The position numbers were made by a program, and so were the translations under genes. Positions 1 through 49,559 of a stretch of 49,559 nucleotides of DNA are shown one piece after another (position 1 is the first letter of the stretch; every line of letters begins with the position of its first letter). The notes below the pieces were generated by a model, which saw only the letters and a program-made list of their open reading frames with translations, was not told the origin of the DNA and searched no databases. Source of the stretch: Pseudomonadota bacterium (lineage in GTDB: Bacteria > Pseudomonadota > Gammaproteobacteria > Burkholderiales > Burkholderiaceae_C); NCBI GenBank assembly GCA_041165385.1, contig JBEANP010000001.1, forward strand, positions 1 through 49,559. Direction: 5' to 3'.

Positions 1-96
1 CTTAGAACTTTCAGAGCAAACGGAGATTTGAAAGAACTTGCCGGGCCGGTGACCTACGCCAATTTTGGCTTCCAGTTACCGGCCATTCGCAAGTGA
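1..96 (+). CDS. Possible 3' end of an unidentified upstream gene
   Basis: Frame 1 is open from base 1 (LRTFRANGDLKELAGPVTYANFGFQLPAIRK) to TGA at 94-96; too short to identify. Confidence 0.3.
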   Translation, partial: LRTFRANGDLKELAGPVTYANFGFQLPAIRK

Positions 97-286
97 CTGC
101 AACTGGCCCATATGGGTCATTCAATCACTTGCTATTCATAGCTGAATTAGCCTGATCAGAAAGTAGAAACTGTCCCCAATTTCTGTGGGTGACAGTGTGG
201 ATAAGTGTTTGGAAATGTCGGATGGAGTGCGCCGGCATTACGTTTCTTAAAGATGCTCATTCCTTGAGCATCACTTATTTGAACAT

Positions 287-508
287 CTAACTTGCTTGAG
301 CTTCAGGTGGCTGAATACGCTCAATTAGTTCGGACAAATCTACCTCGAAGTAGTCGCACAGTTGGTCCAGAACATCTAACTCCACTCGTTCGGTCGTCTC
401 ATAGTACAGACGTGTCAGTGTGCCGCGGTTGATCCCAGTATCGCGCGCTACGTCGCTAATTTTGAGCTTTCGCTCACCTAGCAAACGGGCAAAGTTACAC
501 CGAATCAT
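287..508 (-). CDS. XRE/Cro-C1 family HTH transcriptional regulator (73 aa)
   Basis: KISDVARDTGINRGTLTRLYY helix-turn-helix followed by LDQLCDYF; divergent from the excisionase/integrase pair. Confidence 0.9.
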   Translation of the reverse strand: MIRCNFARLLGERKLKISDVARDTGINRGTLTRLYYETTERVELDVLDQLCDYFEVDLSELIERIQPPEAQAS

Positions 509-526
509 GCTCTAAACTTAAAAATA

Positions 527-596
527 TTGACCTTCTGCAGATCAATTTGACTTGCAAATGCAGAAAATGTGTGCATAATGACCTACAGGAGATCAA
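527..596. promoter_or_regulatory. Two operator-like palindromes (TGACC-N7-GATCAA) flanking a sigma70-like promoter
   Basis: TTGACC-ttctgca-GATCAA at 527-545 and ATGACC-tacagga-GATCAA at 578-596; TTGCAA (552-557) and CATAAT (574-579) lie between them. Confidence 0.6.
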
Positions 597-657
597 AATT
601 TACCAAGTTGATGAAAGTTGATCTTCAAGTTTAACGTTTAACTTCAAGGAGAGCCAT

Positions 658-927
658 ATGCAAGCAGCATCGGATAGCGAACGTGATCAAACATACCTAA
701 CCACTGACGAATTGTCAGTACGAATCAAATACGACGTGCGGACCATCCGGGAGCGTTTGAAGGACAGTGTCCTTTTGGAAGGCGTGCACTACTTTCGACC
801 ATTCGGAGGTCGCAAGATCTTGTACATCTGGGAGGCTATCCAGCGTGACATGCAAGCCATGGTTACTTCTCGTCCAAATGCCATGGTAGGCATCCCCATG
901 GCTAACGGGAGAGTGCTGCATGGCTAG
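658..927 (+). CDS. Excisionase / recombination directionality factor-like protein
   Basis: Small winged-HTH-like protein (YLTTDELSVRIKYDVRTIR...EGVHYFRPFGGRKILY); RBS AGGAGA; overlaps the integrase start by 8 nt. Confidence 0.75.
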   Translation: MQAASDSERDQTYLTTDELSVRIKYDVRTIRERLKDSVLLEGVHYFRPFGGRKILYIWEAIQRDMQAMVTSRPNAMVGIPMANGRVLHG

Positions 928-2455
928 TATCCGAGTGCACAAACCAAATGGGGCACTGTTCTTCGATTTCCGGTTCAAAGAGGAACGATGCCGTGAGTAC
1001 ACGCTTCTCCCAGATACCCCAGTCAACCGCAAGAAGTTAGAAAAAGTCCTCGACAAGATCGAATCCGAAATCGCCGCTGGCACTTTCGTTTACGAAAACT
1101 ACTTCCCCCAAAGCAAGGCACTCAAACGCTTAGCCAAGGGAATGAAGACTGCAGCAACTCCCACAGCAGCGGCAGTTGAATCTATGGTGAACCCAACTCC
1201 GATGGCAGCATTGCCTGTCGGCCCATCGTTCAAAGAATTCGCCACCACCTGGTTCGATGAACGCAGCATTGAATGGCGTCGCAGTCACATCAAGTCATTG
1301 CTGTCCACGATGAACGGGCGCTTGATCCCGTACTTCGGCAATAAGGTGGTCGGCAGTATCACCAAATCTGATCTTCTTGAATTCCGCGCCACACTCGCCA
1401 AAGTTAAAGGTCGCGGAGAACAAGCAGGGCTTTCAGCCAAGCGGATCAATGAAATCATGGGTCTGCTGCGTCAGATCCTGAACGAAGCCGCCGACCGCTT
1501 TCAGTTTACGACACCGACCGCCAATATTAAAAAGCTCAAGGTGCGTAAAACCGATGTCGACCCCTTCAACATGGTAGATGTCCAACGCATCCTTGCCACC
1601 GTGCGCCCCGACTACAAGAACTACTTCACCGTACGTTTCTTCACAGCGATGCGCACCGGAGAAGTCCATGGCCTGAAGTGGAAGTACGTGGACTTCGATC
1701 TGCGCATCATCCGGGTCCGCGAAACCTTTGTCTTGGGTGAAGACGAATACACCAAGACCGATGGCAGCCAGCGTGACATCCAGATGAGCCAGCCGGTGTT
1801 CGATGCGATGAAGTCCCAGTTCGAAGCCACCGGTCACTTGTCGGAATACGTGTTCTGCAACCTGCAAGGCACACCCATCGACAACAAGAACTTCTCCGAC
1901 CGGGTCTGGTATCCCTTACTCCGTCACTTGGGACTGACGGCTCGCCGTCCCTACCAAATGCGCCACACCGGAGCAACCCTTTGGTTGGCCTCAGGTGAAG
2001 CACCCGAATGGATTGCCCGCCAGATGGGTCACACCAACACCGAGATGCTGTTCAAGGTCTACAGCCGCTATGTGCCCAACTTGACCCGCCAGGACGGATC
2101 CGCCATGGAGCGTTTGCTGGCCAGCAAGATGTCCCAAGGCCCGTTGATTGAGATCCCCCGCGGGACCGGCGGTACCTCCAGCTACGTGCATGCCAGTGAA
2201 GCAGCACCCCAGCCCATCCCCAAACCCCGGGGAAATGCTGCCAAGCATTCCATCTTCAAGTCTGCAAGCAGCGATAAAAGTAATGTCGCTCCCAGTAAAA
2301 ACTTGGTAGTGGAAGCCATCGCCAAGCGGGAAACCAAGGGAGGCTCTACCGATGCCCAGCCTCCGCCCGTGCTGGTGCCACTGACCTGGGCTGACTTGGC
2401 GCAGTCGTATATGAGAACAAGTTCTCGGTACGCACCCCACCAGTGGCTTCAGTAG
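920..2455 (+). CDS. Tyrosine integrase with N-terminal arm-binding (DUF3596-like) domain
   Basis: Catalytic motifs TAMRTGE (R), YTKT (K), YQMRHT (HxxR equivalent) and MGHTNTEMLFKVY (H...Y); N-terminal LFFDFRFKEERCREYT arm-binding domain. Confidence 0.93.
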   Translation: MASIRVHKPNGALFFDFRFKEERCREYTLLPDTPVNRKKLEKVLDKIESEIAAGTFVYENYFPQSKALKRLAKGMKTAATPTAAAVESMVNPTPMAALPVGPSFKEFATTWFDERSIEWRRSHIKSLLSTMNGRLIPYFGNKVVGSITKSDLLEFRATLAKVKGRGEQAGLSAKRINEIMGLLRQILNEAADRFQFTTPTANIKKLKVRKTDVDPFNMVDVQRILATVRPDYKNYFTVRFFTAMRTGEVHGLKWKYVDFDLRIIRVRETFVLGEDEYTKTDGSQRDIQMSQPVFDAMKSQFEATGHLSEYVFCNLQGTPIDNKNFSDRVWYPLLRHLGLTARRPYQMRHTGATLWLASGEAPEWIARQMGHTNTEMLFKVYSRYVPNLTRQDGSAMERLLASKMSQGPLIEIPRGTGGTSSYVHASEAAPQPIPKPRGNAAKHSIFKSASSDKSNVAPSKNLVVEAIAKRETKGGSTDAQPPPVLVPLTWADLAQSYMRTSSRYAPHQWLQ

Positions 2456-2579
2456 CAGGACCGACAGTCAAGACAAATCGATAGCACCCCTGATTCACCA
2501 CCATAGAACCAGGGGCAGGGCGGAGCTTTGCCTAAACGCTATGTAACTGACATCTAACACGCAACCAACACAACAACCC

Positions 2580-3326
2580 TTGAAAGACTTTATGAAAAAC
2601 ACCCCCACATCCACCCCAGCTTTGACACGCATAGCCGCTGCTTCCAACCCCAGCGCATCCATGACCAACACCAAGCGCTGCGCCAAACGCACCGAGCAGC
2701 TTCTCAAGATCCCCGGCGTTCAATGCGCCAGTGAACTGCTACTAAAACAACAACAGAAAAAACAACAAGGTCAGGCCTGTAACCGAGGTTTTACCCAATT
2801 GGTACCCCAGCCACAGAAGGATCAAGAACAACAGATTCAAGACCTGGTCCTTCGTACCTCTAATCAAATCGGAAATCCAGCTTTGCGCCGGTTCATGGCA
2901 GCGGTATTGCGTGACCCAGATGTGTTGAAGGCCGTTACCACTAAAACCTATCCCGCTCAAAACTATCCGATTGAGCTCACGCGTCGTGCATCCCGCATTG
3001 CACTGAACTCCGGCTATCTCCCTCGTGAAAACGGAGATGTATTGCACGTAGCCGTAATGCTGGCGGGTGTTCGGGAAGCACTAATCCACCACTTTCCAGA
3101 AATGCAGTGCCCAGCCGCTGAACTGCTGCGCGACTTGGTCAGCAATGACTTGCGCCGGTTGCAATTAGCCCAACCGGAGATGGCGCACATGCTTCAATTG
3201 GCATTTGATTGGGCTGGGGATGAAGAGGAACAGACCGAGTACGTGCAGTGGCTCAAGCGGGCCATTGGACTAGCTGTAGGTGCTGTGGAAAAGAGAAGCA
3301 ACGAATCAGCGAAGCGCTATGCATAA
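2580..3326 (+). CDS. Hypothetical protein (start uncertain, possibly ATG 2592)
   Basis: 248 aa ORF co-oriented with the integrase; helical C-terminal half; no recognisable motif. Confidence 0.6.
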   Translation: MKDFMKNTPTSTPALTRIAAASNPSASMTNTKRCAKRTEQLLKIPGVQCASELLLKQQQKKQQGQACNRGFTQLVPQPQKDQEQQIQDLVLRTSNQIGNPALRRFMAAVLRDPDVLKAVTTKTYPAQNYPIELTRRASRIALNSGYLPRENGDVLHVAVMLAGVREALIHHFPEMQCPAAELLRDLVSNDLRRLQLAQPEMAHMLQLAFDWAGDEEEQTEYVQWLKRAIGLAVGAVEKRSNESAKRYA

Positions 3327-3507
3327 GCCTACGCCCAACACTTCACCAAGCATCTCAAGCTGCTCGCAAGCCGCAGGGCTCGCCAAAAACAGCCAGTCGA
3401 TGCGAGATGTTCACAGCACTGCCAAAAACGCGTCTTTCCCCGCAGCGTGACCAAGGATACCCAGCATGACAAAGATTCAAAACAATTGCAGATCCAGGAC
3501 AACCACC

Positions 3508-3843
3508 ATGCAACGCAAAACGCAATGTAGCCCACGCGCTATTCGATATCCCCGCAAATCCAAAACACACAACTGCTTTAACTCCGCCACCACAACCACC
3601 ATTAGCAAGTACCGTCGAATCGCAATCCCTATGGTGTCCCCGCTATGGCGCTCGGGAGTGCGAGTGTTCTTCAAGATCCAAAGTGAGCTGTCGATCCGAA
3701 TCTCACTGAGTCCGAAGGCAAGTTGGTACCGGGGCAAATTGCAAAGCGCCCGATTAAGACGGGATACACAGCTGCCGTTGAGCGCAGCACAGCGATTGCG
3801 CCGGAACAAAGACAATTTAAAAACAGGAGGTCACCATGAATAA
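3508..3843 (+). CDS. Possible small basic hypothetical protein
   Basis: ATG at 3508 preceded by AGGA; stop overlaps the next start by 8 nt; composition is atypical. Confidence 0.3.
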   Translation: MQRKTQCSPRAIRYPRKSKTHNCFNSATTTTISKYRRIAIPMVSPLWRSGVRVFFKIQSELSIRISLSPKASWYRGKLQSARLRRDTQLPLSAAQRLRRNKDNLKTGGHHE

Positions 3844-4240
3844 CCCAGTTAACCCACCAAAGAAGCTATCCAAGTTCGACATCCGCATCTTGGTCCTCGC
3901 ACTTATTCTGGCTACTGTTGGACTCTTGATATTTGGGATCGTTGCTGTCTATGTGAACCTCAAAAGCAAGGAGCTTCACAAGCAGTGGTTATCGCATACA
4001 CCGGTCGGACAAGTGGTGAGCGTATCGCCCGTAGGTGGCAGTGGTTGGGGTTCATTGAACACCTTGATCCAGACCGACCGCGGCTACTTCAGCGTAAGCG
4101 GTGGTGTAGCCATTCTCAAAGCGGACACGCTCAGCTTGGTGGAGTTGGGAGACCATTCCCGGTTGTTGTGTGACATGGTGAATCGGTGCATGGCCGTTGA
4201 CGAGCGATTGGCGCTTGCGCCTAAGGAGAAAGTGAATTGA
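3836..4240 (+). CDS. Membrane-anchored hypothetical protein
   Basis: Strong RBS AGGAGG; N-terminal hydrophobic helix ILVLALILATVGLLIFGIVAVYV. Confidence 0.75.
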   Translation: MNNPVNPPKKLSKFDIRILVLALILATVGLLIFGIVAVYVNLKSKELHKQWLSHTPVGQVVSVSPVGGSGWGSLNTLIQTDRGYFSVSGGVAILKADTLSLVELGDHSRLLCDMVNRCMAVDERLALAPKEKVN

Positions 4241-4274
4241 CAAACAAATTGAAGACCAGAAAGCCCCACCACTT

Positions 4275-4946
4275 ATGAAAAACCCCTCCATCGAAGCCAT
4301 GAAGCAGCGCGCCAAGCTCTACCACCGCAATCGACGCAAAGACGTGTTCACAAACGGCATCATTGTGCGCCACCGCTATGACTACATGACACCCGAGACC
4401 CTGTCCTTTTGGGACGACGCAGTCTTTATTGTCAATGACTATCGCGTAGCGCTGTGGTGGGTACATCCGCGCGATCGATATCACAACCTGATTGAAGAGG
4501 AAGCGATACGCCGTGTCGCCCATCTCCATCCTGAAAGTGACCCGTTTGCCAATATGACACCCAACTACAAGAAGCTGGGACGATCACGAAAGAAGATTGT
4601 TAGTTGGACCCAACGACCGACCAGTGATGAATACAGACACTATTTCGATCTACTCACAGCCATGGAGCGCCAAGTTGGCCAAGAAGTAGCCTTTGAAGTT
4701 CGCCCCTCCATGACGATTGGCTGGAACAGCTGGTGCAAAGGATTGAGTTTGTGCTCTCCTTTTGAAGTGCGCAGTGAGTCGGAATTACTGGCGCTTACGC
4801 ATGTCGCTCGCCGCCTGGTTAAGCGGGAATCAACAATGACCCAAGAATTTGGTGAATACGTGTACGGTCAAGCTGATTGGTTGGCGGATTACGAAATCAT
4901 GGAAAAGGCCAAGCGAAGCTCCTTCACTGCCCATGCGCTGGCATAA
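4275..4946 (+). CDS. Hypothetical protein
   Basis: 223 aa ORF with protein-like composition (LSFWDDAVFIVNDYRVALWWVHPR), within the co-oriented cargo run. Confidence 0.75.
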   Translation: MKNPSIEAMKQRAKLYHRNRRKDVFTNGIIVRHRYDYMTPETLSFWDDAVFIVNDYRVALWWVHPRDRYHNLIEEEAIRRVAHLHPESDPFANMTPNYKKLGRSRKKIVSWTQRPTSDEYRHYFDLLTAMERQVGQEVAFEVRPSMTIGWNSWCKGLSLCSPFEVRSESELLALTHVARRLVKRESTMTQEFGEYVYGQADWLADYEIMEKAKRSSFTAHALA

Positions 4947-5102
4947 GGACTGGTCAATGAAAACATCAATACCAATTAGCGGTCTCGTGACGACCAGCAT
5001 TCACATGTACATGGCACCAGATTTACTAAAGCCGGATGTACCAACGCCAAATGCATTACCTGAATCTTTGCGGGATAAGTTACCTCAATACGACATAACC
5101 AT

Positions 5103-5873
5103 ATGAACACAACCCTTGTCGATGAGAGAAACACCATAGCCCTCGATTGTGATGGCGTACTTCTGGACTACAGCACCGCCTATGCCTGCGCCTGGGAGCG
5201 TGCATTTGGTGTTGCTCCCGTCTTGCAGAACGAGAGGGCCTACTGGCCTATGGATCGTTGGGGAATTCCACGCTTGATGGGTGAGAATTTAGAACGCTTT
5301 CGGTCCGTGTTCGACGAAGAATTCTGGAGCACCATTCCGGCTGTAGCTGGTGCCATTGCAGCCTGTCACCTTCTGAAATCTCGAGGTATCCGACTGGTGT
5401 GCGTGACTGCGTTGGACGACCAATTCGCCTGTGCGCGTCTAAGAAACTTGAATGATCTTGGATTTCCGATCGAACAAGTCATTACGACTGGAAATGATGC
5501 GTCTATCGGTAGCCCCAAAGCAGCGGCATTGGCCATACTGAAGCCAGTGGCGTTTGTCGATGACTTTGCTCCCTATATGGTGGGAGTGGATGACTCCATT
5601 CACAAAGCGCTGATCATTCGTGACCCAATTGGAAGTCCCAATATAGGCAAAATGTTGGAACACAGTCACACCCAGCATGATGACCTTCTTGGATTTGCAA
5701 GGTGGTGGATCGCTCAGTCAGACAATGCACCTGACTATGAGCCAGACGACGGGCCGCTAACCCAAGAGCAACTTGCTGCTCTTAAAAATGACGTTCAAAC
5801 ACGCTTCCCAAGAGGCAAACTGCTAGAACGCAAAAGGCTGTTTAACGATGACAATTCAAAGCCAGGATCATGA
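5103..5873 (+). CDS. HAD-superfamily phosphatase (5'-nucleotidase-like)
   Basis: Motif I IALDCDGVLLD, motif II VCVTA, conserved K (SPKA), motif IV FVDD. Confidence 0.85.
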   Translation: MNTTLVDERNTIALDCDGVLLDYSTAYACAWERAFGVAPVLQNERAYWPMDRWGIPRLMGENLERFRSVFDEEFWSTIPAVAGAIAACHLLKSRGIRLVCVTALDDQFACARLRNLNDLGFPIEQVITTGNDASIGSPKAAALAILKPVAFVDDFAPYMVGVDDSIHKALIIRDPIGSPNIGKMLEHSHTQHDDLLGFARWWIAQSDNAPDYEPDDGPLTQEQLAALKNDVQTRFPRGKLLERKRLFNDDNSKPGS

Positions 5874-6385
5874 ACCAACGCAAGCGTAAAAAGACGGTAA
5901 GTGAGCGACTCCAACATCGGCTCCGTAACACCCGATTCATCTGGATGAGTGCTGAGGACCGCGCGTGGGTGAACATGTTTCCGGTAGGTCGGGAATTTGG
6001 CAGCCCTGACTATGAGCGATTGGCACAAGAAGACTACGATGTGGCACAAGCCAACCTTGCGCGTTTAATAGCTGACTGCAGCGAGGACTCGGCGCCTGTC
6101 CGTGAATCTCAAGACTTCCTGTCCGACACGATCAATGTGCAAATGGCACTTCGGGAGATGGGGCACGAGGTCAACTTGGATACTGCAGCGAGAGTGTGGA
6201 TGCACTACTCCAATTCTCTCTGTGCAGGCTGGCTGTCTGGTGCTCAAACCCAAGAGTCTGCGCGGGTTTGCATTGGGAGATATTGCTGGTCAGGCCCTCA
6301 AGATCCTCCCGGACCGGGGAGATGGACATCTCCCCATGAATCGCAAGACGTTGGGAGTGGCGATTTGAGCCGTCGTGGGAATTAG
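5870..6385 (+). CDS. Hypothetical protein
   Basis: ATGA overlap with the HAD gene; 171 aa. Confidence 0.7.
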   Translation: MNQRKRKKTVSERLQHRLRNTRFIWMSAEDRAWVNMFPVGREFGSPDYERLAQEDYDVAQANLARLIADCSEDSAPVRESQDFLSDTINVQMALREMGHEVNLDTAARVWMHYSNSLCAGWLSGAQTQESARVCIGRYCWSGPQDPPGPGRWTSPHESQDVGSGDLSRRGN

Positions 6386-6594
6386 CCAAATTGGCTCCGT
6401 GGCATCTTCTGCTAACTCACTGCCGCTATCAATCTGCGCGTAATGCTCGTAATGCGCGCGATAGCTAGGTTCATGTTGTTGTTGAAAGTTGCCGGTTTGC
6501 TAATTCCTGCCCCAGAATGCATTCTTAGTTTGGATTGAACTCGCCGGACTCAATCCATAGAATGAAACAATTGGCATCGCAAGGTAGCACCACC

Positions 6595-6762
6595 ATGTTT
6601 TCTGATCCCGTTTTGAGTACCGTAAACATCATTTTGTTAAGCGGCATTGTCTTGTCGCTCATTGCTACGCGAATGATCAACAAGGCAAACAAAGAACTAC
6701 AGGCGAAAAATATGGCTGGTCGCAGAAGCATGAGTCGGATGTATGGCCAAACCGAAGGCTAG
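6595..6762 (+). CDS. Small single-TM membrane protein (about 55 aa)
   Basis: ATG at 6595 after AAGG; hydrophobic stretch VNIILLSGIVLSLIA followed by a basic tail. Confidence 0.5.
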   Translation: MFSDPVLSTVNIILLSGIVLSLIATRMINKANKELQAKNMAGRRSMSRMYGQTEG

Positions 6763-6828
6763 AGCAAGCACGAAGTAAATACTGCCGGCGTCACCAGCAG
6801 TCGCCTTTGTAGAAACGTATAACCTGAA

Positions 6829-7269
6829 TCAACAGCTCAGTTCTGATACAAGTTCTGAAAGTCGAGCTAAGTCATGTTGCGTTAAACCTGTACGTCGCTC
6901 CACGAGAACCAATCTGCGTTCAAACGGGCGAAAGTTCCATGGCCTGTCATCAAGGGACACCCATGGAGTCCATGGGTTAGCGTTCTCGCGCATCCACACC
7001 TCACATTCAAATTGCCTTGCGTAGTTCGTTTCGGCAACTTCGGAAGTCACTCCAATAATTCGCTGCGACCAATCAGGAAAAAGCCCTTTTAGCTGTTGAA
7101 GAGTGCGCGTGCTTCGCCAGGTGGAGGAAACAACTACTTTTACTGTCAGATGCTTGAGAAGGAACTGCTGCAAAAGACCCGCTCGACAAAATAAGGGCAA
7201 CTCATTGGTGGGCGGGTCGGGATGCAAAACACCGTCAAAGTCCAGGAACAGAATGATTTCAGATGCCAT
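6829..7269 (-). CDS. HAD domain protein, Swiss-Army-Knife RNA-repair-type family
   Basis: ILFLDFDGVLH, VVVSSTWR, IIGVT and WVSLDD motifs; ATG at 7269 preferred over 7311. Confidence 0.8.
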   Translation of the reverse strand: MASEIILFLDFDGVLHPDPPTNELPLFCRAGLLQQFLLKHLTVKVVVSSTWRSTRTLQQLKGLFPDWSQRIIGVTSEVAETNYARQFECEVWMRENANPWTPWVSLDDRPWNFRPFERRLVLVERRTGLTQHDLARLSELVSELSC

Positions 7270-7564
7270 GTTGATGGCCAGTTTAATGGGATCAGAAATA
7301 AGGCTGGACACTTGGGTTTACCACCTGCATGGTGGATATGCAGGTTACAACGGCGTGAATAAAGGCACACCAGAAACCATTCCAGTTGCGTGTGCCCCTA
7401 TTGACATTCCCATGGCCTTACAAGTGATCACCCGTGGCAAAGTCGTTAGTTTGCTGCATCCTTGTTTGAAGGAATGACTAGTAATTGTCAGAGTGATCAT
7501 TTTGGGCTTATTGCGAATTCGCGTGCGTACTGAAACCTAGCGCCACTCGCAAAGATTTTGAGAG

Positions 7565-9637
7565 TTATCCAAGGTCAATGAATGAATATAGGTTTTCGTA
7601 GCCCCGGACTAAAACCTCAAACTGCCGCATCCGCACAATCTGAATCAGCAATGAAGTCGGCAAGCATTCGCCAAATTCAATTGGCTTCGCCAGGTCTTTG
7701 ATTTCGTCATCAGAAAAAAGTAGCTCCTTGGCTAGCAGGTCAGAGGTGACTGCGCCAAGATCGATCGGAGTTTTCAGATCCAGACCGACAGCATCGATGC
7801 GCCTGACCTCGGTCAGTGTCTGAATTTGCTTCGCGATGCTCCGATTGGCGCGGGTTCCAGCAAAGGTCCATAGTCGCGAGCCCCCCCCAACACTGCTGGT
7901 GACTGCCATTGATGGATTGAGGTCAGTATCTGGCAAACTTTCGATCACCTGGTCGAGCTGTAGTCTGGCACGTTTCGAAATGATGGCATGCTCGTTGGTG
8001 CTTTGTCGAAGCGCTCGAAGCATCCCTTGCGCGATTTCGCGACTCAAAATCCGGCCACTTCCAGTCCAGCGTGCTTTGCCGCCTTCTTTCGCTGGCTCCA
8101 ACCAAACCACACGCTTCTTCCAATCCACGTCCGTGATTCGCCAGCTTTTTCCGGCAAGCAGGATCAGGCGATCTTGCTTGTCGCCAGTAAGCATCGTTGG
8201 ATCGATGTAGCCGACCTCCATGTTGCCAAATCGACCCAAAAGCAACTGTGCCCCTGAAAACGACGCCAGCAGGTCTTTGTAATGTGCGCGACCAAATTGC
8301 TTTTCCATCATGGGGCCAATTTGCAGCACACCATCTTGATCTACCAGATAGCCTAAAGACACCATGTGATCAATGAAATCGGTAATGCCTGATGCCTCGG
8401 ATTCTGGAAAAGCACCCCTCAGTAGTGCGATTAGTTCTTGTCGGGGCCATTGAGCGCGCTCCAGAGTGGCGGCCATTGCTTGCTGGGCAACGATCGCCCA
8501 TGGCTCTGGTGGCGGATAAGCCGCTTCCACCCAAGCCTCGCTCCAGAGTTTGCAAATGCCCATGGCCAGCATGAGCGAGTCGTCATTTGTGCACAAGAAT
8601 AAGCAACTGCGTTTCGCACCAGCTCTGCGCCCAGTACGGCCCATGCGTTGCAAAAACGAAGACACCGTTGACGGTGCATCGATCTGAATCACATGGTCTA
8701 GATCACCAACGTCGATGCCCAACTCCAGCGTTGACGTCGCAACGATAACGCAGTCCTTTTCCTCTGCGAAGGCGGTTTCCGCCATCTTTCGCTCTGAATG
8801 GCTGAGTGATGCATGACTTAAAAAGGTTCGCACATCCTGGCCACGCAGCATGCTGGTCAGCTGCTCGGCACTACTGCGTGAATCACAAAAGACCAGTCGC
8901 TTGCTGCCTCGATGTAGGCGTGCAATGACCGTTACAGCGTTCGCCAACGAACCAACGAAGTCCACAGTGACATCCGCGTCGGTGCTCACTGACGCACTTC
9001 CGACGACCTTCTTGACCCCGGTGGGCGCAAACCAGTTCAGCAATTGGTCGGGGTTACTAACCGTAGCTGAGAGCCCAATCCGTTGCATTTCCTGGGGCAC
9101 GTATTGTTGCAGTCGTTGAATAACAGCACGCATGTGCCAACCACGGTCATCGGCAGCGAAGGCATGCAGTTCATCGGCAATTACCACGCGCAAATTGCCA
9201 AACCAAGCCTTGCGGTCAATTCGTGTCGAGACCAACATGCCTTCAAGTGATTCCGGCGTGGTCAGCAGAATATCGGGCGCGTCTTTGATGGCATGGCTCT
9301 TTTGAGATTGAGAAACATCACCGTGCCATACCGCCACACGCCGGCCCACAAGCCCTGAATAATAGGAAAGCCGCTGCTCCAGGTTATTCAATAGCGCCTT
9401 GATTGGGCAGACGTAAATCACACTCACGCCTGGCCACGCATCCGTCATCATTCTTGACAGCACTGGAATGATCGCTGCCTCTGTCTTCCCTCCAGCCGTT
9501 GGTGCTAACAAAAGGCAATGCACACCAGAAAGAATGGGCTCAATGGCCTGGAGTTGCGTCGGGCGAAGGCTGCTCCACCCCAACGAATTTACAACGTGAT
9601 ATTGCAGTGCCGGGTGAAGCTTTTCGAATTCGCTCAC
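7565..9637 (-). CDS. brxHI: BREX-2 Lhr-like SF2 helicase BrxHI
   Basis: APTAGGKT Walker A, DELH, SAT, TLELGID and QRMGRTGRR motifs; last gene of the Pgl operon; start overlaps the brxD stop. Confidence 0.9.
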   Translation of the reverse strand: MSEFEKLHPALQYHVVNSLGWSSLRPTQLQAIEPILSGVHCLLLAPTAGGKTEAAIIPVLSRMMTDAWPGVSVIYVCPIKALLNNLEQRLSYYSGLVGRRVAVWHGDVSQSQKSHAIKDAPDILLTTPESLEGMLVSTRIDRKAWFGNLRVVIADELHAFAADDRGWHMRAVIQRLQQYVPQEMQRIGLSATVSNPDQLLNWFAPTGVKKVVGSASVSTDADVTVDFVGSLANAVTVIARLHRGSKRLVFCDSRSSAEQLTSMLRGQDVRTFLSHASLSHSERKMAETAFAEEKDCVIVATSTLELGIDVGDLDHVIQIDAPSTVSSFLQRMGRTGRRAGAKRSCLFLCTNDDSLMLAMGICKLWSEAWVEAAYPPPEPWAIVAQQAMAATLERAQWPRQELIALLRGAFPESEASGITDFIDHMVSLGYLVDQDGVLQIGPMMEKQFGRAHYKDLLASFSGAQLLLGRFGNMEVGYIDPTMLTGDKQDRLILLAGKSWRITDVDWKKRVVWLEPAKEGGKARWTGSGRILSREIAQGMLRALRQSTNEHAIISKRARLQLDQVIESLPDTDLNPSMAVTSSVGGGSRLWTFAGTRANRSIAKQIQTLTEVRRIDAVGLDLKTPIDLGAVTSDLLAKELLFSDDEIKDLAKPIEFGECLPTSLLIQIVRMRQFEVLVRGYENLYSFIDLG

Positions 9638-10944
9638 AGCTCAATGTCATCCACACTGGTAGCGCTGGCTGCGGCCCGTTCGTTGGCGGTCATTTCGGTT
9701 TCTGCCAAAGTCAGCTTGTAATGCTGGCTTGGGTCAAATGTCTCGTGCAAGTCCACCCGATCCAACACATCTGCCACCAATTTTTTTAAGAACAAACGTG
9801 GTGCCACTCCCACTTTGCCACCAAGGCCGCCAGCAACTGCAGTGGCCAAGACTTCAATGTAGGTGTCATCGACCACACGCCGCAAACGTGCTTCATTGGG
9901 CTGGGTTGCTGCATAAATATCACGCACACGTTTGCCCACTGACACCAAGGAACCTTGGTCAAAAGGTGCCAGCCGAATTTGTACAGCACGCGGATTGTCA
10001 AATTTTCTATCGGTCCCAAAGTCCACGTGCAATCTCTGAGCCAGTGGCGCAAGCCGCTGAACACCTTGTGCACCATCAAAGAACGCCGGGGTTCCGGTGA
10101 TGACCAAATACAACCCAGGAAAGCGGCCTGTATCAATCTCATCGATCAACTGGCGCAAGGCATTCAAACCCCGTTCGCGCGTGTCAGCTCGCATGCGCTG
10201 AAGCGTTTCCACTTCGTCCAGCACCAATATCAAACCTGGGAAACCGCTGTCTCGAAGGATTGTTAGCAGTCCAATTAAGAAATTGGCCGCACCAAAATGA
10301 TCTAGCTCGCCCTTAATTCCTGCAGCGCGCTTTACGCTGGCCGCTACATTGGGCTGACCGGCCAACCAGCTAATCAAGCCTTCTGCTAGCTGGTTATGGC
10401 CATCAGCCAGCGCACGCCGATAGGTGCGCAGAACAGCAGAAAATGCCGGTGCTGACTTGCTGATCGTTGTTAGCTGTGCCTCCATCAAGGTTTGGGTTCG
10501 CTCCAACAGGGCATTGGCATCGTTTACGTCGACGGTTCCGTCTGCCAAGACATCTTGCTCCAAGGCAAAAAACCAACCATCAATAACACCGCGAAACGCG
10601 CCTGTTCCACTATCCGCAGTACCAAGGCGTTCAACCAATCGGCGGTAGATTGTTTCCAGGCGGTGCAAAGGCGTCTCTGTCTCATTGATTTGCACTTCAC
10701 TCGTCGCAAACCCCTTGGCTCTGGCGCGCTCTTGCAACCATCGACCAAAAAACGTCTTTCCGGTGCCGTACTCCCCACGAACGGCCTTAAAGCCGCCGCG
10801 TCCTGACGCTACTGTTGCCAGCTCTTCATCCAGCGTTGGCGCAAAGGAATCAATACCTACCGCCAGCGCATCCAGTCCGGCACTGGGTACGGTTCCGCGC
10901 CGAAGCGCGCCAATAATGTCATCACGTCGTGCGGCGCTGATCAT
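9634..10944 (-). CDS. brxD: BREX-2 ATP-binding protein BrxD
   Basis: ALRRGTVP N-terminus, GEYGTGKT Walker A, LVLDEVE Walker B; position between pglZ and the helicase. Confidence 0.92.
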   Translation of the reverse strand: MISAARRDDIIGALRRGTVPSAGLDALAVGIDSFAPTLDEELATVASGRGGFKAVRGEYGTGKTFFGRWLQERARAKGFATSEVQINETETPLHRLETIYRRLVERLGTADSGTGAFRGVIDGWFFALEQDVLADGTVDVNDANALLERTQTLMEAQLTTISKSAPAFSAVLRTYRRALADGHNQLAEGLISWLAGQPNVAASVKRAAGIKGELDHFGAANFLIGLLTILRDSGFPGLILVLDEVETLQRMRADTRERGLNALRQLIDEIDTGRFPGLYLVITGTPAFFDGAQGVQRLAPLAQRLHVDFGTDRKFDNPRAVQIRLAPFDQGSLVSVGKRVRDIYAATQPNEARLRRVVDDTYIEVLATAVAGGLGGKVGVAPRLFLKKLVADVLDRVDLHETFDPSQHYKLTLAETEMTANERAAASATSVDDIEL

Positions 10945-13646
10945 CGGCTACCCCCGGCAAAGCCAATGCGAAATTGCTGCAAAAGCAGGACCCGATTCAG
11001 CTCAACTGTTCCGGCAACTTCGTCCACCAAAAGCACGGTAGCCTGGTCCACATTGAGGACTCGGCGGGCGGCACTCAGCATGCCGTTCAACCGTATTTCT
11101 GGCACTGAAATTCTTTGCGCCAACGCAGCACGCGAAAGCTTTCCGCCACGTTCTGCCAAAGCAGATAACATTTTTCGCATCTGTTCATCTGGTGGTGCCA
11201 CGCGTGCTGCCAATGCGCGTTGTGACACATAAACTTGGCTTTGCATCAGTGCGTCAATCCAATCCTCAGCTTGAGCTGGTGCCGTTGCCGGAATGGGTGC
11301 AAGCACCGTGTCAAACAACTGGTCTTGCCCAACAGGTGGCGCCACAACCTTTTTCGATGAAGTGCGTGGAGCTGGTGTGACTTGGGCAGTTGCCGCAGGT
11401 ACCGTCGCCAAATTCGGCAGATCCCACCATTCGGGTTGAGCTGGAAGCGCCGGCTGCCACTCTGGCAAGCTCATTCCATAGGGAACCAATACGGACAGAG
11501 GAACAGTCACTTCTTGTAGTGAAACACCGCCGTGATAGCCGTTTTTACGACCAGCATACCGGATGCTTTCGCTCCATAAGCACGCTATCGAAGTTGCTCC
11601 TGTAGCGGTTCTTACGCGTCCGTTCGATAAAACGACTTCATTATCATTTGCGACATCAGTGCCAATGCGCCAACGATCACTTTCGCCACCGCTGATTTGC
11701 GTAGTGCCATCTTCCAGAAGGTGCCCATGGTCGGCAGTGACGATAACGATGCGCCGTGCTGCCTTGGCTTCATTGAGGATTGGCAATATCAAACGCAGAT
11801 CTTCCAGACTCCAGCGCTGATTCAATTGGTCAGGCCCACTCAGGTGGTCATCGACAGCGTTGTAAACCAATCCAACAATGCGTTGATGTGGGTTGGCAAT
11901 GGCAGTGCGAACTTCATTCGAGAGATTGGTTGAATCACTCAAATCACCCTTGTGAAACAGTTTGGGTGGAACATCTGTGCGTGATTGAGCCAGCAATGCT
12001 GCATGGGCCGAAAACCCTGACTTCTCGAATGCCGCTGCACCTGTGGTGAGCTTGCCGCAAAGCAGGGTGGCACGGCTGACCTCCGTAACTGTCGGAAAAG
12101 CCGCTACACCCGCTAGTGGCTTAGACAAGGCGGATGGCACTTGTTCCACCCAACCAAGCCGTTCCGGTTTGGCGAAAAGTTCTCTGAAAATGCTGGTGCT
12201 CAGGCCGTCCACCACCAGTAAAAGCACTGGTTGCAGTGCCGCCAGCGGTGCCACCACGCGCTCCAACACGGATTCCAATGGCACTACACGACCGTCTGCA
12301 CCTGGTGCTTGGGCATTCCAGCGCTGCAATGTTTGGGCAAACTTTTGACCCAATGCATTGCGCCTGGTGATGACGACGCTGCGCACCAACTCATAGGCAT
12401 GTGACACCTCCACCAGCTCATCGCCACCAAGCAGTCGAAAGCGTGCCCAGTCAACGAAGGCACCTTCATCCGCTTGCCAACAAACCAGGTCGGCAACCGA
12501 CAAGGCATTTGTTGTTGGCCGGACCATCCAGCGTGCCATGCGCCTCGCCATTTCAACCCGATCAGCACGATGCGTTTGGCTCGCCGCCAATACGTGAGCC
12601 AAAACGCGGTTGACTGCGTCTTCGACCAATACCAATGTGGTGTCAGTTGGGGCCTGTACATGTTGTGTAAGTGCTGCGGCAAAGCTACGCATGCGCTGGT
12701 CAAATCCCATGGGCAAAACATCGCTCAAATGTGCAAATTCCCCAACGCGCAAGTCGGTCAACAAAGCATCCGCTCGGTCCATGGCCGACCGATACAAATC
12801 AGCGCCACTTTCACGCACCAGCTGTTGGGCGGCTTGTGACCATGCGCGACCCTCCACAACACCCACATGGGCATCGTTTACAAAGCGCTCAAGGCGGATG
12901 GCAGCATTGCCCAAAGTGGTCTGTCCTTCACCTGCTGGTGCATACAGAACTCCACACACCAGACCCAAGGCCATTGCGTCCCCGGTACGGCCAGCCTCAA
13001 CACAGGCCAACACGATCTTTCCGGCAATACCTGCAGACTCATCTAACCAGTTGAATGCGTCCGGCCTGGCGTTGGCTGGCAGTAAGTTGATGGATGCATC
13101 GGTGGTCGGCTGCATCGTCCAGCGCAATAGCGCTGTTGCATCGGGTCGCGGCGAATCGAGCTGAAGAAACCGTTTTAACAATTCTTTCCAAGCAGTTTCC
13201 AGATCCAAAAACCCGTTGGCAACTGGGGTGTAGGCACCTTGTGCAGTTCCGTCTATCAGCACCTGAGGCATCCAGGAATACCGGCCCAACCTGGCATCAA
13301 TCTCTTTGGCACCAAAAAGCTGACGCACGATTTCCCAGCCCTCTGGCTGGAAAACTCGGCCTCGTGCCAACCTGGCAGTGATGTCTTCTGCGATCTCATT
13401 GGTATTGAGCGGCGTCAACAACACCAACCCTTCTAGCGCAGCATCCACCTGCTCAACATCGCTTAAAGACTCACGCATGGCCAACATGGAATCGCACCAG
13501 CGCAAAGCGAACCTTCGCCCTTGGTGCGGGATTGATTCCGGCCATGCCTGTTTGCTTGCCGCTTTGATGGCAATTGCCAAGGCTTTAGGTTCGCGCGCCA
13601 ACACCGCATCCAGTTGCGCGGAAATTTGGGGAACCGATACCGTCAT
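10941..13646 (-). CDS. pglZ: BREX-2 alkaline-phosphatase-family protein PglZ
   Basis: LLVVDGL, PTVTEVSR, TADHGH and YHGG motifs; ATG at 13646 overlaps the pglY TGA (ATGA), preferred over 13676. Confidence 0.93.
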   Translation of the reverse strand: MTVSVPQISAQLDAVLAREPKALAIAIKAASKQAWPESIPHQGRRFALRWCDSMLAMRESLSDVEQVDAALEGLVLLTPLNTNEIAEDITARLARGRVFQPEGWEIVRQLFGAKEIDARLGRYSWMPQVLIDGTAQGAYTPVANGFLDLETAWKELLKRFLQLDSPRPDATALLRWTMQPTTDASINLLPANARPDAFNWLDESAGIAGKIVLACVEAGRTGDAMALGLVCGVLYAPAGEGQTTLGNAAIRLERFVNDAHVGVVEGRAWSQAAQQLVRESGADLYRSAMDRADALLTDLRVGEFAHLSDVLPMGFDQRMRSFAAALTQHVQAPTDTTLVLVEDAVNRVLAHVLAASQTHRADRVEMARRMARWMVRPTTNALSVADLVCWQADEGAFVDWARFRLLGGDELVEVSHAYELVRSVVITRRNALGQKFAQTLQRWNAQAPGADGRVVPLESVLERVVAPLAALQPVLLLVVDGLSTSIFRELFAKPERLGWVEQVPSALSKPLAGVAAFPTVTEVSRATLLCGKLTTGAAAFEKSGFSAHAALLAQSRTDVPPKLFHKGDLSDSTNLSNEVRTAIANPHQRIVGLVYNAVDDHLSGPDQLNQRWSLEDLRLILPILNEAKAARRIVIVTADHGHLLEDGTTQISGGESDRWRIGTDVANDNEVVLSNGRVRTATGATSIACLWSESIRYAGRKNGYHGGVSLQEVTVPLSVLVPYGMSLPEWQPALPAQPEWWDLPNLATVPAATAQVTPAPRTSSKKVVAPPVGQDQLFDTVLAPIPATAPAQAEDWIDALMQSQVYVSQRALAARVAPPDEQMRKMLSALAERGGKLSRAALAQRISVPEIRLNGMLSAARRVLNVDQATVLLVDEVAGTVELNRVLLLQQFRIGFAGGSR

Positions 13647-16600
13647 GGTTGAGTGCTCCGGCGTTGAATGCGCCAACTCAAACTCAACTCCAGTTCGTGG
13701 TCACCTTCCAATTTATCTTGTAAATTTTTCAATACCGTGGCTGCCGCTTCTGTGTCCAAGTCTGCCTTTTGAGCTTCTTCCACCAACACCGGTGCAGCAG
13801 GTGCAGTGCCACTTCCCGTAAATGGTGGCGGCACAGGCACCACAGGCATCGGCACTGGACCTGCACCAACTGGAATGCCTGTAGGTGGAAAAGGGGAGGG
13901 CACTGGCGAGGGCGCAGGAGCTGCAACAGTAAGCAAGCGAACGGCATCCCGTTCAAGCTCTTCCAGCCGCGACTTCAATGGAATCACATGCTCTTCGCTA
14001 GCCAGCACTTCAGTCAATCGGGTCAGTATGGATGCAGCAGCAGCCTGGCGATGGTCTTGCAGATCTCGCATGGCATCGAAGATCGTCCAGTTTGCGTTAT
14101 TCAGCGCATCAGCCACATTTTGGGCTTGCCCCATGCTGCGGCCCACTGCTGCTTCTGAAGTCTCAGTGGGCGCATTTGCAAAGGACTGAACCAGGTCAGT
14201 ATCTGTTGCTGCATGCAAGGTGGCCAACAATGCTTGGGCTGATTCACTGGTGCGAACACGCCCAGCAGTGGATGCACCATACCGAGTAGCACGGTCACGC
14301 ACTGCAACTACCAGCTTACTGACAGCTTCACGCTTGCCATTGGCTTCGCGGCGCACGTCATCCACCAAGCGGCCCACATTGGCCGCGTTCAGTGTTTGTG
14401 GCACCGTCAATCCAAACAAGCTTGCAGCACGTTGCACTGCGGTTGCCCAATGGCTTGCATCGGGCAATGATTGTTCCCGGAGCTCAAGTTCATCGGCCAA
14501 GCTGTCCACAGTGGGCTCCACCGGACCACCGCGCAAAATGAAGCGACGGTTTGTTAGCGCTGCAAAGCTCAGAATAATGAGATTCTGCAGCTCCAAGGGC
14601 AGCCCCATGGGGTTTGGCAAGTCGATCCATTTGCGCAATTGGCCCACGGTCATCGTACCGCCACCATCGCGGGCATGGCTTTGCGTAAAACGCGAACGCC
14701 AGTGGTCTTCCACCAGCAAGTGCGTCTCGCCCATTTGCCCCAATTGGCAGGGGTTTACTACGGAGCGAACCAAGCGGCGCGTAGCTGAATCCTGCACCAA
14801 ACCACGACGGTCAGTAGCTTCAATAGCGCGCTGCACTTCAGGCCAAATTTTGCGAATGACCGCTGGCTTGATGTCAGTGTCAAATTCTGGGTGGGCAGGG
14901 TACTGGTGGGCAAATAGTTGCCCCAATAGCCCCTCAAAAGCCTCCTTAAAACTGGCACCTATGGGAGGTCGTGGAGACAGTGTTGGGTCTAGAGACTGAA
15001 ACTGCTGGTCTGATGTCAGCGCATTGGTAACCGCATCGCGCGGTTCTGTGCTGATGCCAAAAGCCACTTCTAGCTGGCTACGTAATTTGCCACGCAATGA
15101 ATCCAATTGATTCTTGGCCAAGGCTTTGGCTTGCACCCGATCTACAAGGCTCAGGTGTCCGGCGTAGCTATCAAAACGGTCACCAGACAATATGTGGCTC
15201 AACACCACTTGCCGTCCCAAATCTGCCAGTGCTTTGTTGCTGAAGAAAGAGGGCAACCAAATCAACGTTTTGGTGTCACCACCGCGGTAGGCATCCAGGC
15301 GAGCAATGTCGTCGGCTGGGCTTCGGTTGGGTTCGTCAAACGGAAAATCCAAGATTACCGTCCATGCGCCTGATCGACCACGCAGGCGGTCATCAGTCAT
15401 TTCTCGCACGTTTTCGTACAGCAGCTCCACTTCGCGCCGGGTGCCGCGCCAGGTGAATTCGTAGGTGGTGAACAAGGCACCATCGTCAGGAATACCAAGT
15501 TCAGAAAACAAGCACTCGCGAATCTTTTTACGCCGGTTTCCGGCGTTGTCATTCGCCTCGGCGGCCCTTAAAATGGGCTCAATATCTACACCCGTAACCT
15601 GGATCGACACCACCGGGTTCTGGTCTTCGGTGACCTTGAGTTCACCGATTTTTGTGGACCAATCCTTGCATTTGCGCAGCACGTCCTGGGCTTCACGCCC
15701 CGGAATGGGCGACTTGAACGTTCCGTGGTTCAGTGCGGCCAGCCGTAAACCCGTTAAACCTTTGAGTGACTCCACTTCCGGGACCAAGGCGGCCAGCAGC
15801 AGTGTCTTGAGCAGCCGCGCATCGTTACGCAAGTTTTTGGCAGCAGTGGGGTCAGCCTGTCCGAGCGTGATGGCTTCCCAAGTCACATTGTGTTGCTCCT
15901 CCAACATGGGCAGCAAGCGCTGTGTGTACAGGCGTTTTGCATTGTCAAAATGCAGCCGCATTCCCTCTGAAAACGGTTCATCGCCTTGGCTGATCGCATC
16001 AAACAAATCACCCACCGGAATCAATTGACCCAGCTCCAGGTCACTGCGGCGGTCCACCAGCAACTGCATCATTAGCTTCAGCGCCGTGCGCTCACGCTGC
16101 AACGCGGCAGAAACCGCAATCAATGTTTGCACCAATGCTGGCGAAAACGGGTAGACCTTCTGGAACATCTCGCGGTCGGCCGACGTGGTCAACAGCGTGT
16201 CCAGCACTTCTCTGCGTACCCGCAGAATCTCTTCAAACGCAGTGTTCAACGTTTGCCGCGCAGCCTCATTGATTGGGCGCAATACCCGCTTTTCAGCAAT
16301 GGCTGGCAGATTGCGGTCTTCCAGGGTGATGCGGTGAAAGCGCGCTTCCCAGTGGCGCAAAACATCGCTGAACTGGGCTTGCACAGACCCGGCCAGGTTT
16401 TCACCCACCAGGTCACGCAGATCACGCTGTCGGGCGACAAAGCTAACCAGGGGAATGGGCCGGTCGTCATTGGTGGCTTCCACCAATTTCACTAACTTGG
16501 TACCTTCGCGGCTGACAAAACTCACATCAGCAGCATGGCTGGCCAGCCACAACACCAACTCATCCAGGAACAAGATGACTGCGTCATAACCCAGTGCTTG

Positions 16601-17377
16601 GGCGTGCCGCGTCATGATGCTCAGCCCGTTGTCCAGAGACACGAACGACTCACCACCACCGGCCAGAGTGCGGTATGAAGAATAATATTTGCTGATCAGG
16701 TCACCCACTAGGCGTGATCTCTCTTCACCGTTTGGTGCTTCTAGAGTGGCAGCGTCAAAGCTAGTGGCATCCCAGCCAGCATCCATGTCGCCCCATCCGC
16801 CACCGCCATCCCCACCATTGCTACCGCCGCCCGTGGCATTCTCATTCAGCTTGGCAAAAAAGGCGGTGTCGCCAATTTGTTCGCGCATGCGCTGGGCATC
16901 TTCAAACAGCCCTTCGGCCAAGTAAAAGCCAGGTACTGGTGCCTCGGGGTGAAGCCTGCGCACATGGTCGGCATATTGACCAAGAATGGCACTTTCCATA
17001 TCGCGCGCGCCGATCATGTGATAGGGCACGAGCAAGAATTTTTTGCCATGCGTCCAGCCATGCTGGGCGATGACGCTAGCCAGCTCTGGTATTGATCGCG
17101 CTTGCGTATTGCCAGCCAAAATCAGATTCAAAACAGCCATGAAGTGGCTCTTGCCGGAGCCAAAACTGCCATGCAGGTAAGCCGCTTTGCTGCCGCTGGT
17201 CACTACCGATTGCTTGATGAACCCCAGTGCATTGTCAAAAGCGTCTACCAACTGTGGTGTCACCACGTAGTCGCGCAGGGTTGCGTCAGCGTGGGTAACA
17301 CCTTCGGACAGCTTCAGCACGAAGTCGCCTTGGTGCACACGCTCCGGGATATTGATCAGGTCTTTTATTAATGTCAT
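13643..17377 (-). CDS. pglY: BREX-2 ATPase PglY
   Basis: DFVLKL N-terminus, YLHGSFGSGKSHFM Walker A, LFLDEL Walker B, YPFSPAL; RBS AGGAGA. Confidence 0.93.
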   Translation of the reverse strand: MTLIKDLINIPERVHQGDFVLKLSEGVTHADATLRDYVVTPQLVDAFDNALGFIKQSVVTSGSKAAYLHGSFGSGKSHFMAVLNLILAGNTQARSIPELASVIAQHGWTHGKKFLLVPYHMIGARDMESAILGQYADHVRRLHPEAPVPGFYLAEGLFEDAQRMREQIGDTAFFAKLNENATGGGSNGGDGGGGWGDMDAGWDATSFDAATLEAPNGEERSRLVGDLISKYYSSYRTLAGGGESFVSLDNGLSIMTRHAQALGYDAVILFLDELVLWLASHAADVSFVSREGTKLVKLVEATNDDRPIPLVSFVARQRDLRDLVGENLAGSVQAQFSDVLRHWEARFHRITLEDRNLPAIAEKRVLRPINEAARQTLNTAFEEILRVRREVLDTLLTTSADREMFQKVYPFSPALVQTLIAVSAALQRERTALKLMMQLLVDRRSDLELGQLIPVGDLFDAISQGDEPFSEGMRLHFDNAKRLYTQRLLPMLEEQHNVTWEAITLGQADPTAAKNLRNDARLLKTLLLAALVPEVESLKGLTGLRLAALNHGTFKSPIPGREAQDVLRKCKDWSTKIGELKVTEDQNPVVSIQVTGVDIEPILRAAEANDNAGNRRKKIRECLFSELGIPDDGALFTTYEFTWRGTRREVELLYENVREMTDDRLRGRSGAWTVILDFPFDEPNRSPADDIARLDAYRGGDTKTLIWLPSFFSNKALADLGRQVVLSHILSGDRFDSYAGHLSLVDRVQAKALAKNQLDSLRGKLRSQLEVAFGISTEPRDAVTNALTSDQQFQSLDPTLSPRPPIGASFKEAFEGLLGQLFAHQYPAHPEFDTDIKPAVIRKIWPEVQRAIEATDRRGLVQDSATRRLVRSVVNPCQLGQMGETHLLVEDHWRSRFTQSHARDGGGTMTVGQLRKWIDLPNPMGLPLELQNLIILSFAALTNRRFILRGGPVEPTVDSLADELELREQSLPDASHWATAVQRAASLFGLTVPQTLNAANVGRLVDDVRREANGKREAVSKLVVAVRDRATRYGASTAGRVRTSESAQALLATLHAATDTDLVQSFANAPTETSEAAVGRSMGQAQNVADALNNANWTIFDAMRDLQDHRQAAAASILTRLTEVLASEEHVIPLKSRLEELERDAVRLLTVAAPAPSPVPSPFPPTGIPVGAGPVPMPVVPVPPPFTGSGTAPAAPVLVEEAQKADLDTEAAATVLKNLQDKLEGDHELELSLSWRIQRRSTQP

Positions 17378-17416
17378 TTTTTGGTATCTCCCTGTGGCTT
17401 ATCCGGCCATTCAAAT

Positions 17417-17977
17417 TCAAGGCTTTGCAGTTTTCTTGGCGGCAGCTTTGGCTTTGGCTGGCTTCGCGGCTGCGGGTTCAATTTGCGGTGCTGGGCTTTC
17501 CTGCGAAATGGGAGTGGCCTGCTTTAGGTCGTGAAAATGCACGGTCGGCAACATCACCGGTCCGGCTGGCATGCGCGACGTTAGCGCTAGCAACTGCTCC
17601 CGAATGGCAGACCACAGCAGTGCGGCACCATTCACAGTCACTAAGTCATGCGCAGACCCAAGTTTCTCGGCGCCTTTGGAAAGCACAACGATGCCAGCCG
17701 CCTCAATATCGATCCGGTAGGGTGAGAACTTGCGGTCGGGCTCATCGGTATCAGCTTTGTTGTCGATTAGCACTTGCAATGACACCAGATACATCGGCCC
17801 ACGCTCATGGATCATGTCGATTTCGGCCAAGCCCACTTCGGTCGTAATACCTATGCCATCAAAAACGAACACTGTCGTTAAAGGATTGGTCGGTTCGGTC
17901 GGTGCGTGTGCTTGGTCAATCTCTACATAGACACGTTTAAAAGTTAGCTGTAGAAGCTGAATGGGGCTTGGCTTCAT
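17417..17977 (-). CDS. SecB-like chaperone (TAC chaperone)
   Basis: SPIQLLQLTF N-terminus and VNGAALLWSAIREQLLALTSRMPAGPVMLPTV C-terminal SecB signature; ATGA overlap with the antitoxin. Confidence 0.85.
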   Translation of the reverse strand: MKPSPIQLLQLTFKRVYVEIDQAHAPTEPTNPLTTVFVFDGIGITTEVGLAEIDMIHERGPMYLVSLQVLIDNKADTDEPDRKFSPYRIDIEAAGIVVLSKGAEKLGSAHDLVTVNGAALLWSAIREQLLALTSRMPAGPVMLPTVHFHDLKQATPISQESPAPQIEPAAAKPAKAKAAAKKTAKP

Positions 17978-18648
17978 GATGCTGATGCCCGTTGGGCTGT
18001 CGAATGTCCGTCGTTGCTGGCGTCATGCAGCGTCATGGTTTGCCGTGTTCCCACCTGGTGAGAAAACCATGCTTTTGCAAAGTTATTAACCTGGTTTGGA
18101 ACGGTACCTGTCTGAACGTAGCGCTCTTGATGCCTTGGGTTTGCTTGTGCTGCGTCGTAAACCTTCGTCAACGATCGCACTTTCACCCGTTGCTCATCCT
18201 CACAACGAGCTGACCACAGTGGCAGCTCGATGCCAGCTTTGTCAGCCAGACTCTTCATCACAGTCGGGCTTTCAATTGCCAATTGCAGCAACAGTGTGGT
18301 GCTGTCATCGGGGTAGGTCACTTCATTCTCGTAACGAGAGAATGCAATGATTCCCTTACCAAAAATGGCAGACGCATTCTGCTGTGTCAGTCCATAACGT
18401 TGCCGAATAGCCAATATTTCTTCGCCCATCAGCAGATTGCCATAGTGGGCCTTGCGCGCAGCCAGGCGAGCCAGATTTTCCGTGTGCTGTGAAGCAAAGG
18501 TTCTCTCAGCACCGCATTGGTCACAGCGCGTGGTCAGCAGTGTCACTTGAAAGGTTTTGCCGTTCGGGCTGAATTCCCTAGTCCGCTCTGCCTGATGCAG
18601 GTGGCCCTTTTTGCAAGATGGGCACGTGGGTAGATTGTTTTTAGTCAT
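17974..18648 (-). CDS. mqsA: MqsA-family antitoxin with C-terminal extension (putative chaperone-addiction tail)
   Basis: Zn-ribbon CPSC...CDQC, XRE HTH IRQRYGLTQQNASAIFGKGIIAFSRYEN, then about 80 extra low-structure residues. Confidence 0.88.
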   Translation of the reverse strand: MTKNNLPTCPSCKKGHLHQAERTREFSPNGKTFQVTLLTTRCDQCGAERTFASQHTENLARLAARKAHYGNLLMGEEILAIRQRYGLTQQNASAIFGKGIIAFSRYENEVTYPDDSTTLLLQLAIESPTVMKSLADKAGIELPLWSARCEDEQRVKVRSLTKVYDAAQANPRHQERYVQTGTVPNQVNNFAKAWFSHQVGTRQTMTLHDASNDGHSTAQRASAS

Positions 18649-18685
18649 TTTTAGCCTGTCTATTTATTGTTAGCTGGCCAGATAT

Positions 18686-19129
18686 TTAGCGTGGCGCGTG
18701 GCATGACACCAATACGAGAGTGAGTGTCCCATCCGTTTCGATTGAAAACTTCATGTACACCTCAAGTCCTTTGGCGCTTCGGACCTGTCTGATGGAGTCA
18801 TACCGCATTACATAAACATCGCAAGGTACGGTGGCACCGCCATTGACCTTGCACCATTCGGATTTGTCATAGTCGCTTGCCGTCAAGCTGACCAGCATCT
18901 GCACTACGTTTTCGTAAGTCCACTTGTAGTTCTCCAGGTCAATTTCACAACGATCTGTTGCCACCCAAATGGCATCAAGATCGAAATCCGCAGACTTCAA
19001 CACCGACTGAAGCCCTTTGAGGTCGATCAAGGCACCACCGCCAATCCGCCTGCTTTTTGGGGCGGATGGGTTGTAAGCGGGCAGTTTTGACGGGTCTATC
19101 CGCCACAAAGCAGAGTATGAGTTTATCAC
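18686..19129 (-). CDS. mqsR: MqsR-like endoribonuclease toxin
   Basis: LTASDYDKSEWC...CDVY...YMKFSI...LVSCH pattern; directly upstream of the MqsA-like antitoxin. Confidence 0.75.
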   Translation of the reverse strand: MINSYSALWRIDPSKLPAYNPSAPKSRRIGGGALIDLKGLQSVLKSADFDLDAIWVATDRCEIDLENYKWTYENVVQMLVSLTASDYDKSEWCKVNGGATVPCDVYVMRYDSIRQVRSAKGLEVYMKFSIETDGTLTLVLVSCHAPR

Positions 19130-19138
19130 GGTGATAAA
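19122..19138. promoter_or_regulatory. Perfect palindrome, likely antitoxin operator of the TAC module
   Basis: TTTATCAC-G-GTGATAAA overlaps the toxin start codon; a TTGACG -35-like hexamer lies upstream on the minus strand. Confidence 0.6.
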
Positions 19139-19178
19139 TCAAGCGGGAAAAACCCGAGTCCGTCAAAAGGGGATCGAC

Positions 19179-22100
19179 TCATGCTGTCGCCTTACGCCGA
19201 CCACGAGTGGCCGCTACCACCACGGGCTTCCACCCCTTCAAATCATCCAGCGTGAAGCCTTGGGCGCGGGCTTCCTCAGACACGAAGCCCTTGTAATAGT
19301 GGCCCATTCGCTCGCCATAAACCGGGTCAACTTCGTTGTGCCATTGCTCAAGCCACGGAACCAGTTCCAAAAGACCAGCAAGCAAGGGTTGTAGGCGTTC
19401 GGGTGGCCAGCCTTCGCTGTCTTTCATGTCCAGGTAATAACTGGCGATGGCAGTTGCTTGTTGCAGGTGGTCCCAACCAGCCCAGGCGATGACCAGGCTG
19501 CCGTCGGCACCACGTTCGCAACCGGGGTAGCTTATCCAACGCTCCTTCGGGACATCCAGTGCACCACGCAGCCGCCAAAAGGTTGGCTTTAGAAAATCCG
19601 TGCTTTTGAACTTGCTAGGAATTGGAATCTGACCAATGGATTCGCCCTCATCTTCACGCCGTTGCAGATCCCAAACCTCAAACCATTCCTGTCTTTTCCG
19701 AATTCCCGTTTCTGAATAGCGAAGTGAGGACAGAAATGGGGTTGATTCGTCACCGATAAGTTCTTCCAAGAGTTTGATCGTCTCAAAATCTGTACGCCCA
19801 ACGTACATAGCTGCTGCCGCCATGAATACATCATCACTATTGAGATAGTCAGACAAGCGGCTTAAGGATATGAGGGCAGTCGGTTGACCCTGAACAATAG
19901 ACCAACACTTGCATGACTCAATGCGACTAAGCAACCATTGCCGAATCGCCTTTTTTTCCTGCATTTCCCAAGAAGTTACTTCCCAGCGCCTTTTGCAGTT
20001 TGGTGCTTCTAGCAACCCAATTAGTGGGTCGGACTCTAATACCTTTATTCTCTCCTCAACCAACGCTTTGTACTCAGATGGCCAGTGGCTTGGCAGTTCT
20101 GTGATTGGTGGTATTTCGAGCCATTCAAACCATTTTGTCTCGAGTTCTCCATTTGCAATTCTCCGCGCCATGGATACTTCAAATGCACGCTCTCCTAGGT
20201 GGATATCTGGGGGAGGCAGATGCGCGGACTTGAGCGATACCAATCCAAAAGAATCGTAACTGTGCCAATCGAGCTCTTCCTGCAGCGCAATCATTTTTCT
20301 TAGTGTGGAGTCGTAGCGGCTTCGAGCTATGTCAAACGAACTCCTACTGAACGATTGCGCATCACAGTCATCTTTAGACGCAAGTGTTGCAGGGTTGGCT
20401 GAATCCAATTGAATCCCCAGAGCGTGAATTCCACGACCGAATTCAACTGGCGGATTGTTAAAAATCGGGAAATCGATCAATGCAGCTGATGAAATCTCAT
20501 AAAAATCATGCCATTTCTCATCCTTGCTGCTGCCTCCCCCTGGCCCACCTTTGTTATGACAAACCTGTTGCAGCCAAAAACATGCTAACGAAGAGTTCAG
20601 CATTCCGAGCAAACCCAAATACTCATCATCACTGGCTGATTGTTTCAACATCACGATAGGGGCGTGAGCATTGAAAATCCGTCCATTTGAAACAAAGGAA
20701 AAGTGATTGTGTGTGGCAACGTTACTGAAAGAAATTGCCCGTGGAGAGTTAAATCGCTTTTGAAACAGCATGGAGTACTCAAACCAAGGTAATCCCCTTT
20801 CAACTTGGCTTTTTCCAAACGCAACGCGTCTTTGGAGTTGAGCTCGATATGGCCACAAAACCTTTTGAATTTGATCACTCTTTTCTAGGCTCGATCCATC
20901 ATCCTTGTATGGCCAAATTGCACTGAATTGCGCGCCGACCATCCAGTCACGAACATCTTCACCGGCAATGTAAGGACGCGAATTTGACTTTGGCAATCCC
21001 ATTCGACAGATGGTGGGTTCATCCAATACAAAAACTTCATCAAACCTTGTAAGTGCAACTGCACCCATTTTTGGTTCTAAATCTCTTAGCTTCTTAACTG
21101 TGTGATTGTTTAATTTTTTGAGGAGTTCGATGGATGAGCTTCCACCAAATGACCAGGGATGAATGCCTAGTGTCTTCCTTTCGATATCTTCGATGCTTAC
21201 AAACTCATTGCTCTGACCCGGCAAGTCGATCCATTTCAGAATTGATTGCCAGACCAGACCAAGAGCAGGATCTGGCGGTGTAAAAGGCTCACCTTTTAAA
21301 CCCATGACGGCTCGAATTGTCAGCGCAACGGGGTTTCTGTTTCTGCCGAAAAGTATGACCGTAGGTGTCCCATGACCAGGTATGTGTGCACCTGCAGTGT
21401 CAACAATATTCGTCAAATCAAGTCTTGGCAAAAAGTCCTGTATCAGCTTTGAACCGAACTCTCTCTTCATAAACGAATTGGCAGTTATAAGACCTACAAA
21501 GCCAGCACTTTTGGATGTGCTTGCCGTCTGTGCTAAGTCAAAAAAGCGTTCGGTAAACGGCACTCCCAAAGAATATTGGCGATGGCAGCAAGAATATCGA
21601 CTTCGATACGCCGCACTTCTGACTGGATCTTTCACGACTATGTAAGGCGGATTTCCGACAACAGCGTGGTATTGGCTGCTCAAAATGCGCTGAACCTCTG
21701 CGAGGTCTTCACTTGCGTATGCATGCTCCAAGCCTGTTCCACTAAAGTGATCAGCCTCTTGGAACATATCTTCACTTGCAGTAAGTCCAAATCTCTTTCC
21801 ATGCAGCAAACTGTCACCAATGGCCACATGTATTTTGAAATCCGGTGCCTCTCTCAGTCGATGTACATCGCTGGCCTGCAATGCCGCCACCAGCAATCGA
21901 AAACGGGAGATGGCCACCGCAAACGGATTCAAGTCCACGCCCGACACAGCATCCAGCGCCTTTTGCGCCACGTCGCGCCGGTTGCGGTTGGGCTCTGCGC
22001 GCGACCATTCATCAACCATTCTGTAAAAACCACCGAGCAAAAAGTGACCTGAACCGCAGGTGGGGTCAATCATTTTCACCACCTGGTAGCCAAATTCGCG

Positions 22101-22769
22101 AATGGCAGGGGTCAGCGTGCGGTCCAGAATGAATTCTTCAACGAACTCGGGCGTTTGCAGCAGGGCATAGCGCTTGCGGGTAGCCTCAGACAGGTCTTGG
22201 TACAGGTCGCCCAAGAAGCGGGTGTTCCAGGTGGCATCGGTAAAGTCATGCAGCAGCGCGCCCGTGTTGGGGTCTTGCTGTTGCCAAAACTGGCGCAAGC
22301 CCATGGCCGCATCGCCACTGATGCCAAGCCTGAAAACGGGGTTGTGTGCCTGGTCGAAAAAAGTGTGAAGGCCGGGCAAAGTGCCAGCTTCGGTAAAGCA
22401 GGCCAGCAGGTATTCGCGGTCGCTCTCCAGTGGGTGCTCCCGAAAATACGCCTCGTGCCGGTCTTTGGCCAATAGCAGGCGACCACTGTCGGGGGTGCCG
22501 CCAATCCACGGGCGGTCAACCAAGCTGTTGTCTTCGATAAAGCGCAAGAAAACGCAGCTCAAAAGCCAATGAACTCCGGCCTGGGTGATGACCTGGTCAC
22601 TCCAGCTCTCCAAGGTTTCGGCGGTGCGGTTGGCATCGCGTGCGGCTTGCCATTCATTGCTCAGGCTGGCTTTGAGGTCTGGCAGTGTGCTGATGCGCGC
22701 GCGCAGGTCGTCTTCAAGCCCGATGAGGCGGCGCTTAAGGTCGGCCAGGAGCTGGGGGGCGTTAATCAT
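19179..22769 (-). CDS. pglX: BREX-2 adenine DNA methyltransferase PglX
   Basis: TRFLGDLYQDLS, LLQTPEFV, motif I DPTCGSGHFL, motif IV VVGNPPY, and C-terminal FWRLRGALDVPKERWISYP. Confidence 0.95.
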   Translation of the reverse strand: MINAPQLLADLKRRLIGLEDDLRARISTLPDLKASLSNEWQAARDANRTAETLESWSDQVITQAGVHWLLSCVFLRFIEDNSLVDRPWIGGTPDSGRLLLAKDRHEAYFREHPLESDREYLLACFTEAGTLPGLHTFFDQAHNPVFRLGISGDAAMGLRQFWQQQDPNTGALLHDFTDATWNTRFLGDLYQDLSEATRKRYALLQTPEFVEEFILDRTLTPAIREFGYQVVKMIDPTCGSGHFLLGGFYRMVDEWSRAEPNRNRRDVAQKALDAVSGVDLNPFAVAISRFRLLVAALQASDVHRLREAPDFKIHVAIGDSLLHGKRFGLTASEDMFQEADHFSGTGLEHAYASEDLAEVQRILSSQYHAVVGNPPYIVVKDPVRSAAYRSRYSCCHRQYSLGVPFTERFFDLAQTASTSKSAGFVGLITANSFMKREFGSKLIQDFLPRLDLTNIVDTAGAHIPGHGTPTVILFGRNRNPVALTIRAVMGLKGEPFTPPDPALGLVWQSILKWIDLPGQSNEFVSIEDIERKTLGIHPWSFGGSSSIELLKKLNNHTVKKLRDLEPKMGAVALTRFDEVFVLDEPTICRMGLPKSNSRPYIAGEDVRDWMVGAQFSAIWPYKDDGSSLEKSDQIQKVLWPYRAQLQRRVAFGKSQVERGLPWFEYSMLFQKRFNSPRAISFSNVATHNHFSFVSNGRIFNAHAPIVMLKQSASDDEYLGLLGMLNSSLACFWLQQVCHNKGGPGGGSSKDEKWHDFYEISSAALIDFPIFNNPPVEFGRGIHALGIQLDSANPATLASKDDCDAQSFSRSSFDIARSRYDSTLRKMIALQEELDWHSYDSFGLVSLKSAHLPPPDIHLGERAFEVSMARRIANGELETKWFEWLEIPPITELPSHWPSEYKALVEERIKVLESDPLIGLLEAPNCKRRWEVTSWEMQEKKAIRQWLLSRIESCKCWSIVQGQPTALISLSRLSDYLNSDDVFMAAAAMYVGRTDFETIKLLEELIGDESTPFLSSLRYSETGIRKRQEWFEVWDLQRREDEGESIGQIPIPSKFKSTDFLKPTFWRLRGALDVPKERWISYPGCERGADGSLVIAWAGWDHLQQATAIASYYLDMKDSEGWPPERLQPLLAGLLELVPWLEQWHNEVDPVYGERMGHYYKGFVSEEARAQGFTLDDLKGWKPVVVAATRGRRKATA

Positions 22770-22800
22770 TGTGTTTTGTTCCCTGAGATATCTTCAGATG

Positions 22801-22860
22801 TTGCTATTAGTTTGATAGCTGCTTGCGCAATTTCTACGAGGGCTACAGGCCAATTTCATA
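22801..22860. repeat. Comamonadaceae-type short intergenic repeat (REP/MITE-like)
   Basis: TGCTATtagtttgATAGCTGCTTGCGC...GGGCTAcAGGCCAATTT resembles a dispersed repeat I recall from Comamonadaceae genomes; contains a GCTAT/ATAGC inverted repeat; single copy in this window. Confidence 0.5.
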
Positions 22861-22866
22861 TAAAAA

Positions 22867-25800
22867 TTAGGCTGCGACACGGGCGCGGTGCTTGTTTTCG
22901 ACCCAGGCTTGCGGCAGGCCAAAGGCTTGGCTGCTGTTGACCAAGGGCACGCTGACGCCATCAATCAATGGCAAGCCTTGGTGATGCGATGGCAGCAGCA
23001 TCCACAAACTGGGTGTGTGCCCAAGCCGGCCAGCACTGGCTTCCATCTCAGTCACCAGTGGCATAAGGTTGTAGCGTGCCAATAGGCCTACGTTGGTTAC
23101 CAGCAGTGGCGCTGGGCTGTTCAATAAAGTTGGCTTTAGCGTGGCAAGGGTGCGTTGCACCAGGCGCTGCAGGTTGGCCCAATCTCTGCTGCCAGGCTCG
23201 GCTGCATCGGCGCGCAACACCATGGTCCAGTCAACCCTGGCGCTGGTGGCCTCAGTTTTAAGTGCTCTGAGTAGCAGGGTGTCGAAGCTGATTCTTTGCA
23301 GGGCTGGGGTGGTGCTGGAGCCAGGCCCAAAGCGTTGCATTAACTCGGCTTCGGCATGGCGGGTTTGGCGGGGCTCTATGGTTAAGACCAAAAGGCCGCC
23401 AGATTTCAATGACCGTTGCAACCGTTCTTCAGCGGCACTCGCTTCCGCCAGCAGTGCAGCAGCATCCCCTTCGGTGGCATTGGGCCGTGAGCCATTTGCC
23501 GATGTGCCTAAAAAGGTGGATTGGCGAGAAAACAGGGTTGTGGTGCCAGCAGTGGGGTGGTTGCCCAATGAGTCGCACAGGTATGCGCCAGTGCCTTCGT
23601 TGGCGGTGGGGCTCCATTTAAGGGGTGCGTTGACTTCTTCGAGCAACCTGTCCAGTTCTGGTCGGCTGGGTAGCGGTGTGGCTTCAGGGTAGCGGCCACG
23701 AACGCGGTCTTGCAGCTCACGTATGCGCAACGTGGGCGCACCCACAAGGGCCCCCAATGATTGACGCAATGCCTGCAAGGCTGGCATGCCACGGCCATAG
23801 ATTTCTTGCCGACTTGAAAGTGCTGCTTTGCGCGATGCAGATGTAGCCAAGCGAAGCAACCGTGTGCTTGCCATCAGGGGTGCGTTGGCATCATTGCCCT
23901 GACCAGCAGCATTGACCACGCTGTCAGCAGGTTTGACGGCTTCAAGCGCTTCCAGCACGCGCGATGGCGGCATTAAGGGTTCGACCAGCGCACAGGTATC
24001 GGCCACGTTGCCCAATTGGCGTGCGTATTCAGCCCATGCAGGGCTGGTGGCAATAAGGGGTGAAGGGCCGTGGTCAAAACATTCAAAACGTGGTTGGTCG
24101 AGGTGGGATTCGGCCTCAAGCGCAGCGCGCAAGACGGCAGCAGCAAGTTGGAGTCGTTCAACATCGTCTTGCACCGCACAACCACGCAGAGCCAACAGTG
24201 CCAAGGCGGCCTCATTGGCCGTCATGACTTGCCCTTGGCTATGAACGAGCTTTTCAAGCTGCAGGCGCACTTCCGTAAAAGCCGGATTTTTTAACCAGCG
24301 TTCGCGGGCTTTTATTAATGTGGCCGTGAGGACGCTGCGGTCTACGTTGGTGGCCAAGGCCGAATCACCCAATGTGGGCCAGAGCGAAGTTGGCTTTTGA
24401 GCGTCTTCCGGTTTGGCGGCATCGTCCAACCCCAGGTCGAGGCCAAGGTAGTGGGTCAATGCGGCTTCTTCGGGGCGGTCATCACCAGCGGGGCGGCGCG
24501 GCAAGAGCTGGGCTGCCAGTTCGTTGACGCTGACAGCCCCGTCTGATGACGTGTCGTCGTCAAACTCGTGCAGGGTTGACCTGCCTTGTGTCAGGTCAGG
24601 GCGTAGGCGGGCAAGTTCTTTGGCTGCAAGCCGGATTTCTTTACGAATTTTGTCGCCAACACCGCGCAGGTAACGAAACCGAATGCGATCAACGGCCAAA
24701 AGTTCACGTGCGTTGTGCACGCCCATGCGCTCCAGAACGTCTTGCGCCTCCAGGCTGTAACCCAGCTCTGCCATGGTGGTAGTGGGTGTGGCGGTGAGCG
24801 CAGTTGCCTGAAAGCCCTGCGCTTGAGGGGGATGAACCGTTTGGCGCGTGGCAAATATGGCACGCCAAGCGCGCAGCATGTCCTCAGCGTTGTCGAAGCG
24901 CTCTTTGTAGTCGCGACGCAGTGCTTTCGAGAAGAATGCGGTGAAGCCTTCGCGGGTGACCGGGTCAAACACATCACTTGCAATGGTGGCTTCTACGTCC
25001 AGCATGGCGGGCGAGGTGTGGCCATCTCCCCATTCAGGAACCTTGCCAACGGCCATTTCGTACAAGGTGACGGCTAGGGCAAAGCGTTCGGCGTACAAAT
25101 CCCAGCGTGGCGTTTTACGCAGGCTTAGGAATGGGTCCAGGTAAGGGTGGGTACCTGCCGTGATGTTGTCGGCCGATGTGCGGCACAAGGAGAAATCAAA
25201 TAGAACCAGTTGCAGTTTGCGTGAGCTGGACTCTGCGATGCCGATGTTTTCGGGCTTGAGGTCGCGGTGGGCAACGCCATGGTCTTCCAGAAAGTTGACG
25301 ACTTCGATCAGCTCCTCACCAAAGCGCTGCAGCAAGTCGAGCGACAAACGACCATCTTCTGAGATCTTTTTGGCAAGCGTCTTTGGCCCTGCACTTCGCA
25401 TGAGCAGCGCAGTGCGGCCTGCAACTTCCACGGTGCGCCGGTATTCGACGATGTTTTGGTGGCGCATGCTGGCAAGCACTTCGCCTTCGGCAACCAAGCG
25501 TTCGTTATGCGCTACATCGCAGGCAACTTTCAAAATAAGGTCTTCTTGCGAGCCATCTTCTCGGACTAATAAAACGACGCTGGAGGAGCCGCGGCCTTTG
25601 CGCTCGACAACGGTAAAACCACCATCAAGGCGGTCGTTGTGGTTGGCAAAACTGGGGTCTACGGTGACTTCGGGGTCAGGCGCAGTGAGTTCATCTTCAA
25701 CCTTGACCAGGTCATCCAGAAAGCCTTGCACCATGTCGTAGCGGGCCATGACATCAGGACTGGTCGCGAACTGAATCAATTCCTGCAAGCGCATGCCACA

Positions 25801-27165
25801 GCCGTCCATGACATCGGACAGGCGCAAACCTTGGCCTTGGCGAAGCTTTACGGTGAGGTCAAGCACAGAGCCGGCCGGTGCTTGACCTGAAAAGATGTGA
25901 TGCGCAATGGCTCCCAGCGAAAACACATCCAAACTGGGGCCGTGGGTGGCATCTGCGCGTGTGGTTTCGGGTGCCAAATAGACCAAACCAGGGTCTTCAA
26001 CATAATCTTCTACATGGCGCGTGCCGGTGGTGCGATGAACCGTATCGGGGTTATCGGCTTCGCGGGCAGCGGTTTGCCAGTTCATGAGCCGGGGTGTCAA
26101 TGCGCCGCTTTCGGTGCCGTAGATCATGATGCTCTGTGGGCCTAAAGCGCGGTGGTACAGGCGCTTGGAATGCGCGTATTTAAGTGTTTCAGCAATGTCG
26201 CGCACCAACTGCAAGCGCTGGTCAACAGTGAGCAGGACACCACGGTCACGAAGTAAATGATCGAGCCGCTGGGCTTTGGGGTCGTGGTCAAACACCAGCG
26301 CCGGACCCATTTCAGTCTCTTTGTAATCGTTGACCTTGAGGATGCCGGGATGGCTGATGCCTTCAAGCACCTCAAACTCGCGCCTAGCCTGGCGAACCCG
26401 AGATCCACGCGCTTCAGGGCTGGATGCATTGGCAACGGTGTAAATACGAACGCGACGCTGGACGCTTTCGATGCTGACGTGCTGGCTTTGCCAGTCTTGG
26501 AAGCCTTCGCCCTCGGCAATCAGCTTGATTAACTTGTAGTCGCCCACCTGGCGGTGTTTATTGGAGGGCCGAATACCGGCTTCATGTAAGCCACGGGCAA
26601 TAGCGCGGGCTTGCTGGCTATCAATGTTGTGCTGTGGGTTGGCATTGATGCCATTGGTAAGCGCGGCAATGATGCCGTCATCACCCTGTGCACCTGGGCG
26701 ACCACGCAGAAAAGTGCCTGTTTTGGCTGTGCCTTGCAGCTTGCTTTTGAGCGTGGTGGACGACAGAAAAATGGCCGGTTCAACAAAGGGCAATCGGATT
26801 TTTGCCTTGGTAATGGCGGACTGGCGACGCAGCAGGCTGGCCAGGCGCTTTGATTTGCGGTTGGCCAGAATGAGTGGGTTGTCATATGTGTACTCGCGGC
26901 CATCGGTGGTCCAGGTGAACGTATGCGTGTCGCCATCAACTGTGCCTGGCCGGCTTTTGATCTCCACCAGGAACAGCCCCATGGGTGACAAAACGAGCGC
27001 ATCTACTTCACTGATCTTGCCTTCGTCATCAATGAATTCAAAATTGGTCCAGACATTCCAAGGGTCACGGTCGGGCAACTGGGCACGTAGCCATTCAAGG
27101 GCCTCGCGCTCCCACGGAAAGTTGGATTCCGCAATGACGTGCCAGCGGTTGTCGGACATGCTCAT
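22867..27165 (-). CDS. pglW: BREX-2 serine/threonine kinase PglW
   Basis: N-terminal NERD (EVDALV...LVEIKS), degenerate kinase (HRALGPQSI), intact kinase (HRDLKPENI, DFS), and RGVGDKIRKEI helical motif. Confidence 0.95.
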   Translation of the reverse strand: MSMSDNRWHVIAESNFPWEREALEWLRAQLPDRDPWNVWTNFEFIDDEGKISEVDALVLSPMGLFLVEIKSRPGTVDGDTHTFTWTTDGREYTYDNPLILANRKSKRLASLLRRQSAITKAKIRLPFVEPAIFLSSTTLKSKLQGTAKTGTFLRGRPGAQGDDGIIAALTNGINANPQHNIDSQQARAIARGLHEAGIRPSNKHRQVGDYKLIKLIAEGEGFQDWQSQHVSIESVQRRVRIYTVANASSPEARGSRVRQARREFEVLEGISHPGILKVNDYKETEMGPALVFDHDPKAQRLDHLLRDRGVLLTVDQRLQLVRDIAETLKYAHSKRLYHRALGPQSIMIYGTESGALTPRLMNWQTAAREADNPDTVHRTTGTRHVEDYVEDPGLVYLAPETTRADATHGPSLDVFSLGAIAHHIFSGQAPAGSVLDLTVKLRQGQGLRLSDVMDGCGMRLQELIQFATSPDVMARYDMVQGFLDDLVKVEDELTAPDPEVTVDPSFANHNDRLDGGFTVVERKGRGSSSVVLLVREDGSQEDLILKVACDVAHNERLVAEGEVLASMRHQNIVEYRRTVEVAGRTALLMRSAGPKTLAKKISEDGRLSLDLLQRFGEELIEVVNFLEDHGVAHRDLKPENIGIAESSSRKLQLVLFDFSLCRTSADNITAGTHPYLDPFLSLRKTPRWDLYAERFALAVTLYEMAVGKVPEWGDGHTSPAMLDVEATIASDVFDPVTREGFTAFFSKALRRDYKERFDNAEDMLRAWRAIFATRQTVHPPQAQGFQATALTATPTTTMAELGYSLEAQDVLERMGVHNARELLAVDRIRFRYLRGVGDKIRKEIRLAAKELARLRPDLTQGRSTLHEFDDDTSSDGAVSVNELAAQLLPRRPAGDDRPEEAALTHYLGLDLGLDDAAKPEDAQKPTSLWPTLGDSALATNVDRSVLTATLIKARERWLKNPAFTEVRLQLEKLVHSQGQVMTANEAALALLALRGCAVQDDVERLQLAAAVLRAALEAESHLDQPRFECFDHGPSPLIATSPAWAEYARQLGNVADTCALVEPLMPPSRVLEALEAVKPADSVVNAAGQGNDANAPLMASTRLLRLATSASRKAALSSRQEIYGRGMPALQALRQSLGALVGAPTLRIRELQDRVRGRYPEATPLPSRPELDRLLEEVNAPLKWSPTANEGTGAYLCDSLGNHPTAGTTTLFSRQSTFLGTSANGSRPNATEGDAAALLAEASAAEERLQRSLKSGGLLVLTIEPRQTRHAEAELMQRFGPGSSTTPALQRISFDTLLLRALKTEATSARVDWTMVLRADAAEPGSRDWANLQRLVQRTLATLKPTLLNSPAPLLVTNVGLLARYNLMPLVTEMEASAGRLGHTPSLWMLLPSHHQGLPLIDGVSVPLVNSSQAFGLPQAWVENKHRARVAA

Positions 27166-27383
27166 GGGTTGACCTCATCCTTTGGAGGAACAATTTCAAA
27201 TAGTTCGCCGACCTGGCACTTGAATAAATTACACAGACTTTCCACCGCCGGAAGGTCAACACGCGTTGCAGTCTCGTTGTAAAGCGCCGTGATGGTGCTG
27301 CGGTTCAGCCCCGTGCTTTTGGCCACATCGGAGATGCGAAGTTTGTCTCGGCCCATAAGGGTGGACAGGTGGCAGCGGATCAT
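27162..27383 (-). CDS. XRE/Cro-C1 family HTH regulator heading the BREX operon (73 aa)
   Basis: MIRCHLSTLMGRDKLRISDVAKSTGLNRSTITALY; ATG at 27383 chosen by alignment to the paralogue at 287-508; ATGA overlap with pglW. Confidence 0.9.
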   Translation of the reverse strand: MIRCHLSTLMGRDKLRISDVAKSTGLNRSTITALYNETATRVDLPAVESLCNLFKCQVGELFEIVPPKDEVNP

Positions 27384-27408
27384 TTTTGGGTAATTTTTCA
27401 GAAAGGGT

Positions 27409-27476
27409 GTTGCGTAGCGTAACAAAAAATGACTCTACGCGCAACTCCGAGCATGATTTGAGAAAAATAGATCATG
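27409..27476 (-). promoter_or_regulatory. Putative BREX operon promoter with overlapping palindromes
   Basis: Minus strand TTGCGC-N17-TACGCT with TGn extension; GTTGCG-tag-CGTAAC (27409-27423) covers the -10; CATGAT-N13-ATCATG (27452-27476) lies upstream. Confidence 0.55.
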
Positions 27477-27928
27477 GCCAGAAAAAGAACCGTGACATGA
27501 ATACGTCGAACTGGAAAACTTAGTAAACCAGGGTGGCGCTGAGAAAACTTTGCGAGTTTTCAGACCGACTGTGTGTTGCCGCACACCGAAAATTGACACT
27601 GTCAAGATTCAATCGATATAAACAGACGCCTTGTTCAAGGCGTTGGGCGTGGAGTGAGTGCGTCAGGCTGGATAGGTAGCGATGTTGATCGATGCTGCGC
27701 AACTTGGTCTGCTCGGGCTTTCCTTCACCGGGAGATGACTTGGAGTTATAGCGTATTGATTTCATCGAACTACTTATCAAGGTTCATCGAGCCATTCACT
27801 GCAGGGCGCGAAAGGCCACTCCATGGTGGCGCTGGGGATCGTTTAATTACGACATTCTGTTTGTGATGAGGGCTTTCCAGCCGCATCACAACCATACCCA
27901 TATCGGGGGCACGAGTGCTATTTAATTG

Positions 27929-28717
27929 CTACCGAATTGATCTGAATTCGAAGTAGGCCGGTGTTCCATCCTTCCACTTGAATGCGGCAATTGCCTCAAT
28001 AGTGACGACCTTTGATTCATCCAGTGCGTGTATCAAGGCCAAATTACATTCTTGATTTTGTACCGCACTCGGTCGAAGAACATCAAGGTAAGACCCAAAA
28101 TCAATAGACGCCACTTCTGGCGGCACGCTGTCAACAAATGTGTAATTTTTGAGTCGAACGAAAGCCCTGGGCAGATCATGTACTTGAGCTTCAATATGCA
28201 CCCGCACACCATGCGGGATTATTTGCTGAGGTTTTTGAAATTCCATTCCCACAAGTTCTGGTTGAATCAATGGGTATAAGTTTGACCGCGACCGCATAGA
28301 CTTTCTGATGACACGAATTTTTGAGCCAGCGTCAGTGCTGTCAAGCAGCTCTGCAAGATTTCTATTGGAAGACATGCTCGTCAAGATATGCAATGGCAAT
28401 TGCAACAAGTCAGCGTCTACTCGTGCAAGATCTGATCGAAATCCCTCTTCCATTTCCAAATTTGATTGTCTGGAAGATGTCTGAAATTGCAGCAATTTTT
28501 GTGCGGATTCCCGCAATGAAAAAACCAGATGCAAGCCATCTTCGGTTGAACGATACCTATGAACCAACGTGGTTGAAGACATATGCTTCAGCGAAGGACA
28601 AATATCTAGGAAGTCAGAGAGAAGGGCAGCTGTCTTCCTTTTAAGTTCAGCAGCTTCAACGGACATATTTACCGGTAGCAAAGGAACTGAGCGCAGGTCG
28701 ATTTCACGAAGATTCAT
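27929..28717 (-). CDS. Hypothetical protein, third gene of the recombinase operon
   Basis: 262 aa; starts 4 nt after the stop of the 890 aa recombinase. Confidence 0.75.
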   Translation of the reverse strand: MNLREIDLRSVPLLPVNMSVEAAELKRKTAALLSDFLDICPSLKHMSSTTLVHRYRSTEDGLHLVFSLRESAQKLLQFQTSSRQSNLEMEEGFRSDLARVDADLLQLPLHILTSMSSNRNLAELLDSTDAGSKIRVIRKSMRSRSNLYPLIQPELVGMEFQKPQQIIPHGVRVHIEAQVHDLPRAFVRLKNYTFVDSVPPEVASIDFGSYLDVLRPSAVQNQECNLALIHALDESKVVTIEAIAAFKWKDGTPAYFEFRSIR

Positions 28718-28721
28718 GGCG

Positions 28722-31394
28722 TCACTTCTTCAATATATTTGAATAAACAGCTAATCCAAAAAGTAAGGCGTGGAGCCCAGAAATACCGACTGCTGCGGGA
28801 CCTGTCAGGGCGACTCCTTCCACAACGGATGTCCATAAAAGAGAAACGGATGGCCGGGCGGGATGTGAGAAATCCAAACTTTGCCATTGGGGTTGGCTAT
28901 CAAAAACTGAACTGAAAGAACGAAAGCCAGGGCCTAATAAAAGTGCAATTCGTTCTTGCGTGAGCCCAGCAACCTCGACGCGTAAAAGTAGGTCATTTGG
29001 ACTGACCTCTGCGGCTTTCATGAGGGCTAAGAGCCTGGTTAGCTGCAGTTCATCTGTGGCATCTATGTGTCCATTCTTTGAAAGTGCACACCATGCGTTG
29101 CTCGCCGATGAAGCAATACCGATATCCACTGGCAAACGCATGAAATCCACCAATTTGGAATACTTTGGATTTTCAGCTGCATCAAGGCGAATACCCGCGA
29201 ATTGCAGGGCATCGCTTGTGCTCATGGACTGACGCACAAGTTCGGAAAGTCGGCGCCCTTTTATTGAATGCCCCAAAGCACATGCTGTAGCGATAGAGCG
29301 AATACGAGTGACCGTAGACTCTGTAGTGGAAGTCCTGGCCGCAATCAACTCATCTGAATACTTACCAAATTGAATAAGTTGGAGTGCCTTGATAACTTGA
29401 TACGGCGTAATATGTTGGGCAAAAGTTCGCATGAGCACCGGTACTGATTGATGTTTTGGACCACTTGCGTTGAGCGCGTGGTCTGCAAGACCATGAGTCT
29501 GGATATGCTTGTGCACCACATCAGAAATTGATGATCCGAGTCGAATGGATCGCTGGGTCAAAGTGTTGGACTTGATACCCGTTAGGCAATGCCCTTGGTG
29601 TGCTGAAAGAGCGCATGCCATTTGAAACAGATCAATGCATTGCTTTAAAGCAGCTTCGTAATGGTGCGAATAGAAGCGCAGAGTCATTTGGGTACTTGCG
29701 TGACCCATTGAATACGCCACGTGTGCCAATCGATCAAAGTTTGCTATGGATGAGGAACGAAGTACCCCTTCAACCTCTCTGCTTGCCCAGCTGTGGCGAA
29801 GCGAATAGAGAGTCATGTCAGCATCACGAGTGCATAGCTTCAGCACATTGAGCAGTAGGCGGACACAAGCGCTCTTTCTATAGACTTTGTGCCCATAGTC
29901 TATGTCGCCAAATAGTAAATCCTTTGAACTGGCTCCTTCGTTTGTCCGCAATCCAAGCCATTCGCGTAACTCCTTTGCGGCCCAATATTCCCCAATCAAC
30001 ACACGGCGCGTACTAGATTTTGTTTTCAATTTTCCAAAGCGTTGGGATGAAACTATTTCGACTTCAAAAAATCCTGCTTCACCAAGATGCTGGACGTTCG
30101 CGATCCGAAGTCGAAATAGTTCATCGCGTCGAAATGGCGCAACGTATAGAAGCGCCAATATCAAGCGGCTCATTTTTTGAAGTCGTGTGTCTGCACCTCC
30201 TTGGTCTTGAATCCAAGTTCGTGCCATCTGAATTTCAGAAATTGAAATGAACTGCGCTCGAGGTACAACCTCTGGAATAAATTTGTGAAGTTGGGGTTTT
30301 GTGACAGGCGTATCAAACTCTTCGCTCAAAAAAAACATGAAGGAAGACAGCGCTGCCCCAACTCCCTGCTTGTCACTGATACTTGGATCCGAGATGATCG
30401 AAATACATAAGGTTTCGATTTGATCAGCATCGAGTTCTTCAGGCAGCGTGTCCAGCGCAACTAGTCCACGCAGGAGTGGTTCGGCGGCGACTCGGCAATA
30501 CCGGGTTCGCGTGGAAAAGGCTGCATCGGCTTTCTGAGGTGTTCCACTTTCAAACAAGTCGAACATCCAGCAAATCACAATTCCAAGCCAATAATGCTTG
30601 CCAGAAGCAATCCCTTTTATTTTCAGCAGATCTTTCAGGAAGGTGTCTGAATCTTTGAAAGAGCGTGATTTTTCTCTTGCTCTGAAAATAGCAATAACTT
30701 GATTGAGAAGACCAAAGGCTTCGGAGAGATTTATTGCACTTTCAGTTTTTGGATTTGTAACATCCAGCTCGTCAAGGATGTCAGCCATCACTGATCTGAC
30801 CTCGACACTTTCGGTTGCGTGCTCCAAATGGCCATCAAAGTTATGGTTCCCCAAGTACCTCTCAAAGCTAGCTTGGTTGAGAGAAGCTAACGGTTGAATA
30901 CCGGCTATGTGCGACCAGAGTGGCATCGCTGTATTCCTAGCGCTCCATGCAATGCAATCAAGATCTAGTTCGGCTTGAAGTGAGTTGAGTTTTATGTCGC
31001 TATATGCTTCAGTTTTTTGGAGCCATTTATCGACGACGCCCGAAATTAGCCAAACGCCCTGATGGCTTCGGGAGCGAAGGCGAGTCAAAGTAAAAGTGGA
31101 CAGTAGACGGCGGTGCAATTTTTTGTCCTCGTCAGTCCACTCTGTGCAATGCGAATCTGAGCTGATGCCACTCAAAGCTTGTTGGATGTATTGGAGCGGG
31201 ACTAGCTCAAAGCACAATAGATGGACCGCAGTACCAATGTCGCTTCCATATTCAATTGAAAGCGCTTCTTGCTGCAACTTTCCAAATCGACGAACTCGCG
31301 ATCTATTGCCATCTAAAAAGCGAATATGAAAAAGCCTATCATCTTCGTATAAAGCGATGCCCGCTGCGCTTACTCTTGAAAGTGCGTCGCTCAT
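28722..31394 (-). CDS. Large tyrosine recombinase (890 aa)
   Basis: LLYVAPFRRDELFRL (R), GKLKTKSSTRRV (K), LYSLRHS (HxxR equivalent) and SMGHASTQMTLRFY (H...Y); long N- and C-terminal extensions. Confidence 0.85.
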   Translation of the reverse strand: MSDALSRVSAAGIALYEDDRLFHIRFLDGNRSRVRRFGKLQQEALSIEYGSDIGTAVHLLCFELVPLQYIQQALSGISSDSHCTEWTDEDKKLHRRLLSTFTLTRLRSRSHQGVWLISGVVDKWLQKTEAYSDIKLNSLQAELDLDCIAWSARNTAMPLWSHIAGIQPLASLNQASFERYLGNHNFDGHLEHATESVEVRSVMADILDELDVTNPKTESAINLSEAFGLLNQVIAIFRAREKSRSFKDSDTFLKDLLKIKGIASGKHYWLGIVICWMFDLFESGTPQKADAAFSTRTRYCRVAAEPLLRGLVALDTLPEELDADQIETLCISIISDPSISDKQGVGAALSSFMFFLSEEFDTPVTKPQLHKFIPEVVPRAQFISISEIQMARTWIQDQGGADTRLQKMSRLILALLYVAPFRRDELFRLRIANVQHLGEAGFFEVEIVSSQRFGKLKTKSSTRRVLIGEYWAAKELREWLGLRTNEGASSKDLLFGDIDYGHKVYRKSACVRLLLNVLKLCTRDADMTLYSLRHSWASREVEGVLRSSSIANFDRLAHVAYSMGHASTQMTLRFYSHHYEAALKQCIDLFQMACALSAHQGHCLTGIKSNTLTQRSIRLGSSISDVVHKHIQTHGLADHALNASGPKHQSVPVLMRTFAQHITPYQVIKALQLIQFGKYSDELIAARTSTTESTVTRIRSIATACALGHSIKGRRLSELVRQSMSTSDALQFAGIRLDAAENPKYSKLVDFMRLPVDIGIASSASNAWCALSKNGHIDATDELQLTRLLALMKAAEVSPNDLLLRVEVAGLTQERIALLLGPGFRSFSSVFDSQPQWQSLDFSHPARPSVSLLWTSVVEGVALTGPAAVGISGLHALLFGLAVYSNILKK

Positions 31395-33496
31395 TTGGAA
31401 CTCCTCAAGCCATGAAATGGTCCTGAAAGTACCTGTTCATACAATGCATTGAGCGCCGAACTAATTCGCATGCACCACGCATGCTCTGAGCCTTCACTGA
31501 TAGAGCCAGTGCTCTCTTGCCCTCTAACTTCATGACGCAGAAGTCGGTCAATATCGAGCGAAGAGAATCCGGCGAGGCGTGCTGCATTTTCGGTCCACTT
31601 GCGGCCAAAGTCTGGCGCCAATCGGTCGCTCAACTGCAAGACCCGCAAGACTTCCTTGGAGCCGCAGTTGCTCATACCTCTATCTATTTGGATCGTACGA
31701 ACCAAGGGCACCGACTGATAGTGTGCTACTTGCTGTGACCATTCCTTCAGGCCAGGTATGGCGGACGTTACAGTCGGCAGGCTACCCAATGTTGCGATGT
31801 GCGCGCGATAGTTTTTTAGCTCTAGATGGAAGCCAGCCGTCAAAGGTGCAGCCATCCCACCTTGACGGCCTTGGCTACTTTTTTCATTTAGGTCACTTGT
31901 CCGGTCCCCTGGAAAGATGTCCGCAAAAATTGAGAATTCACTGGTGGAGCGAAGTGAAAGTCTGAGCATCCATCGAAATGCAATTGATGCTGCATAGTAA
32001 TTGTGAAAGTCTACAACCGCAGCAACAGAACGACGCCTTGCTGGACGCAACTCCTTTAGACGTAACACCATGAATTGATCTAAGGATCGTAGCGCCGCAT
32101 CAGCGGGGACTATGCGAGCACCAAAATTCAGTCCTGATTGACGCGGCTGTTCCAGTGTGAACCAGCCCAAGCGCCGGTACAACATAGCTTGGTATCGGTA
32201 CGATTCAGTTGAGGATACGGTCGCATAAAAAAGTTTGCTTTTTGCGCATAAACCAAAATCCCCAAAAGTGGTCGCTGAAAGAAATGCATCATCACCGCTT
32301 TGAATGGCGAGCGCGCCAAGTGTTCTCGCCCACCGTGCCCATGTAGGTTTGATTTCAGTAACACTTGGGTAAACGGAACCTTCGGACTTAATTGACGTTA
32401 ACGCTGGCACTATGTCCCCAAAGGTGTAAACGTTCATTGAACGGCATCGTTCTTCAACAAGCTCGAAAAAAGGCTTCGGCAATAGAGTGCTGTGGATAAA
32501 ACTTGCTTCAATGCTCTCAGCTTTGCTTGGCATTGCCGCGTCCTTCGCTAGCCGTGAATAGTCACGCTTTAAGGACATTGACTCAGCATCAAAAATAATG
32601 CTCCAGTCGTCTTCATTGTTGGTGGCGGTGCTGCCAAATTCAATTGGAATTAGGTGCGCCATTTCCACTGGAGCGCCACTAAAACCAATCAACCAAAGTG
32701 CGAGGTGATACTCGACTTGATTAGAAAATACACCCGCACCATCGTGACTCAGGGCGATCGTCACCTGTTGTTTACTAAAGCAGGTTGAATCCAAAATTGC
32801 CGTGCGCCGCCGATCACTTGGAAATGCCGCCCGCCCAATCCAACTGCTGAGTGAAGCTTGATGGATATTGAGTGGCGGTTCTGGCTCCGTTGGAGTTTCA
32901 GAAAACTGAATCTGAAACTCAATCCAAAATTTGTAAAACAGGGAATGCCAACCGCAGATTGGGTCTCCCGCAGGTCGGTGAATCAGTTGGTTGATATCTG
33001 CATCACCATTTGATAGGTCGCGACGTAAGTTACGGCAGTAGGCGGCAGCCATTGTCTTTTTTTGCATTAAGGCCAACCCAAGGTTTAGACCGAGGCCCAC
33101 TACTGCCGCGGTTGGAAGCGCATCGGAAGTTCCGAAGCCAACCTCTGCCAGAGTTTTCCAGCCCTGAAAATCAGCCAGTCGGCGATGCAGCGTTGATTTC
33201 AAATCGTGCATCTCCAAATCTTGGTACTGATCAATTAGAGTGGAATTCAAGACCTGAAGCTGACCCCGAATTTCGCGCGCAACACTATTTGGTACTTTGA
33301 TTAGGGAGAGTGCTGAATCAAATGAAATCAGCGCGCCTTTGGCCACAGCAAGAAGCGCTGGCACATCTACTGGATGGGCAATTGAATTCAATAACTTGGC
33401 GAGTGCGGCAATTGCGATTTCGTTTTTTCCGTTTAGAACTCGCTGGACGAATCCACAATCAAAGAATGCTGGGTTGTTGGGTTCAAGCGGGTGCAT
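31391..33496 (-). CDS. Large protein with a degenerate tyrosine-recombinase-like C-terminal domain (701 aa)
   Basis: Spaced motifs LSLRS (R), LNEKS (K), PDFGRK and IDRLLRHEVRG; no obvious nucleophile Tyr; RBS GAGGAG; ATGA overlap with the next gene. Confidence 0.65.
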   Translation of the reverse strand: MHPLEPNNPAFFDCGFVQRVLNGKNEIAIAALAKLLNSIAHPVDVPALLAVAKGALISFDSALSLIKVPNSVAREIRGQLQVLNSTLIDQYQDLEMHDLKSTLHRRLADFQGWKTLAEVGFGTSDALPTAAVVGLGLNLGLALMQKKTMAAAYCRNLRRDLSNGDADINQLIHRPAGDPICGWHSLFYKFWIEFQIQFSETPTEPEPPLNIHQASLSSWIGRAAFPSDRRRTAILDSTCFSKQQVTIALSHDGAGVFSNQVEYHLALWLIGFSGAPVEMAHLIPIEFGSTATNNEDDWSIIFDAESMSLKRDYSRLAKDAAMPSKAESIEASFIHSTLLPKPFFELVEERCRSMNVYTFGDIVPALTSIKSEGSVYPSVTEIKPTWARWARTLGALAIQSGDDAFLSATTFGDFGLCAKSKLFYATVSSTESYRYQAMLYRRLGWFTLEQPRQSGLNFGARIVPADAALRSLDQFMVLRLKELRPARRRSVAAVVDFHNYYAASIAFRWMLRLSLRSTSEFSIFADIFPGDRTSDLNEKSSQGRQGGMAAPLTAGFHLELKNYRAHIATLGSLPTVTSAIPGLKEWSQQVAHYQSVPLVRTIQIDRGMSNCGSKEVLRVLQLSDRLAPDFGRKWTENAARLAGFSSLDIDRLLRHEVRGQESTGSISEGSEHAWCMRISSALNALYEQVLSGPFHGLRSSK

Positions 33497-34495
33497 GTTT
33501 TCTCCTCAAGCGAACTTAAAAAATGACGGGCAGGGGCAATCCCCGTGAATGAACACGGCAATTTGCTGAATAGGGCGCGCAATACGCATAGTTAAGCCTT
33601 CGTTAGAAACACGAAAAAATGGATCTGGGGTGGGGCAAAAACAGCAGAGCAGCCGAAAGCTGTTTTTGAGTAGATTTGCGCAGTGACTGCGCGCGAATAG
33701 ATAGCTGGACGACCGTCTAAAGAATTAGAGTACGGGCGAGCTCAATCTAATGTTTTGTTTTTCCAGCAAATTGACATTGCTGGATACTTGGCGTTTCTAG
33801 AAAATAGGAAGTGCCGTTGTGCAATCAGTAAGATTGCAGAATTTGTGTGAGTTTGGTGCTCTAGGCACCATAAAGGTTTGACAGGCCGCAATCTTGATAG
33901 GGCAGATCACCTAGTTGGACTAGGAGGCTTCTGTAATAAAACAGGAACCCGATGCATAAGCATGATCAGACTGTAATCGAGGACAAAAAAACTTGTCAAG
34001 CGTTTTTTGAATCGGGCTAGATATGGTGACCAAAGGGCACAAGCGCAGCATCGACTAGTTTGTGCGCAGTGTTTTGCGAACAGGTCAATATTTCTTGAAC
34101 GTGGCGTAGGCCCGTTGCACTTTATGTAACCCCCAATTTCTACCCCTCATGGTAGGTATATTGCAAAACTTTCTTTTGTGGGCTTAGTGCGGCAGGTCTA
34201 TTTCTCCCCGAGTCTCTCTCTGGTTAGAGAGTTGCCAAAGCTGCCCCTTCAATGCGGTTGCTGGGCAATTTATTCTTGATTTTTAGAACTGAATCCGTTG
34301 TAGTTATTGTTGACACTTTTCGGCAGTGCTGACTTGCCTCATACCCCATTCAGACTTTGGACTATGCCAAATCAGATAGCTGGCCTTTGGTTTCGAGGAA
34401 CCGCGTCAGATACATAGCCAAAATGACGTGCCATTCGCCTATCAGATAGAAAACATTAATTCACTGCTATGCTTTCGCACCCTGTGTAAATAGAC

Positions 34496-35707
34496 ATGAT
34501 CACTCTACCCCGTCAGTCAACATTCGCCAGCTTGGAGCAATTCTTGCGCGATGTTCGACAGTCGCCGGGACAAGACCTTCGGTTGCCTGCTCAGATTAGC
34601 TATGGAGGAGCGTTTAGTTTCTCCGCTGTCGCGGTTCAGTGCATTGCAACTTGGGCTAGGCTGCACGAAGGCAAGCGCCGCATCCGGCTGTCACCGAATT
34701 TCGCGGACGACGAGAAAACGCGAGCACGTATCGCTGGGACATTGTTTTCAATGTGTGGGTTGTACTTCGCCCATGAGATATCTGCCGGAGACCAGATCGT
34801 TACCAGATCTGAAGCATTGCAGGCCGTTGCACCGCGGGTGTTCGCAATGCAGGACTATCAATACCGAGACACACTGCGCGGACCGAGCACCGCGCTATGC
34901 TGTTTCGAGGGTGCAAAACTTGAGTTTCTTCAATCCCTCTACGCTAGTCCGCGACGTGGAACCTCTGAAAGTACGACGATAAGGTCAGCTTCCGAATTTG
35001 CATCAATACTACCGAGATTGATAGATGCCTGTTCGGCGCATTCGTCTTCAGCGCTAACAGAATCACAGACGCTAGCTTTAGCACAGCTCGTTCATCAGCT
35101 TTTCAAGAATGCTGATGTGCACACCACATCTGATGCGCAAGGTCGGCTGTACGACACGGGCATCCGCGGAATTCAGGTTCGAGAAGTTCGGATTGGCGAC
35201 GATGACACATACGCTGCATTCGTTTCCGACGATCGTGGATTGCGTGAGTACTTGACAAAAATTGTCCGTCGCAGCGTAACTAGGAGGCTTGATGAGCAAG
35301 GCGGCAAGGTGGCCCAACTCGATGCTTGGCCGTCTTCGTCTTTTATTGAGATCACAGTATTTGATACCGGACCAGGACTCGCATTACGTTGGCTTGCGCG
35401 TCATAAAGGCATCGCACGCTACGATGAAGTTGATCGCGGAGAAGAACTAGAGGCAGTCAAAGCCTGCTTCCAACTCCATGCGACAACCCATTCTGTTGGA
35501 ATGAAAGGAGACGGGCTACCGATTGCAGTAGGGGCGATGAGAGAGCTACAGGCTTTTATGTTTCTTCGAACTGGGCGTCTGGCACTTGTTCAAGATTTCA
35601 GCTCCGGCAGCCAGACAGGGTTTGCTCCACGTCATCGTTACGGTCCGCGCCATCTTGCTGAGGTTGTTGGTGCGACCTATTCGATCTGTTTCCCTATCCC
35701 AAGATAA
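34496..35707 (+). CDS. GHKL / histidine-kinase-like ATPase domain protein
   Basis: N-box LVHQLFKNADVH, G1 ITVFDTGPGL, G2 GDGL, and terminal GATYSICFP strand; no TM segment or HisKA dimerisation motif seen. Confidence 0.8.
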   Translation: MITLPRQSTFASLEQFLRDVRQSPGQDLRLPAQISYGGAFSFSAVAVQCIATWARLHEGKRRIRLSPNFADDEKTRARIAGTLFSMCGLYFAHEISAGDQIVTRSEALQAVAPRVFAMQDYQYRDTLRGPSTALCCFEGAKLEFLQSLYASPRRGTSESTTIRSASEFASILPRLIDACSAHSSSALTESQTLALAQLVHQLFKNADVHTTSDAQGRLYDTGIRGIQVREVRIGDDDTYAAFVSDDRGLREYLTKIVRRSVTRRLDEQGGKVAQLDAWPSSSFIEITVFDTGPGLALRWLARHKGIARYDEVDRGEELEAVKACFQLHATTHSVGMKGDGLPIAVGAMRELQAFMFLRTGRLALVQDFSSGSQTGFAPRHRYGPRHLAEVVGATYSICFPIPR

Positions 35708-37905
35708 TGTCGCTACCCGGTTTTTTCTTGTTCAGATGGCAAACAGAGCAGCCCGCGGCGGGGGCAGAAGACATCGCTGTCGTCTTTAAAGTCCCTGGAG
35801 CGGTGGATCTGAGCGTTCTGCCGGACTTGATCGAATCTGTATGCGCTGGGCCTATCGTTCCATCGGTAATTGTGATGCTTCAGCTGGGAGAGGACGGCCT
35901 AATCGAAGCCCTCAAAGCCGAACCCGTAAAGAATGCGCTGGCACGATTTACTGGACGGATGCCGTTGCTTGTTTTTGCGATCACCCCCGCCCCCTATTCT
36001 TTGACTCTCATTATGGAGCTGGGAGCCTCCGTGACACTGCAGCGTGAGCTGACTAAGATCTTCATGAAACCATCAGATTGGGTTCGCGCAGGTCTTGCGA
36101 CAGTATTTGACCCAAAGGTTGTTGTTGTCACCGCTCCGTCTGGGTACGCATTCTTGAAACCGTCGAATGAGCGTTCGACTTATTTCATCCGCGCAGAGCT
36201 GGCTCTATCGAAGTCGACCGCAGTCACCTTCGTAGCTTTCGCTATCTTTCAGCGGTTGGTGAGAGACTACGGCAAGGTTCCGCAGGAGCTGCGCCTATTG
36301 CTCGTGGATACGATGAACGTCGCCGCGATAGCGTTTGCTTTGCGCGAGATGCTTCTATTGGCGGGTGTCAAACTTGCACCGCAAGTTGAGAGCTTCCATT
36401 CGTATGGAGGTATGGACCAAGTGGCAAGTCCACTACCAGACACTTCGTTGTGCATTGTCTCCGCCTCATCATCGATGAACTTGCATCGCAAATGGACTCG
36501 CGAGAAGGCGCTTTCGGCTCGGGACATCGTTACGTTGGTCACCTTCGAGGACGCCGAAGGTGCGCAGCACGCACTTTACGGCCTCCCAACAGAGACTAGG
36601 CCAGCGCCATCGTCAACATCATCAACTTACGACATTCGCATAACAGGGGAATATTTTTTCCCTGCTATGGAGCAGCCTCGCAAAGTATTGCTGACCACCA
36701 CTCATCATGGCTGCCCAATCCATACTAATGATTTTTATAGGCTGCGCGATCGCCAACTGTTTGGCGCGTTCCGCTCTGCGGGAGCATCAGAGACGCGGCG
36801 AGGTCTCTTCATCGATGCGGACGCCCTGCTTAACGTAGATGAGTTTCAAGATTGGATCAATACTAAGGTACCGCAGCTGCTGAGAGCCGGCACAAAGAAA
36901 GTAATTTTTCAAAACGACGCCGCTTCGGCTAAATTGGCTCAACATGTTGCTCATATCGCAATAGCGATGGGATGCACTGAGGTGCAGGTATGCAATGCCA
37001 TCGGCCTGGATGAGGCGACTATTGATCCAACAGCTCCCCTCGTGTGCGTAGCGGCCGTGGTGGGACGGGGGAATGCGCTGCTCTCGTTAAGCAGGGATCT
37101 TCGGAACTGCCACTTTGGAGCACGTCTTTTTCTGATTGGGATGCAGGTTACTGAGAGTCTCGTGAAACTTGATGCCTTTGACCGAAACCTCAAACACTCA
37201 TCACATAAGTCGCCAATTGAGGTGCAGCGGAAAAATGCTTTCCTTACTTCTGATGCAGTAACAGAGAGTTTCCAGCAGGAGCTGACGCTCTACAAGGGCA
37301 AGGAAACGCTATCCGAGCGCAAGGAGAACCTGCAAAGTGGGCTTGAGGCGACGCAGGTTTTTCTCCCGTCTGGACCAAACTTGGACACGGCGCTGGTTTT
37401 GAATGTGGACTTTGCGTTCTGGGATGGGAAATATGAACCGTCCGCTTATCAAGCACAGGTTCTCGCCACAATCTCAAATATTCTCCAGAACGCGCGAACT
37501 AGCAAGCTACGGTTCTCAGAACAACAACTACGTAGCCCCATGCTGATGCATGTAGCTCTGGACCCGGAAAATTTTGCTCGTTTCAACGAAGGGATCATTC
37601 AAGCCGCGCTACTGCGTTCGGCGTTGCCTTCTGAGCTTGACTACCGAGGTGATGTTCAGGCAAGCGCATATATGGTGACGCTGCTGAAACGTATTGCCTC
37701 CAAATTCGATCACCGTCAGATGGCCACGTTGGAATTTCTTTCTGCGATTGCTACTAGGCGATTGCTTCTGAACCCGGATGACACCATGATGGTCAAGGAT
37801 GCGTTTCGCTCGGCTTTAGGACAAAATTCAAATCCGATGGTCGCGGCTGTTCTGATGTTTCTTGACGCTTTTCCATTGCCCAGTGCTGTTAGGGAGGCCT
37901 TCTAG
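35707..37905 (+). CDS. Protein with two degenerate phosphoribosyltransferase-like domains (732 aa)
   Basis: FLKPSNERSTYFIRAE resembles the type I PRTase hood; degenerate PRPP loops CIVSASSSMN and VCVAAVVGRGNALLSLSRDL; TAATG overlap with the upstream ATPase gene. Confidence 0.65.
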   Translation: MSLPGFFLFRWQTEQPAAGAEDIAVVFKVPGAVDLSVLPDLIESVCAGPIVPSVIVMLQLGEDGLIEALKAEPVKNALARFTGRMPLLVFAITPAPYSLTLIMELGASVTLQRELTKIFMKPSDWVRAGLATVFDPKVVVVTAPSGYAFLKPSNERSTYFIRAELALSKSTAVTFVAFAIFQRLVRDYGKVPQELRLLLVDTMNVAAIAFALREMLLLAGVKLAPQVESFHSYGGMDQVASPLPDTSLCIVSASSSMNLHRKWTREKALSARDIVTLVTFEDAEGAQHALYGLPTETRPAPSSTSSTYDIRITGEYFFPAMEQPRKVLLTTTHHGCPIHTNDFYRLRDRQLFGAFRSAGASETRRGLFIDADALLNVDEFQDWINTKVPQLLRAGTKKVIFQNDAASAKLAQHVAHIAIAMGCTEVQVCNAIGLDEATIDPTAPLVCVAAVVGRGNALLSLSRDLRNCHFGARLFLIGMQVTESLVKLDAFDRNLKHSSHKSPIEVQRKNAFLTSDAVTESFQQELTLYKGKETLSERKENLQSGLEATQVFLPSGPNLDTALVLNVDFAFWDGKYEPSAYQAQVLATISNILQNARTSKLRFSEQQLRSPMLMHVALDPENFARFNEGIIQAALLRSALPSELDYRGDVQASAYMVTLLKRIASKFDHRQMATLEFLSAIATRRLLLNPDDTMMVKDAFRSALGQNSNPMVAAVLMFLDAFPLPSAVREAF

Positions 37906-38175
37906 ATATCCAGAATGGTCAAGTCCATGCGCATCAGGGTCATGGCTATGCGCCTTGAATTGACTGCCGCATTGGATGCCCAATTCACGCCTTCAATGGA
38001 ATTGCCCTGCCTGTTTACCCATTGCGCCATGAGTATGGGTACCCTTGAGGACGGAAGTCCGTCTTGGCCTTTCCAAAGGAATTGGCGGAAAATTTGTGAG
38101 CAAACCCTACGACGTCCAAATTTGGAGGCTTGGCAAACCTTACATTCACACAGGAATACAAAAAGATTACAAATT

Positions 38176-38188
38176 ACCCTGAAAGGGT
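38176..38188. promoter_or_regulatory. Putative MqsA operator palindrome
   Basis: ACCCT-GAA-AGGGT just upstream of mqsR; similar in form to the ACCT-N-AGGT MqsA box. Confidence 0.5.
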
Positions 38189-38197
38189 TAAAATACC

Positions 38198-38500
38198 ATG
38201 GCGAAACCAACCTATGCGTTGGCAGCAGTTCAATCGCAAGTCAATGTGTTGAAAGCCGCAGCTTTTACAGCTACTGCTATCAACGGGGGACAGGTTGAGT
38301 TGGGGCTTACATTGGCTGAAATGATTGCGAGCATCAACTCAGCCAAAGAAACTGATTGTTACAAGACCATGCCGAATCAAACCATCAACGGGGCATTTCA
38401 AGATGTTTACCATCTCACGACTCCTTTGTCTGATGTGGCTTACGCCAAGTTTTGCCTGCACCCGCTAAGCAAGGTAGTTGTTTCTTTCAAAAGGAAATGA
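38198..38500 (+). CDS. mqsR: MqsR family mRNA interferase toxin
   Basis: KPTYAL...FTATA...G...LGL...DCYKTM...FQDVYH...AYAKF...VVVSFKRK, a close match to the MqsR pattern. Confidence 0.92.
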   Translation: MAKPTYALAAVQSQVNVLKAAAFTATAINGGQVELGLTLAEMIASINSAKETDCYKTMPNQTINGAFQDVYHLTTPLSDVAYAKFCLHPLSKVVVSFKRK

Positions 38501-38501
38501 T

Positions 38502-38924
38502 ATGAAAAAAGACACTCTCAAGAAATGCTCCAATTGTGAAGAAGGGCATCTCCACCAGGAAGTTCGTGACATCATCATCACCCGGCAGAAGCTGAGTACG
38601 ACTGTGAAGGACATAGCGGGTGCCTTCTGCGATCATTGCGATGAGATTGAGTTCGATGAAACCACGGATTCAGCACAGCGATACGCCGAAGCCGGTGATC
38701 AACTGGTGTTGCAGAATCGAGCCACGGCTGCAGCTGCGTTGAAGATGCAGCGCAAACGACTCAAACTCACCCAGGACCAGGCTTCGCGCCTTACTGGGGG
38801 CGGTCACAATGCGTTTTCGAGGTACGAAACCGGTGTTGCGACACCTTTGCCGGCAGTCGTGAACCTGTTCCGCCTTTTGGACAAGCATCCAGAAATGCTG
38901 AATGAACTGGATTACTCCGTCTGA
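38502..38924 (+). CDS. mqsA: MqsA family antitoxin (no C-terminal tail)
   Basis: CSNC...CDHC Zn-ribbon; HTH RKRLKLTQDQASRLTGGGHNAFSRYETG; LFRLLDKHPE end; ATG at 38502 after AAGGA. Confidence 0.93.
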   Translation: MKKDTLKKCSNCEEGHLHQEVRDIIITRQKLSTTVKDIAGAFCDHCDEIEFDETTDSAQRYAEAGDQLVLQNRATAAAALKMQRKRLKLTQDQASRLTGGGHNAFSRYETGVATPLPAVVNLFRLLDKHPEMLNELDYSV

Positions 38925-38946
38925 GTAAATTCGATATCAAAATATG

Positions 38947-38980
38947 AAGCCCCGACGCGTAAGCGATCCGGGCTTTTTAT
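38947..38980 (+). terminator. Rho-independent terminator after mqsA
   Basis: AAGCCC...GGGCTT stem followed by a T-run. Confidence 0.65.
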
Positions 38981-39617
38981 GTCTATGGAGCTCTGGGCAA
39001 CAGCTACTTAAAAGTAGCCAAATGCAAGCTTCGTATTTCAGCCCAAAGTAGACGGCGTTTTAGGCTGACCGTAGACGCGACTTCAGTGTGGTTGTGGACG
39101 ATTTGGGAAATACGCAGAAGTGACTTCTTGAACCCGGCATAGGCTTGTTGCTATTTGCCAAGCAGCAGTCATTGCCAACGTGCAGAAATTCGATGTGTTT
39201 GCATGGCAATCAATCCAACGGAATTGGAAAAATTTTGTCAATCGTCTTTTGGCGATTGGGGGGGGGCTATTTACCCCAATGGTCGTAAGCTAACTTTTCT
39301 AGATTTGTTGTGCCGCGTTTTTGTTTGTTGCTATTTGTTTTTCAAAAATGACAACACTTTCAACGATGGCCAATGTGCGGAGTGAATTGTCATCTGCTAA
39401 TGGGCTGGAAAGCCGCATGGATACTGGGTTTCCAGGCTATCCTTAATTTTCGGTACTGAATTCGTTGTGGGTTTTGCTGAAACTTTTCAGCAATGCTGAC
39501 TAGCCTCATAACCCAAGCCTTTTTTGTTTTGTGTCGATGATGTGCCCCATCTTTGCCGATCATTCTCCGGGTTTATAGACTTCTTCGGAAAGTGACTGGT
39601 AAGGTTTATGAGGCCAC

Positions 39618-40319
39618 TCATAGCCATTGTCCCGAGCTAGGGCAAACCACAGCCTTAGCGCCCCCGTACCAGAGCTGAGCTTCTAGAAGCGTTGAAGCAG
39701 CAGAAGTATTGGCGTCAAAAGTGATGTTCAGTGCGCTGCAAACTTGTGCGTTGTCAACTGGCAGTTCCCAGGTCAGAAAAACTTGGGAGCAGTCGTGGAA
39801 TGTTGAAAAGTTGCTTGCTTCAAATCGACTGCTATTGCGGTCAATCACACCATGCGGCTGACATGTGTCAAAAATTATGACAGTCCCGCGTTGGAGTGGG
39901 ACGCGATGCCCAGTCGCCGCAAAGTGTACGTCAAGGCCTTTGTCTTCGCTCAAGAAGAGGTTGCAAAAGACTTTGTCGCCATATTGATCGCCGTCGTGGT
40001 GGTAACTAGCGCCACGACACGCCATCAGGGAAAGGTTGCTACTCGCGAATGCTTGCTCAAACCCAATTTTGCGTGCCCAGTGCGCAACGATCTCGAGGCA
40101 GTTTTTGTAGCCAGGCCAGCGCATGCGTGTGCGCGCTAACGGCAATGACTCTACATCGCCAGCTTCCAGTGCCAAGAGCTGGGAAATGTCGCGGTCCCAG
40201 TCTGCAACCAGCTTGGTTGGTGGCGCCTCAATGCTCAGAGTGTCCGAAAGTACGACACTGCCCACGATACGACTGCTCAGAGAGTCGCCTTGCCAAAAGA
40301 ATGACGTGGACTTAAGCAC
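39618..40319 (-). CDS. Putative 2OG-Fe(II) oxygenase / cupin-fold protein
   Basis: HxD motif YHHDG, strand FCNLFLS, distal His in IFDTCQPHGV; GTG start with AAGGA RBS, 15 nt after the zorG stop. Confidence 0.65.
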   Translation of the reverse strand: MLKSTSFFWQGDSLSSRIVGSVVLSDTLSIEAPPTKLVADWDRDISQLLALEAGDVESLPLARTRMRWPGYKNCLEIVAHWARKIGFEQAFASSNLSLMACRGASYHHDGDQYGDKVFCNLFLSEDKGLDVHFAATGHRVPLQRGTVIIFDTCQPHGVIDRNSSRFEASNFSTFHDCSQVFLTWELPVDNAQVCSALNITFDANTSAASTLLEAQLWYGGAKAVVCPSSGQWL

Positions 40320-40334
40320 TGCTTCCTTTGTTGT

Positions 40335-40943
40335 CTAGCGAGAGTTGGTGCGCGGGTGCTTCGACTCTTTACCGGCGAGGTCAAGAAGCATCAGCGTGTC
40401 GATGTGCGTCATAAACCGGTTCAGGTAGTCAGGCGAAATGTCACGCATCAATTCCAAAGAGCGTAGGGCCACCGCATGTGAGTTGATGGGGCCAGCGTTT
40501 TGCGGTGCATTGTCTAAGGCGGCTTTGATACGTTGGTTGACACTCAGTTTGGACCAGGTGTTTCTAAAATATGCAACAGCTTTAAGCTCAGTCGGCGCGC
40601 TAGGGCCCACTCCCCCGATGGTCTGCAATCGATCAGGCTCATCGTTGTGTGAAAGGTGGTGTACGAGATCCTTCAGTGTCTCATTCGGTACGGGCTTGAC
40701 CTTGTCGACCGCTACACCAGTCCCTGGCGGTCGTGTATGAGCTGCGCGTGCCGCAAACGCGTGCGCTAACTGCAAAATTTTAGTATCCAAAATTCGACGA
40801 ACACTGCCTTCATAGGCGCTCGCCCGGCGATACAAAGCCTCTAGGTTGTGAAAACTCACGGGGTCCAAAAGATGCGCATCACTCTGCCGCAGTGCTTGAA
40901 TAGCTTGTGTGACTTTGTCGCCATCTGGATTCTGCTCACTCAT
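40335..40943 (-). CDS. zorG: DUF2894 family protein, Zorya type III ZorG
   Basis: FRNTWSKLS...PQNAGPINSH...LELMRDISPDYLNRFMTHIDTL; position after the MotB-like gene. Confidence 0.8.
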   Translation of the reverse strand: MSEQNPDGDKVTQAIQALRQSDAHLLDPVSFHNLEALYRRASAYEGSVRRILDTKILQLAHAFAARAAHTRPPGTGVAVDKVKPVPNETLKDLVHHLSHNDEPDRLQTIGGVGPSAPTELKAVAYFRNTWSKLSVNQRIKAALDNAPQNAGPINSHAVALRSLELMRDISPDYLNRFMTHIDTLMLLDLAGKESKHPRTNSR

Positions 40944-41583
40944 GAGTTACTGGCTTAGAGTGCGTAGTTCTAGGTACCGGAGACATTTCCACGCGTCGAT
41001 TGAGCGTGCGCCCCTTTTCGTCTGCATTCGGAGCAATGGGTTGCTCTGAACCAAAGGCTGCTGCAAACACCAAGCGTGAAGGCATCCCCGCGTCAATCAG
41101 CGCGCGCGTAACCGTCAGTGCCCGCTGCGCAGACAGTTCCCAGTTATCAGTAAATTGATTATTGCCGTCGCGGATGGAGCGATCATCTGTGAAGCCGCTG
41201 ATCATCAATATCTCGCCTCTCGATGTAAGAAATGTCTGCAGTGGCTTGATCAAGCTTTCCAATAGCCTCTTGCCTTCGGGCTGCAACTGGTCAGAGTTCA
41301 CCGTAAAGAGGAACCGCCCGCTAATGCCGATACGGCCGTTGTCCAGTGTGATGCGCCCAGAGGCCAGAGGAATAGCCAAAGCCTTTTCGAGCGTGAGTCG
41401 GCGTTGCTCTTCTTGCTGGCGCAGCTTGACTTCCGCTTCTAGATGCGTCGCCACTTCCAGGTGAATCACAAGCACGCCAACCAGGAGCAACACGAACGCG
41501 CCGAGCAAGCCCGACATCAGGTCGCCAAAAACTGCCCACACAGGGGCGGCGTCTTCTATTGATGCTTCATCACCCTGCATCAT
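40936..41583 (-). CDS. zorB: MotB/OmpA-like protein, Zorya ZorB
   Basis: TM segment with conserved Asp (WAVFGDLMSGLL); OmpA domain SGFTDD, NWELSAQRA, NRRVE. Confidence 0.88.
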   Translation of the reverse strand: MMQGDEASIEDAAPVWAVFGDLMSGLLGAFVLLLVGVLVIHLEVATHLEAEVKLRQQEEQRRLTLEKALAIPLASGRITLDNGRIGISGRFLFTVNSDQLQPEGKRLLESLIKPLQTFLTSRGEILMISGFTDDRSIRDGNNQFTDNWELSAQRALTVTRALIDAGMPSRLVFAAAFGSEQPIAPNADEKGRTLNRRVEMSPVPRTTHSKPVTHE

Positions 41584-43502
41584 CCTGCAACTTCTTCACG
41601 CAAGGTGGTTTGATGGGTAGAGATGCTGCGTAACTCTTGCACAATTTCTTTCTGCGACATGACGCTGAGGTCAATAATTTCACGCGCCTGTGCAACGTAA
41701 TATGCAAGCTGATCATCGCTTCTTGCCGTCGATTTATCCATGGCAGTCTCAATACGCTGAAGGTTGGCAATCAGTTTGTCATTTGCTTCACTGAAGGTGC
41801 GTACCGCAAAGCCCAGCGTGTCGCCCAGGCTGGACACTTCCACCGCACTGCTGGTGACGTTGTCAGCAATACCTGCGAGTTTGCTCGCCTCCATGCCCAT
41901 GTTGGAAGCAAATTGTTGCCCCGCATGGTTCAGCGTTTCGCCTGCGGTCTTCACCAGCGTGTCGATTACGGCACGTTGCTCGGTCGATGCTTGGTAAATC
42001 GAATTGAGCAGTGTATTCAGTGTGCTCAAAATTCGGCTGCGTTCTTCAAGTAAGTCGTTGTCCCGAGCAATGCTGTTAGACACTTCTTGGCGTAAGGTGC
42101 CAATCACCTCGGCAGCGGCACGTGGGGCCTCTGATGCAACCTGAATTAACCGCATGATCGGATCTTCGAGCGCAGCGCCTAGTGTCGATAAGTGGCTGGC
42201 AAGTGCGCTTTGCAAGTCACCAAGCCTCTCTACCGCGGCCTGGCCACGCACGTCTTCTGCTGCGCGCAGCGCACCCAGTTCCGTCTGCAATACGCTGGCC
42301 AGTTGGGTCATGCGCTCACCATGCTGCAGTACCCACGTGGCTTCTGAATCCATGCGTGATCGAGCCAACTCTTGCGAGCTGGCCACCATGCGGTCAATGG
42401 CCCCCAGCGTTTTGCCTGCACTGCTTTGCGTGTGCTCCGTAATGGCTTGGGCAGTGTGTTTAAGTGTGTTGCAGATAGCTTGTTGTTGGGCCAAAGCTTG
42501 CTGGCCTGTGGCTTGCCACTGCTGGTGCAGTGAGTCAACCAACTTCTCTAGCTGACTCTGCGTTGTTTGCACCATGCGTTCATGTAATTCGCGTGCCTCT
42601 TTGGATATGCTTGCCATAGCGCTTTCAACCACTGGGCGGATACTATCCCCAGCTGCATGGGCACTTTGCAACAGGCTGCTGCGCAATGACTGGTCTATGG
42701 AGTTGGCCAAACCGGTGTAGACCAATTTGACATCACCGTGAAAGCATTCTTGGTTGTGCAGCAAGCGCCCGTTGAGTTGCAAGGACATACTTTCTATCCT
42801 GACCATCATGGCCTGCAACTGGTCCACCACCGCAGGCAAGGCCTGCGATTGAAGCTGCAATGCCTTGAACGTCTCCCGGCGTTGAAAAGTGTGTGAATAG
42901 CTGCGCAATACCGTTGCAATTTTGATGTCCAGGGTTTGGGCTGCCACCATTCTTTCGCGTCTGCTGATGGCTGACATAAGACCCAATATGGCAGACGAAG
43001 CTACGCCAGCCACTGATGTGCCAAATGACAAGCCCAAGCCTTTGATGGGTGCTGCAAATGCCGAGCGAATCGCTTGCAAGTCGGTAGTGCCCTCCAGCGC
43101 GAACACCGCACCGTTGAGCGTAACCACCATCCCCAAAAATGTACCTAACATGCCCAACATCACGAGCAACCCCACCAAATAGGGTGTGAATGCAGGGCCT
43201 GGCAGTCCACTGCGTTCACCCTCAATGCGCACGCGCACGGGGTTTTGAAGTATGGGGTGAATGGTTGATATCCATGCTTCAAGGTTAGGCAATGGGTCCG
43301 GCAGTTCAGACAGCGCCCGGGACAGGGTGAGCGTGACTGCACGGAAGCGTTGCAACTCGAGTGCGCCGTATCCATAAACGATGCCAATTAGCACTGTCAT
43401 CATTAGCGCAACCAGATGCAGCGACATTAAAAATCCGCTGGCAATCCAAAGCACGGCAAATGCGCCCAGGCCAAACATAAGCGCAAAAAAAAGTCGATTC
43501 AT
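41580..43502 (-). CDS. zorA: MotA-like membrane protein with long helical tail (DUF802-type), Zorya ZorA
   Basis: LVMLGMLGTFLGMV and GLGLSFGTSVAGV TM motifs followed by about 450 aa of Q/A/L-rich helical tail. Confidence 0.85.
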   Translation of the reverse strand: MNRLFFALMFGLGAFAVLWIASGFLMSLHLVALMMTVLIGIVYGYGALELQRFRAVTLTLSRALSELPDPLPNLEAWISTIHPILQNPVRVRIEGERSGLPGPAFTPYLVGLLVMLGMLGTFLGMVVTLNGAVFALEGTTDLQAIRSAFAAPIKGLGLSFGTSVAGVASSAILGLMSAISRRERMVAAQTLDIKIATVLRSYSHTFQRRETFKALQLQSQALPAVVDQLQAMMVRIESMSLQLNGRLLHNQECFHGDVKLVYTGLANSIDQSLRSSLLQSAHAAGDSIRPVVESAMASISKEARELHERMVQTTQSQLEKLVDSLHQQWQATGQQALAQQQAICNTLKHTAQAITEHTQSSAGKTLGAIDRMVASSQELARSRMDSEATWVLQHGERMTQLASVLQTELGALRAAEDVRGQAAVERLGDLQSALASHLSTLGAALEDPIMRLIQVASEAPRAAAEVIGTLRQEVSNSIARDNDLLEERSRILSTLNTLLNSIYQASTEQRAVIDTLVKTAGETLNHAGQQFASNMGMEASKLAGIADNVTSSAVEVSSLGDTLGFAVRTFSEANDKLIANLQRIETAMDKSTARSDDQLAYYVAQAREIIDLSVMSQKEIVQELRSISTHQTTLREEVAG

Positions 43503-43508
43503 AAGTGG

Positions 43509-44240
43509 CTAATTCGTATCTGTAGTGAGTGCTTCCAGCAGGCCGACGGTTGGCTGCAGACGAAGGTCAAGCTCCGCCAACAGCACGACATGCAGGTCAC
43601 TAAAAAATTGGTTGAGCCAAGCGCCAGGCTTGGTCCAAAGGTCGGGGCTGTCGTGCCCGTGGGTTTTGCGCAATTGATGAAAACGCCGCTCGAACATGGT
43701 GGGCAAGCAAGCAAGCAAGCTGGCTTCGCGCTCTTGCAGTATGTTTTCATAGGTTGAGTCAAGCATCGCCAGTTGCCGCAAGCGAGGCGATACATTCGCA
43801 ATTCCATTGCGCACCTTGCTTCGCATGGAACGCGCACTTTGCTCTAAGTGCCGTTGATAATTTTGGTGATAGCGGCGGTAAGGCGTGTAGGTGCTTGCCT
43901 CTTCCATCGTCACACCCGCTTGGTGTGTCGGCAGCACCAAGCGCAACTTGCTATCGCTGGCTGTGGCGTAACGCGCAATAGACTGCTCCAGTGCGTGTCG
44001 GGCAAGAGAAAACTCTTTGGCTACAGCAAAGTCACCTGTTGCATGCAGGGCTGATGTGATTTGTGCAGCGCTATCCTTTTGCACACCAGACAGCTTGATG
44101 GCATCTGTAAAGCTAATCCAGGTACTTAGCTTTTCAGGCAAATCAGGGGCTGGTGTGGCAGGTTCCAGAACGGCCAAATCCACAAGCGTTCGAATTAACA
44201 ATGAACTGTGGAAATGGGTGCGCCTAGAGGCTCGCTTCAT
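43509..44240 (-). CDS. zorF: DUF3348 family protein, Zorya type III ZorF
   Basis: EKLSTWISFTDAIKL, PYRRYH, LRQLAMLD and LLAELDLRLQPTVGLLEAL; first gene of the cluster. Confidence 0.8.
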   Translation of the reverse strand: MKRASRRTHFHSSLLIRTLVDLAVLEPATPAPDLPEKLSTWISFTDAIKLSGVQKDSAAQITSALHATGDFAVAKEFSLARHALEQSIARYATASDSKLRLVLPTHQAGVTMEEASTYTPYRRYHQNYQRHLEQSARSMRSKVRNGIANVSPRLRQLAMLDSTYENILQEREASLLACLPTMFERRFHQLRKTHGHDSPDLWTKPGAWLNQFFSDLHVVLLAELDLRLQPTVGLLEALTTDTN

Positions 44241-44360
44241 ACGCTACTGACTTAAATGGAAATGCGTACGGCCGATTGCCACCACACTGAAGACTTCATT
44301 TTACATTCTGGCCTTGCCCGGCATTGCGCGCATGTTTATCCGGCTCAGTGTGTGGTGACG

Positions 44361-44377
44361 TACTGTTGAAAACAGTA
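44361..44377. promoter_or_regulatory. Perfect 7-bp inverted repeat, candidate operator
   Basis: TACTGTT-GAA-AACAGTA between the divergent zorF and ferritin-like genes. Confidence 0.45.
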
Positions 44378-44411
44378 TCTTGCCGCACGCTAGGCCTTTC
44401 ATTTTGTGAGT

Positions 44412-44972
44412 ATGAATCTGGCCAAAAAAACTGGAACGACTGAGGCTGCTGTATTGCGCCGGGATGCGCTTAAACACCTGGGCCAAGGCGCCGTAACGGC
44501 AAGCTATGACGCCGATTTGCCAGAAGTTGTTCGAATGCTCAACCTGGCGCTGGCCACCGAGTTGGTCTGTGTACTGCGTTATCGCCGACACCACTTCATG
44601 GCTCGTGGTATGCACGCCCGTATTGTTGCTGCCGAGTTTTTGGCGCACTCCAATGAAGAATTAGGCCACGCAGACAGTTTGGCAACACGCATCGTGCAGT
44701 TAGGCGGGGAGCCTGATTTTTCGCCCTCAGGGTTGAGTGCTCGAAGCCATGCCGAATACATTCCTGGCACTACGCTGTTTGACATGGTTCGAGAGAATTT
44801 GGTCGCCGAGCGCATTGCAATTCAAAGCTATCGCGAGACAATCCAGTTTTTAGGTGACAAGGACTCCACCACCAGCGATTTGCTCAAGCGCATTTTGGCT
44901 GCAGAAGAAGAGCACGCTGACGAGCTCGCTAGTTTGCTAACCGGAATGCCGGACGTACCAATGACCTCATGA
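44412..44972 (+). CDS. Ferritin-like (bacterioferritin/DpsL-related) protein
   Basis: LNLALATELVCVLRY, EELGHAD...RIVQLGGEP, ENLVAERIAI and EEEHADEL di-iron motifs; GTG at 44406 is an alternative start. Confidence 0.9.
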   Translation: MNLAKKTGTTEAAVLRRDALKHLGQGAVTASYDADLPEVVRMLNLALATELVCVLRYRRHHFMARGMHARIVAAEFLAHSNEELGHADSLATRIVQLGGEPDFSPSGLSARSHAEYIPGTTLFDMVRENLVAERIAIQSYRETIQFLGDKDSTTSDLLKRILAAEEEHADELASLLTGMPDVPMTS

Positions 44973-45030
44973 GTTAGGTCTCTATTGACTGCGTGTTTTG
45001 GGGTTTTTGGTGGCCTAGTACAATACTGCC

Positions 45031-45240
45031 ATGAGTAAATCACCCAATAAGACAGCTATCTTGGATGACGGCCTTCGGTACAAATCGAAAGTCGGAGGGT
45101 CCCCGTTTGCGACAACGCCATTTTCTGGCAGCTCCACCATGTCGTGTTTTCTGTGTGGAAAACACCGACCGCGCTCTGAGATGGTGACGCGTAAGCTAGT
45201 GGGTAAGTCGCAGGCGGTTTGTTCGCCCAAGTGCGGCTAG
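45031..45240 (+). CDS. Small Cys-rich (putative Zn-binding) protein
   Basis: CFLCGKHR...VCSPKC; followed by a strong terminator. Confidence 0.7.
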   Translation: MSKSPNKTAILDDGLRYKSKVGGSPFATTPFSGSSTMSCFLCGKHRPRSEMVTRKLVGKSQAVCSPKCG

Positions 45241-45255
45241 CCAGTTTTTACTGAT

Positions 45256-45286
45256 AAAAAGGCCACCTCTTGCAGGTGGCTTTTTT
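45256..45286 (+). terminator. Rho-independent terminator (possibly bidirectional)
   Basis: A5-G-GCCACCT-cttgc-AGGTGGC-T6. Confidence 0.85.
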
Positions 45287-45312
45287 GTTTAGGCGCCTAA
45301 TATGCGCTCACT

Positions 45313-46326
45313 ATGACTATACAAATTGCACTATCCATGCTTGACTTGGTGGCTGTGCGCGAAGGCGGCACGGTGGCCGACGCATTAGATATTGCCCTGC
45401 GTACTGCGCAACACGTAGAACGCCTGGGTTTTGAGCGGTATTGGCTGGCAGAGCACCACAACATGCCCGGTATTGCCAGCTCTGCCACCGCTGTTTTGGT
45501 GGGGCATCTTGCCGCGGGCACCAGCCGTATTCGCGTGGGCTCTGGCGGCATCATGTTGCCCAACCACGCGCCGCTGGTAGTGGCTGAAGCCTTTGGCACT
45601 TTGGCTGAGCTTTACCCCGGGCGCATTGACCTGGGGTTAGGGCGTGCGCCTGGTACCGATCCTCTGACAATGCGTGCATTGCGCCGCAATCGCGCTGAGT
45701 CGGAGGCCGACTTTCCGCGCGAAGTGGAAGAGCTGCAGCAATTATTGGCACCGGCCACGCCGGGCCAGCGCTTGGTAGCCTGCCCGGGCGCGGGTACTGA
45801 AGTTCCCCTGTGGCTCTTGGGCTCCAGCTTGTTTTCGGCCCAGTTGGCGGCGCAGCGCGGGCTGCCGTATGCCTTTGCGTCGCACTTTGCACCACGCATG
45901 TTGCTGCAGGCGGTTGCGCTGTACCGCAGCCTGTTTCAGCCATCCGCACAGTGCAGTAGACCCTATGTGGTGATTGGTGTGCCTTTGGTTGCGGCCCCAA
46001 CTGATGCACAAGCACAGTTTTTGGCCAGCAGCATTTATCAGCGCGTGCTGGGCATCGTTACGGGGCAGCGCAAATCCTTGCAGCCGCCTGTAGAAAACTA
46101 CCTTGAAAGCCTGCAGCCCCAAGAGACGGCGGCGATTGCTGATTTTCTGGGTGCTGCGGCCATTGGCGGCCCTGAACTGATCCAGCGACAATTGCAGCAC
46201 TTGACTGACATAACGCAGGCCGATGAGATCATGCTGGTGTGTGATATTTTCGACCCTGCGTTGCGTTTGCAATCCCTAGATATCGCCGCCTCCGTGCGGC
46301 CCCATCGGAACCCGACCCCACTATGA
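45313..46326 (+). CDS. LLM-class flavin-dependent monooxygenase (luciferase-like)
   Basis: [33 protein letters not shown] and WLLGSS motifs. Confidence 0.93.
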
Positions 46327-46772
46327 GCCTGCCCCTGGACCCCGACACCGTATCGCACGGCATTCAGCTGGCGGTTGCGCCCGTGTTTTTGTTGACCGCT
46401 GTGGCCGGCATGATTGGCGTAGTAGCCAACCGCTTGGCCCGCATCATCGACCGCGCCCGCTTGGTAGAGGCACGCATGAAACACACCCTCACCACGGAGG
46501 AACGCGAATCCGACCAAAAAGAACTAGGCGAGCTGCGCACCCGCGGCCTGCTGGCCAACGGCAGCATCGGCTTGCTGACACTGTGTGCGTTTCTGATTGG
46601 CGCCACCATCATGTTGCTGTTTTTGGGCGAAGCCATTGAGCTGCGGGTGTTGCGCCTGCCGATGGTTACCTTTTTGTCGGGGGTGGCCAGCTTCATGCTG
46701 GCGCTGGGCTGCTTCATGGCCGAGACCATGATCGCTACGCGGCTCCTCAACTTCGGCAAGCACCGCCGCTAG
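46323..46772 (+). CDS. DUF2721-type membrane protein
   Basis: [11 protein letters not shown]...[11 protein letters not shown]; three TM segments; ATGA overlap with the upstream gene. Confidence 0.85.
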
Positions 46773-46777
46773 GGCAC

Positions 46778-48862
46778 CTAGGCGCTAGCCATCTGTGCGG
46801 ATGCTGCCAGGCGTTCCACCTGCACCGCGCAGTCGTAAAACGTGGGGCCGTTGCCCATGTCGGTCAGCCGCTGACTGGTTAGCTCGTTCACGTTGGTTCC
46901 ATCTAGCCCCAGTTTGCGCCACCACACGCCCAAACCGTTCACCACGCCCGTGCGAGCCCGCTCGCCCACTCGTGCGGTGCATTGGTAGCTGCCACGCGCA
47001 TTGAACACGCGTACTACGTCGCCGCTGGCAATTCCCCGGGCTTGCGCATCGGCGGCCGACATTTCCAGCAACGGTTCGCCTTCAATATCGCGCAGGCTTT
47101 TCACATTCACAAACGTGGAGTTCAAAAAGTTGCGCGCTGGCGGCGAAATCATGGCCAGTGGGTACAGGCCCTGCGGTTCGGGTACTTCAAAGTTGGGCAC
47201 ATGGTTGGGCACGCCGTCTTGCCCTTGGGCAATGAGCCGCTGGCTGACAAATTCGCAAGTGCCGCTGGGGGTGGGAAAGCCCCCTTCAGCAAATGGTGCG
47301 TCCTTGACAGGCAGCGGCACAAAGCCATCGCGCTCCAGCGCTGCGTAGTCAATGGTGTTGCCGAATGCGGCTTTGCACAGCGTCTGGTCGTCATCGGCAA
47401 AGCAGGGGTCGGTAAAGCCCATGTGTTGCGCCAGTTCCCGGAAAATTTGCGTGTTGGGTTTGGCCTGGCCTACAGGCGCAATCGACGGCTTATTGAGCAG
47501 TACATCGGTGTGACCGTAGCTGGTGTGAATGTCCCAGTGCTCCAGCTGCGTGGTGGCGGGCAGCACGTAGTCGGCGTAGTCGGCCGTGTCGGTATGGAAG
47601 TGCTCCAGCACCACGGTGAACAGGTCTTCGCGGGCAAAGCCTTGCACCACTTTGCTTGACTCAGGGGCCACCGCTACCGGGTTGCTGTTGTACACGATCA
47701 CCGCATCAATGGTGGGGCCAAAGGCAGCGCTCTCTGGGCGCAGCAGGTCGTCACCAATGGTGCTCATGTTGATGATGCGAGGATTACGCCCGGCCAGCAA
47801 ATCCGGGCGTTGCAACGCTGCCTTGTTAGCCGGAAAGGTGCCCGAGCTGGACAACAGCACGCCCCCGGCGCGATGCCGCCAAGCACCGATGAGTGCAGGC
47901 AGGCAAGCAATGGCGCGCACCGCGTTGCCACCGCCGCGTACGCGCTGCAGGCCATAGTTCATGCGGATGGCGGCAGGTGTGCCTTCTGCAAACGCCATGC
48001 CGTAGTCTCGGGCTAACGATTCCACTTGCGCCAAGGGAATGCCGCATACCTGCGCCACGCGCTCGGGTGGCCACTCCAACGCGCGGGTACGCAGGGCGTT
48101 CCAACCGGTGGTGTAGCCGGCAATGTAGTCGTGGTCCAGCCATTGGTGGGTAATGAGCTGGTGCATCATGCCCAAGGCCAGCGCTGCGTCCGTGCCGGGT
48201 AGCAGGGCAATGTGCTCGTGGCATTTGTCGGCCGTCTCGGTGCGGCGCGGGTCAATGCAAATCACCTTGGCGCCGTTGCGCTTGGCGGTTTGCACATGGC
48301 GCCAGAAATGCAGGTTGCTGCCAATCGAGTTGCTGCCCCAGATCAAAATGAGTTTGGATTCCGCAAAAAACTCCACCCGCATGCCCACCTTGCCGCCCAA
48401 CGTTTGCACCAGCCCTTCGCCCCCAGCGGAGGCGCATATGGTGCGGTCTAGTTGCGATGCGCCCAGTTGGTTGAAAAAGCGTGCAGCAATGCTTTCCCCC
48501 TGCACCTGGCCCATAGTGCCTGCGTAGCTGTAAGGCAGGATGCGCTCGGCTCCGCGTGGGCCGTTGGCCGTTATGGCTTTAAGCCGAGTGGCGATGTCAC
48601 TCAATGCCTCTTCCCAGCCCACTGGTTCAAACTGGCCCGAGCCCTTGGGCCCGATGCGGCGCAACGGCTGCGTGATGCGCTCGGGGTGGTAGGTGCGCTC
48701 GGTGTAGCGCGCCACCTTGGTACACAGGGCGCCGCCAGTCGCCGGGTGGTTGGGGTTGCCATGCACCTTGATGGCAATACCGTTTTGCACGGTGGTCACC
48801 ATGGAGCAGGTGTCGGGGCAATCGTGGGGGCAGGCGCCCAGAATTTCGGTGGAATCATTCAT
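46778..48862 (-). CDS. Molybdopterin-dependent oxidoreductase
   Basis: N-terminal CPHDCPDTC...LCTK Fe-S motif, TDTADYADYVLPAT, and C-terminal molybdopterin-dinucleotide-binding domain; start set at ATG 48862. Confidence 0.93.
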   Translation of the reverse strand: MNDSTEILGACPHDCPDTCSMVTTVQNGIAIKVHGNPNHPATGGALCTKVARYTERTYHPERITQPLRRIGPKGSGQFEPVGWEEALSDIATRLKAITANGPRGAERILPYSYAGTMGQVQGESIAARFFNQLGASQLDRTICASAGGEGLVQTLGGKVGMRVEFFAESKLILIWGSNSIGSNLHFWRHVQTAKRNGAKVICIDPRRTETADKCHEHIALLPGTDAALALGMMHQLITHQWLDHDYIAGYTTGWNALRTRALEWPPERVAQVCGIPLAQVESLARDYGMAFAEGTPAAIRMNYGLQRVRGGGNAVRAIACLPALIGAWRHRAGGVLLSSSGTFPANKAALQRPDLLAGRNPRIINMSTIGDDLLRPESAAFGPTIDAVIVYNSNPVAVAPESSKVVQGFAREDLFTVVLEHFHTDTADYADYVLPATTQLEHWDIHTSYGHTDVLLNKPSIAPVGQAKPNTQIFRELAQHMGFTDPCFADDDQTLCKAAFGNTIDYAALERDGFVPLPVKDAPFAEGGFPTPSGTCEFVSQRLIAQGQDGVPNHVPNFEVPEPQGLYPLAMISPPARNFLNSTFVNVKSLRDIEGEPLLEMSAADAQARGIASGDVVRVFNARGSYQCTARVGERARTGVVNGLGVWWRKLGLDGTNVNELTSQRLTDMGNGPTFYDCAVQVERLAASAQMASA

Positions 48863-48899
48863 GCCAGCAATGGTAAACCGCCAGCGCCATAATGCTTTT

Positions 48900-49559
48900 A
48901 TGAAACTCCTAGACGCCCTTGTCACTAACGCCGCCAGCATAGCCGCAGTCCGCCGCGACCTGCATGCGCACCCCGAGTTGTGTTTCAAAGAAGTCCGCAC
49001 TGCCGACGTGGTGGCCGACAAACTCACGCAGTGGGGCATCCCCATCCACCGGGGGTTGGGCACCACCGGCGTGGTGGGCATTGTCAAAGCAGGTACGTCT
49101 GAGCGCGCCATCGCGCTGCGTGCCGATATGGACGCCTTGCCAATGCAAGAGTTCAACACCTTTGCCCACGCCAGCCAACACCCCGGCAAGATGCACGCCT
49201 GCGGCCATGACGGTCACACCGCCATGTTGCTTGCGGCAGCCCAGCACTTGGCCACGCATCGCAACTTTGACGGCACGGTGTACTTGGTTTTTCAGCCAGC
49301 AGAAGAGGGCGGTGGCGGTGCACGCGAGATGATTAAAGACGGGCTGTTTGACAAATTCCCGGTGCAGGCGGTGTTTGGCATGCACAACTGGCCAGGCTCC
49401 GAGGTGGGCAAGTTTGCAGTGAGTGCAGGCCCGGTAATGGCGTCTAGCAACGAGTTTCGCATCACCATCCGCGGCAAGGGCGGCCACGCGGCCATGCCGC
49501 ACAACGCTATTGACCCGGTGCCGGTGGCCTGCCAGATGGTGCAGGCGTTTCAGACCATC
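48900..49559 (+). CDS. M20 family amidohydrolase (hippurate hydrolase-like), 3'-truncated by the window end
   Basis: Translated by hand: RRDLHAHPEL, LRADMDALP, MHACGHDGH, FQPAEEGGGG. Absent from the ORF track because it has no stop in the window. Confidence 0.93.
   Translation, partial: MKLLDALVTNAASIAAVRRDLHAHPELCFKEVRTADVVADKLTQWGIPIHRGLGTTGVVGIVKAGTSERAIALRADMDALPMQEFNTFAHASQHPGKMHACGHDGHTAMLLAAAQHLATHRNFDGTVYLVFQPAEEGGGGAREMIKDGLFDKFPVQAVFGMHNWPGSEVGKFAVSAGPVMASSNEFRITIRGKGGHAAMPHNAIDPVPVACQMVQAFQTI

What the first reader, a model, noticed from the sequence alone, without database searches (positions are those of the whole stretch)
34496..37905. Uncharacterised two-gene module: orphan GHKL ATPase plus tandem degenerate PRTase protein, a candidate anti-phage system
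Seen: two translationally coupled genes (TAATG overlap) standing as their own unit. Gene 1 has GHKL N/G1/G2 boxes, with Gln where GHKL ATPases have the catalytic Glu, and no TM, HisKA motif or partner response regulator. Gene 2 has two PRTase-like folds whose PRPP loops lack the acidic DD pair (SASSS and AAVVGRG), plus a C-terminal block LDPENFARFNEGIIQAALLRSA. Context: it lies among BREX-2, two TA modules and Zorya III. Inference: a nucleotide-sensing or kinase-switched defence or abortive-infection system in which the dead PRTase folds bind ligand. I cannot match it to a named validated system, although PRTase-containing conflict modules have been predicted computationally.
Basis: partly seen in the sequence, partly recalled or inferred. 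Interest (0 to 1): 0.85.

Follow-up and report, generated by a model that had tools for sequence, protein, structure and literature searches.

The report
Kinase-like switch plus pseudo-PRTase defence candidate
This is a real, tightly linked two-gene cassette already catalogued as an untested phage-defence candidate (PADLOC PDC-M65); its first protein likely works as an ATP-dependent kinase switch that would unleash the second, a protein built on two degenerate nucleotide-salvage enzyme folds.

Summary
In detail: two overlapping genes (403 and 732 aa), a soluble GHKL protein (A) and a protein with two PRTase folds lacking the acidic pair (B). It is not unnamed. Both hit PADLOC's untested candidate PDC-M65A/B, as do 64 of 64 aligned B relatives. 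This scan also met the family on other DNA (e1-5038073). A lies upstream of B in 134 of 135 loci with room. Known defence genes flank 15 of 32 loci scanned, against 1 of 19 control blocks. One correction: the 'Gln for Glu' is clade-specific, as 103 of 123 relatives keep Glu. Two points are added here. A is closest to SpoIIAB by fold and to STAS-GHKL kinases of CapK/VapK-type architecture by profile. A sister clade keeps an intact DD loop in B's second PRTase. Best model, inferred and untested: A is a stress-activated kinase switch that releases B, a nucleotide-targeting effector. Verdict: new member of a catalogued, uncharacterised candidate family; interest 0.5.

The parts
34496..35707 (+). 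Gene A, 403 aa: N-terminal alpha/beta domain plus anti-sigma-kinase-like GHKL domain; PDC-M65A family
   Evidence: (E 8.6e-16, residues 2-367)
34496..34870 (+). A residues 1-125, possibly STAS-like; Gln48 (122 of 123) and Trp53 (113 of 123) conserved; candidate sensor surface (inferred)
   Evidence: (profile E 0.005-0.015, probability 3-7%: inconclusive)
34877..35704 (+). A residues 128-403, GHKL fold; Asn205, Asp290, Gly292, Gly294, Gly338, Gly340 invariant in 123 of 123; residue 201 Gln here, Glu in 103 of 123
   Evidence: (HATPase_c in 16 of 70 members)
35707..37905 (+). Gene B, 732 aa, four domains; PDC-M65B family; starts in A's stop codon (TAATG)
   Evidence: (E 9.8e-60)
35707..36072 (+). 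B residues 1-122, fast-evolving alpha/beta domain, unassigned
36073..36606 (+). B residues 123-300, OPRTase-like domain 1: hood PS....F, invariant Asp201, Ser232, Ser252; PRPP loop reads SASSS instead of DD..TG
36724..37251 (+). B residues 340-515, type I PRTase domain 2: loop AAVVGRG without DD; Gly455, Ser462, Arg463, Arg466 conserved; the sister clade has DD at this loop
37264..37866 (+). B residues 520-720, mostly helical C-terminal domain with a strongly conserved block (Arg625, Asn627, Gln632, Ser653 invariant); fold unassigned

Best explanation
The pair is a conserved two-gene cassette of the PDC-M65 family that likely defends against phage, with protein A predicted to act as an ATP-dependent, anti-sigma-type kinase switch that would activate protein B, a likely nucleotide-targeting effector built on two degenerate PRTase folds. 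Shown: obligate pairing and overlap, folds, intact ATP-binding boxes, defence-island enrichment. Inferred, with my odds: defence role (about 0.75); A acts on B as kinase or partner switch and B is the toxic output (about 0.45); the trigger is single-stranded DNA or DNA damage read by A's N-terminal domain, as for CapK and VapK (about 0.25); B acts by binding or consuming PRPP or nucleotides through its Ser/Gly/Arg-rich pockets and stalls the infected cell (about 0.35). A candidate phospho-acceptor would be one of B's invariant serines (232, 252, 653).
For: Pairing: A upstream of B in 134 of 135 loci with at least 400 nt of room, 138 of 160 overall. The first start codon of B, taken at or after 20 nt before A's stop, lies at -19 to +10 nt in 135 of 137 pairs scored. 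Defence context: 15 of 32 loci versus 1 of 19 control blocks, Fisher p 0.002. The pair is embedded between hsdS and hsdM in L063, likewise L120 by cluster label, and sits next to QatABCD on a plasmid. Patchy: 4 of 150 relatives, 2 of 90 in the genus, one of them the sister clade and one partial. A: SpoIIAB tops both fold lists, though tied within 1 Z of histidine-kinase domains. Its profile matches 11 GHKL proteins of STAS-GHKL type, 9 of them followed by a small STAS-like gene (probability 96%, E 1.4e-9, 202 columns, score 75 against 42-51 for three other GHKL sets). That architecture is CapK/VapK, where the kinase phosphorylates a partner to release a toxin and needs a conserved aromatic residue (PMC13373217); A has a conserved Trp53. 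B: PRTase folds; a PRTase toxin precedent exists in ShosT (PMC11961720).
Against: No phenotype or biochemistry exists in what I could search. A's N-terminal half alone does not align to the STAS-GHKL set (probability under 1%) and only weakly to STAS (E 0.005-0.015), so equivalence of Trp53 to CapK Trp68 is not shown. B has no recognisable STAS acceptor domain. This copy has Gln where SpoIIAB-type kinases use a catalytic Glu (role recalled), which may weaken kinase activity in this clade. Both PRPP loops of B lack DD, so its chemistry is unknown. 13 of 32 scanned loci showed no credible PADLOC neighbour, and six loci (five named Rhizobiales, one metagenomic) sit directly behind thyX. Loci are not independent and the control comes from one genome.
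Confidence: 0.4

Rival explanations
1. Toxin-antitoxin-like pair without phosphorylation: A binds B in a nucleotide-dependent way, as SpoIIAB holds sigma-F, and releases it when ATP/ADP balance or a phage protein changes.
For: SpoIIAB-like fold including its N-terminal strand and helix (model 128-403); Gln201 in 20 of 123 members with all ATP-binding residues intact; translational coupling fits fixed stoichiometry.
Against: Glu kept in 103 of 123; the closest profile set has the architecture of true kinases.
Confidence: 0.22
2. One reading: B's dead PRTase pockets sense a nucleotide change during infection (as PyrR and PurR bind PRPP or nucleotides, recalled) and switch on A, which is the toxic kinase or ATPase.
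For: Both loops lack DD yet keep invariant Ser/Gly/Arg phosphate-binding-type residues; PurR and PyrR are among the fold matches.
Against: In the characterised STAS-GHKL systems the kinase is the sensor, not the effector; the sister clade keeps a catalytic-looking DD in B.
Confidence: 0.2
3. A regulatory accessory of neighbouring defence systems (for example type I restriction-modification), like CapKS, rather than a stand-alone defence.
For: Directly adjacent and co-oriented with hsd genes in 13 of 160 loci, some near-duplicates; capKS lies downstream of R-M systems in 88 of 443 cases.
Against: No third gene travels with the pair (largest neighbour cluster 13 loci); no DNA-binding domain recognised; neighbours are many unrelated systems.
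Confidence: 0.1
4. A non-defence mobile module, such as a nucleotide-metabolism or stress regulator carried on islands.
For: thyX directly upstream in 6 loci; some copies sit among metabolic genes.
Against: Defence enrichment, embedding in type I R-M and patchy presence.
Confidence: 0.08

Closest known systems
PDC-M65 (PADLOC-DB 2.0 phage defence candidate; Payne et al. 2024, 10.1101/2024.01.29.577857)
   Same: Both genes hit the two models, in A-then-B order; 64 of 64 B relatives hit PDC-M65B; relatives are embedded in type I R-M, the criterion by which PDCs were found.
   Different: This copy is a divergent member (A E 8.6e-16; B best stretch 367-702) and is not embedded here. PDC-M65 is untested and is not mentioned in the paper's main text; its supplementary tables, which may annotate it, were closed.
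CapK-CapS and VapKSC (Chambers et al. 2026, PMC13373217)
   Same: Soluble anti-sigma-type GHKL protein with an N-terminal alpha/beta domain, directly followed by its partner, near immune loci and R-M systems; A's closest profile set has this architecture.
   Different: The partner is a 732-aa tandem PRTase protein, not a small STAS-wHTH repressor or STAS antitoxin plus PIN nuclease; STAS in A is unproven; I compared with architecture-defined look-alikes, not with the published CapK/VapK sequences.
SpoIIAB / RsbW anti-sigma kinases
   Same: Top fold match for A residues 128-403 (Z 7.0-7.1); ExxxN box in most relatives.
   Different: A is three times longer, with insertions and a fused N-terminal domain; no sigma factor or separate STAS gene travels with it.
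PRTase-containing defence toxins: ShosT, retron type III PRTase-CE
   Same: Type I PRTase fold in a two-gene defence-type module.
   Different: No sequence match: 0 of 64 B members hit PRTase-CE or Pribosyltran at E 0.1, and none hits ShosT at E 0.01; only faint hits in the sister clade (PRTase-CE 3 of 27, E 0.02). ShosT has one PRPP-binding PRTase fused to a pyrophosphatase and a DprA-like antitoxin.
OPRTase / APRTase / PRPP synthetase / PurR / PyrR
   Same: Fold of B domain 2 (Z 11-13.5); OPRTase hood motif in domain 1.
   Different: Both PRPP loops lack the acidic pair; extra N- and C-terminal domains; not a housekeeping distribution.

Membership tests
PADLOC PDC-M65 | Protein matching PDC-M65A | tested here: met
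   E 8.6e-16, residues 2-367 on profile 4-346 of 398, the only PADLOC hit
PADLOC PDC-M65 | Adjacent protein matching PDC-M65B | tested here: met
   E 9.8e-60, only hit; 64 of 64 aligned relatives hit it, best E 0
PADLOC PDC-M65 | PADLOC's own per-model score and coverage cut-offs and system rule | not testable with these tools
   The scan gives E-values only; the system rules are not provided
PADLOC PDC-M65 | Family found embedded in BREX, DISARM or type I R-M | tested here: met
   L063 hsdR..hsdS-A-B-hsdM; not embedded in this window
CapK/VapK STAS-GHKL kinases | Anti-sigma-type GHKL kinase domain with catalytic Asn | tested here: met
   Asn205 in 123 of 123
CapK/VapK STAS-GHKL kinases | N-terminal STAS domain with ssDNA-stacking aromatic residue | tested here: inconclusive
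   STAS profile E 0.005-0.015, probability 3-7%; no alignment of the N-half to the STAS-GHKL set; Trp53 in 113 of 123
CapK/VapK STAS-GHKL kinases | Followed by a small STAS substrate gene (CapS or VapS, with VapC) | tested here: not met
   The next gene is the 732-aa B in 134 of 135 loci; no recurrent third gene; B's N-domain gave no STAS profile match
CapK/VapK STAS-GHKL kinases | ssDNA-stimulated Ser phosphorylation of the partner | not testable with these tools
   needs biochemistry
Two-component histidine kinase | HisKA dimerisation domain with phospho-His, sensor or TM region, cognate receiver | tested here: not met
   No HisKA hit in 70 members, no TM-strength segment, B does not match a receiver profile
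Catalytic type I PRTase | PRTase fold | tested here: met
   Domain 2 Z 12-13.5; domain 1 by profile only
Catalytic type I PRTase | PRPP loop with acidic pair (DD/ED..TG.T; motif recalled, seen in controls) | tested here: not met
   Loop 1 SAS(T/S)S, loop 2 (A/G)(A/S)(V/C)(I/V)GxG across 134 members; met only in the sister clade, DD in 27 of 27
ShosTA / PRTase-CE (retron type III) | Match to ShosT or PRTase-CE profile and the cognate partner (DprA-like or RT/wHTH) | tested here: not met

The most novel reading that the evidence does not exclude
A widespread, mechanistically new immune system in which a CapK-like kinase senses phage-generated single-stranded DNA and directly phosphorylates a tandem pseudo-PRTase protein, switching on an effector whose conserved C-terminal domain carries an undescribed activity; the sister clade with an intact DD loop would be the catalytic ancestor, letting one watch an enzyme become a sensor or switch within one defence lineage.
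Probability: 0.2. Interest if true: 0.8.

Novelty: new member of a known kind. Interest (0 to 1): 0.5.

Why it matters
The family is large (1,028 protein clusters at 50% identity with E under 1e-30), spans Pseudomonadota, Bacteroidota and other phyla, and is catalogued only as a number. The link to CapK/VapK-type kinase switches and the DD-intact sister clade turn it into a directly testable mechanism: it would be a case of a phosphorylation switch wired straight to a nucleotide-metabolism-fold effector, extending the modular use of GHKL kinases in bacterial immunity. The locus itself is not a first sighting.

Tried and rejected
Pfam and NCBIfam: no hit for either protein. PDB sequence searches with four family profiles gave nothing at E under 0.19. 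ESM Atlas: only unnamed clusters for B, HATPase_c at 10-14% of members in lower rows for A. ATP-cone idea for B's C-terminal block: prompted by a weak NrdR hit (E 0.54), not supported by profile comparison (probability about 1%, E 0.04-0.08). STAS or receiver identity for B's N-domain: no support. Viral fold library: only generic PRTase and helicase rows. Phage genomes: no B homologue by tblastn. Promoter and terminator scans: at chance level. Sequencing runs: no RNA holder listed. Complex prediction of A with B: never run, the queue was full, so no verdict. Literature: 'PDC-M65' found in 0 main texts and not in the ten DefensePredictor supplements held, one of them cut; searches found no paper describing a GHKL plus tandem-PRTase system. 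Two papers I recall on predicted conflict systems (Burroughs and Aravind 2020; Nicastro et al. 2023) are not held and may describe this architecture. PADLOC hits I dropped as partial or generic before counting: mad3, DrmD on an IstB-sized protein, PD-Lambda-2_B, MkoC, PycC; a lone methyltransferase (L032) and three PDC-only loci were not counted among the 15.
Full report
1. Observation. The two ORFs, their TAATG overlap and all quoted motifs are present. About 1 kb of low-GC spacer (45%) without an ORF of 80 aa lies upstream, and MqsR-MqsA genes follow. The window is contig C1 of a 75%-complete genome with one copy of the pair. It carries an integrase at 920-2455, BREX-2 at 7565-27165 and Zorya III at 40335-44240.

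2. It has a name. Neither protein hits Pfam or NCBIfam. In PADLOC-DB each has exactly one hit: PDC-M65A (E 8.6e-16) and PDC-M65B (E 9.8e-60). All 64 members of a diverse B alignment hit PDC-M65B and nothing else. PDCs are 145 untested candidates found as genes embedded in BREX, DISARM or type I R-M (Payne et al. 2024; I read part 1 of 5 and keyword passages; M65 is not in the main text and the preprint's supplements were closed).

3. Conservation as a unit. I kept the tools' best 80 of 270 confirmed genome loci and best 80 of 234 metagenome loci. A was found upstream of B in 138 of 160. Among the 135 with at least 400 nt upstream, 134 have A; the miss has a partial B. The genes nearly always touch, most often with a 4-nt overlap (66 of 137). 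No third gene recurs in more than 13 loci. The family is wide (Beta-, Alpha- and Gammaproteobacteria, Bacteroidota and others; 1,028 clusters at E under 1e-30) but patchy (4 of 150 relatives). It occurs on 11-12 plasmids and was not found in 50,697 phage records.

4. Defence context. I scanned four ORFs on each side for 32 of 59 loci with long flanks. Fifteen had a near-full-length hit to a known system: type I, II, IIG and IV restriction, Thoeris, Dsr1, Lamassu, Hachiman, IetAS, Gabija, Azaca, Olokun. One had a lone methyltransferase, three only other PDCs, and 13 nothing credible. Among 19 control blocks of 7-8 ORFs from the own genome, one had defence genes; Fisher p 0.002, overstated because loci are related and the control is one genome. 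The pair abuts type I R-M genes in 13 of 160 loci and sits between hsdS and hsdM in L063. It precedes QatABCD on a Pseudomonas plasmid. Against a purely defensive reading, it follows thyX in six loci, five of them named Rhizobiales and lies among metabolic genes on a Pantoea plasmid.

5. Protein A. The model is confident (pLDDT 91, pTM 0.91). Residues 128-403 are a GHKL fold; SpoIIAB ranks first (Z 7.0-7.1) but within 1 Z of histidine-kinase domains. The ATP-binding Asn, Asp and glycines are invariant in 123 sequences. Position 201 is Glu in 103 and Gln in 20, the latter a betaproteobacterial subclade that includes this copy, so the family is not a dead ATPase. Against four GHKL sets built from tool-fetched loci, A's profile scored best with 11 proteins of STAS-GHKL type, 9 of which precede a small STAS-like gene (96%, E 1.4e-9, 202 columns; score 75 versus 49, 43 and 51; the canonical histidine-kinase control held only 3 sequences). 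This is the architecture of CapK and VapK, which bind ssDNA between STAS and GHKL through a conserved aromatic residue, phosphorylate a STAS partner, and in VapKSC release a toxin that gives about 2-log phage protection (PMC13373217; parts 1-2 of 12, passages and part of Dataset EV3 read). A's N-terminal domain has conserved Gln48 and Trp53 and aligns to STAS profiles over about 80 columns, but weakly (E 0.005-0.015, probability 3-7%), and does not align alone to the STAS-GHKL set. So it may work like CapK, but it is not shown to be one, and it fails the family's partner test.

6. Protein B. The model (pLDDT 88, pTM 0.61) has four domains. Domain 2 of the PRTase pair matches APRT, OPRT, PRPP synthetase, PurR and PyrR at Z 11-13.5. 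Domain 1 aligns end to end with an OPRTase profile, hood motif in register (E 0.001, 21%). Both PRPP loops lack the acidic pair throughout 134 members but keep invariant Ser, Gly and Arg residues. A CxxC motif follows domain 1 in 62 of 134 members and is absent here. A search of relatives turned up a sister pair, L225, with the same gene order beside an OLD/GajA-like ATPase fragment. Its B is homologous over 625 columns (99.9%) and its A matches too (98.7%). In 27 aligned sequences of 38 found, the second PRTase keeps an invariant DD and matches OPRTase at 93%. This secures PRTase ancestry and shows that the architecture exists in an active-looking form. The N- and C-terminal domains stay unassigned.

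7. Mechanism. I favour A as sensor and switch and B as output, by analogy to VapKSC and to the PRTase toxin ShosT (PMC11961720; passages read). Odds: defence 0.75, A-switches-B 0.45, ssDNA trigger 0.25, whole statement 0.4. The main gaps are the missing STAS acceptor in B, the unknown chemistry of DD-less pockets and the Gln in this clade. Rivals are a non-phosphorylating partner switch (0.22), B as sensor with A as toxin (0.2), an accessory regulator (0.1) and a non-defence role (0.08). Binding of A to B was not modelled.

8. Novelty. No paper characterising it was found in searches; two recalled computational papers and the PDC supplements could not be read and may already describe the domain architecture. 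The domain anatomy, the CapK-like lead and the DD-intact sister clade make an untested family testable. Interest 0.5; the boldest reading has probability 0.2 and interest 0.8.

Noticed in passing
window 17417-19129 (-): Three genes embedded in BREX-2 between pglX and pglY: weakly MqsR-like (E 0.2), MqsA antitoxin (E 9e-18) and weakly SecB-like (E 0.2); looks like a toxin-antitoxin-chaperone module.
   Followed up: no
window 27929-33496 (-): Three-gene unit of 701, 890 and 262 aa at 45-49% GC; the 890-aa protein carries a tyrosine-recombinase domain at 406-580. Possibly the mobility module that brought in the neighbouring cargo.
   Followed up: no
L225 (G054:C20:27852-32240) and proteins P0349-P0386: Sister two-gene system with an intact DD loop in the second PRTase and CxxC motifs after both PRTases; only weak PDC-M65B hits (best E 2e-11), so probably missed by PADLOC; relatives on Ralstonia and Cupriavidus replicons.
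   Followed up: partly
L047, L069, L075, L078, L117, L126, L048: In these mostly Rhizobiales loci the pair lies directly behind (6 loci) or before (1) a co-oriented thyX gene; insertion site or functional link to thymidylate supply is undecided.
   Followed up: partly
L386, L395, L398, L400-L405: STAS-GHKL plus small STAS gene pairs with no evident PIN or wHTH partner in the short flanks read; possible further CapKS-like modules.
   Followed up: partly
L370-L393 (20 loci): A common 345-aa fusion that reads as helix-turn-helix, GHKL and C-terminal DUF4325 STAS, i.e. kinase and STAS target in one chain.
   Followed up: no
L236 (G000:C10:5000-15000): A second defence island in the same genome: HmaA with embedded Septu and an AbiL-like ATPase.
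   Followed up: no
window 39618-40319 (-): 233-aa gene directly downstream of Zorya III zorF, co-oriented, with a weak 2OG-oxygenase-like hit (E 0.0016).
   Followed up: no
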